From an uncultured Nitrososphaerota archaeon (GTDB lineage: Archaea; Thermoproteota; Nitrososphaeria; Nitrososphaerales; Gagatemarchaeaceae): 64,000 nt of DNA. Both the position numbers and the translations under genes were made by a program. A model generated the notes under the pieces. That model was not told the DNA's origin, searched no databases, and was given only the letters and a program-made list of their open reading frames with translations. The DNA is taken from the NCBI GenBank assembly GCA_963838925.1, contig CAWISW010000003.1:448001-512000 (forward strand), read 5' to 3'. Each line of letters opens with the position of its first letter. Position 1 is the stretch's first letter. This document shows, in pieces, positions 1 through 64,000 of the stretch.

Positions 1-745
1 AGCAGTTGTTGCTTTCATTGCACGTGTAATTCCCTTGCGTCCCTGTTTGGACGACCTCGCCTGTGCCGCTTATGGAACCTCCTCCGTCGTACGTGCTGTT
101 TTGGAGTCCCACCCATGAATCAAAGAGACATTCGGTGTTGGAGTCATACCCCGTCGAAACACATTTGGGTTCTCCACTGCCCGAGGGCTGGTAAAGAGTA
201 GGGGCGTACCAATTAGAACTGGCATAATCCACCGCTTGCGACTCTGCTGAGTTATTCGCAATTGCATATCCTGAATAGGTGTAAGTCGGACCTGTTGCTA
301 TTGCCGTCGCGTATGCGATCCCGTGCCTTGTAACGTTATAGATAATGCCCAATGTGGGATTTTCTTCTACGGTCAAGATGTAGTTGTGCCCCTGACTATT
401 AGTCAGTAGGAAGTTCGCTGCCGCATCATGCCAAGAGATTGAGCAATTTGTTACGTTCGCTGACCACTCATTCGCAAACCCTGAAAAACTTGCGTTGAAT
501 CCATTCACAGCTGTTTTGAACGCCGTAGATTGAAGAGCGAAGTCCTGTAAAGCTTCCGAACTAACCTGGTCTCCAGCATCGACGATCTTGGAGGACAGCA
601 TCTGACTTGTGCAGTTTCCAGCCGTGTCAGCCGACGCTGAGCTTACCATAGTCAGCATTGCGATTGGAGAAATGATTAGGAGAAAGAGCATCAGAATTGG
701 AACGGTTCTTGCCCCGGACCCTTGAGTATTGAACGCAGAGGCCAC
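1..745 (-). CDS. Secreted G1-family (eqolisin-like) glutamic peptidase-like protein, runs off left edge
   Basis: Not in ORF track. Manual translation from GTG at 745 stays open to position 1: hydrophobic signal (ILMLFLLIISPIAMLTMVSSASA), then YSGY..ASSNWYAP..DSWVGLQ..VVQTGT, matching G1 motifs WSGY / W-x-VP / S-x-WVG / QTG. Confidence 0.65.
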   Translation of the reverse strand, partial: MASAFNTQGSGARTVPILMLFLLIISPIAMLTMVSSASADTAGNCTSQMLSSKIVDAGDQVSSEALQDFALQSTAFKTAVNGFNASFSGFANEWSANVTNCSISWHDAAANFLLTNSQGHNYILTVEENPTLGIIYNVTRHGIAYATAIATGPTYTYSGYAIANNSAESQAVDYASSNWYAPTLYQPSGSGEPKCVSTGYDSNTECLFDSWVGLQNSTYDGGGSISGTGEVVQTGTQGNYTCNESNNC

Positions 746-1585
746 ATGTTACTAATGAAGTTCCCCACGTTTAATTCTTGTGAAATGATGTTCTACATCG
801 TTTTCTCCTATAGTAGTCTGCAACTTTACAGTCCCTTCGAGCACTTGGCGATTTAATGCGCCTTTTTTGTTACGATACAGTTCCGAGTTCGGCGCTGTGA
901 CGTTTATTTTACGGTGCCAGAGGTTCCGTGCCGCAAGGGCGGTCATCTTTTGGCCGACTTCAAACCTCATTACTATTCGTATGGTTTCTGTGTATACACA
1001 TCTAGCAGAATCTGCGGTTTCGGACTTCTGGCCCTGGAAAAATGTCACGGCACCAACTCCATCTCTAGGAGTACTCCTGATGGGAGCAAACCAAAACGGC
1101 TTACGCCTGCCTCGCCGGGGCAAACCCTAGAAAACCGACGACGACCCGCAGGTTTCGCCGCTCCGATGGGAAATCATCCACGCAAGCGTGTCATCAAACT
1201 TTTTGTCGTTTGACCACTGGAGCCTGTTGCCATGCCTGTCTAGGATACGTCCCCTCGGCCGTCGCCATTCTTATGTTCTGATTGAAGTCTGCCGTCAAAG
1301 GACATGGGGGCCATTCCTGTGGAGGAATATCCCTCGCAATTCTCAGTGGATTTTAAATAGGCAAGCCATGTTATCATCGAGTTGCTGGAAAGAACCATGT
1401 CGAGGAAAAGCCTGGTTCACCACCATTTAGTGGCAGGGACCGGCGGGTCTGCCACCATTCTTGGCGAAGACTCTTCCTACTTTTTCCACCCTCCGCGCTC
1501 GACCACGGAAGCGATTCTCAATGTGTAGAAACGTGTCTGTGTGTTATTAGGCAGCGCCCCCTCTCAATGTCCAGGTAGAATACCA

Positions 1586-2182
1586 ATGCAAAACGTCGGC
1601 TACAGACCCGCAGTCACCAACACTGTGTTCGCGGGAGTGACAATCGTCCTGATAATCATCGCCGCGGCAGGCTTCGGCCTTTACGCGACAAAGACCGCAA
1701 CCACGGCGACCTCAACAGTGACCGAGACGATGACCGCCTCGGCAGCGGCATCTACTGGAAGCTCACAGTTGCTCGTCGCGATATGGAACACCAATGCAGG
1801 GGACACGCTCCCTGCCCCGACTGTTACGGTGACCGCTCAGACTGCCGGAGCCACGGTCACGCCTTCAAGTGCGAACCCACCAGGCATATCCCCCGGCAAC
1901 ATAGCGACCTACGGCTACACAATCACGGGGGCGGTTGCGGGCTCACTACCGATCGTCGTATCCATAACGAACAATAGCGGAGTTGCATATGACCCGAACG
2001 TCGCGGTTGTGTCCAGCACTCCTGGGGCAATGGTCACGCCGGCAAGTACCAACCCGACATCCGTATCAGCAAGTAGCACGCAGTCCTTCGACTTCGCGGT
2101 CACAGGAGGAGGAACAGGCCTCATCACGATCAGCCTTTCGTTTCCAGGCCCAGGCCCCATCAGCGTCGCAATATCCATTTAG
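1586..2182 (+). CDS. Membrane-anchored Thr/Ser-rich surface protein
   Basis: MQNVGYRPAV followed by a hydrophobic helix, a Thr-rich linker and two internally similar beta-rich repeats (GATVTPSSANP / GAMVTPASTNP). ORF track starts at 1541. Confidence 0.6.
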   Translation: MQNVGYRPAVTNTVFAGVTIVLIIIAAAGFGLYATKTATTATSTVTETMTASAAASTGSSQLLVAIWNTNAGDTLPAPTVTVTAQTAGATVTPSSANPPGISPGNIATYGYTITGAVAGSLPIVVSITNNSGVAYDPNVAVVSSTPGAMVTPASTNPTSVSASSTQSFDFAVTGGGTGLITISLSFPGPGPISVAISI

Positions 2183-2440
2183 AGCCTATCCCAAGAATGA
2201 CACCCTGGGACTACCGGGCGCGTCGCCTGGACCAATCCAGGCATCCACGCGTCGATCCAATAATCGGTTTGCAGGGACAGCGTCTCTTTACGAGGCCAGA
2301 GCGTTCGAAGCAGTTTCTCCATGCACACTGCTCGCCGCCTTTTGATTGCCGATCTTCGAGCGGCCCAAGCCGAGGAGCCCAATCAATTGGTGGGCTCTGC
2401 CGCCATTTTTAATACCGCCAGACGGCCGGGCCTTGCTGGA

Positions 2441-2572
2441 GCGGGGGTCGCCTAGCCTGGTAGGGCGAAGGATTGCTAATCCTTTGTCCGCAAGGATTCG
2501 TGGGTTCGAATTCGGGGCAGATCTTCGTGGCGGACCTGGTCTGCCCGGACGAGTGTCCCACCCCCCGCGCCA
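2441..2572 (+). tRNA. tRNA-Ser(GCT) with 45-nt intron at position 59/60 (2511-2555); CCA encoded
   Basis: Acceptor GCGGGGG/CCCCCGC, D arm, anticodon arm AAGGA-TTGCTAA-TCCTT, long variable arm, T arm GTGGG/CCCAC interrupted by a bulge-helix-bulge (TTCG/CGAG helix). TTTTAATA box about 30 nt upstream. Confidence 0.92.
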
Positions 2573-2574
2573 TT

Positions 2575-2904
2575 CTATTCTAGCTTGCTGAAGAAGCAGC
2601 TGTGCTTGCCGGTGTGGCAGGCCGGGCCGGTCTGGTCGACGACATAGAGCAGCGTGTCGTTGTCGCAGTCGACAAGTACCCGCCTCACCTTCTGGATGTG
2701 CCCCGAGGTGTCGCCCTTCTTCCAGAGCTCGTTCCTGCTCCTGCTCCAGTAGGTCGCAAGCTTGGTCTTCATGGTCGTCTCGACCGCCTCGCGGTTGGCG
2801 TAGGCCAGCATCAGGACCTTGCCGGTCTTCGCCTCCTGGGTCACGACCGGTACCAGGCCGCTGCCCTTTGCGAAATCGATCTCGTCTATCTTCGACGCTT
2901 TCAA
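2575..2904 (-). CDS. hisI: Phosphoribosyl-AMP cyclohydrolase
   Basis: [29 protein letters not shown] motifs; TTG start overlapping the hisF stop (TTGA). Confidence 0.95.
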
Positions 2905-3659
2905 GGTCTGACCACGACCCCATTCGCCGCCAGATAATCTTTCACCTGCTTGACCGTGAGCTCGCGGTAGTGGAAGAGGGACGCGGCAAGCGCCGCGTCG
3001 CACCCGCCGTCGACGAAGGCCTCCAGGAAGTGCCTCAGCGTCCCTGCGCCTCCGCTCGCCACCACCGGGATCCTGACCTTCTGCGTGATCGACCTAAGCA
3101 GCCCGATGTCGTATCCCATCTTCGTGCCGTCGCGGTCTATCGAGGTGACCAGCAGCTCTCCGGCCCCGAGCTCCGCTGCCCTCTGAGCCCACGCGACCGC
3201 GTCGACGCCGGCCGACCTCGTCGCCGAGTGGCTGAAGACCTGGTACCCGTCCTTCACCCTCCTCGCGTCTATGGCGACCACGACGCACTGCGATCCGAAG
3301 ACGTCCGCTAGCTTGGTGATGAGCCCTGGCTGCCTCAGGGCCGCGGTGTTGACCGCCACCTTGTCCGCCCCGCTCGCCAAGGCCAGCCTCGCGTCCGCCA
3401 TGCTCCTTATCCCGCCTCCCACGGTGAACGGGATGTCGAGGCTCGCGGCGACGCTCCTCACGAGGGAGCGCATGGTCGCCCTCTTCTCGAGGCTCGCGGT
3501 GATGTCTAGGAAGACCACCTCGTCAGCGCCCTCGTCCCTGTATCTGGAGGAGAGCTCGACCGGGTCTCCCGCGTCCCTCAATCCCTCGAACTTGACTCCC
3601 TTCACCACCCTGCCCGCCTTGACGTCCAGGCAGGGCACTATCCGCTTCGCGAGGGTCAT
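2901..3659 (-). CDS. hisF: Imidazole glycerol phosphate synthase cyclase subunit
   Basis: [43 protein letters not shown]. Confidence 0.97.
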
Positions 3660-4387
3660 CTCAGGGTGCCTCCTATCGCCGCCTTCGCGTCGCCTAGCTC
3701 TATGGTGCCGTCGTAGAGGGCCCGTCCCATGATCGCCCCAGCCGCGCCTCTCCTCTCTATCTCGATGAGGTCGTGCAGGTTCCTTATTCCGCCGGACGCC
3801 AGGACCCTCAGCTTCTTGCTGAAGGCGCAGAGAACCCTCAGCGTCTCCAGGTCGGGCCCCGTCGCCATCCCGTCCCTCCCGACCGCGGTGGTCAGCAGGT
3901 TGACGACCCCCGCCTCCTCGAACCTCCTGGCAGCCTCGAGGACCCCTACGCCCTGGCTCGAGGTCCAGCCGCTCGTCACGACCTTGCCGTCAGAATAGTC
4001 CGAGGCCACGACTATCTTCTCCGGCCCTCTTTGTCTCAGGAGATCCGAGAGCGTCTCTGGCTCCTTGTACGCGAGCGTCCCTAGGATCACTCTGGCGGCG
4101 CCAGACCCCAGCCACGACTCCGCCGCCGCCCGCGACCTCACCCCGCCCCCCACCTCGACGGGGATCTTCGCCCTCTCGATGATCTTCGATATCGTCTTGC
4201 CGTTGGACCCCTTGCCGAAGGCGGCGTCGAGGTCGATGATGTGGAGCCCGTCCGCGCCCTCCTGCTCCCATCTCGCGGCGACTTCGACGGCCCCATCCTC
4301 CCACGTCGTCTTCATCTCCTCCTTCCCCTGCTTGAGGGTCACGACCGACCCGGAGAGCAGGTCTATCGCGGCCCAGAGTTCAAGCAA
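3656..4387 (-). CDS. hisA: ProFAR isomerase
   Basis: AIDL..G.VV.L.QG, LHIIDLDAA, VGGGVRS, ASGGI; operon context. Confidence 0.95.
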   Translation of the reverse strand: MLELWAAIDLLSGSVVTLKQGKEEMKTTWEDGAVEVAARWEQEGADGLHIIDLDAAFGKGSNGKTISKIIERAKIPVEVGGGVRSRAAAESWLGSGAARVILGTLAYKEPETLSDLLRQRGPEKIVVASDYSDGKVVTSGWTSSQGVGVLEAARRFEEAGVVNLLTTAVGRDGMATGPDLETLRVLCAFSKKLRVLASGGIRNLHDLIEIERRGAAGAIMGRALYDGTIELGDAKAAIGGTLR

Positions 4388-4393
4388 GACGGC

Positions 4394-4990
4394 TTACCTC
4401 TTCACCGCTCTCAAGAAGTTCTTGAGGATGAGCCCGCCCGCCTCCCCCGACTTCTCCGGGTGGAACTGCGTGCCGTAGACGTTCTTCTCGCTCACCAGAG
4501 CGGGAAACTCGACGCCGTACTCGGTCGTCGCGACGACCCACTTCCCCTTCGTCGCCGGGTAGAAGGAGTTCACGTAGTAGACCCACGACTCCTCGCCGAG
4601 GCCCTCGGTCAGCTCGGACTCCCTCCTCACGGTGAGCGTGTTCCACCCGATCTGGGGGACCTTCACGGCGAACGAGCGGAACTTCTTGACCTCGCCAGGG
4701 AAGAGCGAGAGCCCCCTGCCCGCGCCCTCCTCGCTCTTCGAGAAGAAGAGCTGGAGCCCGAGGCACACCCCGAGCAGCGGCTTGCCCGCGTCGACCGCGT
4801 CTCGGATCTTTCGCATCGGCAGCATCTTGGCTGCCTGGTTGAAGCTGCCCACTCCCGGAAGCACCACCGCGTCCGCCTCGCCGAGCCGCTTCCCGTCCTT
4901 GGTGAGCGCGGTCTTCGCCCCTTGCTTCCTCAGGGCGGCCTGTATGCTGAAGAGGTTCCCGGCGCCGTAGTTGAATATCTCTATGCGCAT
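4394..4990 (-). CDS. hisH: Imidazole glycerol phosphate synthase glutaminase subunit
   Basis: YGAGNL.S, LPGVGSF, GVCLGLQ, VPQIGWN, QFHPEKSG. Confidence 0.96.
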   Translation of the reverse strand: MRIEIFNYGAGNLFSIQAALRKQGAKTALTKDGKRLGEADAVVLPGVGSFNQAAKMLPMRKIRDAVDAGKPLLGVCLGLQLFFSKSEEGAGRGLSLFPGEVKKFRSFAVKVPQIGWNTLTVRRESELTEGLGEESWVYYVNSFYPATKGKWVVATTEYGVEFPALVSEKNVYGTQFHPEKSGEAGGLILKNFLRAVKR

Positions 4991-5000
4991 GCCGCTCCGC

Positions 5001-5591
5001 TCACATCGACCCCTTGGACGAGGGAGGGGCCTTGATCTTGGCGCGCCGGGGGTCAGGGGCGACTGCCTCCCGGAGGGCCAGGGCGAACGCCTTGACGGCG
5101 GCCTCGAACATGTGGTGGTCGTTGCTCCCTTCGAGGACCTTGATGTGGATGGTCGCCTCCAGGGCTTGCGCTATGGAGCCGAAGAAGTGCTCGAGGTCCT
5201 CCCTCGGGGCGTCCTCGAGCATGACCCTCTGCAGCTTCAGGTCGACTACGGAGTAGGGTCGCTTGACCAGGTCGACCGAGGCCAGGGCGAGGGCGTCGTC
5301 CATGGGCACGACGGCGTCCCCGAACCTCCGTATCCCCACCCTGTCGCCGAGGGCCTTTCCGATGGCCTTGCCCAGCGTTATCGCGACGTCTTCGACGACG
5401 TGGTGCTGGAGGTCTCCCTTCGCCGTCACGGTGACGTCGATCAGGCTGTGGGTGGCGAGCGACTCGACCATGTGGTCGAGGAACCTGACGCCCGTCTTCG
5501 CGCTCGACTTGCCCGTCCCGTCGTCCAGCCTCACGCGGACGGTGATGTCCGTCTCCTTCGTCTTCCTGGTGACCTCAGCTGTTCTCTTCAA
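5001..5591 (-). CDS. hisB: Imidazoleglycerol-phosphate dehydratase
   Basis: RKTKETDI, FLDHM, HHVVED, PMDDALA, NDHH..EA. Confidence 0.96.
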   Translation of the reverse strand: MKRTAEVTRKTKETDITVRVRLDDGTGKSSAKTGVRFLDHMVESLATHSLIDVTVTAKGDLQHHVVEDVAITLGKAIGKALGDRVGIRRFGDAVVPMDDALALASVDLVKRPYSVVDLKLQRVMLEDAPREDLEHFFGSIAQALEATIHIKVLEGSNDHHMFEAAVKAFALALREAVAPDPRRAKIKAPPSSKGSM

Positions 5592-6694
5592 TCTTCTCGT
5601 GCCCCATCGCTCTTCGGCGCCAGCAATAACCCTGACGGGAGGCGGTTCACGGTCTCGACCACGACGTCCGAGCCCTCCCGCTGGAAGAACGACGCCTGGT
5701 CTGCCCGCGCCGACGTCTCGTAGACCCCCGCGAAGAGGAACCCCTTGAGCCCCTTCCGCCTCGCGTTCTGGACCATCATGAGGTCCTCCGCGGAGTCGCC
5801 CACGTAGAGGAGCGTCTCCGAGGAGAGCTTCTCCTGCGCCCGCACGAGGGCCTTCGGGCTGGGCTTCCTGTATCCGTCGTACTCCGCCCGGAGCGAGGGG
5901 TCGATGTCGGCGTCCCCGATGAACATCGACGCGTCCATGTCGAAGTACCGCATGATCTCCTTGCCCAGCGAGTGCTCCGTCCCGAGGAACGGCCTCCCGG
6001 TGACCATCGCGAGCCGCCCGTCGCCGAGCCTCTCCCCAAGGGATTCCAGGGTCTTCCTGCTGACGAGCGTCCGCTCCAGCTCGATGAGCCCCTTGGCGCG
6101 CGGGTCGCTCGCTCGGACGCCGTGGACCTTCTCGAAGAGCGAGCCTCCGAAGTACAGCTCGTCGAAGACGGTCGTCAGCCGGCCCTGCGGCGGCGTCGAC
6201 GGGTACCCGAGGTACTCGCGAGACTTGTCGAGGCTGTCCTTCATCGAGGGGAACTCCGACTCTAGGAACGAGTCGACCGCCAGCTGTCCTCTCCCGCGTG
6301 GGGAAGAGCCGAACCCCGCCGTCACTCCAGCCAGCGCCTCGACCGCGCCGGAGCCCTTAGAGTCGCGCCCTGCCCTGCGCTGTGCCAGGGCGACGAGCGA
6401 GAAGAGGGTGAGCGCGTAGGTGGTGTCCCAGTCGCTGTTGAACCCGCCTGTCCTCCTGATCGTCGCGATGAGCCCCGGGGTCGCCCTAGCAAGGCGGAGC
6501 CTTACCCCGGTCATCCCCTCGACCATGGTCTCGACCACCACCCTGATGGTCGCGTCGTATGACCTCCTCGCGTCGATGAGCACGCCGTCGCAGTCAAAGA
6601 CCACGGCGTCCACCTTGCCGAGGAGCGCGCTACTCGACCTGTTGACTTGCAGCAGGCCCCCTCTGGGCGTCGGCACGCGCAGGTACTGGCTCAT
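5588..6694 (-). CDS. HAD-superfamily hydrolase (candidate histidinol-phosphatase)
   Basis: FDCDGVL, VTGR, KPSP and YVGDS.ED HAD motifs; overlaps hisD and hisB. Confidence 0.8.
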   Translation of the reverse strand: MSQYLRVPTPRGGLLQVNRSSSALLGKVDAVVFDCDGVLIDARRSYDATIRVVVETMVEGMTGVRLRLARATPGLIATIRRTGGFNSDWDTTYALTLFSLVALAQRRAGRDSKGSGAVEALAGVTAGFGSSPRGRGQLAVDSFLESEFPSMKDSLDKSREYLGYPSTPPQGRLTTVFDELYFGGSLFEKVHGVRASDPRAKGLIELERTLVSRKTLESLGERLGDGRLAMVTGRPFLGTEHSLGKEIMRYFDMDASMFIGDADIDPSLRAEYDGYRKPSPKALVRAQEKLSSETLLYVGDSAEDLMMVQNARRKGLKGFLFAGVYETSARADQASFFQREGSDVVVETVNRLPSGLLLAPKSDGARED

Positions 6695-8010
6695 CGCTTC
6701 CTGAACCTCGCCTGCGCCGACAGGAAGTGGTTCGGCAGGCCCTCGGCCGTCGCGAGCTCCTTGAGCGACGGGAGCAGCTCCCTCAGGCCCTGCTTCGTGC
6801 CGCTCACGACCCAGCTCACCTTCACAAAGTCTAGGGCGGTCAGCCCCGCGCGGAGCCTCGCCACCCCCTCGGTGGGGAGCACGTGGTCAGTCCCGATGAC
6901 GTAATCGCTCGCCGCACCGGGCGCGTACGCGCCGGTCAGGATCAGCCCTGCGTTGGAGATCGACTCGGAGATCGACGGGTCCTCGACCATCAGCTCGAGG
7001 TGCTCCGGCGCCAGCGAGTTCACCAGCTCTATCGCGGTTTCCCGGTCCTTGCAGAGGGCTGTGAACCCGCGCCTCAGGCATCCGAGCACGAAGTCCTTCC
7101 TCTCAAGAGTGGGCGAGACCTGCTCGACGACCCTCCTGACGTCCTTCGCCAGCTTCGCGTCCCAGGTGACGAGGCCGCAGAGGCTGTCTTGTCCGTGCTC
7201 GGCCTGGGCCATGAGGTCCCACGCCGCGAGCCGCGCGTCCGCGTCGCCGTCCCCCACCACCACCATCTCAGTCGGCCCCGCGAGGAAGTCGATCGGGACG
7301 TCTGCGGATACGATCTTCTTCGCCGCCGAGACGTACAGGCCGCCGGGGCCCACTATCTTCGAGACCTTGGAGATGCTCTTGGTGCCGTACGCGAGCGCGG
7401 CGATCGACTGCGCGCCCCCTACCCGGTAGACCTCGTCGACGCCGCACAGCTTGGCGGCCGCCAGGATTGCGTCGCTGACCCTCGCTCCCTTCCCGTCCAT
7501 CCCGCCCGAAGGAGGAGAGCAGAGCACGACCCTCTTGACGCCCGCGAGCTTGGCGACCCCGGCGGTCATCAGAACGGTGCTGGCATACGACGCCCTCCCG
7601 CCGGGGATGTAGCAGCCCACCGAGTCGAGCGGCCGCGCGACGCAGCGGATCGCGTACCCGTCGGACACGTATGAGAACTGGAGCCTCCCCAGGAGCTGCC
7701 CCTGAGTCCTCTGGATGCGCTTGAGTGAGAACCGCATCGCGTCCAGGAGCTTGGGGCTCACCCTCCTGGAGGCCGCCTCGATCTCCTCCTTCGAGACCGC
7801 CAGCTCGCCGCCGCTGAGCGCCACGCCTTCCAGCTCCTCGGAGTAGCGAAGGAGCGCCGCGTCCCCCTTCTCCTTCACGGTCCGGACTATCCTCTCGGCT
7901 CCCTTGATTGCGGCTGACAGGCCGTCCGGCCTCGCCCTGATCCTCTCGGCTATCTTCTTGGCGTCTGTTTTCTTGTCGACTCGAATCAGGGGGAGTAGCT
8001 CGCTACTCAT
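6691..8010 (-). CDS. hisD: Histidinol dehydrogenase
   Basis: GCYIPGG, GGAQSIAALAYG, KIVGPG, AGPTE, QAEHG, APEHLE, GTDHVLPT. Confidence 0.96.
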   Translation of the reverse strand: MSSELLPLIRVDKKTDAKKIAERIRARPDGLSAAIKGAERIVRTVKEKGDAALLRYSEELEGVALSGGELAVSKEEIEAASRRVSPKLLDAMRFSLKRIQRTQGQLLGRLQFSYVSDGYAIRCVARPLDSVGCYIPGGRASYASTVLMTAGVAKLAGVKRVVLCSPPSGGMDGKGARVSDAILAAAKLCGVDEVYRVGGAQSIAALAYGTKSISKVSKIVGPGGLYVSAAKKIVSADVPIDFLAGPTEMVVVGDGDADARLAAWDLMAQAEHGQDSLCGLVTWDAKLAKDVRRVVEQVSPTLERKDFVLGCLRRGFTALCKDRETAIELVNSLAPEHLELMVEDPSISESISNAGLILTGAYAPGAASDYVIGTDHVLPTEGVARLRAGLTALDFVKVSWVVSGTKQGLRELLPSLKELATAEGLPNHFLSAQARFRKR

Positions 8011-8986
8011 TCCCTTCCCCGAACTCCTCGAGCGAGAGGATGTTCTGCGGCTCATGGATCACCAGGCCCTGAGCCAGCTTCTTCAAGGTGGGGAGCATGG
8101 CGTGCAGGTCCTTCTTGCTGATCACGGTGTTGACGTCGTACCACCCCTTCTCGGACAGAGGGCTGATCGTAGGGCGCTTGAGGGCTGGGAGCTGCTTGAG
8201 GAGCTTGTCGAGGTTCTTCTCCCTGACGTTCACGAAGATGTGCAGCCGCTTCTGGCCCTCGACGACTCCGCTCAGCATTATCTTGAGGTCGTAGATCTTC
8301 TCCCTCTTCCAGGGGTCCTTCACCGCCTCCTTGTTCGCCACCAGGCGCGCGGTCGACCTCATGAGCGTCCCGATCTGCTTGAGGTTGTTCTGCTCCAGCG
8401 TCGTCCCGGTCTCGGTGACGTCCACGATCATGTCGACTATCTCCGGCGGCTTCGCCTCCGTCGCGCCGAACGAGAGGTAGACCGCGGCCTTCGGGTTGTC
8501 TCCCTTCCGCCACCAGGGCGTGATTATCATCGGCTCCTTCTTGCCGAACCGCTTCTTGTACGCGGGCTGCGCCTTTAGGTAGTCGGCGGTGATGTTGAGG
8601 TACTCCGCGGAGACCCGGAACTCCTCGCCCTTGCTCCAGAAGCTCTCCATCAGCTCGTTCACGGTGTCGTATGGCTGCGACTTTGGTGTCGCAGCGACCA
8701 GCTTCACGCCGCCGAACTCGAGGTCCAGAACCTCGTCGACCCTGGCTCCAGTCTCCGTGATCCAGTCGATGCCGGTGATGCCGACGTCCTGGATCCCGTC
8801 CGCGACGTAGAGGGGGATCTCCTGCGGCCTTAGGACCCTGAGCTCGACGTCGGGGTCGCCGAACGCGGGACGGTAGCTCCTGTCCTGGCCAGAGATCTTG
8901 TAGTAGGCCTTCTGGAAGATCTCGATGCTCTTCTGGCCGAGGTGACCGTTGGGGATTGTAAGCTTCAGCTTCTTGCTGCTAGGCAT
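8003..8986 (-). CDS. hisG: ATP phosphoribosyltransferase, long form
   Basis: RPQEIP.YVADG..DVGITG.D, GATE, IVDVTETGTTL and C-terminal regulatory domain (LPALKRPTISPL); SD-like GGAGGGTG upstream. Confidence 0.96.
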   Translation of the reverse strand: MPSSKKLKLTIPNGHLGQKSIEIFQKAYYKISGQDRSYRPAFGDPDVELRVLRPQEIPLYVADGIQDVGITGIDWITETGARVDEVLDLEFGGVKLVAATPKSQPYDTVNELMESFWSKGEEFRVSAEYLNITADYLKAQPAYKKRFGKKEPMIITPWWRKGDNPKAAVYLSFGATEAKPPEIVDMIVDVTETGTTLEQNNLKQIGTLMRSTARLVANKEAVKDPWKREKIYDLKIMLSGVVEGQKRLHIFVNVREKNLDKLLKQLPALKRPTISPLSEKGWYDVNTVISKKDLHAMLPTLKKLAQGLVIHEPQNILSLEEFGEGNE

Positions 8987-9058
8987 TTGGCGACCACCCT
9001 CCACTTCCCAGAACGGGAGTAGAAATTCTTGAGCCTTCGGAAGATGCTTTGAAGAAGC

Positions 9059-9139
9059 TTACGCGTGAGCTGAGAAGGTTACTGATGAACAGAACCAGCT
9101 CCAGTCGCCGTGAACTGAATCGCCTTCCATTTGCTCCAC
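9059..9139 (-). CDS. Putative his-operon leader peptide (26 aa, MEQMEGDSVHGDWSWFCSSVTFSAHA)
   Basis: GTG 25 nt after CCCTTAAATA box (9173-9164); His at the penultimate codon; stop about 70 nt before hisG; hairpin overlaps the hisG SD. Confidence 0.5.
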   Translation of the reverse strand: MEQMEGDSVHGDWSWFCSSVTFSAHA

Positions 9140-9201
9140 TTGGATTTTCCGGTCCCAGAATATTATTTAAGGGTTTTTCGATGTCTTCGGGGTTTCTCGT
9201 C

Positions 9202-9636
9202 TCAGGCGGGCTGCAGCAAGGTCGACAGTGGGACCGAGACGTCGCTTTCCAGGTGGGAGATGTGGACAAGCGTGCCGTCCTTCGCCTTGACCATGTGACG
9301 CGTGGTCTTCGGAGGTAACTTTGGCCCCTCAATCGCGGCCCTGATGACGACATCCTTCGGGACGTGCGACTTTCGGTCCTTTGAGAGGACGACCACGTCC
9401 TCGTCCGAATAGTCCACCAGCCAGGCAGGCGCACGCACGGCGCCCAACATCCGCAGCGCGCTCAGCCTGTGGACGCCGTCCAGAACCACCATGGTGTTGG
9501 AGTCCACGATGATCGCCTTCTTCACCACCCCGTTGGACTGCATCTGCCTCATCACCCTCCGCACCCGGTCTGGCTCGGACTCCTCGTGGGTCTTGAGGTC
9601 GGCGATCGGCACGAGCGCGAAGCGGACTGAGACCAA
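9202..9636 (-). CDS. ParB/Sulfiredoxin-like domain protein
   Basis: L..HEE, AIIVD..TMVVLDGVHRL.AL..LG, LPPKTTRH. Confidence 0.8.
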   Translation of the reverse strand: MVSVRFALVPIADLKTHEESEPDRVRRVMRQMQSNGVVKKAIIVDSNTMVVLDGVHRLSALRMLGAVRAPAWLVDYSDEDVVVLSKDRKSHVPKDVVIRAAIEGPKLPPKTTRHMVKAKDGTLVHISHLESDVSVPLSTLLQPA

Positions 9637-9751
9637 ATCGGAACTCTCTTCGAAAGCGTGACGGCCGACGTGATATAAGCCATCGTCAGCCTTCAGGACC
9701 GTTCGGCATTCAATCCAAGACTTATTACCGGCTCGCCCCGACCGAAATTTC

Positions 9752-9860
9752 GGGCCAGTCGTCTAGCTCGGTTAGGACGTCAGAGAAATCCGTTAAGCCC
9801 TTACACGGCGAAAGAATATGGATTCCGCCACGGTCCCCAGTTCAAATCTGGGCTGGCCCA
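9752..9860 (+). tRNA. tRNA-Val(TAC) with two introns: 28/29 (9782-9796) and 44/45 (9813-9831)
   Basis: Acceptor GGGCCAG/CTGGCCC; T arm CCCAG-TTCAAAT-CTGGG. Removing both inserts gives TCGCC-CTTACAC-GGCGA-AGGTC. Each junction forms a BHB (GACG/CGTT and GGCG/CGCC helices). Confidence 0.9.
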
Positions 9861-9983
9861 TATCCGTCTCTCTAGATGGAATCTTGACGCACGACAGGAC
9901 GGGAGACGGTGTGCAAGTAAATTTCCGAGCCGGCGAATTGGTCCGACGAATCATTATTAGGGCAACCGTCTTTCACTTCAACA

Positions 9984-11258
9984 GTGACCAACTTCCTCTT
10001 CGTCTCGGACGAGGCGCTCTCGACCGACCTCGCTTGGCAGCTGACGAAGGCAGGGCACAAGGTGAAGCTGTTCACGAAGAGCCAGAGCGAGAAGGACGTC
10101 GGGGATGGCTTCGTCGAAAAGGTCGACGCCTGGGAGCCCCTAAAGGAGTGGGCAGATGTCATCGTCTTTGATGACATCGGCTTCGGCGAGCTTGCGGAGA
10201 AGCTAAGGATTGAGGGGAAGTTTGTCGTCGGAGGCTCCGTCTACACCGACAAGCTTGAGAACGACAGGGAGTTCGGACAGAAGGAGCTGACCGACGCGGG
10301 GGTCAACACACTCGACAGTTGGAACTTCACCTCGTTTGACGACGCTATAGATTTCGTGAAGAAGAACCCGGACCGGTACGTCATCAAGCCGAGCGGGAAC
10401 GCCCAGAACGAGAAGGAGCTCTTGTTCGTCGGGCAGGAGGCGGACGGTAGGGACGTCGAGCAGGTCCTCGTGCACTATAAGCTCAAGTGGTCCAACAAGA
10501 TCAAGTTCTTCCAAATCCAAAAGTACGAGACCGGGGTCGAAGTAGGGATTGGGGCGTTCTTCAACGGGAAGAACTTCGTGTACCCCATCAACATCAACTT
10601 CGAGCACAAGCGCCTCTTTCCAAAGAACATCGGACCATCAACAGGCGAGATGGGAAGCAGTATGTACTGGACCAAGGACAGCCCTCTCTTCGTGAGCACG
10701 CTCCTGAAGACGAAGGAGAGGCTCGCCGAGTCCAAGTATGTGGGATACATTGACCTGAACTGCATCGCCAACAGCAAGGGCATATTTCCGCTTGAGTGGA
10801 CGTCGCGCTTCGGATATCCGACAATCAGCATCCAGATGGAGGGGGTGACGAGCGAGTGGGGCGCGTTCCTCTCCGACATAGCCCAAGGGAAGGACGCCCA
10901 GCTCAAGACGAAGAAGGGCTACCAGGTCGGCGTCGTCGTCGCGATACCCCCCTTCCCCTTCGAGGACGACAAGGCGTTTAGAAAATACTCTGAAGACGCC
11001 ACGATTCTCTTCAAGAAGCCGCACCTGAGCGGCGTCCACATCGGCGAGGTGAAGCTCGTGGACGGAGACTGGCACGTGGCCGGGAAGTCTGGGTACTCGC
11101 TCGTGATCACCGGCTCCGGTCCTTCGATGCAGGACGCGATCAACGACGCATACCAGGCCGTGAGCAACGTCATGATCCCCAACATGTTCTACCGCGACGA
11201 CATCGGGCAGCGCTGGTTCAGGGACGTCGACATGCTGCTGAGCTGGGGCTACCTGTAA
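9984..11258 (+). CDS. purD: Phosphoribosylamine-glycine ligase-like ATP-grasp enzyme
   Basis: LENDREFG, YVIKP.G, EHKRLF..NIGPSTGEMG, LEWTSRFGYP, YRDDIG; divergent archaeal PurD type. Confidence 0.75.
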   Translation: MTNFLFVSDEALSTDLAWQLTKAGHKVKLFTKSQSEKDVGDGFVEKVDAWEPLKEWADVIVFDDIGFGELAEKLRIEGKFVVGGSVYTDKLENDREFGQKELTDAGVNTLDSWNFTSFDDAIDFVKKNPDRYVIKPSGNAQNEKELLFVGQEADGRDVEQVLVHYKLKWSNKIKFFQIQKYETGVEVGIGAFFNGKNFVYPININFEHKRLFPKNIGPSTGEMGSSMYWTKDSPLFVSTLLKTKERLAESKYVGYIDLNCIANSKGIFPLEWTSRFGYPTISIQMEGVTSEWGAFLSDIAQGKDAQLKTKKGYQVGVVVAIPPFPFEDDKAFRKYSEDATILFKKPHLSGVHIGEVKLVDGDWHVAGKSGYSLVITGSGPSMQDAINDAYQAVSNVMIPNMFYRDDIGQRWFRDVDMLLSWGYL

Positions 11259-11331
11259 CAGATTCGGCGTCTGAATCGGCTCTACCAAGGGTTAATAGGT
11301 CACGAACGCCCCTCAACCTCGAGAACCAGGC

Positions 11332-11541
11332 ATGGGAAGCAACTACCTTTGGAAGACGGACGACCAACTAAACCGCGTCGCGCAGGTGCGCTACGCGCAC
11401 GGCGCCGAGCTTACCGACTTGCCTGGGGTCACGGGGATCGGCATAGGGAAGGACCACATAATCGTCTATGTCTCGAGCGACACTGTCGAGGTGCCCGCCC
11501 AGATCGAGGAAGTCCCCATAATCAAGATACGTAGGATGTAG
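11332..11541 (+). CDS. Small hypothetical protein
   Basis: Host-like codon usage; GTTAATA box upstream; LPGVTGIGIG..IIVYV..VPAQIEEVP resembles small protease pro-domain-like folds. Confidence 0.5.
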   Translation: MGSNYLWKTDDQLNRVAQVRYAHGAELTDLPGVTGIGIGKDHIIVYVSSDTVEVPAQIEEVPIIKIRRM

Positions 11542-11635
11542 AAGCTGACTTCGGCTTCAATCACACATACGTTTAATTAGCTTGGGTGAGGCGGACCCCT
11601 CACTGAGGAACTTGCAGTAGGATGGGTGAAATGTA

Positions 11636-12016
11636 ATGAGTTATGGAAATCGTAGTGGAGGAAGGGGAGGCTACGGCAGTAGCAGAGGCGGTGGCTACGG
11701 CAGCGGCGGCGGAGGAGGTGGCGGAAGAAGCAGCAGCGGCGGCTTCGGCAGCTCTTTCAAACCAAAGCCAGTTGAGGTCGGTAAGGAGTACGACGTTACA
11801 ATCTCCGACACCAGCAGGCGAGGAGAGGGCATTGCCAAGATCGACGGCTTCGTCATCTTCGTCGCAGGCGCGAAGCAGGGCCAGAGCGCAAGGATCAAGG
11901 TCACCCGAGTCACTGACCGTTTCGCGACCGGTGAGGTCGTGTCCGGAGCAGGCGCGGGTGCAGCTGAGGCGACCTCCGAATCTGCAGACAGCGGCGACGA
12001 GCAGCCACAAGCGTAA
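11636..12016 (+). CDS. Single-TRAM domain RNA-binding protein with Gly/RGG-rich N-terminus
   Basis: PKPVEVGKEYDVTI...RRGEGIAKIDGFVIFV.GAK.G...IKVT.V..RFA. Confidence 0.9.
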   Translation: MSYGNRSGGRGGYGSSRGGGYGSGGGGGGGRSSSGGFGSSFKPKPVEVGKEYDVTISDTSRRGEGIAKIDGFVIFVAGAKQGQSARIKVTRVTDRFATGEVVSGAGAGAAEATSESADSGDEQPQA

Positions 12017-12290
12017 GAGCTAGGCTTCTCAAAACCCATCCTGGTTGCCCTTTGGGGCGCCAGGCACCTACTTTTTGTTAGACAGCCGACGGGAAGTGAT
12101 TTCAAATTTCCTGGGCTGGCTCCTTCTTTGCGAGCTATGGCTTGGAAGTCCTTAAGTGAGGGACATGGAGGGCGGACATTCATACCTCAACGTGAAGTGA
12201 CTCGTTTGTGCTGCACTCCCGCGTAAATCCCAGAAACCCCGACTCTCAGCCCGTTCTCCGAAGCACCATTCCCTCGGCAGGCTCCTTGCC

Positions 12291-13013
12291 ATGACCGCGA
12301 CTCCGGAGAGGGGAGCAATCGCCTTCGACTCCGTTACCAAAGCGTACTCCGCGAAAGACGAGACCGTGAAGGCCCTCGACTCCGTGTCTTTCAGTGTCGA
12401 GAAGGGAGGAATCGTGGCGGTCGTAGGACCATCTGGGAGCGGCAAGACGACCCTGCTCAACATGGCGGCAGCGCTTGACTTCCCGAGCCAGGGCACAGTG
12501 ATGGTGAACGGCGCCGTGACGTCGGCCCTCTCGAAGGACGACCTTCAGAAGTTCAGGAACGAGACCGTGGGCGTCGTCTTCCAGCAGTTCTTCCTGATAG
12601 GGCACCTGACCTTGTTCCAGAACGTCATGGTCCCGCTGATACCTCGGCACATCCCTTCTGCAGAGAAGGAGAAGAAGATCCTCGATGCGATAGCCAAGGT
12701 AGGCCTCGCGGGGAAGGCGGAGAGGCTCCCCTCGGAGCTCTCCGGCGGGGAGCTCCAGCGGGCGGCGATAGCACGAGGGCTGGTCGGGGACGCTCCGGTT
12801 ATCCTCGCCGACGAGCCCACGGGCAACCTGGACCACAAGAAGGGCGCCGAGATCATGGACATACTGGACGAAGAGAGCAGGGTCAGGGGCAAGACGATAC
12901 TGATAGCGACGCACGACCTCCGGATTGTGGACAGGGTGGACGGCATAGTCTATCTGGAGGACGGTGCGATTACAAAGATCGAGGGGAGGCGGGTCCAGAG
13001 GAATGGCGCGTAG
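12291..13013 (+). CDS. ABC transporter ATPase, LolD/FtsE-like
   Basis: GPSGSGKTT, LSGGELQR, ILADEPTGNLD, ATHD. Confidence 0.92.
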   Translation: MTATPERGAIAFDSVTKAYSAKDETVKALDSVSFSVEKGGIVAVVGPSGSGKTTLLNMAAALDFPSQGTVMVNGAVTSALSKDDLQKFRNETVGVVFQQFFLIGHLTLFQNVMVPLIPRHIPSAEKEKKILDAIAKVGLAGKAERLPSELSGGELQRAAIARGLVGDAPVILADEPTGNLDHKKGAEIMDILDEESRVRGKTILIATHDLRIVDRVDGIVYLEDGAITKIEGRRVQRNGA

Positions 13014-13518
13014 GCGCAGGCCGCTGCGCGCGGTCTCCCTGGTATTCGCCGGGTTCGTGACGCTGGTCCTGCTTTCTCAGCTCTCAGCATACTTCTTCGC
13101 CCAGGCCATCCCGAAGCACCTCCTCGCCAAGAACGCCGCAGAGCTCCTCCAGATTCAGAGGACCTCCACGGAGCTGGCCTTCGCGGCCGCCGCCATGGGG
13201 CTGATATTCAGCGGCGCGGTCCTCCTCATAACCAGGAGCAGGGTGGCGGCCGACGTTGACATCTACCGGGCCACAGGGCTCCCGCTCTCCTCGGCGTTCC
13301 TCCGCCTCCTCAGGTCTCACTCCGTCGTCCCCCTCGAGTGGGTGACGGGGGCAGCAGCGGTCACAGCCCTGATAGACCTCGACTACGGCCTCAACGCGCT
13401 CATCCCGATGGGGCTGGCCGTCGCCTTCGCGACCCTGCTGGTGGTCTGGCTGGCGTTCCTCACCTCGGTCTCCTTCTCCCAGAAGGGCGTCGAGGGAAGG
13501 TCAGCGAGGGCGGGGTGA
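13003..13518 (+). CDS. Four-TM membrane protein, probable FtsX-like permease
   Basis: Four hydrophobic segments; DVDIYRATG resembles the FtsX EIG..KA.G motif; overlaps the ATPase stop. Confidence 0.6.
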   Translation: MARRRRPLRAVSLVFAGFVTLVLLSQLSAYFFAQAIPKHLLAKNAAELLQIQRTSTELAFAAAAMGLIFSGAVLLITRSRVAADVDIYRATGLPLSSAFLRLLRSHSVVPLEWVTGAAAVTALIDLDYGLNALIPMGLAVAFATLLVVWLAFLTSVSFSQKGVEGRSARAG

Positions 13519-13524
13519 GCTCGA

Positions 13525-14064
13525 ATGGCATCGAAGGTCCAAGGCCTCCTGCGGATGGAGCTGGCGGCGCACGCTCCCACGATCATAGTGAGCTCCGTTG
13601 CGATGGCGTTCGCAGGATACCTGGCGACGTTCTTCGAGGACGCGTCTTGGATCGCCGCCGAGGCCTCCGGGACGACCTCCCCGACCTTCGCCCCGTCTGC
13701 GATCCTCGTCGGGATGGCGACGCTGCCTGCCATCTTCGTCGTCCTCGGGGTCTACGCCCTGATCGACGCGAACGAGGAGGCGCTGAGATACGAGGTCGGG
13801 GTCTACTGCAGCCAGGGGATGGACGGCGATTCCGTTGTCGACGTGTGGTCCGCTCTTTACGGCTGGATTCCGGTGGGCGCCTACCTGGTCGGCCTTATGT
13901 CCTATCTCGCCTTCACTCCGGGGGTAATCGGCAACCTCCAGAACGGCCTGCCCGACATCATCAGCGGTCTCTTCTTCATCACGGGCATGGCCACCCTCAT
14001 CCTGATACCCACCAAGCTGAACGGGGTCCTTGAGAGCTCTCCGTACGCGGTCGTGAAGTCGTAG
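13525..14064 (+). CDS. Four-TM membrane protein, probable FtsX-like permease
   Basis: Hydrophobic segments; RYEVGVYCSQG; C-terminal SPYAVVKS like the FtsX P..AL tail. Confidence 0.6.
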   Translation: MASKVQGLLRMELAAHAPTIIVSSVAMAFAGYLATFFEDASWIAAEASGTTSPTFAPSAILVGMATLPAIFVVLGVYALIDANEEALRYEVGVYCSQGMDGDSVVDVWSALYGWIPVGAYLVGLMSYLAFTPGVIGNLQNGLPDIISGLFFITGMATLILIPTKLNGVLESSPYAVVKS

Positions 14065-14176
14065 ACGCGGCCGTCCGACCTCCAACCCCCACGCTCGCGC
14101 ATCATCAATCCCTTAAATAGGACACGAAATCTCTTTATTTCTAGGACATAAGTAAATCCTAGATATGTGATTTGTT

Positions 14177-15121
14177 ATATCAAGTGCATATGCGAGAGAC
14201 CCTGGAAGACAGCGACGCTACGAGGGTGCAACCGACAAGTGCCCCCGATGCGGAAAGACTACGATGGTGACGGACAACCCCAGAGGGGAAGTGTATTGCA
14301 CCAGCTGCGGCTTTGTGATTAAGGAGAACGTGATAGAGACCGGGCCCGAATGGCGCTCGTTCTCTAACGAGGAGAAGGACGAGAGGAGCAGGACAGGCCT
14401 CCCAACCTCCGTTGCGATCCACGACATGGGGCTCGCGACGATAATCGGCGGGGAGAACAAGGACGCGGCCGGGCGGTCGCTCACCGGCGCGATGAAGTCG
14501 AGCGTCGAGCGCATGAGGACGTGGGACAGGAGGAGCCAGGTACACGAGTCCCAGGACAGGAACCTCAAGCAGGCCTTCAGCGAGCTAAGGAGGCTCTCCG
14601 AGAAGCTCTCCGTCTCCGAGGCCGTCACCGAGCGCGCCGCGTACATCTACAGGAAGGCCCTCGAGAGGAACCTCGTCAGAGGAAGGTCGATCACAGCGAT
14701 ATTAGCCGCATCCCTCTACGCCGCCTGCAGGGACAGGGAAGTCCCCAGGACGCTGAAGGACGTCGCGGCCGTCGGCTTCATCAAGAAGAAGGACCTCGCA
14801 AGGTCTTACCGGTTGCTGCTCAAGGAGATGGACATCCAGATGCCGGTCGTGGACCCGATGAAGTGCATGTCCAAGATCGCCTCTAGGGCGAACGTCAGCG
14901 GGAAGACCCAGAAGCGGGCTCGCGAGATACTACTCAGGGCTGAGCAGGCAAGGATTTCCGCGGGGAAGGACCCCATGGGCATCTCTGCCTCGGCGCTCTA
15001 CGTGGCGTGCATCCTGGAGGGTGAGAACATGACCCAGCGGGACATCGCCGACGCGGCGGGTGTCACCGAGGTCACCATCAGGAACCGGTACAAGGGCCTC
15101 AGGCTCGCTCTCGGAATCTAA
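14177..15121 (+). CDS. tfb: Transcription initiation factor IIB (start uncertain)
   Basis: Zn ribbon CPRC (14240)..CTSC, GPEWRSF, two cyclin repeats, AGVTEVTIRNRYK. The ORF-track ATG at 14264 lies inside the Zn ribbon. Confidence 0.93.
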   Translation: MSSAYARDPGRQRRYEGATDKCPRCGKTTMVTDNPRGEVYCTSCGFVIKENVIETGPEWRSFSNEEKDERSRTGLPTSVAIHDMGLATIIGGENKDAAGRSLTGAMKSSVERMRTWDRRSQVHESQDRNLKQAFSELRRLSEKLSVSEAVTERAAYIYRKALERNLVRGRSITAILAASLYAACRDREVPRTLKDVAAVGFIKKKDLARSYRLLLKEMDIQMPVVDPMKCMSKIASRANVSGKTQKRAREILLRAEQARISAGKDPMGISASALYVACILEGENMTQRDIADAAGVTEVTIRNRYKGLRLALGI

Positions 15122-15122
15122 A

Positions 15123-15731
15123 CTAGAACCGCTCGACCTGTCCGAGGACACCGTCATCCCCCGTCCGGCCTTCGATCACGACCGAGAGGATCCTCTCTGT
15201 CAGGCCCCAGATCACGAGGCCTCGGTGGACCAGCGAGGGGAATGCGACCTTCGCGCCGCCCTTGTCGTGAAGATACGTCGAGCGGGCCTCCTCCCGTACC
15301 AACTCCCTCAGGGATGCCCATTCGAACGAGGCCACCTCTCTGTTGGGTCTCACAAGGGAAGTCGCCGTGAGCTTGAAGACGGAGGGGACGACCGCGACCT
15401 CCCTTGTCCGGGCCTTGAACTCGCCCATGTATCCCATGAAGACCGCGGCTCCTTTCGAGAGGTCGACGCCGACCTCCTCAAGGGCCTCCCTCCTCGCGGT
15501 CTCCTCGAAGCTCCCGTCCTGGGAGCTCACCATCCCTCCGGGAAAGGCCACCTGGCCTGACCACGGGTCGCCCTCTCTCTCGGCCCTCCTGATGAGGAGG
15601 AGCTCCTCGTCGCCATCGGAGGAGACGCGGAGTATTACGGCGACTCCAGCGCTCCTTCCCGGGACGAGGCGGGCGGGGTGCTCTCGCATTAGGCTTGGAA
15701 GAAGTGAGTCGAGGAAGCTCCCTGTTGTCAA
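15123..15731 (-). CDS. Nudix hydrolase, CoA pyrophosphatase-like
   Basis: DPWSGQVAFPGG..ETARREALEEVG, IWGLT. Confidence 0.9.
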   Translation of the reverse strand: MTTGSFLDSLLPSLMREHPARLVPGRSAGVAVILRVSSDGDEELLLIRRAEREGDPWSGQVAFPGGMVSSQDGSFEETARREALEEVGVDLSKGAAVFMGYMGEFKARTREVAVVPSVFKLTATSLVRPNREVASFEWASLRELVREEARSTYLHDKGGAKVAFPSLVHRGLVIWGLTERILSVVIEGRTGDDGVLGQVERF

Positions 15732-15787
15732 GTCAGCAAAATCTCCAGAGAATCTTAAAATACGCTTTTCGCTTCAACGCAAGAGCA

Positions 15788-16192
15788 TTGTCCGATTCTG
15801 AACTTGATAAGATTCTTGCAGACAAAGCGAAGAGACTGGTTACCGAGACCTCTCAGCACGCCGCGCACGGCCACGTAGTCGAGCTGACCGAGGCGAACTT
15901 CGACAAGATCGTGAACGGCCCGAAAGTCACCCTCGTCGACTTCTGGGCGGTGTGGTGCGGCCCGTGCAGGACGATGGAGCCGGTGGTGCAGCGCCTCGCC
16001 GCCAAGCTGGGCGGGCACGTGAACTTCGGGAAGCTCAACGTCGACGCGCACCCATCGATTGCCACAAAGTTCGAGGTCCAGTCAATCCCGACGTTCATGA
16101 TCTTCAGGAACGGGAGGCCGGTCGACGCGGTCATCGGGACCATGCAGGAGGCACCTCTAGAGCAGCGCATCAGAAAGGCCGCAGGCGGCTAG
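15788..16192 (+). CDS. trxA: Thioredoxin
   Basis: DFWAVWCGPC, SIPT; probable TTG start at 15788. Confidence 0.92.
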   Translation: MSDSELDKILADKAKRLVTETSQHAAHGHVVELTEANFDKIVNGPKVTLVDFWAVWCGPCRTMEPVVQRLAAKLGGHVNFGKLNVDAHPSIATKFEVQSIPTFMIFRNGRPVDAVIGTMQEAPLEQRIRKAAGG

Positions 16193-16201
16193 GCGCCCAG
16201 A

Positions 16202-16957
16202 CTAGCCTACGCGCGTCCCGTCCAGCAGGAAGATGTCGGCGTCGGTCAGCCTGAACGAGCGCGACGAGAGGATGGGCCCAAAGTCGAAGCCGCCCTTGGC
16301 GTTGATAGCCTGACCTCCGACTAGGTTGTTGAACGGGGGCATAACTATCAGCTTTCCTTCTCCCTTCTTCACCGGGGGGTACCCCGCTTTGACGAGCATG
16401 TCGGCCACGTCATAGGCGGCGAAGAGCCAGACCGCCTCCTTGCTCCTAACCCCGAACCTGTCCCTCATCTCGTACCGAAAGTGCGAGTGGCCCATGACGA
16501 TGTTCCGAGACGTTATGACTTCCTGCGAGGGCCAGGAGTGCCCGTGTGTGATGCCGACCCTCTGCCTGGTTCCTATGACCGTCCCCTCCGCGGGGTGGAG
16601 CTTGACCCTACTCGGCAAGAGGAACTTTATCCCGCCGTCATGGTTCCCCGGGACGATCTCGACAGCAGAAAAGATGTCGAGGAGGGTGTCGAAGAACCAA
16701 GGTATCACCCCCCAGTCGATGTCCTCCACCTTCCCAATCGAGTGCTTGACGTCCCCGACTACGATTATCCTGTTGAGCCTGTTCTTCTCCGCCATCGAGT
16801 TGATCCTGTCGAGCATCTTCTGCGAATAGGGCGGGATCCTGAACCCCTTGGACGCCATCTCCTTCTCGAGACCAAGGTGGAGGTCGGAGACCAGCAGCGT
16901 GGCCGTCTCGCCCTCCTTGTGAATCAGGGCCGACTCGCCGGGGACCACTTTGAGCAA
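16202..16957 (-). CDS. Calcineurin-like metallophosphoesterase
   Basis: SDLHLG, GDVKH, GNHD, THGH, MGHSH, MPPFN. Confidence 0.88.
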   Translation of the reverse strand: MLKVVPGESALIHKEGETATLLVSDLHLGLEKEMASKGFRIPPYSQKMLDRINSMAEKNRLNRIIVVGDVKHSIGKVEDIDWGVIPWFFDTLLDIFSAVEIVPGNHDGGIKFLLPSRVKLHPAEGTVIGTRQRVGITHGHSWPSQEVITSRNIVMGHSHFRYEMRDRFGVRSKEAVWLFAAYDVADMLVKAGYPPVKKGEGKLIVMPPFNNLVGGQAINAKGGFDFGPILSSRSFRLTDADIFLLDGTRVG

Positions 16958-17121
16958 GGCGACCAACGCGGCCCGCCCCGTTGACTTTAATCCTTGCCCG
17001 GCCACCGAGAGTATAGAGGCCACTTAGGCCGACGTTGGGGGCAGTTGCCGACGAGGGCCAACTGAGCGACCGTCTTGTACTTCGGTAGCCGAGAAATAGC
17101 CAGCCGGTAAGAACTGGGCCC

Positions 17122-19527
17122 ATGAAAACACGGACGAAACTCTCAATCCTAATTCCACTAGTAATGTTGGGTGTGCTGCTGACGGCGAACGTCACGGCAT
17201 ACTCCTCAGACAACCAACAGTCAGACACGGCTACGCCGATAAAACACGTAGTCGTGATCTTCCAAGAGAACGTCTCAACCGACCACTATTTCGGGACATA
17301 TCCAAACGCGGCTAACCTGCCTAACGAGCCGTCGTTCATCCCGGTTCCGGATACTCCCACCGTCGTCGGCCTGACGGGCAATCTTCTCACCAGCAATCCT
17401 AACGAGCTGGTGACCGGCAACCCTGGCGACAATCCTGCTAGGCTTGACCGCACTCAGCCAGTGACCTGTGACAACGACCACGACTACACAGCGGAACAGG
17501 CGGCGTTCAACGGCGGACTGATGAACATGTTCCCAGAGCAAACGGGCTGCACGGGCGGCCCCGTCACTGTCCCAGGCAACGGCCTTGTCATGGACTACTA
17601 CGACGGCAACACCGTGACGGCCCTCTGGAACTACGCCCAGAACTTCGCGCTCAATGACAACGCCTTCGGGACAACCTTTGGCCCATCTACCCCAGGCGCG
17701 CTTAACGCGGTCTCAGGCCTCGGCGGCCCGGCGGTCGCCTCGACCGTCCAAGACGTCGCTGGCACGACAACGAACGTGCCTGGTCTGCTCGTCAACGGCC
17801 AAATCATAGGGGACGCCGACCCAACATACGACGATTGTTCCAGCGTATCCTCAACGAGTCCGACCCTCGCCATGACACCCGCGAGCGGCGCGGGGGCGCC
17901 CCTGAACATCGGGAACCTCCTCAACACCGCAGGCGACACCTGGGGCTGGTTCCAGGGCGGATTCACCCCGACGGTCCCGTACAACCCGACGACAGGCTCG
18001 CTGGCAGTATGCGGCTCCTCGAACGCGAATGTAGGAGGGACCACAGAAACGGCGTACAGCCCTCACCACGAGCCCTTCCAGTACTTCGCTTCGACCGCAA
18101 ATCCACACCACCTACCTCCAACCTCTCCATCGATGATCGGTCAGACCGACCAGGCGAACCACCAGTACGACCTCTCTTCCTTCTGGATAGCAGCCGACTC
18201 GGGCAACCTGCCGGCGGTCAGCTACCTGAAGGCGCCGAGATACCAGGACGGCCACCCGTCAAACTCTGACCCGCTCGACGAACAAGCGTGGCTGGTCAAC
18301 ACAGTCAACCAGCTCATGAGCCTCCCCACATGGAGCAGCACCGCGGTAATCATCAACTGGGACGACTCGGACGGCTGGTACGACAGCGTGATGCCCCCAA
18401 TCGTCAACCCATCGAGCACGTCCAGCGACGTCTTGAACGGAGCTGGAAGCTGCGGGGCGGGAACTTCGCCCCTCGGTGTTGAGGCTAGATGCGGCTACGG
18501 CCCGCGCATCCCCATACTGGTGATCTCTCCGTACGCCAAGTCAAACTACGTCGACAACACACTCGTCGACCAGAGCTCGATAGTCAGCTTCATCCAGTAC
18601 AACTGGCACCTCGGAAGCCTCGGCTCCGCGTCGTTCACCAACCTGGCCGGCTCGCTCCTGAACATGTTCGACTTCACGCACCCCCAGCCTCACGAGGGTG
18701 TGGTTCTCATGAACCCATCGACTGGCGAAGTGGTCCAGAACAACAACTTCCAGGGCCAGTTCCAGGGGCAGAGCCTGGATCAAGGCCAAGGGCAGAAGTT
18801 GGCTCCTGGCACGCCTAACCTCGGCACAACCTCAACTTGCACCGACGTCGACACGAACCCCGACGTCTGCGCAACCGAGAACGACTTCAGCAACAACGCG
18901 ATCGCCAGTGCGAACGACGTCTGGTTCAGCGCGTCAGCGGACATCACCCCCAAGGAGTCCTCTTTGCCGCTCACTGTCCACTTCACGGGACAGTGGATCA
19001 ACCTGCAGCTGCAGGGCGGTAACGGCCTCCCACTCCAAATCCCGGCGCCCAACGCCGAAGTGGTCTTCAGCTCGAGCGCGACCTCCGCCACGACGACTTA
19101 CACGGGAGGACAGTGGGTGACCACCGTACCCGTGGGCTTCACAGGAAACGTCTTCATCGGCGGAGTGGCCTACCAGGCGCCGAACGGCGTCTCCCTCGCG
19201 GGAGCCAAGGTGGACTGGACGGGCGTGTTCAGCGGGACGACCAACTCATTCACACTCCAGTGGCAATGGGGCGCCGCAGTCTATTCTAGCCTAGGCAGCG
19301 GCCTCGGCACCACCGCCTTCTACAACGCCCTCGGAGTCAAGCCAATCGACGCCAACGCAGGCAGCGCATACCTCAACAACGACAACGCAGGCACCCCAGA
19401 GAACTTCAAGGCGAGCTTCGTATCGAGCGCAACCGGAGGGCACGGCCCGTTCGGTCCCAATCAGTACACAGGCGTGTACAACCAGCCCGGGAACGCATAC
19501 TACCAGGCATACCTTCTCAACCAGTAG
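17122..19527 (+). CDS. Secreted phospholipase C / acid phosphatase (phosphoesterase family) with extra C-terminal domain
   Basis: Signal peptide; IKHVVVIFQEN.S.DHYFGTYP, GPSTPG, LPAVSYL, DGHP, WDDSDGWYD, GPRIP..VISPYAK. Confidence 0.88.
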   Translation: MKTRTKLSILIPLVMLGVLLTANVTAYSSDNQQSDTATPIKHVVVIFQENVSTDHYFGTYPNAANLPNEPSFIPVPDTPTVVGLTGNLLTSNPNELVTGNPGDNPARLDRTQPVTCDNDHDYTAEQAAFNGGLMNMFPEQTGCTGGPVTVPGNGLVMDYYDGNTVTALWNYAQNFALNDNAFGTTFGPSTPGALNAVSGLGGPAVASTVQDVAGTTTNVPGLLVNGQIIGDADPTYDDCSSVSSTSPTLAMTPASGAGAPLNIGNLLNTAGDTWGWFQGGFTPTVPYNPTTGSLAVCGSSNANVGGTTETAYSPHHEPFQYFASTANPHHLPPTSPSMIGQTDQANHQYDLSSFWIAADSGNLPAVSYLKAPRYQDGHPSNSDPLDEQAWLVNTVNQLMSLPTWSSTAVIINWDDSDGWYDSVMPPIVNPSSTSSDVLNGAGSCGAGTSPLGVEARCGYGPRIPILVISPYAKSNYVDNTLVDQSSIVSFIQYNWHLGSLGSASFTNLAGSLLNMFDFTHPQPHEGVVLMNPSTGEVVQNNNFQGQFQGQSLDQGQGQKLAPGTPNLGTTSTCTDVDTNPDVCATENDFSNNAIASANDVWFSASADITPKESSLPLTVHFTGQWINLQLQGGNGLPLQIPAPNAEVVFSSSATSATTTYTGGQWVTTVPVGFTGNVFIGGVAYQAPNGVSLAGAKVDWTGVFSGTTNSFTLQWQWGAAVYSSLGSGLGTTAFYNALGVKPIDANAGSAYLNNDNAGTPENFKASFVSSATGGHGPFGPNQYTGVYNQPGNAYYQAYLLNQ

Positions 19528-19575
19528 GACAGGACAGGGGAGCGCGGCGAGAGCCGCACCCCTCCCAAGCTTTTC

Positions 19576-20289
19576 TCACTGCGAAGCGATAAGAGGGAGT
19601 ATCTCGTTCCTTACGTACCTCTTGAAGTCGGGGAGCTCGGTCCGGCTGAAGACCGTCACCACACAGTTCCTCGTCACCCCGACGACGTAGCCATACTTCT
19701 GCGACTTCACCACCGCGTACCAGATCTTGCCGTGCGTGAGATAGTCGTTGTAGAGGTTCGTAGTTCCCAGCCCTTCCCCGTAGAGGGAGAGCTTGGAGAT
19801 GTTCGGGAGGTCGATGTCGTCGAAGAAGAGGATCTTCGTCATCTCGAAGTTCTCCTCGTGGAACCTCTTCAGGGTTTCCGGAGCGATCCTTCCCTCGACG
19901 ATCTGGCCGAGGCTCATGAAGAGGGCCTTGCTCATCTCGTTGGCGATGTTGTTCGCCCTGCTCTTCTTGTCGAAGACGCTGAGAAAGAGGTTCTTCCCGA
20001 AGAGGTCGAACGAGAACGGCGCTTCGTAAGTCCTGACCATGGGCACGGACTTGCCGTGCTGGTTTACCTGGAACACGGTGTCGAAGGAGAACGTCCCCTC
20101 GAGGCCCTCCTTGGAGATGTCCAGGTCGGTGATCTCGGAGAGGAGGTTGAAGCTGTCGCCTTCGATCCTGACCTCCTGCTCGAGCTTGAAGTCCTTCAGC
20201 TTCGATGCGACGAGCGGGAGGTTCCGCTCCTCCTTCACGACAAAGACCTTCGCTGCGAGGACCAAGACGGAGGGAGGCCCTTCGAGCAT
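19576..20289 (-). CDS. Hypothetical protein divergent from the SMC-like gene
   Basis: Long ORF with strong host codon bias; no motif recognised. Confidence 0.7.
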   Translation of the reverse strand: MLEGPPSVLVLAAKVFVVKEERNLPLVASKLKDFKLEQEVRIEGDSFNLLSEITDLDISKEGLEGTFSFDTVFQVNQHGKSVPMVRTYEAPFSFDLFGKNLFLSVFDKKSRANNIANEMSKALFMSLGQIVEGRIAPETLKRFHEENFEMTKILFFDDIDLPNISKLSLYGEGLGTTNLYNDYLTHGKIWYAVVKSQKYGYVVGVTRNCVVTVFSRTELPDFKRYVRNEILPLIASQ

Positions 20290-20402
20290 GTTCAAAAGGT
20301 AATCGCAGGAAGTCCTCGACGCGCCCGAATTACCGCGGTTTTTCGGCCGTTTTCATACCACAGGCCTAAAATACCATCGGGCTTTGGGAAGTTTAGCGTA
20401 CC

Positions 20403-22433
20403 TTGTCCGGACCTTTTGAAGAGCTGTCGACTGAGCAAGAGAAGGCGTTTTCCCCGCCCATCAAGGAGATAATCCTCGAGAACTTCATGAGCTACGAGTA
20501 CGCCCGGATCCCGCTCAACCAGGGCCTCAACCTCATCGTCGGTCCCAACGGGGCGGGCAAGTCGTCCATCCTGCTCGCCATATCCGTGGCCTTCGGGCAG
20601 GCCTACACCGAGCGCTCGAGGAAGCTGAGCGACCTCATCAGGAGGGGCAAGGACATCGCAAGGGTCTCCCTAATCTTCGACAACCGGGTCAGGGAAGGGA
20701 AGAGGCCCATCCCATACTCAAAGGCCGACACCTTCATGCTCTCCCGCTACCTTCGGAAGGACGGCTCCTACTGGTACGAGGCCGACTACAAGGAGATAGA
20801 CAAGAGCGAGGTCGTGAGGCTCCTTCGCGAGTTCGGGATAAACCCCGACAACCTACTGATCATCATGCACCAGGGGATGATCGAGGAGCTGGGCGCGATC
20901 TCGCAGGAGCAGCGGCTCGTCATGGTGGAGGAGGCGGTGGGCTTCCGCGAGTACAGGGAGAGGATCCTCGCCGCGGAGGCGGACCTCAACAGCATGGTGA
21001 GCGAGGAGGGCTCGCTCGTCCAGCTCATCGACAACGCCAACCAGACGATAGAGTACTGGAAGCAGATCTACGACAGGTACCTTGAGAAGAAGAGGCTCGA
21101 GGAGCACAGGACCCTCCTCGAGAGGGAGCTGCTCTGGGCGCAGGAGGGGAAGCTCTCCCGTTCGCTTTCCTCGATGGCAGAGAGGCTGGAGGCAAAGCGC
21201 GAGTCGCTCGCCGACCTGAGGGAGCAGCAGAAGAAGGCCGGGGGCGAGGCGGAGGGGCACCGCAAGGCCCTGGGCGAGAGGCAGGTCGAGGTCAGGAAGC
21301 TCTACGGGGCTCTCATCAGGGCAGAGAGGGACCGCTCCGGACGCGAGTCCGCCCGCGAGGCGATGAAGGGGCTCCACGACGAGCTCGAGACGCTAACGAA
21401 GGACCTCGAGGAACTGGTGGGCAGCCCCAACGCGCTGGACTCGCGCAGGTCGAAGCGCATCAAGGAGTTCATCGAGTTCGCATCGAAGAAGTCTGGCAGC
21501 GACTCCGAGGAGGCCGGACGCAAGAAGACCGAGCTCGACAGGGAGGTCTCGTCTCTGCAGGCGGAAGTGAGCGGCGTCGAGGACGCGATAAGGAAGGTCA
21601 CCGACGATTACATCGCCCAGCGCGTGAGGTTCGAGGTCCTCGAGTACAGGACCAAGGTCACCGAGTCCGAGATCAGGGAGCTGGAGAGGTCGGAGAGGGA
21701 GGTCAGGGGAGAGCTCGACGCCATGAAGCCCGACCTGGAGAGGGCGGGCGAGAGGATAGTGACGCAGCGCGCGCCCTACGAGGTCTCCGAGGAGCTGAAG
21801 CTCGTCTCGGCCCAGCTGCAGAAGCTTCAGGACCTCCCCGACGACGCCGAGAAGATCTACAGGGACTACACGGGGAACCTCGAGGGCCTGAAGGGCAAGC
21901 TCGAGGAGCTCCAAGGCAACAAGAAGCTGATGCTGCTAGAGCTCGAGGAGAGGAAGAAGGCGTGGAAGAACGCCGTCCAGAGCCTCATCGACGAGGTCGC
22001 GCCCATCTACAAGCAGGTTCTCTCGACGGTCGGGGCGACGGGCGCCATCAGGCTGGACGAGGGAGGCTCCGTCGCCGAGGCCGGGCTTCAGCTCCTCGTC
22101 GGCTTCAAGGGCGCTGAGCCGGCGATCCTCGACCCTTACACGCAGAGCGGAGGCGAGAGGTCGGTCGCGCTGGTCGCGTTCATGTTGTCGCTCCAGAGCA
22201 GGATCATCTCTCCGCTGAGGGCCATGGACGAGTTCGACATCCACATGGACCCGCGCAACAGGGAGGCGATCTTCAAGATGATCCTCGCTCAGGGGAAGAG
22301 GAACCCCAACTCGCAGCACATCGTCATCACGCCGTCGATAATCTCCGTGGCGGACAGGACCGCCCACGTGATCACTGTCCAGTCTGTCCACGGCTCGTCC
22401 CAGGTGAAGGAGTATTCCGGCAGCAGAAGATAG
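20403..22433 (+). CDS. Short SMC-family ATPase with SMC5/6-like head (ClsN/Sph-like, no obvious hinge)
   Basis: LENFMSY, GPNGAGKSS, Q-loop MHQG, coiled coil, QSGGERSV, SPLRAMDEFDIHMDPRNR; 676 aa. Confidence 0.88.
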   Translation: MSGPFEELSTEQEKAFSPPIKEIILENFMSYEYARIPLNQGLNLIVGPNGAGKSSILLAISVAFGQAYTERSRKLSDLIRRGKDIARVSLIFDNRVREGKRPIPYSKADTFMLSRYLRKDGSYWYEADYKEIDKSEVVRLLREFGINPDNLLIIMHQGMIEELGAISQEQRLVMVEEAVGFREYRERILAAEADLNSMVSEEGSLVQLIDNANQTIEYWKQIYDRYLEKKRLEEHRTLLERELLWAQEGKLSRSLSSMAERLEAKRESLADLREQQKKAGGEAEGHRKALGERQVEVRKLYGALIRAERDRSGRESAREAMKGLHDELETLTKDLEELVGSPNALDSRRSKRIKEFIEFASKKSGSDSEEAGRKKTELDREVSSLQAEVSGVEDAIRKVTDDYIAQRVRFEVLEYRTKVTESEIRELERSEREVRGELDAMKPDLERAGERIVTQRAPYEVSEELKLVSAQLQKLQDLPDDAEKIYRDYTGNLEGLKGKLEELQGNKKLMLLELEERKKAWKNAVQSLIDEVAPIYKQVLSTVGATGAIRLDEGGSVAEAGLQLLVGFKGAEPAILDPYTQSGGERSVALVAFMLSLQSRIISPLRAMDEFDIHMDPRNREAIFKMILAQGKRNPNSQHIVITPSIISVADRTAHVITVQSVHGSSQVKEYSGSRR

Positions 22434-22458
22434 GGCTCGCGACAAGAAGCTCGAGGAC
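22414..22458 (+). pseudogene. Displaced native 5' stub of the kleisin gene (IPAAEDRARDKKLED)
   Basis: GCGACAAGAAGCTCGAGGAC versus GCGACAAGAAACTTGAAGAT in the intact gene (27188-27207), differing only at third positions; overlaps the smc stop; GGTGA upstream of an ATT. Confidence 0.55.
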
Positions 22459-22566
22459 GGGCTCTCCCGTGGAACCCTGAGGCGCGGCGGGAACCACGCC
22501 GGCTGCGGATGCGCCGTCGGCGAGCAGGGCGAGAGAGTCCACATCCAGCCGATTTCCGGAGCCTAG
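22441..22566 (+). pseudogene. tes: 3'-terminal fragment of tetraether lipid synthase (radical SAM)
   Basis: KKLEDGLSRGTLRRGGNHAGCGCAVGEQGERVHIQPISGA*, near-identical to 41402-41512. Confidence 0.7.
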
Positions 22567-22689
22567 ACAGGAAAGAACGAACCTCGCCGAGGGACTTTCC
22601 GTTGGCCAGGCTAGGGTCAAGGCAATCTTTGGGCGTCTAGGCGGAAGAATCGGAATCTTATTTCAGCGAAGTAGCAAGAATGAGCGAAT

Positions 22690-23123
22690 TTGCCGAATTA
22701 GTTAGATAAGGCGTAAATAATCGCGACGATGTTAATGCGAATAGGGCGATATGACTATTGGCAACTTGGTGCCAATGACGTCTGCTTACTCAGGATGGGG
22801 CGCGGTTGGTCGAGACCAAAAGAGCGGAGGAAAGCGAAGGTCGCATATCGAGGTCGAAGCCGCGATTCTCAGAGCGCTCGTTTCCGAGTATCTCACGATA
22901 AACCAGCTCGCGATCCGTGTGAACCTGAACAGAGTCCTTGCTAAGAACTATGTCAAGGAACTGTCTCAGAAAGGGCGGGTCGAAAGCAAGAAGACAAAAG
23001 GGCTCGCTAGGTACTCGGCCTCTCAGAACGGAGTCGCATGGTTGAAGCGCTTCGAGACCTTGGCAAGTAATCCGAGATACGGATTATAGATACCGGATGA
23101 TAGTTTCTGCCTGCCTTAACTAG
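22690..23123 (+). repeat. Approx. 430-bp module (promoter + wHTH gene + trailer), copy 1
   Basis: Aligns with 37558-37990 from ATTAGTTAGATAAGGC to TACCGGATGATAGTTTCTGCCTGC.TTAACTAG. Confidence 0.9.
22751..23089 (+). CDS. Archaeal winged-helix transcription regulator
   Basis: KRRSHIEV..AILRAL..LTINQLAIRVNLN..AK.YVKEL..KG..Y..SQNG..WL; paralogue at 37618. Confidence 0.8.
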   Translation: MTIGNLVPMTSAYSGWGAVGRDQKSGGKRRSHIEVEAAILRALVSEYLTINQLAIRVNLNRVLAKNYVKELSQKGRVESKKTKGLARYSASQNGVAWLKRFETLASNPRYGL

Positions 23124-23146
23124 TTGACAATTGCCTTTAAGCGCCA

Positions 23147-24481
23147 ATGATGCCAATTGCGCACTCGACGCGGTCGATAATCTTCCTAAGATCCTCAAAA
23201 ACAAAGAAAAGCTCGGTCTCGGCGCATGCGATGAGAACTGCGTTAACGATATCGGTATTGCTTTTGCTGGTCGCGGCTCGAACTCAACCAATTGGCGCAA
23301 CAACTTCGACGAGCTCCCACACACCAACTTCGAGATATGATGCAACTCGGGCGGCAAGCTCTATGGTTGCCGCGGAATCCTCAAACGTCTACGTCGGTAG
23401 CTACTCTGCGATTTCAGGTCTGAGTGTGCAATCTGGCGGGGCTCCGCTCTTCTGCGGCCCTATTTTTGTGTCAAGTTCAACTATTCTCAACCTGACCACG
23501 ACAAAGGAACCCGACACAGTGACATCTAACTCTAAGGAATGCTACTACCTCCCCACTTTCTACTATCCAAGTCACAGCGCAGATTCATTTTCGTCAGAGA
23601 GGCAGGCGACTTTCTATGTCGACAATTCGACCATGAAGGTGGCGCTTGTCATGGACACTGCGCGCGAACCTGTTTCATATTGGAAGTGCAGTTACTGCTG
23701 GTCTGGATATGAGGTAAAGTAGACAGCATATGCAGTCGCCTCCTATGTGGACGTCCCCTATGTATCCGACTCTTCTTCAAATGGATTTGTGGGCACTGTT
23801 AACAGCACACAATGCTGCATAGTTTCCACATGGGTCGGTGAGGGTGATGCGCAGGGCGCATCGGACAACAATTGGTCGCAAGACGGCTATGTCATCAACG
23901 ATGCCGGTGCATGGAGTCACTACGGCTATACCTACGGATTCTGGTATGCCTTCTTCCATGTAGGTGGAATCTCAACCGACAATGTCTTCGATCAATATTC
24001 AATGGATTCGTGTGTCAACGCAGGCGACAACGTCGAGAGCTACCTGGAGAAGGATGTTAGTGGCCTAAACTACCTCTATTGGGCAGAGATTGACGACCTG
24101 TCGAGTTCGAGTTGCAGCTTGACGACCGGCAACTACAACATGGACCTCAACTATGATTGGTCCTATGTGGAGTCCGAGGCCCCCAGCTACCACACGGACT
24201 CGGGAACGCCACCTCAACCGCAAACGGCGCAATGGCCATATTTCAATAACTACGCCCAAGCCTCTGCTTCGATGGGCATCTCCGCGGACGCATACGACTC
24301 AAGCTACACCGCGTATGGCTTCGACTCATCGACCGTAACAAACTATGGTAGCAACCCCACGCAAGGCGATTCCGCGTACACGCCTTGCGACAGTGATGAC
24401 AACTCTTATCCTAGCTCTTGGGCCTCGTCAACCACATTCTATGCCATGTATGGAGACAGTGAGTACGAAACGACGTGCTAG
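23147..24481 (+). pseudogene. Secreted G1-like glutamic peptidase interrupted by one in-frame TAG (23720-23722)
   Basis: ORFs 23147-23722 and 23747-24481 share a frame. Readthrough gives WSGYEVK*TAYAVASYVDVP..STWVG..SQDG..FWY..VNAGD..ESEAP; signal peptide from ATG 23231. Confidence 0.6.
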
Positions 24482-24530
24482 GAGTGACCACTGAACAAAG
24501 CATCCATATGGATCTCGATTAAAAATCGCC

Positions 24531-24947
24531 TTAAGCAGGAGTTTCTTGAAAGGCCGAAATCGTTTGGTAAAGAAATATTACGAACCCTATGAAGATTACG
24601 ATTAAGGGAAATATGTAGTAAGAGATTGCCGGGACCGGCGGTCGAAGGATCGTAAGCAGGAAGACGAGCGCGGCTCCGAAAAACGCGGAAAAAGTGCCGG
24701 ACAATGGAATGACCATTCGCCGGAATCGTATCATGTTCTCGAAAACCAAACGGTCCGCCACGTAACCATCACGTGTCTCCTGAATCAGGCCAAACCGTAA
24801 GAGCTTTTGAACGTGATATTCCGCAACAGATGGTGAGCTGAGTCCGAGGTTTCGATGAATGTCGGAAAGACGAATCGGACCACGTCTGTAAACATGGCGA
24901 TAGACCTTGAGAGTAGTTCCCGAAATAGCATCGTTTGCCGTGGGCAA
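24531..24947 (-). CDS. wHTH regulator with two C-terminal TM helices
   Basis: GTTLKVY..LGLSSPSVAEYHVQKL..GLI; paralogue of 60227-60679. Confidence 0.8.
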   Translation of the reverse strand: MPTANDAISGTTLKVYRHVYRRGPIRLSDIHRNLGLSSPSVAEYHVQKLLRFGLIQETRDGYVADRLVFENMIRFRRMVIPLSGTFSAFFGAALVFLLTILRPPVPAISYYIFPLIVIFIGFVIFLYQTISAFQETPA

Positions 24948-25095
24948 TCATCGGGTTAATTGTCGACGCGGGTATTTTGCCTTTCGAAGAGGCGCTCGAA
25001 GTCCTCTGAAGAGAAGGAATACATAACACGTTTGAATTATTCGCGGAGAGGATTTCTAAACCATAGCAATATACTCGTCCGCGAACGTTTCTAAA

Positions 25096-25773
25096 GTGAT
25101 GTCAGAATATCGACGACAACTCCTCACTGGGGTAGTCCTAGCAATACTACTCTCGGCACTTTTTGCGTTCGAATTGGAGTCGTACTTCTCACCTGCTAAG
25201 AGTAACGAACCCTCCCTAGCCAAATCCAGTTCCATAGATACAGATTTGGGACTCAATTTCACTTTGACCGCTAAACCTTCAAGTCTTCAAGAGGGAGATA
25301 ACGTGACGATTGGGGTGTATCTCTTCAACATACTTCCTTCGACTAACAACCTTACTTCTCCGACTTCAAATCTTTATTCGCTGGGGCCGTGTCCCACGAC
25401 TCTTCCGTTTTGGTTCGAAGTTATTCAGGGAAACTATGAGGCCGATAACATGTCTCAAGGGCAGCCGCTCGCATTGTGGCAGGCATACCCTTACTGCGCA
25501 AATAGCATTCCTGTCCAGAACTACTCGTTTGAAGTGCGCAGCGATAATGTAACTGTCGCACTTGCTACCACAACTCTTGGTGAGAAGCAAGTCATTTTTT
25601 CCGAATCTGCTTCCTACATCGACAGCTATTTTGGATCATGGGGAGTGCTGACCCATCCCGACTCGCGTTTCGCGTTGTTCCAACCTGGAGAGTACACGGT
25701 AGCGGCGGGAGACTCTTGGGGGCAAGAAGACATACTACATTTCCGAGTTGTGGCTACACGAACAAGCCCGTAG
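25096..25773 (+). CDS. Membrane-anchored extracellular protein
   Basis: N-terminal TM, Ig-like beta pattern, many N-x-S/T sequons, FQPGEYTVAAGDSWGQ. Confidence 0.7.
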   Translation: MMSEYRRQLLTGVVLAILLSALFAFELESYFSPAKSNEPSLAKSSSIDTDLGLNFTLTAKPSSLQEGDNVTIGVYLFNILPSTNNLTSPTSNLYSLGPCPTTLPFWFEVIQGNYEADNMSQGQPLALWQAYPYCANSIPVQNYSFEVRSDNVTVALATTTLGEKQVIFSESASYIDSYFGSWGVLTHPDSRFALFQPGEYTVAAGDSWGQEDILHFRVVATRTSP

Positions 25774-25898
25774 CCTCACCTCAGCATCGCACTCTTCTGC
25801 TTGTTCAAGGTAATACACGAGTGGCACCGCGACAAGATTCACCAAAAGTGCGGCTCCCGATTGAGGTGTAGATAGCTAAGAACGACAAGAAGCTCGAA
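25774..25898 (+). pseudogene. tes: Degraded tes fragment
   Basis: PHLSIALFCLFKVIHEWHRDKIHQKCG(frameshift)PIEV*IAKNDKKLE aligns with PDLRIIPFCSFNVIPEWYRDKIQQKYGLPIEAWEAKNGKKLE at 41288-41413. Confidence 0.7.
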
Positions 25899-25961
25899 AG
25901 GCAATTGCCTCGAACTAAGCTGAGGGTGGGTGCAGATATCCTAGCGCAATCTTGATTTGTA

Positions 25962-27059
25962 GTGCAATCCAAGCTGAAATGCGAGTCTCACCTCTCAACT
26001 AGTCGGAATGAAGGTGTGACCAATCTCGACCAATTTGTCGTCTATGAAACCAAGGGAGGTCCTTCTCATTACCTCCGCCTACGTGAACGCCTTTACAACT
26101 TTGGAAGAGAAGACATCATTGAGGCTCGAGTAGCAAGAACTTCAGCGCCAGAGAAAGAACTCCGTCTTTACACAAGTGCAAGCTACGCAGATCCCCACCT
26201 CAACGTCTCTCATCTGAATCCAGCTCCGCGCGAGTCATTCCGAATATTGTCTCTCAGGAAATTTGGCGTACCGCATTTTGTAGCGAACTTCAACCAGCAC
26301 AAGCCGAAAGCCTTTCGAAATATCACGCTCTCCTATTCCGATGGCATAGTCAACATGAAAGTCGAGAATTTGGTCGCAGTGATCAAGAATCCCAAGCTCA
26401 GCGCTCGCGGGCAAGGACCTATTCTTGAAGGAAGCATAATAGAAGGCACAAGACGCGGGAACATCCGAATCGCCCAAGAATCCGAATCTTTCAGTCTGCA
26501 CTTCGGGGACTATTCGACCAACCATCCCCGGATAGTTCACATGAAGGCTATCGAGTCTTACATCGAGGTCGGATACGTGCAGAGTTCGCACGAGTCTGAC
26601 TATCGCACGAGACGCGTTCCTGCTGTTTCCATCGGGCCCGCGAAAGGCAAATCCGAGGACGAAGTGAAGAACAGATTCACCGAGATAGACAGCAGCAACA
26701 TGACAAAGAAGGAGATAAGGGCTTGGATTGACACTGAAGGTAACATCTACTCGAGGGGTATGGACGGTAAATCTGGCCCTCAACTGGCTGTCACTCAGAA
26801 GCACAGGGAACCGTTGGATGTCTTTGCAAGGAGCGTTGTAGGGTTGGGAGTGAGGTGCAAAGTCTCGCGGGATGGGCATGCGTGTTACGTAGCCAAAATT
26901 ACCGACACCGAAGGAGTTGCCAAGATAATCAAAGAGGTTGGGCCGTTTCGAACTCCTCAGAAATGTGAACAGGTACGTCAGTTCGAGAAGATGTTGAAAA
27001 GAGAGAGAAAGGAAAGGAGACGAGTGATAGAAAGATCGAAGGCACTGTTGGACCTGTAG
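25962..27059 (+). CDS. Free-standing LAGLIDADG endonuclease with uncharacterised N-terminal domain
   Basis: EIRAWIDTEGNI..PQLAVTQK.REPL..F..LGV..YVAKIT..KII..V.PF..K is a single-motif LAGLIDADG pattern. Confidence 0.75.
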   Translation: MQSKLKCESHLSTSRNEGVTNLDQFVVYETKGGPSHYLRLRERLYNFGREDIIEARVARTSAPEKELRLYTSASYADPHLNVSHLNPAPRESFRILSLRKFGVPHFVANFNQHKPKAFRNITLSYSDGIVNMKVENLVAVIKNPKLSARGQGPILEGSIIEGTRRGNIRIAQESESFSLHFGDYSTNHPRIVHMKAIESYIEVGYVQSSHESDYRTRRVPAVSIGPAKGKSEDEVKNRFTEIDSSNMTKKEIRAWIDTEGNIYSRGMDGKSGPQLAVTQKHREPLDVFARSVVGLGVRCKVSRDGHACYVAKITDTEGVAKIIKEVGPFRTPQKCEQVRQFEKMLKRERKERRRVIERSKALLDL

Positions 27060-27091
27060 AGTTCTCCGTGGGCATTATCTTCGTGCCAAGC

Positions 27092-27099
27092 TTATAATA
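27092..27099 (+). promoter_or_regulatory. TATA-like box supplied by island A for kleisin-KITE genes
   Basis: TTATAATA about 40 nt upstream of ATG 27139. Confidence 0.45.
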
Positions 27100-27138
27100 C
27101 AAGTCGGTAAGCGCGGCTCATCATTAGGGCGATATGAG

Positions 27139-27933
27139 ATGGCAACTCGGGAGGGAACTCCGAATAGAGAGAGTAGAAAGGACTCAAGCGACAAGAAACT
27201 TGAAGATATATTGCGCTTGATTGAATTATGCCGCAATATCCAGTCGAGCAGCGTTAACCCCTTCGAGGTGGACATCAAGGAGAAGCTCTTGGTCCTAAAG
27301 AGGCACCTGCCCGAGTGGAATGTAATTGACGTGATGCTGAAGGATTCAGAGGCGATGCAACAACTTGTTGCGATAGTAAAGTTACAAGATCTGTACATTA
27401 AACACAGGGCCTCCGCGCTCTACATCGACCCTCTGCTCCTCGAGCTCAAGATAACGCTCATCACCAAGGAGGAGCTCGCGGAGAGCTTCGCAAAGTGCTG
27501 GCACCCCATCGCGCAGCTCGACCAGCTCACCCCGCGCGGCCTCGAGAAGGCCTTCGTCTACTGGCGGGAGCTCGTACCATTCAGCGAGAGGTTCAAGGAA
27601 CAGTTCGGGAACTACGGGGAGCCGACCGGGATGATAGGGCTCGAGGAGCTCGAGTCGTTGAGCATCTTCACGAAGGAGGAGTTCCAGACCAGGATCAACG
27701 CGATCACCAAGGAACTGGTGGAGAGGTGCGACGGCAAGGAGATAGACTACCGCGGTTTCATAAAGGGGAAGGACCCCGAGGAGACGGCCTTGCGGGGATA
27801 TCTCATAGCGTTCGTGGTCACCGAGGGGAGGGCCACGCTGAGGACCGACCCGCTCACCGAGCAGATCTTCATCTCGGTGATCGAAGGGAAGCCGGACGAC
27901 GAGACGAAATCGGTGGCGATCGTAGTCAGATGA
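27139..27933 (+). CDS. Kleisin (ScpA-like) subunit; first 88 codons recoded
   Basis: VNPFEVDI (ScpA DPWDIDI-like N-terminus) and C-terminal winged helix; position between SMC-like and KITE genes. Confidence 0.7.
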   Translation: MATREGTPNRESRKDSSDKKLEDILRLIELCRNIQSSSVNPFEVDIKEKLLVLKRHLPEWNVIDVMLKDSEAMQQLVAIVKLQDLYIKHRASALYIDPLLLELKITLITKEELAESFAKCWHPIAQLDQLTPRGLEKAFVYWRELVPFSERFKEQFGNYGEPTGMIGLEELESLSIFTKEEFQTRINAITKELVERCDGKEIDYRGFIKGKDPEETALRGYLIAFVVTEGRATLRTDPLTEQIFISVIEGKPDDETKSVAIVVR

Positions 27934-28541
27934 GCGACGTAGCGAGCCCGCCCGACGCTGCCAGCCCTCCGCACGAGGCCGCCGCAGAGAGGGCATCGCT
28001 CGACCGCAAGACCAGGAAGGCCTTCCAGGTCTTGATACTCCAGCGCGGAAGAAACCCCGGCGTCAAGGGATGGGAGATGCGAAGGTACCTCGGTAAAGAC
28101 TACAAGAAGATACTAGATGTCCTTTCGAACGACCTGAAGCCCCTCGGCCTCGAGGTCCACCTGGTGCCCGGCCCGGAGGGCACCGACGACTCCACGCGCT
28201 TCCTGCTCAGGTTCAGGGACCCTCCGACTCTGACCGAGGCGGAGACCGCGGGGTTCAGGATCGACGACCTCGCTGTCCTCGCGGCCACCATAGCCCTGGT
28301 CAACTCCAAGCAGGGGAGAATCTCTAGGAAGGAGCTCGAGAGCTTCCTCAAGACAAAGTTCCCGCGCTGGAGGATAGACTACTCGATCGACAGATACATC
28401 AAGCGGGGGTACATCGACCAGGACGACAAGGACCTCGTCCGCATCGGGTGGAGGACGAGGGCAGAGATAGACGAGAGGTCGTTGATGACGCTGATACTCG
28501 CTCAGGGGACACAGTCGAAGGCCGGAAGCGGCAAACAGTAG
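27930..28541 (+). CDS. KITE (ScpB/Nse1/Nse3-like tandem winged-helix) protein
   Basis: ATGA overlap with kleisin; two wH-like halves; YIKRGYI..IGWRTRAEI. Confidence 0.7.
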   Translation: MSDVASPPDAASPPHEAAAERASLDRKTRKAFQVLILQRGRNPGVKGWEMRRYLGKDYKKILDVLSNDLKPLGLEVHLVPGPEGTDDSTRFLLRFRDPPTLTEAETAGFRIDDLAVLAATIALVNSKQGRISRKELESFLKTKFPRWRIDYSIDRYIKRGYIDQDDKDLVRIGWRTRAEIDERSLMTLILAQGTQSKAGSGKQ

Positions 28542-28583
28542 GATTACAGGCACTGCGTCAAGGAAGGATATTGCGTAATCGTC

Positions 28584-29087
28584 TTACCTTCTAGATTCGA
28601 GTTCGTGGACCTTCCCTTCGACGACCGTGAGACGCTGCGTCACGTCCATGCGCTTGTCCAAGCCGTCAACCTTCTTGTCCACGCCGTCTATCTTCTGGCC
28701 CAGGGCTTGCTCGAAGCCGTCGATTCTTTGGACAAGTTTCTGCTCAACATTATCAATCCTCTGACCGAGTTTTTGCTCCAAGCCATCAATCCTTTGACCC
28801 AGCTTTTGCTCCAAGCCGTCCACTCTCTGACCAAGCCCTTTCTCCACGCCACCAAGCCCTTTCTCCACGCCGTCGATCCGCTGACCAAGCCCTTTCTCCA
28901 CACCATCAATCCTCTGACCGAGGTTAAGGTTCACGCCTTCGATTTTTTGGTCCAATCTCCTTATCTCTGTGTGGACGACCTTGAACTCCCCATCGATTTT
29001 CGCGTTCGTCGCCTTGATCTCTCCCTTCAGCTCGCTTATCTGGGGCAGCAGCACCCTCTCAAGCCAACCGGGAATCTTCTCGGCCAT
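28584..29087 (-). CDS. Coiled-coil protein with 11-residue repeats
   Basis: LGQRIDG(V/L)E(K/Q)(G/K) repeats. Confidence 0.75.
   Translation of the reverse strand: MAEKIPGWLERVLLPQISELKGEIKATNAKIDGEFKVVHTEIRRLDQKIEGVNLNLGQRIDGVEKGLGQRIDGVEKGLGGVEKGLGQRVDGLEQKLGQRIDGLEQKLGQRIDNVEQKLVQRIDGFEQALGQKIDGVDKKVDGLDKRMDVTQRLTVVEGKVHELESRR
28690..28925 (-). repeat. Imperfect 33-bp tandem repeat with one 21-bp unit
   Basis: Recurring ACCAAGCCCTTTCTCCAC and CCATCAATCCT units. Confidence 0.8.
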
Positions 29088-29150
29088 TTCTTACTCGGGA
29101 ATACCCGCTGGTGATATTTAACCGCATATTTCGGTTCAAGCGACTTCGTG

Positions 29151-32072
29151 TCAGCTTACGAAGTACCTACGCCTCAGAGCCTCCCGCTCGCCCTCTATCA
29201 CGCAGTCGATGAGGTCTTGGCCGGTCTCCTTCCTCTTCTTCAGCAGGTTAGGGGCCTCCGAGAGCCTGATGCCCCTCCCCGCGATAACGAAGAGCGCGTC
29301 GTCCCCGAACTCGTTCTTGACCTGCGTCGACTTCTTCAACGCCTCTAGCACCTTCTGGGCCTTGCCGTGCATCTGGAGCCTACTCCTCGCCTTGAGCGTC
29401 GCGCCGAAGACCGCCTCGTAGGACTCGGTGGTGTAGCCTATCGTGTCCTTCCTCCCGCACCGGGGGCACCTCTCGGGTGAGCCGTCGCCCACCCTCCTGA
29501 GCTCGACGTACTCCCAGCAGTTGGTGCAGGCCGCGACCAGGAAGCTCTCGCGAATCCTCGCCTCGGTGGACTGGCGGATTATCGCCCTGAGCCTCTCGGG
29601 CGAGACAATCTCGCCCCTCCTGCTCACTTCCTCCAGGCCGATCCTCGCGATGGGCGAGGGCCCTGCCTCTGGCTCCAAGATCACTATGCCGATTTCCTTG
29701 CGGGCGATCTGCGAGATGATTGACTCCGCGGCCTCGGTGTCAAAGTCGTCGTGGAAGATGACGCTGAGCGCCTCGTCGTAGACGGGCGTCCCCCTCAGCG
29801 CCTCCATGAGCCCCGAGATCGAGACGCTCGCGTAGTCCGCCTCCCTCGCGATGGCTCCGCACTTCTTCGCGACGTGGATGAGGCGTCGCTTGAATATCCC
29901 CGACCGCTCCACGGCCGCCCGCGCGAGCTCCTTGATGTCCTTCCCGTAGAGGTCGCGGATGACGCTCTCCACCAGCTTGGGCGACGACTCGACCTCCAAG
30001 ATGATCCTGTAGGGGTCTTGGTGGACGGCCACCGACTGTCCCATCCGCTCGGAGATGATGTGGGCGACCACGCGGGCGAGGAGCCTGTTCACCTTGTGCC
30101 CGAACGTCGCTTGTATCACCACGAACTTATCCCATTTCTCTATGGTGATGAGCCTGTCCGAAGGAACGGCGAGGCCCAGGGACGTCTGCTCCTTCACCTC
30201 GCTCAATGACTCGAGGATCGCCCCTTCGTCCACGGGGTAGCGCTCGCGGAGGGACGCGACTACCGACTTCTCCCCTCTCCCCTCGCTGCCGAGGGCCTCT
30301 GCATACTCCCTCCTTATCGACCCGACCTCGAGGGCGACCGGGAGCGGGACGGGGATCTCGTCGCCGACCCAGCTCGGGACCGCTCCGGTCGGGTCCTCCT
30401 CTGGAGCGACGTAGACCTTGTTCTCGTATATCTCTAATATCTTCCAGCACCTCCCCGCCTCGACGAACTTCACGCCGATCTGCCCGTACTCGGACACGAA
30501 GGCCTCGTCCAGGACACCGATCGCCCGGTCGCCCTCGGCGATCACGACGTACTGCTTCTCGTCGGGGATCATCGAGAGGTTCTCGAAGTAGTATTCGAAG
30601 AGCGGCTTGAAGTCCTTGGCGCGCTTGACGATCCCGTCGTTCTCGGTGAAGAAGAGCAGGCGCGGGTACCTGTCGCGCATGTAGACCAGGTACTTGCCCA
30701 TCGTCTCGATGCTGAGGGTCGAGTACGCGTAGGTCTTCCTCAGGAGGGAGTACAGGTCGTCGAGCTTCCACGAGCTGCTCTCGATGAGGAGTCCTGCTAT
30801 CTGGTGTATCGCGGGGTCGGCGGCGTTCCGGAAGGGGAGGAGCGGCTCGAGCTCGCCGTGGAGGGATTTCCTGCAGAGGACCATGGCCTCGAGCGTGTCG
30901 TCCGAGTCCTGCGTGATTATCATCCCCTTCGATATCTGTCCTATGGAGTGGCCAGCCCTCCCGATGCGCTGGATGAGCCTCGTGACCTGACGAGGGGAGT
31001 TGTACTGTATGACGCAGTCGAGGAAGCCGATGTCGATGCCGAGCTCGAGACTGCTCGTGCAGATTACGCCGGACAGCTTCCCCTCCCTGAGGTTCCTCTC
31101 GGTCGCCTCGCGAGTGGCCCTCGACAGAGAGCTGTGGTGGATGCCTATGGGCAGCCTCTCGTTCCAGACCCTGAACCTGTTCGCGAGCGCCTCCGCCTCT
31201 GACCTGGTGTTCGTGAATATCAGCGTCGACCTGTTCTGGTCGACAGTGTCCCGAATGGTCCTGAGCCTAGCCGCCACCTCGGGGAACGTGAAGATGCTGT
31301 CGGCGAGCGCGATGTCCTCCCCCGTCGCCTTCGGCCTCACCACCTGGAGCTGGAGCATCTTCTCCACGGGCACCCTGACTATCTCGCACTCCCTTCCCTC
31401 TCCTACGAGGAACCTGGATATCGTCTCGGGGGAGCCGATCGTCGCCGAGAGCCCGATCATTTGGATCTCCTTCCCGACCACACGCTTCAGCCGCTCGAGC
31501 GCTATCGAGAGCTGGCTTCCTCGCTTGTCCTCGGCCAGCTCGTGGATCTCGTCGACGACGACCCACTTCAGCTTCATCAGACCGTCCTTTATCCTCCTTC
31601 CAGTGAGGAGTGCCTGTAGCGTCTCAGGCGTCGTGATCATTATGTCGGGCGGCACCATGCTCTGGCCTGCCCTCTCCTGAGCGCCGGTGTCGCCGTGCCT
31701 CACCCCCAGCCTGACGTCGAACCTCTTGCACCACCATTGCATCCTCTCGAGCATGTCCCTGTTGAGCGCCCTGAGCGGCGTGATGTAGAGGAGCTTGATC
31801 CCGCCCGTCCGGGCGAGGCCGTTCCTGATCATCTTGTCGAGTATGGGCAGGAACGCAGCCTCCGTCTTCCCGGTCCCCGTCGGAGCCATCAGCAGCGCGT
31901 TGCGGCCGTCCGCGACGAGGGGGACCATCTTCGACTGCGGGTCTGTGGGGTTGCTGAACCCCCTCTCCTCGAGCGCCTTCAGGAGGGGCGGGGAGAAGAG
32001 CCTCTGGAAGACGTTGCCCTGGTCACCACTTGGCTGGTTCTCGGTGAGACTCGCCTCAGGGGTGCCGGGCAA
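29151..32072 (-). CDS. lhr: Lhr-family SF2 helicase
   Basis: APTGTGKT, PLRALNRD, TTPETL, DEIH, SAT, TSSLELGIDIG, QRIGRAGH, PSW.G, C-terminal Zn finger. Confidence 0.92.
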   Translation of the reverse strand: MPGTPEASLTENQPSGDQGNVFQRLFSPPLLKALEERGFSNPTDPQSKMVPLVADGRNALLMAPTGTGKTEAAFLPILDKMIRNGLARTGGIKLLYITPLRALNRDMLERMQWWCKRFDVRLGVRHGDTGAQERAGQSMVPPDIMITTPETLQALLTGRRIKDGLMKLKWVVVDEIHELAEDKRGSQLSIALERLKRVVGKEIQMIGLSATIGSPETISRFLVGEGRECEIVRVPVEKMLQLQVVRPKATGEDIALADSIFTFPEVAARLRTIRDTVDQNRSTLIFTNTRSEAEALANRFRVWNERLPIGIHHSSLSRATREATERNLREGKLSGVICTSSLELGIDIGFLDCVIQYNSPRQVTRLIQRIGRAGHSIGQISKGMIITQDSDDTLEAMVLCRKSLHGELEPLLPFRNAADPAIHQIAGLLIESSSWKLDDLYSLLRKTYAYSTLSIETMGKYLVYMRDRYPRLLFFTENDGIVKRAKDFKPLFEYYFENLSMIPDEKQYVVIAEGDRAIGVLDEAFVSEYGQIGVKFVEAGRCWKILEIYENKVYVAPEEDPTGAVPSWVGDEIPVPLPVALEVGSIRREYAEALGSEGRGEKSVVASLRERYPVDEGAILESLSEVKEQTSLGLAVPSDRLITIEKWDKFVVIQATFGHKVNRLLARVVAHIISERMGQSVAVHQDPYRIILEVESSPKLVESVIRDLYGKDIKELARAAVERSGIFKRRLIHVAKKCGAIAREADYASVSISGLMEALRGTPVYDEALSVIFHDDFDTEAAESIISQIARKEIGIVILEPEAGPSPIARIGLEEVSRRGEIVSPERLRAIIRQSTEARIRESFLVAACTNCWEYVELRRVGDGSPERCPRCGRKDTIGYTTESYEAVFGATLKARSRLQMHGKAQKVLEALKKSTQVKNEFGDDALFVIAGRGIRLSEAPNLLKKRKETGQDLIDCVIEGEREALRRRYFVS

Positions 32073-32125
32073 CTGAAAACTTCAACCGCCTTCTCCGTCG
32101 CTTACCTAACTACGTTTCCCTTAGG

Positions 32126-33823
32126 TCAGAAGGCCGAAGTCTCGCCAGGCACCATGCAGACGGCCCCCTTTGACGAGGACGTGACGAGCTCCGCGTACTT
32201 TGCAAAGACTCCGTGCTTGTACTTGATCGGTCGGGGCTTCCAGGTCTTCCTCCTCTCCGCTAGCTCTTGGTCGGAGACCTCGACGTTGAGAGACCTCTTG
32301 GCGACGTCGATGGAGATGATGTCGCCGTCCTTCAGGAGTCCTATTGTTCCGCCGACCTGTGCTTCAGGCGCGATGTGCCCGATCATGAATCCGTGGGTGG
32401 CTCCGGAGAACCTCCCGTCGGTAAGAAGCGCTACCGAGTCCTTCAAACCCTGTCCCACCAACGCGGCGGTGACGACGAGCATCTCGCGCATGCCTGGCCC
32501 GCCCTTCGGCCCCTCGTAGCGGACGACGACAACGTCGCCCGGGTTGATCTTCTTCTCGATTATCGCTTGACGCGCATCCTCCTCCCTCTCGAAGACTCTC
32601 GCCGGTCCCCGATGGGCGTTCTTCGTGGAACCTGCGGTCTTGAGCACGCCGCCCTCGGTGGCCAGGTTCCCTCTGAGGACGGCGAACCCCCCGGACTTTC
32701 TAACCGGGTTCGATATGGGGTGGATGACGTCCTGGCCGGATGGGAGCTTGACGCCATTCAGCCTCTCCGCGAGGCTCTCGCCCGTGACGGTCCGCGCGTC
32801 GCCGTGGAGCAAGCCTGCATCGAGGAGCTGCCTCATGACCAGCTTGACGCCCCCCACTCTGTCGACGTCCGACATCACGTACTTGCCTGCCGGGCGCAGG
32901 TCCGCGAGCTCTGGCACGTTGACGCCGACCCTTTCGATGTCTTCGTAGGTCAGCTTCACTCCTGCCTCATATGCGATTGCTAGCAGGTGGAGCACCGCGT
33001 TGGTGGAACCGCCCATTCCTGCGACAACGGCGATTGCGTTCTCGAACGCGTTCTTCGTAAGGATGTCGCGCGGGCGAGTGTTGCTATCGAGCGCCTTCAT
33101 CACGCCCCATCCGCTCTCGTAAGCAATCTTCTTCCTCTGCTCGCTCGGTGCCACCGGAGCGGCGCTGTCGGGGACGGTGAGTCCGATCGCTTCGAGGGCT
33201 GATGCCATCGTGTTTGCGGTGAACATCCCGCCGCAGGCACCATAGGTGGGGCAGGCGTTGCACTCCAGGTCCTTGAGCTGTTGGACCGTCATTGTCCCCC
33301 TCGAAACCTGCCCCATCGCCTCGAAGACGTCTTGGATCGTGACCTCCTTCCCGTTGAACTCTCCGGGCGGGATGCTCCCACCGTAGAGGTAGACTCCGGG
33401 TATGTTGACGCGCGCCAAGGCCATCGCGGAGGCTGGCTGGGTCTTGTCGCAGCCGCCTATCGTAACCAGCCCGTCGAACTGATATCCGGCAGCACAGAGC
33501 TCAATCGAGTCGGCGATGACCTCGCGGCTGATTAGCGAGGCCTTCATCCCCTCGTGCCCCATCGCCATTGCGTCGTTGATTGCGATGCTATTGAACTCCA
33601 AGGGCGTGCCTCCTGCGTCTCTCACGCCCCTCTTCACCTCGTTGGCAAGTTCCCTTAGGTTATAGTTGCAGGGCTGGGCCTCGATCCATGTGTTAGCGAT
33701 GCCGATGATGGGCTTGTCAAAGTCCTCGTCGGTCAAGCCGATGGCGCGCAGCATCGCCCGCTGGGGGGTCCTCTCGATGCCCGCGGTGAGTTTGGCCGGG
33801 TGCCCCTTTGTTACACTTTGCAA
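32126..33823 (-). CDS. ilvD: Dihydroxy-acid dehydratase
   Basis: PCN, GCDKT.P, CGGMFTANTM, GGSTNAVLHL, GPKGGPGMREM, TDGRFSG. Confidence 0.97.
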   Translation of the reverse strand: MQSVTKGHPAKLTAGIERTPQRAMLRAIGLTDEDFDKPIIGIANTWIEAQPCNYNLRELANEVKRGVRDAGGTPLEFNSIAINDAMAMGHEGMKASLISREVIADSIELCAAGYQFDGLVTIGGCDKTQPASAMALARVNIPGVYLYGGSIPPGEFNGKEVTIQDVFEAMGQVSRGTMTVQQLKDLECNACPTYGACGGMFTANTMASALEAIGLTVPDSAAPVAPSEQRKKIAYESGWGVMKALDSNTRPRDILTKNAFENAIAVVAGMGGSTNAVLHLLAIAYEAGVKLTYEDIERVGVNVPELADLRPAGKYVMSDVDRVGGVKLVMRQLLDAGLLHGDARTVTGESLAERLNGVKLPSGQDVIHPISNPVRKSGGFAVLRGNLATEGGVLKTAGSTKNAHRGPARVFEREEDARQAIIEKKINPGDVVVVRYEGPKGGPGMREMLVVTAALVGQGLKDSVALLTDGRFSGATHGFMIGHIAPEAQVGGTIGLLKDGDIISIDVAKRSLNVEVSDQELAERRKTWKPRPIKYKHGVFAKYAELVTSSSKGAVCMVPGETSAF

Positions 33824-33854
33824 TAGAATCTGACCTGAAGCCGGCTCCGGAGTT

Positions 33855-34250
33855 TTATAAGCGTAATTGCGCGACGATGGCCAGTTCGGCAGAAGACCTG
33901 AACAGGTTGGCCATCACCGGCTCCAGTGAGCAAGTTACCGGGTTGACCTTCAGACGCAGCGTCTCCAACGTGGTCACTCCGAGCAGGAGTTCGTCTCCCG
34001 GCCCCACCATTACGGGAATCGCTCTTCTGGATGACCCATATTCGACTCTGGCGTCAGCGAGGCCGGCCTCCTTGACACTGCCGTCTGCGAGCTTGACGCG
34101 GATTACCTCGTTGGGAACGATTCCTAACCTTCTGGCGAGCGAAGGCGAAATCTTCGTGTAGAGGGCGCCGGTGTCAACCAGCATCTCGACATCCTCGTTG
34201 CCCTTCTCGCCTTGCAAGCGCACAGTCGCCCAAGTCTCGCCCATCTTCAT
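33855..34250 (-). CDS. Clan AA (retropepsin-like) aspartic protease
   Basis: LVDTGA, LADG, LLGVTTLE.L.L.VNP. Confidence 0.85.
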   Translation of the reverse strand: MKMGETWATVRLQGEKGNEDVEMLVDTGALYTKISPSLARRLGIVPNEVIRVKLADGSVKEAGLADARVEYGSSRRAIPVMVGPGDELLLGVTTLETLRLKVNPVTCSLEPVMANLFRSSAELAIVAQLRL

Positions 34251-34369
34251 TGGTCACCAGTGGAGACAGTCCGCAGATAAATATTAACGCCAATGAGTCG
34301 CGTCAGAGCCAAGTCGCCAGCCATCTCCCAAACTTATATCATGTGGCGCGGACGGCGCCTCCGGAAAAC

Positions 34370-35371
34370 ATGGCAAGGATGTGGCACGACGACGACGTCA
34401 GTTTGGGGCCGATAAAGGGCGAAACGATCGCTGTCATCGGCTACGGTATCCAAGGAGCGGCCCAGGCGAGCAACCTGAGGGACTCAGGGCTAAAGGTGGT
34501 CGTGGGGCTGCGCGAGGGAGGGAAGAGCTGGGCCAAGGCCAAGAAGGAGGGCCACAAGGTCATGACCGTCCCCGACGCGGTGAAGGCGGCGGATTTGGTC
34601 CATGTGCTGATTCCTGATATGCAACAAGCCCGCACCTTCAAGGAAGAGATTCGTCCGTATCTGAAGAAGGACATGGCTCTCTCCTTCTCGCATGGCGCAG
34701 CAATCCATTGGAAGTGGATAGTTCCCCCAAAAAACGTCGACGTAATCATGCTCGCTCCAAAAGCACCAGGGCAGAGAGTGAGAGAGCTTTACCTTGAAAA
34801 CTTTGGCACACCGGCGCTCGTTGCGGTCTACCAAGACGCAACTGGAAGAGCTTGGGACAGAATACTGGGGATGGCGAAGGGCGTCGGGACGACGAGGGCT
34901 GGCGTTCTGGAGACGACCTTCCGGGAGGAGACCGAGACGGATTGGTTCGGAGAACAAGTCGATCTCTGCGGCGGGTCGCACCGGATGATCTTGAGCGCAT
35001 TCGAGACTTTGGTCGAAGCAGGTTATTCCCCTGAAGGGGCTTACTTCGAAGTCCTGCACGAACTCAAGCTCATCGTGGACTTGATGCAAAAATACGGGAT
35101 TGCAGGCATGTATCGCAGAGTTAGCGAAACCGCGAGATATGGTGGTCTGACTAGGGGGCAAGTTGCCATCGGACCCGAGGTCAAGAAGAACATGAAGAAG
35201 GTCCTCAAGGAGATACAGAGCGGCAAGTTCGCGAAGGAATGGGTCAGCGTCTACGAGAAGGAGGGGGAGAAGAGCTTCGGCAAGTACATGGCTGAATTGG
35301 ACAAACACCAAATCGAGGTCGTGGGCAGGAAGCTGCGGAAGATGATGTGGCCCAACGACCAAGTGACGTAA
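34370..35371 (+). CDS. ilvC: Ketol-acid reductoisomerase; mosaic, recoded from about 34592
   Basis: IGYGIQG..QA.NLRDSG, LIPD, FSHG, APKAPG, ETETDWFGEQ, YFEVLHELKLIVDL, SETARYG; TATA-like CTTATAT upstream. Confidence 0.96.
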   Translation: MARMWHDDDVSLGPIKGETIAVIGYGIQGAAQASNLRDSGLKVVVGLREGGKSWAKAKKEGHKVMTVPDAVKAADLVHVLIPDMQQARTFKEEIRPYLKKDMALSFSHGAAIHWKWIVPPKNVDVIMLAPKAPGQRVRELYLENFGTPALVAVYQDATGRAWDRILGMAKGVGTTRAGVLETTFREETETDWFGEQVDLCGGSHRMILSAFETLVEAGYSPEGAYFEVLHELKLIVDLMQKYGIAGMYRRVSETARYGGLTRGQVAIGPEVKKNMKKVLKEIQSGKFAKEWVSVYEKEGEKSFGKYMAELDKHQIEVVGRKLRKMMWPNDQVT

Positions 35372-35401
35372 TTCTTCAGAAGCTCTCTAGCCAAAGACGC
35401 G

Positions 35402-37057
35402 CTATTCCTTTGGCCACACTTTTCGAAGGTGTAGCTCGCCTGTCGAGTTCGCACAATCCCAATCGAGTAAGGCCGCATAGGCCCCCTTGACCTTTCGAGT
35501 TTCCGGCCCAATATCGTAATTCTTGTACTGCCCCAACTGGATGCTTGCTTGTTTGAAGGCCGGTTCTAGGTAAGTCCACCACTTGTGCTCGAAGAAATAC
35601 AAGTCGCTCGAGGATTCTCGCCGCATCAAGCTGTCTGGACCAGGATACGTCGACCCCATCTGCCATTGGCCTTCTGAGCTGGGATGTCTCCGCACCTCTA
35701 TCCAGCCAGCATGAGACAAAATAGCGGGGTTAATCTCCTCGGCCACCTTGCCTTTCTCAGCGATTATTTCGTATTTGCTTTCGGCATGCGAAAGACGGGA
35801 GTTTACGTGATTCTGCACCGACGAATCCACCTCAAACGAAAAGCGATTCTCCGTCCCCTCTTCCTTCGAAAGCAGCCTCACCTTGTCGATAATCAGGCCA
35901 GTCTTGAACTGCTCAATTTCCTGACGAAGAGAGGCTCTCGCCGCAGTCACTTCTCTTTCCTTGGGGACGAAGACAAACTTCAAACGATCTCGAGTTGCGA
36001 TGAATCTGCTGATTTTTCCGGTCCCGTCATACGCTGCCCTCGAATGTTCGCCATCGAACCAGAACCTGAATTGCCTTTTTCCCTCTTGAAACCGTGCAAC
36101 CAGAAGTACTTCGAGGCTGTAAGAATCCAGATGAGAATCTTTGAAGGGGAAAAAGTGGCCATCGACCTTTAGGCCCAACGTATTTTCTCGGAAGCTCAGT
36201 CTAGCATTTTTCATGTCTTCCTGTCTATGACTATTGAAGTCTTTGATGAACTGTTCTTGGGAATATGCCCTGACAGTCAGCAGTTCAAACAAATCCCCCT
36301 GCTTTCCCCCGAGCTTGCCTACACGGAGGTGAACAATTTTGCTCTCTCTATTGAGCTGCATTTCCCCGAAGACTTTCCTTGTCAGGTTCTCAGACGCGGA
36401 AAGGCTTCGTATTCCCAGTTCTAGTATTCCTCTCCTGTCTTTCGAAAAGCGCTCGTGAGGCAAGCCGGCCGATTCCAACGCAGCTTGTCTAAAGGTCAGC
36501 TGAGGCCAACCACGGATGGTCTCAACTCTGAATGACTTTCTTTGCTCGATGGAGATGAGTACGATCTTGTAGCTTTCGCGAGCCTTGAGATTCTGCCTGT
36601 ACTCGAAGGGAGCATACAAGAAGATACATTTTCTCTTTGCTCCGATGTGCATCGCATCGAAGCTCCCGACGCCTTCGATTCTACCCTTGATGCTGTATAC
36701 CCTGCCCACCCGTAGATGGAAACCAGCTGCTTTCTCGAACGCAGACTGCAATATTCGAAACCTGAAATTTCCGTCAACAGTTGCCATTCTAGATGCTCTG
36801 GCAGTAAAGATTCCAAGGTATTGGTCTCTGCTCTTTGAAGTGCTTCCGACGGCGATAGCGGATTCATGCTCAGGGGTGTGCCTACTCATTCCTTCATCTG
36901 AATCAGGCGCGGATTTCACAGCCGCAGATTGGGATCCAGTGTCGGGGCGAACCGAAGAAATCGAGGGTTCGACGGGAGGGACCGGAGACAGCGCAGCATC
37001 TGAGACTCGTATTCCCAACTTTGGAGTCGCAGTTATGGACGAGATAACATCGGCCAT
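35402..37057 (-). CDS. Putative PD-(D/E)XK endonuclease with N-terminal domain shared with the LAGLIDADG protein
   Basis: KGKVAEE..GPDSL..YFFEHKW..A..QLGQY catalytic pattern; true start may be downstream of 37057. Confidence 0.68.
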   Translation of the reverse strand: MADVISSITATPKLGIRVSDAALSPVPPVEPSISSVRPDTGSQSAAVKSAPDSDEGMSRHTPEHESAIAVGSTSKSRDQYLGIFTARASRMATVDGNFRFRILQSAFEKAAGFHLRVGRVYSIKGRIEGVGSFDAMHIGAKRKCIFLYAPFEYRQNLKARESYKIVLISIEQRKSFRVETIRGWPQLTFRQAALESAGLPHERFSKDRRGILELGIRSLSASENLTRKVFGEMQLNRESKIVHLRVGKLGGKQGDLFELLTVRAYSQEQFIKDFNSHRQEDMKNARLSFRENTLGLKVDGHFFPFKDSHLDSYSLEVLLVARFQEGKRQFRFWFDGEHSRAAYDGTGKISRFIATRDRLKFVFVPKEREVTAARASLRQEIEQFKTGLIIDKVRLLSKEEGTENRFSFEVDSSVQNHVNSRLSHAESKYEIIAEKGKVAEEINPAILSHAGWIEVRRHPSSEGQWQMGSTYPGPDSLMRRESSSDLYFFEHKWWTYLEPAFKQASIQLGQYKNYDIGPETRKVKGAYAALLDWDCANSTGELHLRKVWPKE

Positions 37058-37203
37058 CGTAACGGGGTAACGGAGACAGGGCGGGGTAGAAGGAAAACGG
37101 AGGTGAGGCAGGAAGGAGGATAGGAGAACACAACGGGGCAGTGAAGGTCGGAGACGAAAAATGAACGTGAGATGATACGTTACCTTCGCATAAAAGCATA
37201 TGT

Positions 37204-37315
37204 TTGACTAGTCTCCACTTAACGCAACGTCAACAATCGCGTTGACATCAGAGAGTCTCATCGTGTCAAATGTCTGATAGTCAATTCGCAAAATCATGTC
37301 AAGTAGATAGTTGAC
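37204..37315. promoter_or_regulatory. GTCAA-N8-TTGAC palindrome array
   Basis: Full sites at 37229-37246 and 37298-37315; half sites at 37204, 37265 and 37280. Confidence 0.5.
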
Positions 37316-37423
37316 TCTGGGAAAAGCGAATCTTGCAATGAATTGCTATTCTTGGAACTAGAATTTCCAGCTCTATGATTGGCTAAAAGCCGTTTGTGTG
37401 GACCTCGCTCTCATGACGACTCA

Positions 37424-37470
37424 TAGCAAAGAGGAGGAATTCCGCAGGTAGCCGATTATGGGGACCAAGA
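37424..37470 (+). pseudogene. tes: Heavily degraded tes 3'-terminal remnant
   Basis: GAGGAATTCCGCAGGTAGCCGATT versus GAGGAAGTCCACATCCAGCCGATT (41489-41512), 19/24 identical; the following sequence resembles 22574-22600. Confidence 0.45.
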
Positions 37471-37557
37471 GAACAAGCATTCGCCCCGGGTGATTTCTTG
37501 AGGGTAGAGGATATTGAGGGGAAACAATTCGCCAATAGGAGAGAAGAATCGGCGCAA

Positions 37558-37990
37558 TTGCCAGATTAGTTAGATAAGGCATAAATAATCGCGACTACGT
37601 TAATGCAAATAGGTCTCATGACTATTGGCAATCTCGTGCCAATGACGTTTTCCTACTCCGCATGGGGCACAGCGGATGAAGATCGAAAGAACAGAGGAAA
37701 GCGAAGGTCGCACATCGAGGTTCAGGCATCGATTCTCAGGGCGCTCGCTTCCGAGTATCTCACGATAAACCAGCTTGCAATCCGCGTGAACCTGAACAGG
37801 GTTCTCGCCAAGACCTACGTAAAAGAGCTGTCACAGAAAGGACGGATCGAGAGCAAGAAGATGAAAGGGCTGGAGAGATACTCCGCCACGCAGAGCGGAG
37901 TCGCCTGGCTGAAGCGCTTCGAGACCTTGGTCCGTGATTAGAGATACGGATTCTAGTTACCGGATGATAGTTTCTGCCTGCTTTAACTAG
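37558..37990 (+). repeat. Approx. 430-bp wHTH module, copy 2
   Basis: Aligns with 22690-23123. Confidence 0.9.
37618..37941 (+). CDS. Archaeal winged-helix transcription regulator
   Basis: Near-identical core to 22751-23089 (SEYLTINQLAIRVNLNRVLAK). Confidence 0.8.
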   Translation: MTIGNLVPMTFSYSAWGTADEDRKNRGKRRSHIEVQASILRALASEYLTINQLAIRVNLNRVLAKTYVKELSQKGRIESKKMKGLERYSATQSGVAWLKRFETLVRD

Positions 37991-38029
37991 GCGCGCTGAA
38001 ATCTATACGTCTGAGTATGTGACTGCTTA

Positions 38030-39760
38030 ATGGTCGTCTATGATCGGAAAGCGCTGACCGCAAAAACTGGTTTGAACGCCGCAATCACACTTTCCATCCT
38101 CTCTCTGTTGATTCTCTCAAGAGGACTTCCGAGCCAAAGTCTCGTGTTTGGCTACCCTTCAACCGCATCATCCGTGCCTCCGAAGCCGGTTGTTCTCGGG
38201 GCGGCCACGGGCTTTGGGGCTGTTGCTGGTCTGGGAGTCAATAACAGCGGTGATTCGAAAGTTGCGGGAAATCTTGGTTCTACCGGCCCAATCACAGGAT
38301 TTCCGCCTGGGAACGTGACGGGTACAATACACTCTGACGACTCGCTCGCTCATCAAGCAACTGACGATTTGGCAAGGTCGTACGGTGCACTCTCAGAGGA
38401 TTCATGCAACGTGGAACTGGCAAGCCAGAACTTGGCGGGACTAGATCTCCAACCAGGAGTATACTGCTATTCCTCGGGGGCATTATTGTCAGGAACGCTC
38501 ACGCTCAACCCAAATCATGATGCTAACGCCATGTATGTCTTCGAGATAGGTGGCGGGTTAACCCTATCGAATGACTCCCAGATTACAATGATAGGTGGCG
38601 ACGGATGCAACGTCTTTTGGGAAATTAGTGGCACCACGTTCATCGGTGCTCAAACCACGTTCGCCGGAAGTATACTATCAGCGGGCAATATCATGATGGG
38701 TGCTGGCGCGAACATCACGGGGGCAGCAATGTCCGAACACGGTTCTTTGGTGATGCATTCCGATTCTGTCGGTGCCCAGTGTTCTAGTTACATGTGGAAG
38801 CATCAGGTAGCGGCCACCAGCGCAGGGACAACAGGTTGCTTCCAGGTCTCCTATCCTAGTGCAGAGTGGGTGAGCGAACCTTGTCTGTACCATGTTGGCC
38901 AACCGCATACCGTTGGCCCTCCAGTCGGAGGTTGCGACACTGAGACCAGCACAGGGACGTGCGATTATGCGGGAAAGAGCAGTGGAACTCTGATCAACCA
39001 TGCCGAGGACAGCTTCCTAACTGGAGGTGGTTACAGCGTTAATGGAATCAGTGGCTCCTGCTCAGCTGGCACTCGGGAATATGACCAATCAAGCGGAGAC
39101 AACTGCGCATACTCAATCCAATTGAATTCGAATAGATGGGTGATTTCGGGGATATGTGGGACGGGAACCAATGCTTGCTGGGGTTGGGAGCAATTCGTGT
39201 TTACGAGTGATTACACTCAGGCTAGTTACTACGTAGACGTGGAACTGGAGGTAATCAATTACGAGAACTACTACGGCTCTGGAAGTTGCAGCAACCTCGG
39301 AACAGACTGGGGTTATGTTGGCGCGGGGAACTGTGGAACCTTCGAGATCAAGTTGGGGGTGACCAGCGCCGCCGAAGTCGATCCGGCGAATTCTCCATCA
39401 GCGTTCAGCTCTCTCTACATAGACGCGGCGGTAGCCTCTAGCGGTAACGACCTCGCTAACGTCTGCGACAGTTCACAATGTTGGGAGAACACCGTGCCCG
39501 ATAATCTGTTTCCAACGGGGTACAACCTCGTCAACGAATGGACCTACGAAGAATACAATGTATTTGGATCAGGCGGAGGCGACGAAGCCATCTGGAATAC
39601 TGGAACCAACATGACCATTTACGGGAACATGTATGACTCTAGCGGCAGCTTAATTTCGGACTCGTGTACTCAGTTCAGCGACACGGGCGAGAGTAGCAAT
39701 CTCGGAGCCGGCACATGCACCGCGGGTACTGGAACCTGGCATTTCACAGAAACGGCGTGA
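38030..39760 (+). CDS. Secreted DUF3494 ice-binding-like domain fused to a Cys-rich thermopsin-like domain
   Basis: Signal/TM; V.LGAA..F..AG, ITGFPPG..TGTIH, L.PGVYC, GTLTL, NVFW, F.GSIL (DUF3494); then YSIQLNSN, WEQFV, VFGSGGG, DTGESSNL. Confidence 0.75.
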   Translation: MVVYDRKALTAKTGLNAAITLSILSLLILSRGLPSQSLVFGYPSTASSVPPKPVVLGAATGFGAVAGLGVNNSGDSKVAGNLGSTGPITGFPPGNVTGTIHSDDSLAHQATDDLARSYGALSEDSCNVELASQNLAGLDLQPGVYCYSSGALLSGTLTLNPNHDANAMYVFEIGGGLTLSNDSQITMIGGDGCNVFWEISGTTFIGAQTTFAGSILSAGNIMMGAGANITGAAMSEHGSLVMHSDSVGAQCSSYMWKHQVAATSAGTTGCFQVSYPSAEWVSEPCLYHVGQPHTVGPPVGGCDTETSTGTCDYAGKSSGTLINHAEDSFLTGGGYSVNGISGSCSAGTREYDQSSGDNCAYSIQLNSNRWVISGICGTGTNACWGWEQFVFTSDYTQASYYVDVELEVINYENYYGSGSCSNLGTDWGYVGAGNCGTFEIKLGVTSAAEVDPANSPSAFSSLYIDAAVASSGNDLANVCDSSQCWENTVPDNLFPTGYNLVNEWTYEEYNVFGSGGGDEAIWNTGTNMTIYGNMYDSSGSLISDSCTQFSDTGESSNLGAGTCTAGTGTWHFTETA

Positions 39761-39909
39761 GAAGTCATTGATTGATGAATGGACGACCTGGATGCCCAGG
39801 CAACCGATGCGGGTGGCATTTCGGATTCGGTCGAAGATCCTTCAATATCACTTCAGCAAAGTCCCAGTGCATCTCTTATTAGAAACCTGAGCCCGTCTTC
39901 TATCTTGGG

Positions 39910-41196
39910 TTGGAGTTCTTGTCAGGGCATCGAAACCATTCTGAGTCGAATCGCACATGGATTGTGGTCGCGGGTACTGTCGCGGCGGGCCTCATCGCCT
40001 CGGGTCTGCTACTTGCGCCTTCGCTAGGAGCTGTACGAACGGTGACGCAAACGGTTACGTCGACATCGACAGAGACGCTGACGTCGATTTCCTCTTCTCT
40101 AAATAATTCTACTTCCCCAACCCACATCGGTGCAAGTATCCTCGCGAACATTACTGTCGGGACTGATCCTCAAACCCCTCTATTCGATTCAATGAATGGG
40201 GACCTATACGTGCCTAATCATAGCTCCGACGATATCTCCGTCATCTCGGGAGCGACTAACTCATTAGTAGCTACGGTGAAAGTTGGCTCTAGCCCCACCA
40301 CACCTGCACTGGACCCGACCAATGGGCAAGTATACGTCCCGAACGAAGGCTCAGAGAGTGTCTCCGTAATTTCTGGAGTAACAAACGTCGTTATCGCGAC
40401 GATACGAGTAGGTTCTGATCCCCGTACTCCCGTCTTCGATCCCACCAACGACGACATGTACGTCGCCGACCGGCTTTCGGGCGAAGCCTCGGTGATATCT
40501 GGGACCACAAACACTGTTGTCTCAACCATAACCTTCGCGGCTAATCCGCTCCCTCCTGCCTTCGACCAAATCACTCGCGACCTTTACTTTCCCGTCTCGA
40601 ATGGCACAATGTATGACACCATTGCCGTCGTATCAGGTGACACCAACACGCTTGTAGCAAGTGTGCTAGTGGGGCCTGTCCCGTGGACACCTGCCTTCAA
40701 TCCTCTAAACGGAGACATCTACGTTCCAGTATCGGGCCTCCCGGGGCGGCCGAATGACACGGTTTCGGTGATAGACGGAGAGACCAACAATGTGGTCGCG
40801 ACGGACGAGGTCGGTACTTCCCCGTACACGCCAGTCGTAGACTTGGCAAATGGAGAAATCTTCGTTCCTCATCTTAATGCAGATAACATTCCAATCTCAA
40901 TCCTTTCCGGGAAAACGAATTCGGTTGTCGGATTTTTGGCGATTGGCAATGGCTCGCAAACGACGTTGTTTGATCATGTTTCCGGAAACCTTTGGGTTTT
41001 CGGATTTGCTGCAGGCTCAATCACAATGTTAGTCATGGGACAGGACAACTTCGTCGCCACAATCGGGTTACCAAACGGCGAAGGCCGGGGCCTTGGGATT
41101 GGTGTGTCGACACCAGCGATTGACACGACAAACGGAGACATCTATGTACCCGCTGGAGCCTGCATCCTGGTTATTGGGCCTTCAACCGGGGACTGA
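39910..41196 (+). CDS. Membrane-anchored YVTN/YncE-like beta-propeller protein
   Basis: TM plus Thr/Ser linker, then about seven repeats of VG..P.TP..D..NG..YVPN..S..VSVISG.TN.VVAT. Confidence 0.85.
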   Translation: MEFLSGHRNHSESNRTWIVVAGTVAAGLIASGLLLAPSLGAVRTVTQTVTSTSTETLTSISSSLNNSTSPTHIGASILANITVGTDPQTPLFDSMNGDLYVPNHSSDDISVISGATNSLVATVKVGSSPTTPALDPTNGQVYVPNEGSESVSVISGVTNVVIATIRVGSDPRTPVFDPTNDDMYVADRLSGEASVISGTTNTVVSTITFAANPLPPAFDQITRDLYFPVSNGTMYDTIAVVSGDTNTLVASVLVGPVPWTPAFNPLNGDIYVPVSGLPGRPNDTVSVIDGETNNVVATDEVGTSPYTPVVDLANGEIFVPHLNADNIPISILSGKTNSVVGFLAIGNGSQTTLFDHVSGNLWVFGFAAGSITMLVMGQDNFVATIGLPNGEGRGLGIGVSTPAIDTTNGDIYVPAGACILVIGPSTGD

Positions 41197-41236
41197 CGGC
41201 AAAAACGACTCTTCCGGGTATAGAGGCAACTGGAAT

Positions 41237-41513
41237 TACAATCAGGACGAGGAGCGCCTACAGCGCTGCGACATCCACTACCTCACTCCTGACCTGAGGA
41301 TCATCCCCTTCTGCAGCTTCAACGTCATCCCCGAATGGTACAGGGACAAGATCCAGCAAAAGTATGGACTGCCAATCGAGGCCTGGGAAGCGAAGAACGG
41401 CAAGAAGCTCGAGGACGGCCTCTACCGTGGGACCTTGAGGCGGGGCGGCCACCACGCCGGCTGCGGCTGCGCAATAGGCGAGCAGGGCGAGGAAGTCCAC
41501 ATCCAGCCGATTA
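41237..41513 (+). pseudogene. tes: 3' fragment of tetraether lipid synthase (GDGT-MAS, radical SAM)
   Basis: YNQDEERLQRCDIHYLTPDLRIIPFCSFNVIPEWYRDKIQQKY matches the recalled Tes C-terminal motif (YNxDxERxxRCxIHYxTPDxRIIPFC); host-like codons; no start or radical SAM core. Confidence 0.78.
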
Positions 41514-41570
41514 ACGGACTTAATAGGCCGTCAAAAGCAAGTCAAAAAGATAAACAGATGGGAATCGTAG

Positions 41571-41879
41571 CTGAAGCTCATCGTCGACCTGGTCCAGAAA
41601 TACGGGATCTCCGGGATGTATCGCAGAGTGAGCGAGACCGCGAGATACGGCGGCCTGACGCGAGGGCAGCGGGCCATCGGCCCTGAGGTGAAGAAGGGTA
41701 TGAAGAAGGACCTCAAGGAGATCCAGGACGGGACCTTCGCGAAGGAGTGGGTCAGCGTTTACAACAAGGAGGGCCAAAAGTCATTCCAGAAGTACATGGA
41801 CAAGCTGGAAGCCCACCAGATCGAGAAGGTGGGGAAGAAACTCCGGAAGATGATGTGGCCCAACGACCAGGTAACCTGA
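41571..41879 (+). pseudogene. ilvC: Displaced 3' stub of ilvC (102 codons)
   Basis: LKLIVDL..WPNDQVT*; 16 aa differences from the intact copy; no 5' part. Confidence 0.92.
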
Positions 41880-41885
41880 CCTGGC

Positions 41886-42452
41886 TCACGCGCCGCTGAT
41901 CGGCGCCTGGACCTCGAGGTTGACAAAGTTCCACGTCTCGCTCGAGATGAGCCACTCTCCGTTGACATGCGCGTACGTTGCGCTTGTGGCCACCTGTCCC
42001 ATTATCGATTGGACATTCTGGCCCCCGCCAAGAAGGTTGAGGGTTCCGTTTACAGTGGCTCCACCACCAACGACCTGGACCGCGTAGGTGACGTTGCTGA
42101 TGGAGAAGCTCGGGAACTTCGTGAAGAACCGAGAGTAGAAGTTGCTGATGAGGCTCGGAGAACTGACGGTTGTCACACCCGGCGTCCCCCCAAGCCCTCT
42201 CGTCTCGCCGACCCACGAAAGCGTCGCGTTGGGTGCGAAGTCGCCCACGAGAAGGGTAGTGTTCGCGGAGGTGAAGTCCACAAGGTGCCGGGCGAACGCC
42301 CCGTGGACCTGTGACGCTGTGGCGGCCGCCTGGGCGTTGTTGTAAAGTGTAAACGCGAAGACACCGCCCAGCACCACGAGCGTGACGACAACCACCGCCA
42401 CCACTCGCCGCAGCCTCCCACGGCCTGCCGAACCCCCGGCGCCCGTGCTCAT
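41886..42452 (-). CDS. Membrane-anchored NTF2/SnoaL-like domain protein
   Basis: N-terminal TM; FAPNATLSW, YAHVNGEWLISSETW pattern. Confidence 0.6.
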   Translation of the reverse strand: MSTGAGGSAGRGRLRRVVAVVVVTLVVLGGVFAFTLYNNAQAAATASQVHGAFARHLVDFTSANTTLLVGDFAPNATLSWVGETRGLGGTPGVTTVSSPSLISNFYSRFFTKFPSFSISNVTYAVQVVGGGATVNGTLNLLGGGQNVQSIMGQVATSATYAHVNGEWLISSETWNFVNLEVQAPISGA

Positions 42453-42539
42453 CCGCGACGGAGACGCCTCGCTTCTTATTATGGGTGAGGCCGAGAACCC
42501 TTTATTACACTACGGACCCTTTCCCCTACGGCGATTCAT

Positions 42540-42770
42540 GTGATATCCGCCTGCATCCTGATAAGGACGGAGCGAGGGAGGATGGAAGACCTCGCGAAGA
42601 AGCTCAAGCAGATACCCGAGATCAAGAGGGCCTTCCCAGTCTTGGGCCGCTACGACATCGTCGCTGACGTGGAGGCGGCGAACGGGAAGGCGCTCGCTCG
42701 CGCAGTGACGAAGACGATGAGGCTAGGCGGAATCGTGTTCACGGAGACGCTCCCGGAGGTCGAGGAGTGA
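42540..42770 (+). CDS. Stand-alone Lrp/AsnC ligand-binding (RAM) domain
   Basis: ACILIRTE, VLGRYDIVADVE, TETL. Confidence 0.85.
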   Translation: MISACILIRTERGRMEDLAKKLKQIPEIKRAFPVLGRYDIVADVEAANGKALARAVTKTMRLGGIVFTETLPEVEE

Positions 42771-43000
42771 CCGTGGGGCTCAACGCCTGCATCCTGATCA
42801 AGACCACCCCGCTGGAGGCGAACGACGTCCTCCTAAAGTCGAGGAAGATCAAGGGCGTGAGGAAGGCCTTCTTGGGCTACGGCCGGTACGACATCATCGC
42901 GTTCGGAGAGGCCCCTGACTACTCAGAGCTTCGGAAGATCTCGGAGCGCATCAACGAGATAGCCGGCGTCCGGAGCACCGAGACCCTAGTAGAAGGCTAG
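42767..43000 (+). CDS. Stand-alone Lrp/AsnC ligand-binding (RAM) domain
   Basis: ACILIKT, YGRYDIIA, I.GVRSTETL; overlaps the previous gene. Confidence 0.85.
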   Translation: MTVGLNACILIKTTPLEANDVLLKSRKIKGVRKAFLGYGRYDIIAFGEAPDYSELRKISERINEIAGVRSTETLVEG

Positions 43001-43016
43001 CCAGCGCAACCGGGGC

Positions 43017-44237
43017 TCAGAGGATCTCGGCGAGCAGCAGCTTCGGGTCTTCTATCACGCTGATGACCTTGTTCATGAACCTCGCGGCGTAGGCGCCGTC
43101 GAGGATCCTGTGGTCGAAGCTCAACGACAGGTACATCACGTCTCGAATCTCGACCTTCCCTTCCCTGACCAGCGGCCTCTTCGAGATCTTGTGGGTCCCC
43201 AGAATCGCGGCCTCTGGGTAGTTGATGATGGGCGTCGCGAAGAGGCCCCCCACGGACCCCTGGTTCGTAATCGTGAACGTGGAGCCGTGCACGTCGTCGA
43301 GGGTCAGCTGCCCCGACCTCGCCTTCGCGGCCAGCTGCTGTATCTCCGCGGCGATCTCGAAGACGTCCTTCCTGTCCGCGTCCTTCACCACCGGGACGAC
43401 GAGCCCGTTCTCGGTGTCCGTCGCGATCCCGATGTTGTAGCTCTTCTTCAGGACGATCTCGTTGGTCTGCTCGTCGAGCGTCGAGTTGACGTACGGGAAC
43501 TCCTTCAGCGCCGGGATGACCGCCTTGATCATCAGCGGGAGGAAGGTCAGCTTGACACCGCGCTTCTCAGCGCTCCCCTTGAACGCCTCGCGGAGCAGCA
43601 CGAGCTCCGTCATGTCCGCCTCGTCGACGTGGGTCACCTGGGCGGTCGTGTGGATGGACTTGCTCATCCGCTCCGCGACGATCTTCCTCAAGCCCTTGAC
43701 GGGCACCCTCTCCTCGTTCGGCCTTCCTACGGAGGGTGATGCAGGAGACGTCTGCTGAGGGCTTGTCCTCGCCGGCCCCGCGGCCCTCCTCACGTCCTCC
43801 TCGGTTATCCTCCCAGTCGAGCCAGAGCCACGAACCTTCGAGACGTCGACGCCCAGCTCGCGAGCGAGCTTGCGGGTAGCGGGGGTCGCCAGGACCCCCT
43901 CCGAGGACGCGGCCCCGGCCTGCCTGGGTGCCTGGAACTGCTGGCTGACCGTCACTCCGGGCTTCGACGCCTCCGCGGGCTTTGAAGCGGACGGCTGGTC
44001 TTCCGCTCCCGAGTCGATGACTATTATCACCTGTCCGACTTTTACGGTCTCCCCCTCCTTGGCAAGAATCCTGGACACCTTCCCTGTCCTCGGGGAGGGG
44101 ATCTGCACATTGACCTTGTCGGTCATCACTTCGACGAGCGGCTGCTCCTCTCTGACAGCCTCTCCCTCCTTCACCAACCATTTCAGAATCTCGCCCTCCG
44201 CGATGCCCTCGCCGATGTCGGGAAGTTTGAGATCCAT
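43017..44237 (-). CDS. pdhC: 2-oxoacid dehydrogenase E2 dihydrolipoamide acyltransferase
   Basis: Lipoyl domain (EVMTDKV), E3-binding ATPATRKLARE, FDHRILDG. Confidence 0.93.
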   Translation of the reverse strand: MDLKLPDIGEGIAEGEILKWLVKEGEAVREEQPLVEVMTDKVNVQIPSPRTGKVSRILAKEGETVKVGQVIIVIDSGAEDQPSASKPAEASKPGVTVSQQFQAPRQAGAASSEGVLATPATRKLARELGVDVSKVRGSGSTGRITEEDVRRAAGPARTSPQQTSPASPSVGRPNEERVPVKGLRKIVAERMSKSIHTTAQVTHVDEADMTELVLLREAFKGSAEKRGVKLTFLPLMIKAVIPALKEFPYVNSTLDEQTNEIVLKKSYNIGIATDTENGLVVPVVKDADRKDVFEIAAEIQQLAAKARSGQLTLDDVHGSTFTITNQGSVGGLFATPIINYPEAAILGTHKISKRPLVREGKVEIRDVMYLSLSFDHRILDGAYAARFMNKVISVIEDPKLLLAEIL

Positions 44238-44254
44238 CTATGAATCGCGTCTGC

Positions 44255-45232
44255 CTAGTAGCTTGCGGCCTTTCTAATAGACCTGAGCACTCTCTCAGGA
44301 GAAGGAAGGTAGATGTTCTCGAGCGCGTACGGGAAGGGCGCGTCAATCCCGCCGAGCCGCACTATTGGCGCCTGCAGAGAGTCGATGGCGCGTTCGGCAA
44401 TCTGCGCCGCCAGCTCCCCGCCGAACCCCGAGACCTTCGTGGCCTCGTGCGCGATGACCACCCTCCCGGTCTTCCTCACCGAAGACAGGACCGTCTCGAT
44501 GTCGAACGGCATCAGCGTCCTCATGTCTATGAGCTCCACCGAGATGCTCTCCTTCGAGGCGAGCTCGACCGCGGCCTTGCACGTGTGGACCATCGCCCCC
44601 CAGCTCACGAGCGTGATGCCCGTCCCCTCCTTCAGGACCTTCGCCTTCCCGAAAGGAATGGCAAACTCCTCGTCCTTGGGGAGCTCCTCCTTCACGGTGC
44701 GGTAGACCCGCTTCGGCTCGAGGAACATGACGGGGTCGGAGCCCCTCATCGCAGTGCGGAGGAGGCCCATCGTGTCCGTAGGCGTGGATGGCGTCGCGAC
44801 GAAGAGCCCGGGCGTGTGGGTGAAGTAGGCCTCAGTGCTCTGGGAGTGATAGAGGCCGCCCCTGATGCCGCCCCCGCTGGGCGCCCTGATCACCACGTGG
44901 ACGGGGAAGTGGCCGCCCGACCGGTACCTGAGCTTCGCGAGCTCGCTCACTATCTGGTTGAACCCGGGATAGATGAAGTCGAGGAACTGTATCTCCACCA
45001 CGGGCTCGAGCCCGTTCATCGACATCCCGATCGCCATCCCTATGATGCCGTCCTCGGCAATGGGCGTGTCGATGACCCTCTCCTGGCCGAACTCGTTCTG
45101 GAGGCCGGCCGTCGCCCTGAAGACGCCGCCGTCCTTGCCTATGTCTTCGCCAAGGAGGACGACGTTCCCGTTCCTCCTCATCTCCGTCCTGAGCGTCTCA
45201 TTTACCGTCTGGACGATGTTGGAGATTGTCAA
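44255..45232 (-). CDS. pdhB: 2-oxoacid dehydrogenase E1 beta (pyruvate or branched-chain)
   Basis: GEDIG..GGVFRAT, DTPIAE, EIQF.DF, HSQS.E, FLEPK; TTG start overlapping the E1 alpha stop. Confidence 0.93.
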   Translation of the reverse strand: MTISNIVQTVNETLRTEMRRNGNVVLLGEDIGKDGGVFRATAGLQNEFGQERVIDTPIAEDGIIGMAIGMSMNGLEPVVEIQFLDFIYPGFNQIVSELAKLRYRSGGHFPVHVVIRAPSGGGIRGGLYHSQSTEAYFTHTPGLFVATPSTPTDTMGLLRTAMRGSDPVMFLEPKRVYRTVKEELPKDEEFAIPFGKAKVLKEGTGITLVSWGAMVHTCKAAVELASKESISVELIDMRTLMPFDIETVLSSVRKTGRVVIAHEATKVSGFGGELAAQIAERAIDSLQAPIVRLGGIDAPFPYALENIYLPSPERVLRSIRKAASY

Positions 45233-46344
45233 AAGGAGCCGGGCTCCTTCTCGTACTCCTCTCCCTTGGGGCCGTTCTCGCCCTCCTCCCTCATGAACTC
45301 CTCGGCCTCCTCGCGTAGGTGCCAGGGCATCTCGGCGAAGACGTCGGTGAAGAGCGTCGATGCCGCGGGCGGAGGGATCCTCTCCCTCTCCTTTACCACC
45401 GCCGACATCTCGGCGTCGACCTGCTCGGCGAGCTTCTTGTTCTCCTGCTCGGAGATTATCCCCTTCTTGATGAGATAGGCGGTGAACCTCGCTATCGGGT
45501 CCCTCTTCTTCCAGAGCTCGACCTCCTCGGAGCTCCTGTAGACCGACGGGTCGTCCGAGGTCGAGTGCCCTCCAATCCTGTAGGTGATCGCCTCGATGAG
45601 CGTCGGTCCCCCGCCTGAGCGGGCCTTGTCGACCGCCGACTTCGTCGCCTTGTAGACGGCGAGGATGTCGTTCCCGTCGATCTGGACGCCCTCGAAGCCG
45701 TAGGCCTCCGCCTTTATCGCGATGCTCTCGGAGGCGGTCTGGCGCCTTGTCGGGAGCGAGATCGCGTACTGGTTGTTCTCGCAGAAGAAGACGACCGGCG
45801 CCTTGTACACGCCCGCGAAGTTCATGGCCGCGTGGAACTCCCCCTGGGAAGTGGCTCCTTCTCCCAACGATGCGAGGACGACAGACTTCTCCCCCCTGAA
45901 CTTCGCCGCGTACGCGACCCCGACCGCGTGGGGAAGCTTTGCGGCGATCGGGCTCGATAACGAGACTATCTTCCACTTGCTGAACCCCCAGTGCACGGGC
46001 ATCTGCCTACCCTTGGCCTCGTCCGCCGAGTTGCCCATTATCTGGTCGAAAAGCGCGCTGAGAGGCACGCCCCTTACAAGGCACGTCCCCGGGTCGCGGT
46101 AGCTTGGGAACGCCCAGTCGATGGGCGTGAGAGTGTACGACATGCCGATCTGGCAAGCCTCCTGTCCGGTAGACTCCATGAAGAATCCGATGCGCCCCTG
46201 CCTCTGCAGGGACATGCCCTTCTCGTTGAACCTCCGCACGGTGAGCATGTACCTCTGCATCTTCAGGAGATCCTCATGGCTGAGGTCTGGTTCTACCTTA
46301 GGATCGAATTCGCCGTCCGCCCTGATTACCTGGAGCATTTCCAC
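45229..46344 (-). CDS. pdhA: 2-oxoacid dehydrogenase E1 alpha (pyruvate or branched-chain)
   Basis: QRQGRI, GQEA, KGRQMPVH, GEGATSQG..NNQYAIS, HSTSDDP..YR. Confidence 0.93.
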   Translation of the reverse strand: MEMLQVIRADGEFDPKVEPDLSHEDLLKMQRYMLTVRRFNEKGMSLQRQGRIGFFMESTGQEACQIGMSYTLTPIDWAFPSYRDPGTCLVRGVPLSALFDQIMGNSADEAKGRQMPVHWGFSKWKIVSLSSPIAAKLPHAVGVAYAAKFRGEKSVVLASLGEGATSQGEFHAAMNFAGVYKAPVVFFCENNQYAISLPTRRQTASESIAIKAEAYGFEGVQIDGNDILAVYKATKSAVDKARSGGGPTLIEAITYRIGGHSTSDDPSVYRSSEEVELWKKRDPIARFTAYLIKKGIISEQENKKLAEQVDAEMSAVVKERERIPPPAASTLFTDVFAEMPWHLREEAEEFMREEGENGPKGEEYEKEPGSF

Positions 46345-46420
46345 GCTTGGTCGAGCTCGGCTGTTCTGGCCGGCCGTTTTCTAACAGATAAGAGTTACGA
46401 ATTCTCGGTTCCAACGTTCG

Positions 46421-47326
46421 TTAATCGTTGTGCCTTTGCTTCAGGAGCGAGCCGATGAAAAGCTCCCCCGCCCTGTAGCTCGACCTGACCAGCGGCCCGG
46501 AGGCGACGTACCTGAAGCCGTACTCCTTCTCGCCCACCTGCTTGTAGTGCTCGAAGGTCTCGGGCGAGACGTACTCCGCGACAGGCAGGTGCCGCGCCGA
46601 CGGCCTCAGGTACTGCCCGACCGTCAGGAAGTCCACGCCCGCGCCCCTCAGGTGCATCATCGCGAGCCTCACCTCCTCCTCCTTCTCCCCCAGCCCTAGC
46701 ATTATCGAGGACTTTGTGAACATCTCTCCGTCGAGCTTCTTGATGCTCCTCAACACGGAGAGCGACTGCCAGTATCCTGCGCGGGGGTCCCTGACCCTCC
46801 CGCTCAGGAAGAGCGTCGTCTCGATGTTGTGCGCGATCACGTCTGGCCTCGCCTCGACCACCGTCCTGATCGCGTCTACGTCGTTCTGGAAGTCGGGGAT
46901 GAGCACCTCCACGCGGATGCCCGGGTTCATCTCCTTGGTCGCGCGTATCGTGCGTGCAAAGTGCTCCGCCCCTCCGTCAGGGAGGTCGTCCCTGTCCACA
47001 GACGTGAGGACGACGTAGGAGAGCCCCATCCTCGAAAGAGTGAGCGCGACGTTCTCGGGCTCGAGCGGGTCGGGCGGGCTCCCCTCTGGCCTCCCTGGAG
47101 TGACCATGCAGAACCTGCAGGCCCTCGAGCAGACGTCCCCCATCAGCATCAGCGTCGCCGTGCCGCTCCCCCAGCACTCCGCGACGTTCGGGCAGTGAGC
47201 CTCCTCGCATACGGTGTGCAGCTTGAGCTCTTTGAAAAGCCCCTTGAGCCTCTGGTAGTTCTCTCCCTCGTCCGCCACGGCGGTCGGGGGGAGCACCGTG
47301 AGCCACTGCGGCTTTGGTTCCATCAA
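46421..47326 (-). CDS. lipA: Lipoyl synthase
   Basis: CEEAHCPN..EC, CSRACRFC, TSVDRDDL, GQYLRP, VRSSYRA. Confidence 0.96.
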   Translation of the reverse strand: MMEPKPQWLTVLPPTAVADEGENYQRLKGLFKELKLHTVCEEAHCPNVAECWGSGTATLMLMGDVCSRACRFCMVTPGRPEGSPPDPLEPENVALTLSRMGLSYVVLTSVDRDDLPDGGAEHFARTIRATKEMNPGIRVEVLIPDFQNDVDAIRTVVEARPDVIAHNIETTLFLSGRVRDPRAGYWQSLSVLRSIKKLDGEMFTKSSIMLGLGEKEEEVRLAMMHLRGAGVDFLTVGQYLRPSARHLPVAEYVSPETFEHYKQVGEKEYGFRYVASGPLVRSSYRAGELFIGSLLKQRHND

Positions 47327-47366
47327 CGCGATGCGGCGCCCCTTTGCTACGCAGTCTTTAGCTTAG

Positions 47367-47789
47367 CTAGGGAGCGACCTTGAGCTTTATGATCCCGCTG
47401 TCGGGCGGGAGGCTCCCGAGACACGCGTAGCATCCCTCGGTCTTGAAGCCCGGCTCGAGCTCTTCGTGAAGCGCGCACAAGGTGTGGTTGAACCTGACGT
47501 AGTCGCAGACCTCGGTCATCAGACGGAGCGCCTCCCGCTGGTCCGGCCTCTCCGATGCCAGCAACTGGGCGACCTGGTCGGCCGCCTTTGCGATGTTCTC
47601 GTCGATCTCGAGGTCTAGCATCATCCCCCTCGCCTTGCGAGCGTAGTTGCTCACGGACGCCTGCGTCACTCCCAGACGAGTGGCGACCTCCTGCTGCGTG
47701 AGGTTGTAGTTCTCGGTGAGCCTCTTCGAGACCATGGCCCTGAAGGCCGGAAGCGCCGATTTCGACACTATCTCGTAGGGATGAATCAA
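47367..47789 (-). CDS. Archaeal XRE-like HTH transcription regulator
   Basis: P.EI....LPAFRA, LTQQEVA..LGVTQASVSNY...RG, C-terminal C/H cluster. Confidence 0.85.
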   Translation of the reverse strand: MIHPYEIVSKSALPAFRAMVSKRLTENYNLTQQEVATRLGVTQASVSNYARKARGMMLDLEIDENIAKAADQVAQLLASERPDQREALRLMTEVCDYVRFNHTLCALHEELEPGFKTEGCYACLGSLPPDSGIIKLKVAP

Positions 47790-47924
47790 GCGAGCTCAAT
47801 ATCAGGCCGTTATATTTAAGTCTGACCGGGTTCTGCGTGGCCCACCCAAGTCGCCCGATGACCAAGCAGAACCGAAGAAAGAAGTCACCACCCTTAAATA
47901 TCAGTGGAGGTCGAAGGGGTATTA

Positions 47925-48008
47925 ATGCAACGCATCAGCAACGGCAGCTCGAGTCTAGGGTCCTTTTCACTCGACAGCATGACGGTTGCGTTGTTAGTTT
48001 TAGTCTAG
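47925..48008 (+). CDS. Putative ilv/leu leader peptide (27 aa, MQRISNGSSSLGSFSLDSMTVALLVLV)
   Basis: ATG 25 nt after CCCTTAAATA (47891-47900); ends GTT GCG TTG TTA GTT TTA GTC TAG; hairpin GCCTCGC/GCGAGGC follows. Confidence 0.65.
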   Translation: MQRISNGSSSLGSFSLDSMTVALLVLV

Positions 48009-48076
48009 CGCCTCGCTCAGAGGTCTTTGCATATGCGAGGCATTACTCGAGGTTTCAATCTTGGTGAATCCATAGA

Positions 48077-49801
48077 ATGACAGAAAAGATGTCCGGCGCG
48101 CGCGCCGCAGTGGAGGCTCTGGAGCGGGAGAAGGTGGAGTACATCTTCGGGATGCCCGGAGGAGCCAACCTTCCGTTCTATGACGCCCTCTGGGATTCGA
48201 AGATCAAGCACGTCCTGGTTAGGCACGAGCAGCTTGCCGCACACATGGCCGACGCCTACGGCAGGGTGTCGAGGAAGGCAGGAGTCTGCTCCGCGACCTC
48301 AGGGCCAGGCGCGACGAACCTGATAACCGGCATCGCGACGGCCTACGCCGACTCCTCCCCGGTCGTTGCGATAACTGGCCAGGTCCCGAAGGCCATGACG
48401 GGCAGGAACGCATTCCAGGAGACCGACATCGTTGGGATAGCGACCCCCGTGACAAAGTACACCCTCCAACCGCTCTCTCCTGCCGAGGTCCCCTTCGCGG
48501 TGAAGGAGGCCTTCTACCTTGCGACCACCGGCAGGCCGGGCCCGGTGCTCCTCGACCTCCCCAAGGACGTACAGCAGGACGAGGCGGAGATGACCTTCCC
48601 CGAAAGCGTCACCGTGCGAGCGTACAGGCCCAACGTCCCCGTCGACGTCCAGGACGTCGAGCGAGCCGCCGCGATGATAGTCAAGTCGGAGAGGCCGATA
48701 TTCTGGGGAGGCGGCGGTGTCAGGATCGCCGACGCCGCGCAGCCCTTCGCGGCCCTCGCAGAGCTGCTGATGGCCCCGGTCATCACGACCCTCCAGGGGA
48801 AGGGCGACTTCCCGGAGGACCACCCGCTCTCCCTCGGACCGATAGGCATGCACGGGCGTGCGGAGGCGAACAGGCTTGTCTCCGAGTGCGACCTCCTGGT
48901 CGCAGTCGGCGTCAGGTTCTCGGACCGCTCCACCGGGAACTTCAACGAGTTCGCCCCGAGCGCCAAGATAATCCACATCGACGCCGACCCCACCGAGTTC
49001 AACAAGAACAGGATGGTGGACCTCTCGATACTCGGCGACGCGAACCAGGTCCTGGCGATGCTCTTCGACGCGGTCGCGAAGAAGCTGGCGAAGAGCAGGG
49101 ACCCGAACAACAACCCGTGGCTCAAGCGCGTGAACGACGTCCGCGAAGAGCTGAAGGGGATCCCCGCCTACAAGGACTCCTACGCGGAGCTGTCAGGGCC
49201 CAAGATCGTCAAGAGGCTGAGGGACATCCTCCCCCCCGACGCGATACTCACTACGGGCGTGGGCAGGCACCAGATGTGGTGCGAGATCCACTACAAGGTC
49301 CTCAGGCCGAGGACCTGGATAACGTCGACCGGGCTCGGGACGATGGGCTTCGGCCTGCCCGCCGCAGTCGGCGCGAAGTTCGCGCAGCCTGACGTGCCGG
49401 TCGTGGACTTCGACGGCGACGGGAGCTTCGTCATGACCGAGCAGGCGCTCGCAACGGCAGTGGAGGAGAGGCTCCCGATAGTCACGGTCATCCTCAACGA
49501 CCGCAGCCTCGGGATGGTCGAGCAGTGGCAGAGGCTCATGTACAACAGGCACTTCATAGGGATCAAGTTCCCCAACGTCCCCGACTTTGTGAAGCTGGCG
49601 GAGGCGTACGGCGCCCACGGAAAGACCGTGGGCTCGCTCGACGAGTTCGCAAAGGCGATGCGCGAGGGGCTCAGGATGGAGGGGCCGACGGTCATCGAGG
49701 TCCCGGTCTCGCCGGAGGAAGACGTCTTCCCCTTCCTCCCCCCAGGCAAGGGCATCAAGGACACGGTCTACGGCTCGTCGAAGGAGATGGCGGTCTTTTG
49801 A
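48077..49801 (+). CDS. ilvB: Acetolactate synthase large subunit
   Basis: FGMPGG, RHEQ, TSGPGATN, FQE.D, GLGTMGFGLP, GDGSF, LGMV.QWQ. Confidence 0.96.
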   Translation: MTEKMSGARAAVEALEREKVEYIFGMPGGANLPFYDALWDSKIKHVLVRHEQLAAHMADAYGRVSRKAGVCSATSGPGATNLITGIATAYADSSPVVAITGQVPKAMTGRNAFQETDIVGIATPVTKYTLQPLSPAEVPFAVKEAFYLATTGRPGPVLLDLPKDVQQDEAEMTFPESVTVRAYRPNVPVDVQDVERAAAMIVKSERPIFWGGGGVRIADAAQPFAALAELLMAPVITTLQGKGDFPEDHPLSLGPIGMHGRAEANRLVSECDLLVAVGVRFSDRSTGNFNEFAPSAKIIHIDADPTEFNKNRMVDLSILGDANQVLAMLFDAVAKKLAKSRDPNNNPWLKRVNDVREELKGIPAYKDSYAELSGPKIVKRLRDILPPDAILTTGVGRHQMWCEIHYKVLRPRTWITSTGLGTMGFGLPAAVGAKFAQPDVPVVDFDGDGSFVMTEQALATAVEERLPIVTVILNDRSLGMVEQWQRLMYNRHFIGIKFPNVPDFVKLAEAYGAHGKTVGSLDEFAKAMREGLRMEGPTVIEVPVSPEEDVFPFLPPGKGIKDTVYGSSKEMAVF

Positions 49802-50283
49802 CCAGGTCGTCTAAGGTCCTCTCGACGCTGGTCGAGAACAAGCCTGGGACTCTGTTCCGCGTGGTCCACCTCGTAAGGCTGATGCGCCTCAACGTCGAGG
49901 GGCTCACGCTGGGCGTCACCAACGGAGGGGCGGACTGCAGGATGACCATGACCCTGAGCGGAGACGACGCCGCCATCGAGCACGTCGCAAAGCAGCTCAT
50001 GAAGGTCATCGACATCCTCGAGGCCCACACCTACGGGCCAGAGGAGGTCACCGCGAGGGAGCTCGCGCTGGTAAAGATCAACACGGACAAGATCTCCGTC
50101 GCAGAGATACAGAGGAACACAGGCTGCAGGATCGTCGACTCTTCCAAGCACTCGGTGGTCGCCGAGATTGTCGGTTCCGCCAAGCAGATCGACGAGTTCG
50201 TGGAGAGGCTCGGGGAGTCCAACGTCCTCGACATCGCGAGGACGGGGGTCGCGGCGCTGCCCAAGGAGACGACGTCGCGATGA
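49798..50283 (+). CDS. ilvN: Acetolactate synthase regulatory subunit
   Basis: LVENKPG.L.RV ACT domain, RELALVK, IARTG; TTGA overlap. Confidence 0.92.
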   Translation: MTRSSKVLSTLVENKPGTLFRVVHLVRLMRLNVEGLTLGVTNGGADCRMTMTLSGDDAAIEHVAKQLMKVIDILEAHTYGPEEVTARELALVKINTDKISVAEIQRNTGCRIVDSSKHSVVAEIVGSAKQIDEFVERLGESNVLDIARTGVAALPKETTSR

Positions 50284-51839
50284 CAGAGAGGATAATCCGG
50301 GTCCTGGACACCACTCTCAGGGACGGCGAGCAGACTCCCGGAGTCTCCCTGACCCCAGACGAGAAGCTCGAGATAGCGGAGGCGCTGGACAGACTGGGGG
50401 TCGACGTCATCGAGGCGGGGTTCCCGATAACATCCAAGGGCGAGCAGGAGGGCGTCCGGAGGATAGCGAGGGCTGGCCTCAAGGCCGAGGTCTCCGGCCT
50501 CGCGAGGGCAGAGAAGGTCGACATAGACACGGCCATCAACTGCGGGGTCAAGGGCGTCCACGTCTTCCTGGCGTCCTCGGACATCCACCTCCAGCACAAG
50601 CTCCACATCACCAGGGAACAGATGCTGAAGCAGTCGGCAGACATGGTCAGGTACGCCAAGAGCTTCGGCGTAAAGGTCGAGTTCTCGGCGGAGGACGCCA
50701 CGCGGACCGAGATCCCGTTCTTCAAGCAGGTCGTCAAGGCCGTCACCGACGCTGGAATCGACCGGTTCGACATCCCAGACACAGTAGGGATAGCCACGCC
50801 CCAGAAGATGGCGGAGTACGTCCAGGCGGCGCGCTCTGTCTCGGACGTGATGATCAGCGTCCACTGCCACAACGACTACGGCCTCGCGGTCGCCAACAGC
50901 CTGGCCGGAGTGGTGGCCGGGGCGGACCAGGCGCACCTGACGATCAACGGCATCGGGGAGAGGTCGGGGAACACGTCCCTCGAGGAGTTCGTGATGGGCT
51001 GCTTCAACCTCTACGCGCTGAGGACCAACGTCAACTACTCGCTGCTCTACGAGACCTCGCGCCTCGTCTCGAGGCTGACGGGGGTAGTCATCCAGCCCAA
51101 CAAGGCGATAATCGGGGACAACGCGTTCGGGCACGAGTCGGGCATCCACACCCACGGCATACTGAGCAACCCCTCCACCTACGAGCCCTTCGACCCATCG
51201 ATGGTCGGCAGGACCAGGTGGCTGCAGGCGGGCAAGCACGCGGGGAGGCATGGGATCGCCTACCAGCTGCGGGGTATGGGGCTGAAGCCCAAGGAGGACA
51301 GCCTCAGGCTGATAGTGGAGAAGGTCAAGGAGATGGGCGACCAGGGGCGGAGCATAACCGACAGCGACCTCTACCAGCTCGCCATCCAGATAATGGGCGG
51401 AGGCAAGGCCGAGTCCGCGGAGATCGTCGAGCTCGAAGGGCTCGAGGTGGTCACCGGGATAAAGCGCCTCCCCAGCGCGACCGTCAAGCTGCTCATCAGG
51501 GGCCAGCTCCACGAGGCGACGGACGTGGGCTCGGGCCCGGTGGACGCAGCTGTCAACGCCATCCAGAAGATATTCAGCACCATCGACGTCATCAAGCTCA
51601 AGGAGTACAGGCTCGAGGCGCTCACGGGCGACGCCCAAGCGGTGGCCGACGTCTCGGTCAAGGTCGAGGACAGCACCGGCCTCACGGCCTCCGGGAGGGG
51701 GATGAAGAGGGACATCGTGGTGGCGAGCGTCGAGGCCATAGTCAGCGGGATAAACGCCCTGATGGCCAAGAAGCTGCAGTCCCAGCCCGCGGCTTCCATC
51801 TCTCCGCAAGGCGAGCAGAAGCCCATCGAGGGCATCTAA
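50280..51839 (+). CDS. leuA: 2-isopropylmalate synthase (or citramalate synthase)
   Basis: [35 protein letters not shown] regulatory domain. Confidence 0.88.
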
Positions 51840-51854
51840 GGGAGAGCGAGGGAC

Positions 51855-53183
51855 ATGCCAGGCGCGACAATCTCAGAGAAGATAGTCTCACGCGCGATGG
51901 GGAGGAAGGCGAGGGCGGGCGACCTCATCGAGGCCCTCCCGGTCGACAAGCTCTACTTCAACGAGGTCATCGGGCCGCCAGCCATACTCAACTTCGAGAA
52001 GGACTTCGAGGACGTCTACACCGAGTCGGGCAAGAAGATGCAGGTCTTCAACCCCTCGCGCATCGCGTTCATGCCCGACCACACGGTCCCGTCGTGCTCG
52101 ATCAAGGTGAGCCAGGGCATCCGCCTCATGTCCGACTTCGCGAATGACCAGGGGATAGCCATGTACAAGGAGGGCGACGGCATCGAGCACACCATCGCCT
52201 CCGAGGAGGCGTTCGTCCTTCCGGGAGAGATAGCGGTGGCGACGGACTCCCACACGTGCACCCAGGGGGCGCTCGGCGCGCTGGCGTTCGGGATAGGGAC
52301 CACCGAGGGGGAGAACCTCCTCGCGACGGGCGAGCTCTACTCGTTCACCGTCCCCGAGACGATAAAGTTCAAGGTCAGCGGCAACTTCCAGAGGGGCGTC
52401 TACGCGAAGGACCTCGTCCTCCACGTCCTGGGGATGATGGGCGAGGGGGGAGCCTCCAAGCGCGTCGCCGAGTACACCGGGCCCACCATCGACTCGCTCG
52501 ACATGGAGGGCAGGTTCACAATCTGCAACCTCTCCGTCGAGATGAGCGCCAGGACCGCTATCATCAACCCGGACGAGAAGACCCTCGCCTACGTCGGCGA
52601 GGCGCTCGCCCGAAGGAAGATGACGATGACCGACGAGATCCGCGGGATGATGGCGAGGAGCGACCCCGACGCCATCTACGCAGAGTCGGTGGACGTCGAC
52701 GCCTCCTCGGTCGAGCCGACGGTCTCGCTCCCACACTCGCCCGCGAACGCCAAGCCGGTCAGCCAGGTGAGCGACCCGATCGACACGGTCTTCCTCGGCT
52801 CGTGCGCCAACGCGCGAGAGGCCGACCTCGCCATCGCGGCGAAGATCCTGAAGGGCAGGAAGGTCAGCCCGAAGACGAACCTCCTGGTCATCCCGGCCAG
52901 CAGGCGCGTGTACAACTGGGCGATGGACAACGGCCTGCTGAAGGTCTTCGCGGACGCAGGCGCAAACATCGAGTCCTCGAACTGCGGCCCCTGCTTCGGC
53001 AAGCACATGGGCATACTCGCCCCAGGCGACAGGTGCCTGAGCACCAGCAACCGCAACTACAAGGGAAGGATGGGCTCGCCCGAGGCCTACATCTACCTGG
53101 GCTCCCCCGCGCTCGCAGCGGCGACCGCGATAGAAGGGAGGATCGCCGACCCGAGGAAGTACCTGCCTGCCGGAGGGACCTAG
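51855..53183 (+). CDS. leuC: 3-isopropylmalate dehydratase large subunit
   Basis: DH, DSHTCT.GA, GSCAN, CGPC.G, STSNRNY.GRMG. Confidence 0.92.
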   Translation: MPGATISEKIVSRAMGRKARAGDLIEALPVDKLYFNEVIGPPAILNFEKDFEDVYTESGKKMQVFNPSRIAFMPDHTVPSCSIKVSQGIRLMSDFANDQGIAMYKEGDGIEHTIASEEAFVLPGEIAVATDSHTCTQGALGALAFGIGTTEGENLLATGELYSFTVPETIKFKVSGNFQRGVYAKDLVLHVLGMMGEGGASKRVAEYTGPTIDSLDMEGRFTICNLSVEMSARTAIINPDEKTLAYVGEALARRKMTMTDEIRGMMARSDPDAIYAESVDVDASSVEPTVSLPHSPANAKPVSQVSDPIDTVFLGSCANAREADLAIAAKILKGRKVSPKTNLLVIPASRRVYNWAMDNGLLKVFADAGANIESSNCGPCFGKHMGILAPGDRCLSTSNRNYKGRMGSPEAYIYLGSPALAAATAIEGRIADPRKYLPAGGT

Positions 53184-53185
53184 CG

Positions 53186-53719
53186 ATGCAGATGAGGGGT
53201 AAGGTAGCCAAGAGGTTCGGGGACGACATCAACACCGACTACATCATCCCCGCGTACCTCCTCCAGGAGAGTTGGGACAAGCAGTTCTTCGCCGACCATG
53301 CGTTCGAGGGGTACGACCCCACCTTTGGCGCGGCGTGCAGGGCTAACAAGGAGAGCATAGTCGTTGGCGCGAACAACTTCGGCTGCGGCAGCTCGAGGGA
53401 GCAGGCCGTCTACGCCATCAAGTACAACAACGTCTTGGCCGTGGTCGCCCAGAGCTTCCCGGACATCTTCTTCCGCAACTGCCTCAACAACGGGCTGCTG
53501 CCAATCCAGATCAATGACACCAGCGGGATCTCAATCGGGGACGAGCTCGTGGTCGACCTCGACTCCCGGAGTCTGAGGGACGACACCTTAGGGGTTGCCT
53601 ATCCCATCATCGCGACCGACGCGGCGATAGAGACGATGAAGAGGGGCGGCTTCCTGGGCTTCGTCCGGGAGAGGCTCCGGCAGAAGCTAAAAGCAGAGCC
53701 GATGAAGGCCCCGTCCTAG
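53186..53719 (+). CDS. leuD: 3-isopropylmalate dehydratase small subunit
   Basis: GDDINTD.IIP, NFGCGSSREQA, IFFRN..NNG. Confidence 0.93.
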   Translation: MQMRGKVAKRFGDDINTDYIIPAYLLQESWDKQFFADHAFEGYDPTFGAACRANKESIVVGANNFGCGSSREQAVYAIKYNNVLAVVAQSFPDIFFRNCLNNGLLPIQINDTSGISIGDELVVDLDSRSLRDDTLGVAYPIIATDAAIETMKRGGFLGFVRERLRQKLKAEPMKAPS

Positions 53720-53726
53720 TAGCAGG

Positions 53727-54785
53727 TTGTCGCGACAACAGCCCCGCCTCAAGTCGAAGCAGAAGCAATATTCCATCGCGCTGATCAAAGGCGACGGCGT
53801 CGGCCCAGAGATATCCGAGTCGTCGCTCCTCGTCCTCGACGCGCTGCACGACAAGCTCGGACTTGGCTTCTCGGTGAAGGAGTCGCCTGCGGGGGACAAC
53901 TGCAGGATGAAGACGGGCGTCCCGCTCCCAGAGGCTTCCCTGAAGATCATACGCTCCTCAGACGCGTGCCTGAAGGCACCTGTGGGCGAGACCGCAGCAG
54001 ACGTGATAGTGAAGCTCAGGCAGATGCTCGACCTCTACGCGAACGTGAGGCCGGCCAAGAGCCTCCCCAACGTCCCCTCGCTGAAGCCGGGGATAGACAT
54101 GGTGATCGTGCGCGAGAACACGGAGGACCTCTACAAGGGCCAGGAGTTCGAGTTCGACGGAGGCGTGGTCGCCCTAAGGACGATTACCAGGTCTGCGTCC
54201 GAGAGGATCGCAGAGTACGCCTTCGAGGCGGCAGAACTACGCGCGGGGGCACGAAAGGTTGTAGCCGTGCACAAGTCCAACGTCCTCAGGAAGAGCGACG
54301 GCCTGTTTGCGCAGGTTTGCAGGGATGTTTCCAAGTCGCACCCGAAGATAACCTTCAGCGAGATGCTGGTCGACGCGGCGGCGATGAACCTCATACGGGA
54401 CCCCGCATCGTTCGACGTCATCGTCACCACGAACCTCTACGGCGACATCCTCTCCGACGAGGCTGCCCAGCTGGTGGGGGGGCTCGGGATGACGCCCTCC
54501 GCCAACATAGGCAAGGACTTCGCCCTCTTCGAGCCGGTCCACGGGGCCGCCCCCGACATCGCAGGGAAGGGCGTGGCAAACCCAGTGGCGATGATCCTCA
54601 CTGTGGGGATGATGCTCGACTGGCTCGCGAAGACCCGCCAGGACAAGGCTTGCGCTGCGGGGGCCGTCGCCATCCGGACGGCCGTCAACCGGGTCCTTGA
54701 GACGAGCACCAGGACCCCCGACCTGGGCGGGAAGGCGACCACGAAGCAGGTCGGAGAGGCGGTCGCCGCAGCGATAAGTAAATAG
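53727..54785 (+). CDS. leuB: 3-isopropylmalate dehydrogenase
   Basis: GDGVGPE, RENTED.Y, HKSN, NLYGDILSD, EPVHGAAPDIAG. Confidence 0.88.
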   Translation: MSRQQPRLKSKQKQYSIALIKGDGVGPEISESSLLVLDALHDKLGLGFSVKESPAGDNCRMKTGVPLPEASLKIIRSSDACLKAPVGETAADVIVKLRQMLDLYANVRPAKSLPNVPSLKPGIDMVIVRENTEDLYKGQEFEFDGGVVALRTITRSASERIAEYAFEAAELRAGARKVVAVHKSNVLRKSDGLFAQVCRDVSKSHPKITFSEMLVDAAAMNLIRDPASFDVIVTTNLYGDILSDEAAQLVGGLGMTPSANIGKDFALFEPVHGAAPDIAGKGVANPVAMILTVGMMLDWLAKTRQDKACAAGAVAIRTAVNRVLETSTRTPDLGGKATTKQVGEAVAAAISK

Positions 54786-54837
54786 GCAAGTAGGGGTATC
54801 CTAACTATCTTCGGAGTAAGAGGCAGAGACTATAGCG

Positions 54838-55791
54838 ATGCAGCCGACGAAGAAGATATGGTTCGACGGGGCGTTTGTCCCCTGGGAGGACGCCAACGTG
54901 CACGTCCTCACCCACGCCTTACACTACGGTTACGCTATCTTCGAGGGCATCAGGGCGAACTCGACGCCAAAGGGACCGGCGGTGTTCCGCCTGCGCGAGC
55001 ACATCAAGCGCCTCATGAACGGGACCAAGGCCTACAGGATGAAGCTCCCCTTCACCGAGGACGAGCTCGTGCAGGGGTGCCTCGACCTCGTCAAGGTCAA
55101 CGGCCTCAGCGAGTGCTACATCCGCCCGATAGTCTTCAGCTCATACGGTGAGATGGGGGTGAACCCGATGAAGAACAAGATCTCGGGCGCCATCGCCGCG
55201 TGGGAGTGGGGCTCATACCTGGGCGACGAGGGGATGGAGAAGGGCATCAGGGCCACGATATCGAGCTGGGCGAGGATCGACCCGAGGACGCTGCCTCCCC
55301 ACGCCAAGTGCTCCGCTAACTACGCGAACTCGATACTCGCCAAGATGGACGCGCTATCCGCGGGGTTCGACGAGGCGATTCTGCTCACTGTCAACGGGCT
55401 GGTGGCCGAGGGCACCGGGGAGAACATCTTCCGCATCAGGGACGGCGTGCTCACAACACCGACGAAGTCCGCCGGCGTCCTGGAGGGAATAACAAGGGAC
55501 TCGGTCATCCAGATTGCAAAGGACAACGGCATCCCGTTCAAGGAGGAGGACTTCATCCGAGAAGACGTCTTCTCGGCTGACGAGCTCTTCCTCTGCGGCA
55601 CGGCGGCGAACGTCACGCCGATTAGGGAGGTGGACAACCGGACGATAGGCAACGGGAGCTTCCCCATCACGAGGAAGATCCAAGAGGCCTACCTCAGCGC
55701 CATCCACGGCAAGACGCAAAAGTACGAGTCATGGCTGTCCTACGCGAGCCTGCCTCCCATCTACAACAGATCCTCTTCCGAGAAGGTTTAA
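54838..55791 (+). CDS. ilvE: Branched-chain amino acid aminotransferase
   Basis: HALHYG..IFEGIR, YIRP, AK..ANY, EG.GEN.F, LEGITR, GTAA. Confidence 0.96.
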   Translation: MQPTKKIWFDGAFVPWEDANVHVLTHALHYGYAIFEGIRANSTPKGPAVFRLREHIKRLMNGTKAYRMKLPFTEDELVQGCLDLVKVNGLSECYIRPIVFSSYGEMGVNPMKNKISGAIAAWEWGSYLGDEGMEKGIRATISSWARIDPRTLPPHAKCSANYANSILAKMDALSAGFDEAILLTVNGLVAEGTGENIFRIRDGVLTTPTKSAGVLEGITRDSVIQIAKDNGIPFKEEDFIREDVFSADELFLCGTAANVTPIREVDNRTIGNGSFPITRKIQEAYLSAIHGKTQKYESWLSYASLPPIYNRSSSEKV

Positions 55792-55827
55792 GCGGAAGAT
55801 TTTCGGCTCCGGCAACGGAATAGCTGC

Positions 55828-57230
55828 TTGTCGAGAGAAGCAGACGTCGTGGTCATCGGCGGAGGCCCGGGGGCTATGTCTGCGCCATCAGGGCAGCCCA
55901 GCTCGGGCTGAAGACAGTCCTCGTTGAGAGAGACCAGCTGGGCGGAGTTTGTGTCGCAATGGGCTGCATCCCCTCCAAGGCGCTGATTACCATGGCAAAG
56001 CTCTACGAGAGGGCGAAGGAGGGCGCGAGCTTCGGGATAGTCGCCGACGGCATCAGGGTCGACCTGCCGGCCCTCCAAAAGTGGAAGGCGGGCGTCGTCT
56101 CGACGCTCGAGACGGGGGTCGCGACCCTCTGCCGAGGCAACAAGGTCGAGGTCATCGAGGGGAGCGCGGAGGTCATCGACGCGAAGAGGGTCAAGGTGAT
56201 GACCAGCTCGGGGACCGAGGAGATCAAGACGAAGAACCTGGTGATAGCGACAGGCTCGCGAGCCATATCCCTGCCCGGATTGGAGTTCGACGGGGCGCTC
56301 GTCCTCAGCTCCATGGAGGCGCTCGCGCTGGAGAAGGTCCCGGAGAGCATCTTGGTGGTGGGCGGGGGGTACATCGGCCTCGAGATTTGCGGGGTCTACC
56401 AGAAGCTCGGCAGCAAGGTCACGATAGTGGAGCTCACCGACCAGCTTCTCCCGGGCACCGAGCCCGACCTCGTGAGGCTCCCCCAGAGGAATCTCGAAAG
56501 GAAGGGGGCGAAGGTCCTGCTAAAGTCGAAGGTCCTCTCGCTCGAGAAGCGCGGGGGCGCGGTCAAGGCCCGAGTCTCAACACCCAGCGGAGAGGTCATC
56601 GTGGAGGCGAGCGTCGCGCTCGTCAGCGTCGGGAGGGAGCCGCTGACCGCTGAGATGAACCTCGTGGGAATCGGGGTGAAGACCGACGCCAAGGGCTACA
56701 TCGTCACCGACGAGAGGATGAAGACGAGCGCGGAGGGGGTCTACGCCATCGGGGACGTGCGGGGGCAGCCCCTTCTCGCCCACAAGGCGATGAAGGAAGG
56801 CGCCGTGGCAGCGGAGGTCATCGCTGGCCTGCCTAGCGCCGCCGACTGGAAGACCGTCCCCTGGGCGATCTTCACCGATCCGGAGATCGCCGGCGTCGGG
56901 CTCACGGAGAAGGCGGCGGTGGAGGCCGGTCTGCAGGTCAAGAGGAGCCGATTCTCGTTCGGCGCCCTGGGGCGCGCTCTAGCCGCAGGCGAGGGGGAGG
57001 GATTCGTCAGGATCGTCTCCGACGCGAAGACGGGCCTTGTCCTCGGAGTGCAGATCGTCGGGCCAGACGCCTCCAACCTCATCAGCGAGGCGGCCCTCGC
57101 GATAGAGATGGGGGCCACAGTCGAAGACATCGCGCTCACCATCCATCCTCACCCGACCCTGCCCGAAGCCATCATGGAGGCCGCCGAGGTCGCGGCGGGC
57201 AGGCCCATCCACCAGATGAAGGGGCTGTAG
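55828..57230 (+). CDS. lpdA: Dihydrolipoamide dehydrogenase with apparent 1-nt deletion in G run at 55869-55873
   Basis: TTG..DVVVIGGGPG in one frame, then GYVCAIRAAQLG..GGVCVAMGCIPSK..HPHPTLPE in the ORF-track frame; G6 would restore the frame. Confidence 0.9.
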
Positions 57231-57890
57231 TTGACGACCCTCACGCTGCTCGACCGCGGTCGGGAACCGTACCAGGCCACTTGGGAGCTGCAGAAGGACC
57301 TTGTCAGGAGACGGACACAAGGTGAGACCGACGTGGACGCCCTCATCCTAGTGGAGCACGACCACGTCATCACCCTAGGGAGGAAGACCACTGTCGAGAA
57401 CTTCAAGCCCCAGGACATCCCCGTCTTCCAGGTGGAGAGGGGCGGCGACGCCACATACCACGGCCCCGGCCAGCTCGTGGGCTACCCTATCATCAGGCTC
57501 TCGACGCCAAACGTCCAGCGCTTCGTCCGCGACCTCGAGGAGGTGCTCATCCAAGCGACCGGGAGCTTCGGAATCGAGGGAGCCCGCGTTGAGGGCCATC
57601 CAGGGGTGTGGGTGGGCGGGCGCAAGGTCGCATCCATCGGCGTCGCCGTGACCAACTGGGTCACCTACCATGGCTTCGCCCTGAACGTCAACACCGACCT
57701 CTCCTACTTCGCCCTCATCAAGCCCTGCGGCTTGGACCCAGAAAAGTTGACTTCGATGAAGAAGATCCTCGGGAAAGACGTCTCTTTCGACGAGGTCAAG
57801 AGGGTGGTCGTCGCGAAGTTCACAGGCGTGTTCGGGTACGGCCCTCCCCAGGTCACGACGGGAAAAGCGCTCTCCGCACCTCAAGCCTGA
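57231..57890 (+). CDS. lipB: Octanoyltransferase
   Basis: EH..V.TLGR, RGG.ATYHGPGQLVGYP, KVASIG, HGFALN, PCG. Confidence 0.95.
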   Translation: MTTLTLLDRGREPYQATWELQKDLVRRRTQGETDVDALILVEHDHVITLGRKTTVENFKPQDIPVFQVERGGDATYHGPGQLVGYPIIRLSTPNVQRFVRDLEEVLIQATGSFGIEGARVEGHPGVWVGGRKVASIGVAVTNWVTYHGFALNVNTDLSYFALIKPCGLDPEKLTSMKKILGKDVSFDEVKRVVVAKFTGVFGYGPPQVTTGKALSAPQA

Positions 57891-57928
57891 GCAAAGATTA
57901 AGAAGCGGAGTCTGCGCGCGAGTTTTTT

Positions 57929-59503
57929 GTGCCAAAGGCTCCAAAGATCACTTACACGACGCTCTTCGGTGACGAGAGCATACATCCGAAGTACGAGGCA
58001 GCCCTGAAGAGGTTCGCATCGACGCAGCTCGGCAAGCACCACAAGATGCACATCGGCTTCGGAGAGGTGAGCTCCGAGGCGGGCGAGTTCGAGCACAGAA
58101 GCCCGATAGACACCACGGTCGTCGTCAGCTACTTCCCCATCGGGCAGCAGGAGCACGCGAAGCGGGCCATCGAGGAGGCGAAGCGGGCCTTCCCAGGCTG
58201 GAGCGAGACGCCGTGGCGCGAGAGGGTCAGAATCCTGAGGAGGGCCGCCGAGTTGATCGACGAGCGGAAGTTCGACATCGCCGCAACAATCACCTACGAG
58301 GTGGGGAAGAACCGGCTCGAGTCCCTCGCCGAGGCCTGGGAAGCGATGGACGCCATCAAGCTCTACGCCAAAGTGATGGAGGAGAACAAGGGATACACCA
58401 GGGAGACCGAGGGGGTCGCAGGCGAGCATGGGAAGATCATCGCCAAGCCACTCGGGGTCTGGCCGGTCATATCCCCCTTCAACTTCCCCTTCATGCTCGC
58501 GAACGGAATGGCCACGGGCGCCCTCCTGACCGGGAACACCGTCATACTGAAGCCCACGAGCGAGGCACCGCTCACGGGCCTGATGCTCTACCAGGTCTAC
58601 CGGGACGCCGGCGTCCCCGCCGGCGCTGTGAACTTCGTCACCGGCCCCGGCCCCAACTTCTCTAGCGAGTTCACCGAGAACCGCGACGTCGCGGGAATCA
58701 CCTTCACGGGCTCGAGGGCGGTGGGGATGAGCCTCTACCACGAGTTCCTCACCCACCAGCCGTACGCGAAGCCCGTCCTGATGGAGCTGGGCAGCAAGAA
58801 CCCCGCCATCATCACGGCGAAAGCGGACCTGAAGAAGGCCGTCGAAGGCGTCGTCAGAGCGGCCTACGGATACAGCGGGCAGAAGTGCAGCGCCAACTCA
58901 AGAGTATACGTCCAGAAGGAGGTCAAGAACGAGTTTCTCGACATGCTGAAGCAGAGGCTCGCCTCGCTCTCGGTCCAGGACCCGAGGGAGAAGAGCGCGT
59001 TCATGGGCCCGGTAATCAACCCAGCGGCGATGGAGACCTTCGCCAAGGCGGTAAGAGAGGCGAAGCAGGACGGAGGGAGGGTGGTCTTCGGCGGGGAGGC
59101 AATCACCAAGGGCGCCTTCGGGAGGGGCTACTACGTCCAGCCGACCGTCGTGACCGGCCTTCCCGTGGACAACGACCTCTTCAAGAGGGAGCTCTTCGTC
59201 CCGCTCCTGGTAGTCGCCGAGTTCAAGACCCTCGACGACGCCCTCGACGAGGCCAACGACACCGACTACGGCCTGACGGCGGGGATCTTCAGCGAGGACA
59301 AGAAGGAGGTCGCGAAGTTCATGGACAAGATCCAGTTCGGCGTCGTCTACGCCAACAGGAGCGGCGGCGCCACCACGGGCGCGTGGCCAGGGCCCCAATC
59401 CTTCGTAGGGTGGAAGGCCAGCGGCTCCACAGGGAAGGGGATCGGCGGCCCCAGCTACCTGCTCACTTTCCTGAGAGAGCAGTCTCAGACCGTCGTCTCC
59501 TAG
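57929..59503 (+). CDS. Aldehyde dehydrogenase, P5C dehydrogenase-like
   Basis: ISPFNFP, FTGS, ELGSKN, GQKCSA, ELF.P, TTGA..F.GWKASG. Confidence 0.88.
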   Translation: MPKAPKITYTTLFGDESIHPKYEAALKRFASTQLGKHHKMHIGFGEVSSEAGEFEHRSPIDTTVVVSYFPIGQQEHAKRAIEEAKRAFPGWSETPWRERVRILRRAAELIDERKFDIAATITYEVGKNRLESLAEAWEAMDAIKLYAKVMEENKGYTRETEGVAGEHGKIIAKPLGVWPVISPFNFPFMLANGMATGALLTGNTVILKPTSEAPLTGLMLYQVYRDAGVPAGAVNFVTGPGPNFSSEFTENRDVAGITFTGSRAVGMSLYHEFLTHQPYAKPVLMELGSKNPAIITAKADLKKAVEGVVRAAYGYSGQKCSANSRVYVQKEVKNEFLDMLKQRLASLSVQDPREKSAFMGPVINPAAMETFAKAVREAKQDGGRVVFGGEAITKGAFGRGYYVQPTVVTGLPVDNDLFKRELFVPLLVVAEFKTLDDALDEANDTDYGLTAGIFSEDKKEVAKFMDKIQFGVVYANRSGGATTGAWPGPQSFVGWKASGSTGKGIGGPSYLLTFLREQSQTVVS

Positions 59504-59513
59504 ACGCCTGGGC

Positions 59514-60185
59514 TCAGGACGAGGCGTCCTGGCGCCTCGAGTAGGCGCCATAGACTAGGGCGGCGATCAGCAGCCCCACGAGCAGCGGCGAGAGGGTCGC
59601 CACCAGGCTCCCCACACCTTCTCCGGGAAGCACCGTGAGGAGCGAGCTTGGCTTCGCCTGCGCCTCGGCTGAGGTGGTGGTTGACTCGAGGTTTCCGAGA
59701 ACCGTCGTCGACGAAACCGTGGTCGAGCCCACGACCGTTGTCGTACTCATCGTCACGGTCTCTGTCGAGGCCGTGATCGCAGCCTGCGCCGGAGAGGCTT
59801 GGGGAGACGTCGCGGTTGACGCCGCGCTCCCTCCAGCGAACGTCGCGGAGGTGGCGACCGTAGTGGTGGAAGCGGTAGTTGTCGCAGTGGTCGTGGCTTC
59901 TGACGAGGCGGGGCCTGAGTTCGTCGAGGCGACGCTAGTACCCGAAGACGTAAGGGGCGCGGTCGGGAGAATGACCGGCGGTGCGGTGGAAGTCGTGGCG
60001 ATGCCCAAAGAAGTCGATGTTGACATCGCTGCCTGGGTAGCCGAGGTCCCGGAATTCACCAATCCCGTTTGGAGGGATGGATTCGACTGGGGGAAGATTG
60101 AACCCGCCCCTACCAGCAGGAGAGCCAGGGCCAGACCAGCTATCGCGCCCACGAAGAAGCCCCTCCCCGTCATCCCGCCGCTCAT
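59514..60185 (-). CDS. Thr/Ser-rich membrane protein with N- and C-terminal TM helices
   Basis: Hydrophobic termini with a low-complexity T/S/A centre. Confidence 0.7.
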   Translation of the reverse strand: MSGGMTGRGFFVGAIAGLALALLLVGAGSIFPQSNPSLQTGLVNSGTSATQAAMSTSTSLGIATTSTAPPVILPTAPLTSSGTSVASTNSGPASSEATTTATTTASTTTVATSATFAGGSAASTATSPQASPAQAAITASTETVTMSTTTVVGSTTVSSTTVLGNLESTTTSAEAQAKPSSLLTVLPGEGVGSLVATLSPLLVGLLIAALVYGAYSRRQDASS

Positions 60186-60226
60186 CTCTATACTCTGAGC
60201 TCCCCGGGGCTACTTAGTTCTAACAT

Positions 60227-60679
60227 CTAGAACGGCTTCCTCCTCCACAACCTGGCCGCCTCGAACCAGAAGGCTGCCGCCGCGCCCACAACCCCGACGA
60301 GGGCGTAGAGGTCCAGGAAGCTATAGTCCTCTATCACGTAGGCCGCGGCCACGCTTGTGAAGAAGACTGCGTAGAACCCGAGCCTGGGGAGGCTGAACTT
60401 TCCCACGTTGACGAAGGCCTGGAGGATCCCCGGGTCGACCTTCTTGCTCAGGAGGTAGTTTCCCATCGCGTCCTGCTCTATTATTCCCAGCCGCGTGAGC
60501 TTCTCGATGTGGTGGAAAGCCACGCTCGGGCTCGAGAACCCGAGCTCCCGCTGGACCTCCCTCACCCCGACCGGCTTCCCCTGCCTGAGGACGTAGAGGT
60601 AGACCTTGAGCGTCTTGCCGCGGAGCTCGTACTCGATCCTCGCCTTGTCCTCCGCCTCCGACGGCGCCGGGGCTCCCAT
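60227..60679 (-). CDS. wHTH regulator with two C-terminal TM helices
   Basis: LRGKTLKVYLY..GVREVQRELGFSSPSVAFHHIEKL..LG. Confidence 0.82.
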   Translation of the reverse strand: MGAPAPSEAEDKARIEYELRGKTLKVYLYVLRQGKPVGVREVQRELGFSSPSVAFHHIEKLTRLGIIEQDAMGNYLLSKKVDPGILQAFVNVGKFSLPRLGFYAVFFTSVAAAYVIEDYSFLDLYALVGVVGAAAAFWFEAARLWRRKPF

Positions 60680-60752
60680 CGCCTTGGTGCTGCGCGCCCC
60701 TTGCTGATAAAACATACACCTCTTATGACCGGCGGAAGGAGACTTCCGCCGG

Positions 60753-61598
60753 ATGACACTCGTCGGGAAGAGGGTGTGCGTGGCAATCCCCGACACCGTC
60801 CTGGAGGAGCAGGAGTCAGTACGGGAGAAGACCACGAAGCTCGGCCAGATCGCGCGCTATTGCTCCATCTTCGGGGTCGACAAGATACACGTCTTCCACG
60901 ACCCGCGCGGAAGAGGGGAGTCGAACCTGATCAAGAAGATTCTGGAGTACCTCGAGACGCCCCAGTACCTCCGGAGGCGCCTCTTCCCCCTGAGCGAGGA
61001 CCTGAGGTACGCGGGCCTTCTCCCGCCCCTGCGCATCCCCTCCCACAAGCCCAAGGTCCCGATGGGCAGGCTCCAGCCGGGGGAGTTCAGGGAGGGCGTC
61101 GTCCTGGCCGACGGGTTCTCGGTCGATGCCGGCCTCGACCTGCCGATAAAGCTCAGGAAGAAAGAGACGCCTCAGAGGCGCGTCACGCTGAGGGTCACCT
61201 CCGCCTCGTCCTCCGGGGCCGAGGGCCAGCTAGTCGACCGCCGGGACGTCCCCACCTACTGGGGCTACTCCGTGGAGGTCTCGGGGACGGGCGCCCTGCT
61301 CGCGGACCCGGCCTTCCCTCTCAAGGTCGCCACCTCGCGCCTCGGGGACCCGGTGGCGAGGGTCGCGCGCGGCCTGAGGATAGACCTCCAGGGCTCTGGC
61401 GGGGTGATGCTCATCTTCGGCTCCCCTTCGAGGGGCCTCTTCGAGACGGTCGGGAAGGACCTCCGGAGCCGGGTGAGCTACGTGCTGAACCTCTTCCCCG
61501 ACCAGAACGTGGTCACGATGAGGTCGGAGGAGGCAATCCTCTCGGCCCTCTATCTCGTGGGGCTCCTTGCCAGCCGCGATTTGCCTCCCTTCATCTGA
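60753..61598 (+). CDS. SPOUT RNA methyltransferase (DUF171/MTH1-like)
   Basis: VAIPD, KLGQIAR..IFGVD, YLETPQYLR, GLLPPL..P.H, YWGY, FG.P..G, P.Q...TMRSEEA. Confidence 0.9.
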   Translation: MTLVGKRVCVAIPDTVLEEQESVREKTTKLGQIARYCSIFGVDKIHVFHDPRGRGESNLIKKILEYLETPQYLRRRLFPLSEDLRYAGLLPPLRIPSHKPKVPMGRLQPGEFREGVVLADGFSVDAGLDLPIKLRKKETPQRRVTLRVTSASSSGAEGQLVDRRDVPTYWGYSVEVSGTGALLADPAFPLKVATSRLGDPVARVARGLRIDLQGSGGVMLIFGSPSRGLFETVGKDLRSRVSYVLNLFPDQNVVTMRSEEAILSALYLVGLLASRDLPPFI

Positions 61599-61765
61599 CC
61601 GACGACTGAGTTCGAATATCTTCGAGATTGACGAAAAACGGCGTTTTTGCCCCGCTTTAGGCAACGTTTTTATCGGGTTTGCACCATTCGTTTCATCTTA
61701 TAGGTATCAGGTGGTTAGAGATCTCCAGCCTGGCGCAACGAAAGACACTCGAACTCAAAACGTAC

Positions 61766-64000
61766 ATGCCCCTCCCCACTTCGAGGGCGAGGGAGTTCTG
61801 GACCAGGTGGAAGATACTCCACATAAGGCAGCTTTCTGAGACCGGGCACGCGACCAACGAGCTGTGGCTCCCCGAGGCGGAGAGGACCGGGAGGGCGCTA
61901 GACCAGCTCTACCTCAAGCACGGCGACGCGCCGAAGCAGGACGTCCCAGTCGACACCTCCGTCAGGTTCGCGGCCGGCTCGCCAATCAGGCTTTCTTCGC
62001 CGATGTACCTCGGAGACATGTCCTTCGGGGCGCTCTCTGGCGTCCCCAACGCGGCGATCGCAAAGGCGGCCGACCTCACCGGAATCATGGCGGGCACCGG
62101 AGAGGGCGGGCTCCTGAAGGAGGTTGCAGAGTGCAGCCGCATCACAGTCCAGTGGGCGTCCGCGAGGTTCGGGGTTGACGCTAACTCCCTTTCAAAGGGC
62201 CAGGCGGTGGTCATCAAGATTGGCCAGGGGGCGAAGCCCGGCATCGGAGGCCACCTCCCCGGGGTCAAGGTCACGACGCCCATCTCCGAGACAAGGAGGA
62301 TACCGGTGGGCACGGACGCCATCTCGCCCGCCCCTCACCACGACATCTACTCCATCGAGGACCTCGGCCAGCGCATCCTCGGGCTGAAGGAGGCCACGAA
62401 GAAACCGGTCTTCGTGAAGGTCGGCGCCACGAACTACATCCCGTACATCGCGTCGGGCGTGGCAAGGATGGGCGCCGCAGGGATCATCATCGACGGAGCC
62501 GGCGCGGGGACGGGAGCAGCCCCCTCGGTCGTAAAGAACAACGTCGGCGTCCCCATCGAGCTGGCGGTCGCCTCAGTCGACTCGATTCTGAGGCGCGAGG
62601 GGCTGCGCGACAACTTCACGGTAATCGCGGCAGGACGGGTGAGCACCCCCGAGGACTCTCTGAAGCTCATCGCCCTCGGGGCAGACGTCACCAGCGTGGG
62701 CACGGGCGCCCTGCTCGCCATCGGTTGCCTGATGGTGCACAAGTGCCACCTCGGCTTCTGCCCGGCGATCCTAACCAACAAGATCTCGGACAGCCCGGCA
62801 CGGACGCTCTCGTTCGACCAGTCCGTCACCTGGCTCGCCAACATGGTGAGAGGCTGGACCGAGGAGATGAAGCTGATCATGGAGCTCGTTGGCGTGTCCA
62901 AGGTGGAGGAGCTGCGGTCACGGCGCGACCTCCTCTTCCACAACGGCTCGCTCAACTCGGAGACGCTGCACATCCTCGGCATCGAGGAGAAGCAGCTCGG
63001 CGGCTCAGCTCCCTCGGCAGCCCCTGTCGTGCCCTCGAGGGCCCCTCCAAAGGGCTTGAACCTCTGGGACCCGGCCAGGTCCACCGCCCTGTGGGAGCTA
63101 GCGGGGACGACGGGCAAGTCCCCCGGCGAGGCACAGATCTCGAGCATGGGCTCCATCGGCCCGCCCTTCGTCGAGGCGCCTTCCAGGCTCACGGACTGGG
63201 TCGTGACCGACGGAGCACAGGTGACGCGCCCCAGCATCGACCCCTACAGGGAGGAGATCGAGATAGTCACGCACCTCGCGCAGGGCCGGGTAAGGCTCGC
63301 AGCCCCCTTCTTCTTCACGCACCTCCCAGAGACGGTGCCGGACAGCGTCCGGACCATCTTCGCGAGGACGGCCTCCTCGATGGGCCTTCTGTACGACGAC
63401 TCCACGGGCAAGCTCGGCGGAGGAAAGTACCCGGCGAGGGTGATCACGTCCTCTCAGGCGTCCAGCCCGGGATCGATGATCACGGCGGTGGACCTCAAGC
63501 GCCAGGCATCGGGCGCGTCCGTCCCGAGGGAGGGCAATGGCAAGCAGGGTGCGCACTACCTCAGGATCCCGTCCTCGACCAAGGCGCTCGAGTGGGTGCA
63601 CTCTAACATCCAGGGCCTCGACGCGTTCCAGGGCTTCCTGGTCGACGAGGACGACGAGGAGAGCGACCTTCAGCTTGAGCTCTCAGTCTCGAAGCTCGAC
63701 CGCGAGCTCATAGAGAGGGACGTGAGGTGGAGGTTCGACATCCTAGCCGAGAGCAACATGGTGAGGGGGTCGGAGGACATCGTGAAGCTGGTGGCGATGG
63801 GAGCCGACTGCGTCGGGTTCGGAAAGGCGGCGCTGGTCGCGGTGGGGTTCGAGGACGACCAGGAGGTCGTCATAGAGATGCAGAAGCTAGGCGAGCACCT
63901 TGAGAACCTCGTGGTCGCCTTCGTCAAGGACATCAAGCTGCTGGCGGGCGCCGCGGGCATGAGCAGCGTGGCGTCCTCGCTCGTGGGCAACAGGGAGATC
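61766..64000 (+). CDS. Glutamate synthase FMN-binding subunit with second degenerate domain; runs off right edge
   Basis: Not in ORF track. MSFGALS, TGEGG, QWASARFG, KIGQGAKPG.GGHLPG.KV, SPAPHHDIYSIEDL, GC...KCH...CP; later AQVTRPSIDPYRE. Confidence 0.9.
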   Translation, partial: MPLPTSRAREFWTRWKILHIRQLSETGHATNELWLPEAERTGRALDQLYLKHGDAPKQDVPVDTSVRFAAGSPIRLSSPMYLGDMSFGALSGVPNAAIAKAADLTGIMAGTGEGGLLKEVAECSRITVQWASARFGVDANSLSKGQAVVIKIGQGAKPGIGGHLPGVKVTTPISETRRIPVGTDAISPAPHHDIYSIEDLGQRILGLKEATKKPVFVKVGATNYIPYIASGVARMGAAGIIIDGAGAGTGAAPSVVKNNVGVPIELAVASVDSILRREGLRDNFTVIAAGRVSTPEDSLKLIALGADVTSVGTGALLAIGCLMVHKCHLGFCPAILTNKISDSPARTLSFDQSVTWLANMVRGWTEEMKLIMELVGVSKVEELRSRRDLLFHNGSLNSETLHILGIEEKQLGGSAPSAAPVVPSRAPPKGLNLWDPARSTALWELAGTTGKSPGEAQISSMGSIGPPFVEAPSRLTDWVVTDGAQVTRPSIDPYREEIEIVTHLAQGRVRLAAPFFFTHLPETVPDSVRTIFARTASSMGLLYDDSTGKLGGGKYPARVITSSQASSPGSMITAVDLKRQASGASVPREGNGKQGAHYLRIPSSTKALEWVHSNIQGLDAFQGFLVDEDDEESDLQLELSVSKLDRELIERDVRWRFDILAESNMVRGSEDIVKLVAMGADCVGFGKAALVAVGFEDDQEVVIEMQKLGEHLENLVVAFVKDIKLLAGAAGMSSVASSLVGNREI

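Follow-up and report, generated by a model that had tools for sequence, protein, structure and literature searches.

A genomic island behind a mosaic ilvC gene in a Nitrososphaerota archaeon seems to be a member of an undescribed island group moving with a DNA-cutting enzyme

A 64,000-nt stretch of DNA from an uncultured Nitrososphaerota archaeon (the window below; its genome is denoted G000) contains a complete ilvC gene with a divergent interior and, beyond a genomic island, a second copy of the end of the same gene. How did the gene become a mosaic, how was a gene end displaced, and did both follow from one event? The working gene (34370..35371, forward strand, 333 aa) encodes ketol-acid reductoisomerase, as confirmed by Pfam matches to KARI_N (3.7e-67) and KARI_C (1.3e-55) spanning residues 15–326 of 333, and by 333-aa matches without gaps in 20 relatives. 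The displaced copy, or stub, occupies 41571..41879 (forward strand) and comprises the last 102 codons and the stop codon in an open frame. It corresponds to ilvC codons 232–333 only (35063–35371), from which it differs at 16 of 102 residues and 68 of 306 bases. Just two ilvC matches are present in the whole genome, so that no native copy of the ilvC middle remains, as the initial annotation of this locus had stated.

The working gene combines two types of alleles. Its 5' segment (34370..34634, forward strand; last informative site of this type at nt 265) is of the type seen in the nearest relatives (type 1, genomes G022, G006, G018, and G020), with nt 1–222 showing 87–90% nucleotide identity to these four genomes. 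The remainder (34638..35371, forward strand) is a divergent type 2 tract, also found in the island-free genome G017 and with the nearest allele in G008; it is 69–76% identical to type 1, 84–87% to G017, and 78–83% to G008. The phylogenetic breakpoint falls at nt 265–269 (34634–34638 in the window; 130 informative sites), and from nt 269 onward G000 and G017 alike show an unbroken run of type 2 states. The trees agree with what had been predicted from the window: the 5' part groups with the nearest relatives (clade of seven, support 98/97), the type 1 stub groups with the 3' ends of the same nearest island-free relatives (support 93/97), and the middle and the 3' end of the working gene fall outside that clade (AU p = 0.0004 and 0.02, respectively). 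The atypical segment had been placed from 34592, upstream of the start of the duplicated part; a foreign tract indeed begins upstream of the stub start (by ~428 nt here, and by ~27 nt in G020, the other genome with an island and a stub at ilvC), and its position has to be corrected, as the breakpoint lies ~45 nt to the right of 34592.

The codon counts behind that placement are reproduced exactly, with A/T-ending codons constituting 11 of 74 before 34592, none of the final 24 codons in that set, and 42 of the 91 codons that follow. The zone rich in A/T3 does not extend to the gene end (60 of 157 codons at positions 75–231, and seven of the last 65), and hence a single change-point test lands on codon 268 (permutation p ~0.01). 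Moreover, the flanking genes, too, show a GC>AT bias among the private substitutions of G000 (61:6 in ilvD), so codon usage alone is weak evidence of foreign origin, and we have rejected it as a proof; the case for a probably foreign tract is carried by the trees.

The 7-kb island B, which is decayed and composite, is located tail-to-tail behind ilvC in a soil archaeon; the organisms named for its closest Tes homologues suggest a Nitrososphaerales relative. The DNA missing from the island-free G017 and G022 covers 35368..42490 (blastn of the window against L021 and L025); this range takes in the stub and a variable gene at 41886–42452. The GC content is 0.44–0.56 over the island, vs. ~0.62 outside, and 0.58–0.61 at the stub end. 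Thirty-one nucleotides from the ilvC stop codon, and tail-to-tail with it, ends the gene of a 551-aa hallmark protein (35402..37057, reverse strand). It is followed on the forward strand by genes of a winged-helix protein (37603..37941; Pfam HTH_45, 1.3e-8), with a paralogue in the other island of the window (22751–23089, within a DNA repeat 22676–23123/37544–37990 of 82.6% identity), and of two cargo proteins, a secreted ice-binding-like protein (38030..39760; Pfam Ice_binding, 2.7e-38) and a YVTN beta-propeller repeat protein (39910..41196; NCBIfam TIGR02276, 3.7e-24). Before the stub lies an undecayed 3'-end fragment of tetraether lipid synthase, tes (41238..41530, forward strand; residues ~463–556), with 98% amino acid identity to the 557-aa Tes protein P0018; soil contigs continue into intact tes upstream of 41237. 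An ilvC 3' fragment is also present at an unrelated locus in G018, and together with the tes stub inside island B this suggests that gene-end stubs travel with islands. The variable gene (41886..42452, reverse strand, 188 aa) lies between the ilvC stub and position 42491, from which the sequence is again syntenic with G017 and G022, and has homologues in G020 (59% amino acid identity) and G009 (46%) only, among ten relatives tested.

What could have inserted this DNA? Island B has 37 open frames with a length of 60 aa or more, and none of them has a Pfam match to an integrase, resolvase, or transposase. There is likewise no recombinase in the ORFs scanned from the islands of G020 (three), G009 (11), and G015 (10), and no Pfam match to a TnsB-type DDE transposase in any of these frames and ORFs. 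Contigs of soil runs X1–X3 (short contigs, 2–6x depth) contain no joint that would correspond to removal or circularization of the island, and the Rfam scan of 33000–43000 yields just a sub-threshold snoRNA match.

The 551-aa protein is formed by a disordered leader, ~300 residues of beta-rich, DNA-binding-like domains (the N-terminal part being similar to 2glw), and a C-terminal PD-(D/E)xK nuclease domain. It has no Pfam or NCBIfam match, and a sequence-profile search of PDB produced two chance-level matches, none of them relevant. The PD-(D/E)xK motif is found, with E440, H458, G473, D475, and E490 invariant in all 14 family sequences and K492 conserved in at least 90% of the family alignment. 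The AF2 model of residues 385–551 (pLDDT 86.9, pTM 0.84) has the alpha-beta-beta-beta-alpha-beta core at moderate scores (best Z 7.4), and the listed VIA-align and Foldseek matches of this domain are mostly nucleases of the restriction-endonuclease fold, again with moderate scores (Z 4.2–7.4), including Hjc, lambda-type exonucleases, tRNA splicing endonuclease, I-Ssp6803I, AddB/AdnB, and Cas4. Foldseek E values are all above 0.001, the whole protein has no match at E ≤ 0.001, and the ESM Atlas search (best score 0.84) provides leads only. By motif and modeled fold, the protein is thus assigned to the PD-(D/E)xK nuclease superfamily and predicted to cleave DNA in a metal-dependent manner.

A 150-bp block at the start of this gene (36925..37075, reverse strand), consisting of 18 nt upstream of the ATG and codons 1–44, is 86–93% conserved across genomes, where it is joined to unrelated downstream genes, and is also fused to LAGLIDADG_3 proteins. 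Its variable columns have no third-position bias (15, 19, and 22 of 45, 44, and 44, respectively); a structured RNA was considered and rejected given the fold z-score of 0.10. A nuclease paralogue in the other island of the window retains the middle domain (BLASTP, 1e-8), and its terminal domain is weakly LAGLIDADG-like (E 0.0086, below the Pfam cut-off), hence the nuclease domain seems to have been swapped within paralogues, PD-(D/E)xK vs. LAGLIDADG-like. In G000 itself, the nuclease-domain profile matches once, and a search with the whole protein gives a weak second match, located in Island A.

A search of 1.84 billion proteins yields 278 cluster representatives of the nuclease family, which is found in 24 of 97 genomes of the same taxonomic family. 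In the four islands examined the nuclease is the only common gene, and it appears always to abut the 3' end of a conserved host gene. The congeneric G020 has a different island of the same architecture at the same ilvC site, with a nuclease just 35% identical to that of G000 and a replacement ilvC 3' end 66.7% identical; the distance from the nuclease gene to the ilvC stop codon is 5–31 nt in these two genomes. In G015, the nuclease together with a companion gene abuts the ilvC stop, the companion gene alone separating the nuclease from it, and the frame of P0007, a metagenomic homologue, runs on into antisense ilvC. A search for further ilvC-linked islands yielded one irrelevant locus in genome contigs, and none in metagenome and viral contigs. 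The second target is an Obg-like GTPase gene, and family members abut it tail-to-tail in both G009 and G214. The G009 island is 9.2 kb long and takes the place of the last four codons of this gene, compared to the empty sites in G000 and G022; no long GTPase stub is identified by tblastn in either G009 or G214, and the long stub considered for this target was rejected, as the junction reading shows just the four replaced codons. As neither G015 nor the GTPase cases have a long stub, the codon-230 site of ilvC cannot be a general feature. A membrane HerA/CedD-like ATPase adjoins the nuclease in fuller elements. Other tes islands in G000 have no family nuclease. Two candidate types of landing sites were rejected: tRNA genes (ARAGORN identifies one tRNA in ten loci, at none of the repeats), and a host gene end for the 159-bp repeat in L050, which is a duplicated HicAB-like piece. 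Short repeats near family members in L047 and L052 lie after genes of secreted proteins.

At ilvC itself, the stub of G000 is 88–89.5% identical to the 3' ends of G022, G006, and G018, and only 77.8% to the working copy; its private changes comprise six synonymous and no nonsynonymous ones, that is, there is no neutral decay. The stub of G020 has exactly the same first nucleotide, preceded by unrelated sequence, and as most differences between the two stubs are synonymous (30 vs. 13), they were displaced independently. The fixed point is the stub start, the codon 230/231 boundary, rather than a cut within codons 75–230 as initially proposed; the bases around this junction differ in the island-bearing working copies. 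At the extreme 3' end of the gene, the working gene and the stub share, without a mismatch in the alignment, a 26-nt block (35336..35361, forward strand; in the stub, 41844–41869) that is a candidate crossover point. One soil contig tracks the working ilvC to 35361 and then continues into a native-type gene end and island-free downstream sequence.

The comparison with G017 bears on the number of events. G017 has the type 2 tract with the same breakpoint, but neither the island, nor the stub, nor the 188-aa gene, and the divergence of the tract between G000 and G017 (13–16%) equals that of their flanks. Judged from this, the tract would be about as old as the G000/G017 split and older than the island of G000. 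The best of the competing explanations, though in our estimate an unlikely one, is a single event, in which the type 1 ilvC of G000 was cut and repaired once from an island-bearing donor, with leftward co-conversion to ~nt 269 and the own gene end left as the stub. It accounts for the type 1 character of both the 5' part and the stub, which have comparable identity to G022, G006, and G018 (89–90%), for the stub start shared with G020, and, if the event was recent, for the undecayed stub, and the downstream 188-aa gene could be native, as in G009 and G020. However, this history does not explain the tract in island-free G017, demands a donor as distant from G017 as G000 is, and is at odds with an upstream aspartyl-protease gene common to G000 and G017 only, which points to common descent of the region. 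As the tract is shared with G017 and old, and the stub is undecayed, the recoded middle and the island are probably two separate events, and the one cut with one repair suggested at first is not the simplest history. Alternatively, a recent hit of the type 1 gene by a G017-like donor would fit the same data, if the distance between the donor and G017 equaled that between G000 and G017. Moreover, as to G000 and G017 being sisters, the local flanks give a support of 51/45 and do not reject the alternative (p = 0.27), so the polarity and order of events are uncertain.

The reading we prefer, tentatively and at somewhat less than even confidence, is that a nuclease initiates a homing-like insertion by recombination, with conversion tracts of differing length, and that homologous recombination carries the islands from one relative to another. 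We infer that the nuclease cuts ilvC and that the cut starts the insertion: island-free alleles would be cut at a fixed site, for ilvC the codon 230/231 boundary, and the islands would insert through recombinational repair, without an integrase. Repair off an island-bearing template would copy the island together with a replacement 3' end, the resident 3' end would remain downstream as the stub, and conversion tracts of variable length would turn the working gene into a mosaic. The whole structure (gene end, island, stub) may also move between relatives by homologous recombination on the two ilvC arms. For G000 we infer the following order and donors: an old replacement of ilvC nt 269–999 by a G008-like allele, inherited together with G017, and a recent arrival of the island and the type 1 stub from another host, with the left crossover probably in the 26-nt block and the right one downstream of the stub. 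Several observations count against this mechanism: the short, 27-nt upstream tract of G020, the moderate scores of the structural matches, the other tes islands of G000 with no family nuclease, the absence of long stubs in G015 and at the GTPase gene, and the HerA/CedD-like ATPase beside the nuclease in fuller elements.

Conventional att integration in the 3' part of ilvC, with the integrase lost or acting in trans and the junctions later blurred by homologous recombination, seems to us decidedly improbable. The nuclease would then be cargo, or a DNA-transfer or defence protein, and its position beside the HerA/CedD-like ATPase in fuller elements fits, as it could serve DNA transfer rather than targeting; the clear decay and composite nature of island B also agree with this explanation. 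Still, no integrase was identified in four islands at two target genes, and the nuclease, their only common gene, occupies the target-adjacent position where integrases usually sit. The repeats are 309 bp long with 78% identity and no short identical core, the sole identical block (26 nt) being at the far end, and conservative att recombination does not predict a foreign tract upstream of the stub start, as seen in G000 and G020. Erosion, that is, integration duplicating ilvC from ~codon 90 and a later deletion trimming the stub to 102 codons, raised initially as the alternative, is hardly credible: the island is degraded and the tes fragment lies directly against the stub, but the independent, unrelated island of G020 has a stub with the identical start nucleotide and unrelated sequence to the left, the stub of G000 has no decay at all, and one trimmed ancestor of both stubs is disfavoured by their mostly synonymous divergence.

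Conversion tracts in the homing of T4-like phages vary in length. The preferred nuclease-initiated insertion resembles the free-standing homing endonucleases of these phages (mobE, Seg), for which PMC2790892 describes nuclease genes beside their targets and intronless homing, where a double-strand break in the allele without the gene results in one-way conversion of the gene and its flanks; here, too, the nuclease gene adjoins its presumed target, ilvC. Unlike them, island B carries along kilobases of cargo, supplies a replacement end of the host gene, leaves a stub, and resides in an archaeal chromosome, and the protein, a predicted nuclease, represents a new multi-domain family. PD-(D/E)-XK is named among six recognised homing-endonuclease families in PMC6083498. 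The fold class of the 551-aa protein is the same as that of the PD-(D/E)xK homing endonuclease I-Ssp6803I and the archaeal Holliday-junction resolvase Hjc over 92–95 residues (VIA-align Z: 2ost, 6.0; 1gef, 6.2; 1ob8, 5.8); those are small, single-domain proteins, whereas this one adds ~300 beta-rich residues and the disordered leader, and the PDB profile search shows no sequence-level relation to either. Integrated elements of Thaumarchaeota are integrase-borne and reside in 3'-distal parts of protein-coding genes (PMC6563490). The islands are similar in targeting the 3' end of a conserved gene, restoring the reading frame, and carrying variable cargo, but differ by the absence of tyrosine or serine recombinases and casposases in the scanned islands, and in that their repeat is long and diverged where a short exact att site would be expected, with junctions displaced by conversion. 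Full-text literature searches produced no account of such islands or of this protein family.

The landing at a "safe haven" at the end of an essential conserved gene, and a core module that includes an ATPase and a PD-(D/E)xK nuclease, resemble Tn7-like transposons. In Tn7, TnsA is a PD-(D/E)xK nuclease and TnsD directs insertion just past glmS. The islands differ in having no DDE transposase in the scanned frames and in replacing a part of the gene. Finally, synthetic cleave-and-rescue (ClvR) and home-and-rescue gene drives (bioRxiv 10.1101/2021.07.03.451005) combine a nuclease acting on an essential gene with a diverged rescue copy, as the islands would combine a predicted essential-gene nuclease with a diverged copy restoring function; the drives are engineered Cas9 systems in insects, and the islands would be their natural, protein-guided archaeal analogue. 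A bolder reading, possible though doubtful, is that these are integrase-free "home-and-rescue" islands, natural selfish elements driven by a previously undescribed homing nuclease made of AbrB-like barrels and the PD-(D/E)xK domain. Their targets would be the essential conserved ilvC and the Obg-like GTPase gene, and perhaps tes, via relatives with LAGLIDADG domains. The element would use a diverged 3' end of its own to mend the gene, and would bring kilobases of cargo; its complete form would also encode the HerA/CedD-like DNA translocase for cell-to-cell spread, and its footprints would be mosaic housekeeping alleles and travelling gene-end stubs.

Island B thus appears to be a part of an undescribed group of islands that move with a DNA-cutting enzyme rather than with an integrase. 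If the nuclease drives insertion, large cargo would enter archaeal chromosomes without an integrase or a transposase, by a targeting strategy of cutting an essential gene and bringing its repair, so far known mainly from engineered gene drives. This would explain why ilvC and other core metabolic genes are recombination mosaics in these soil archaea, and why their genomes are dotted with gene-end fragments that look intact, and would give a role to a lineage-restricted family of 278 cluster representatives with no Pfam or NCBIfam model. On the cautious reading, too, the locus is a clean natural case of repeated, site-specific island turnover with datable steps.

Judged against the island-free relatives G017 and G022, the inserted DNA of Island B, the low-GC island behind ilvC, spans 35368–42490. 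GC content drops from about 0.62 to 0.44–0.56 straight after ilvC (34370–35371, plus strand; 333 aa, KARI_N and KARI_C domains) and stays low as far as about 41600. The island contains, in this order, genes for a 551-aa protein without Pfam or NCBIfam match (35402–37057, minus strand), a winged-helix protein, an ice-binding-like secreted protein and a YVTN beta-propeller protein, then a 3'-end fragment of the tetraether lipid synthase gene tes (41238–41530; 98% amino acid identity to the 557-aa synthase), the second copy of the ilvC 3' end, or stub (41571–41879), and a variable 188-aa gene.

The stub corresponds to ilvC codons 232–333, differing from the working copy at 16 of its 102 residues and, in the DNA, at 68 of 306 bases. 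The match to the last 102 codons and the 16 residue differences given in the initial annotation agree with our recount, as do its counts of A/T-ending codons in ilvC, 11 of 74 before 34592 (with none among the final 24 codons there) and 42 in the next 91. As only seven such codons are found in the last 65, the A/T-rich zone is internal to the gene. Composition alone proves little here, since private substitutions of the genome holding the window (G000; the window is C3:448001–512000) are AT-biased in neighboring genes too: in the flanks (29151–33823) GC>AT and AT>GC changes number 61:6 in ilvD and 69:20 in a 973-aa gene. For G017 the counts are 13:11 and 33:6, respectively, that is, a much weaker bias in ilvD and a lower count in the 973-aa gene, and the G000 branch in flanking genes is approximately twice as long as that of G017.

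Comparison of ilvC with 20 relatives, aligned without gaps except for a frameshift in G009, reveals a mosaic. In the G009 gene (L026, G009:C3, ~7206–8205) residues 1–299 and 285–333 match in different frames, a frameshift or an assembly error close to the 3' end. The allele carried by the closest relatives without an island (G022, G006 and G018) is referred to here as type 1; G009 and the 5' part and middle of the G020 gene are likewise of this type. In G000, nt 1–222 are 87–90% identical to type 1, the middle (nt 223–693) 69–71% and the working 3' end 67–76%, while the stub shares 88–89.5% identity with the G022, G006 and G018 3' ends. As had been predicted, the 5' part and the stub group with alleles of the nearest relatives, the former in a clade of seven genomes (support 98/97), the latter with type-1 3' ends (93/97). 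Both the middle and the 3' end of the working gene fall outside the type-1 clade, beside G017 and G008, and we call this divergent tract type 2. The AU test rejects joining of G000 and G017 to type 1 (p = 0.0004 for the middle; p = 0.02 for the 3' end), and joining of the stub to the working-copy type (p = 0.011). The tract is discordant with its surroundings, because the flanking genes (7.4 kb) place G000 in a supported clade with type-1 genomes (98/100), and G008 outside it. According to 130 informative sites, the type switches between ilvC nt 265 and 269 (34634–34638), so that the atypical segment indeed begins upstream of the duplicate, but by 428 nt rather than the approximately 470 bp initially claimed.

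The same mosaic with an identical breakpoint is present in G017, which lacks the island, the stub and the 188-aa gene, and whose spacer after ilvC matches that of G022. The initial annotation explained the mosaic by a single cut and repair within ilvC; the foreign tract upstream of the stub start agrees with this, but the mosaic in island-free G017 does not. Moreover, of 16 relatives tested, G017 alone shares with G000 a retropepsin-like aspartyl-protease gene between ilvD and ilvC (33855–34250; 82% nucleotide identity). The two genomes are 84–87% identical in the tract and 85–87% in the flanks, and hence the tract dates back to the separation of the two. The stub, however, separated from a working gene recently: its reading frame is open, and all six of its private changes are synonymous.

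The simplest reconciliation of the mosaic age and the stub freshness is a two-part history. An old allelic replacement from a G008-like source would have occurred in the G000/G017 lineage, and the island would have arrived recently, bringing a type-1 stub from another host, with the left crossover in a 26-nt block identical in both ilvC copies (35336–35361) and the right one beyond the stub. One soil contig tracks the working copy up to precisely 35361, and from there on has a gene end of native type and downstream sequence free of the island; therefore, island-free alleles of this type co-occur in soil. Stubs do travel, as seen from the tes fragment in Island B and an ilvC 3' fragment elsewhere in G018. 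The latter (L024, G018:C7:95465–95610; residues ~240–277, 79% identity to the G000 stub) is at an unrelated locus of low GC, in the midst of genes for HTH and secreted proteins. A single event producing both island and mosaic is less probable but would be compatible with the local flanks, which do not resolve the G000 and G017 grouping (support 51/45; alternative, p = 0.27).

A second island is found at the same nucleotide in G020, where a 538-aa homologue of the 551-aa protein lies 5 nt behind the ilvC stop, followed by different cargo (a Laminin_G protein and a DUF3800 protein) and a stub. The two homologues are 35% identical, and the replacement ilvC 3' ends, 66.7%. In the G020 working gene the switch to foreign sequence (GC3 55%, 71–73% identity) precedes the stub start by about 27 nt. 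A conservative att crossover at the origin of the junctions would give no upstream foreign tract, yet both G000 and G020 have one. Both stubs start at one and the same base (CTGAAGCTCATCGT...), with unrelated sequences to the left, and their differences fall in synonymous codons at 30 bases and in nonsynonymous ones at 13; hence during the greater part of their divergence they belonged to working genes, and each was displaced on its own. Separate displacement at an identical base makes the breakpoint site-specific and rules out trimming of a longer stub, the erosion offered initially as an alternative.

The 551-aa protein and its homologues form a rare family of predicted PD-(D/E)xK nucleases, for which 278 cluster representatives occur in a set of 1.84 billion proteins. 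Within this taxonomic family 24 of 97 genomes have a member, whereas none of 160 genomes sampled from other families of the order does. In 14 aligned members E440, H458, G473, D475 and E490 are invariant, and K492 and W493 nearly so. The model of the C-terminal domain (pLDDT 86.9) matches mostly nucleases of the restriction-endonuclease fold (Z 4.2–7.4), the matches including Hjc, exonucleases, splicing endonucleases and I-Ssp6803I. Residues 1–78 of the 551-aa protein are disordered; the N-terminal half is beta-rich, with one unit resembling 2glw (probability 1.00, TM 0.57), an AbrB-like swapped-hairpin barrel.

Family nucleases are tail-to-tail with ilvC in G000, G020 and G015, as well as in the contig of homologue P0007. 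The G015 locus (L100, G015:C8, 10713–17539) is a fuller three-gene module of a 1002-aa membrane HerA/DUF87 ATPase (CedD-like, below the cut-off), a 1073-aa predicted family nuclease and a 214-aa companion whose stop overlaps that of ilvC; no ilvC stub occurs anywhere in this genome. The same three-gene order is observed in G121, and in G006 and G214 the nuclease is likewise beside long membrane or DUF87 ATPase ORFs. In two genera, represented by G009 and G214, the nuclease is tail-to-tail with an Obg-like GTPase gene. The 9.2-kb island of G009 (L067, G009:C3, 1365–10530; empty sites in G000 and G022) replaces the last four GTPase codons, yielding TSHRG for TAKRG, with a degenerate native end at the far junction, and the genes it carries include those for a PIN protein, a thermopsin-like protease and a methyltransferase. 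At the G214 locus (L049) the segment encoding the 51 C-terminal residues of a PriX-domain primase is present at both 2390–2542 and 14592–14744, 12 kb apart, inverted (69% amino acid identity) and beside the usual neighbor of the primase gene, which suggests a stub plus inversion. No integrase, resolvase or transposase was found in the ilvC- or GTPase-linked islands scanned (G000, G020, G015 and G009).

The start of the 551-aa gene belongs to a 150-bp leader block with sharp ends (36925–37075, minus strand; the first 44 codons and the 18 nt before the ATG; loci L058–L066). It is 86–93% identical in G009, G022, G006 and G020 (G001, 73%), with flanking genes at about 82–85%, and is joined to unrelated downstream genes encoding family nucleases, LAGLIDADG_3 proteins (also in metagenomes) and HTH proteins. 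Its variable columns lack third-position bias, the RNA fold z-score is 0.10, and it holds an inverted repeat, CGAACC-N12-GGTTCG. The block may be a site of recombination or exchange.

Island A (~22414–27100), between SMC-like and ScpA-like genes, contains a paralogue of the winged-helix gene (22751–23089), secreted-protein cargo and a 365-aa protein (25962–27059), in which the middle domain common to the nuclease family (E 1e-8) is combined with a weak LAGLIDADG-like domain at the end; at this site G020 encodes a 565-aa homologue. Exchange of nuclease domains between proteins built on one scaffold would be in keeping with enzymes of the homing type. The ends of Island A carry tes 3' fragments with overlapping residues, 22414–22560 (Tes residues 518–557) and 25774–25934 (480–533). 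At least six such fragments occur in G000, others being at C2:54–452, C2:4621–4881, C2:7994–8086 and C3:441346–441597, and no intact tes is found in the 87%-complete assembly. The layout seen at ilvC recurs on contig C2, which starts inside a diverged tes end (62.5% amino acid identity) and continues through a low-GC island into a 95% native-like stub; a family nuclease is absent from this locus.

We found no description of this island system in the literature searched. Among known systems, free-standing homing endonucleases come closest, along with the integrase-borne elements of Thaumarchaeota, for which PMC6563490 reports location in 3' ends of protein genes for 14 of 68 elements. The islands studied here share this location, but no recombinase was found in them and their junctions are displaced, and, unlike free-standing homing endonucleases, they bring cargo, a replacement gene end and a stub. 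We tentatively favor, at somewhat less than even confidence, insertion by recombination that would be initiated by the nuclease, with the islands then spreading between relatives by homologous recombination.
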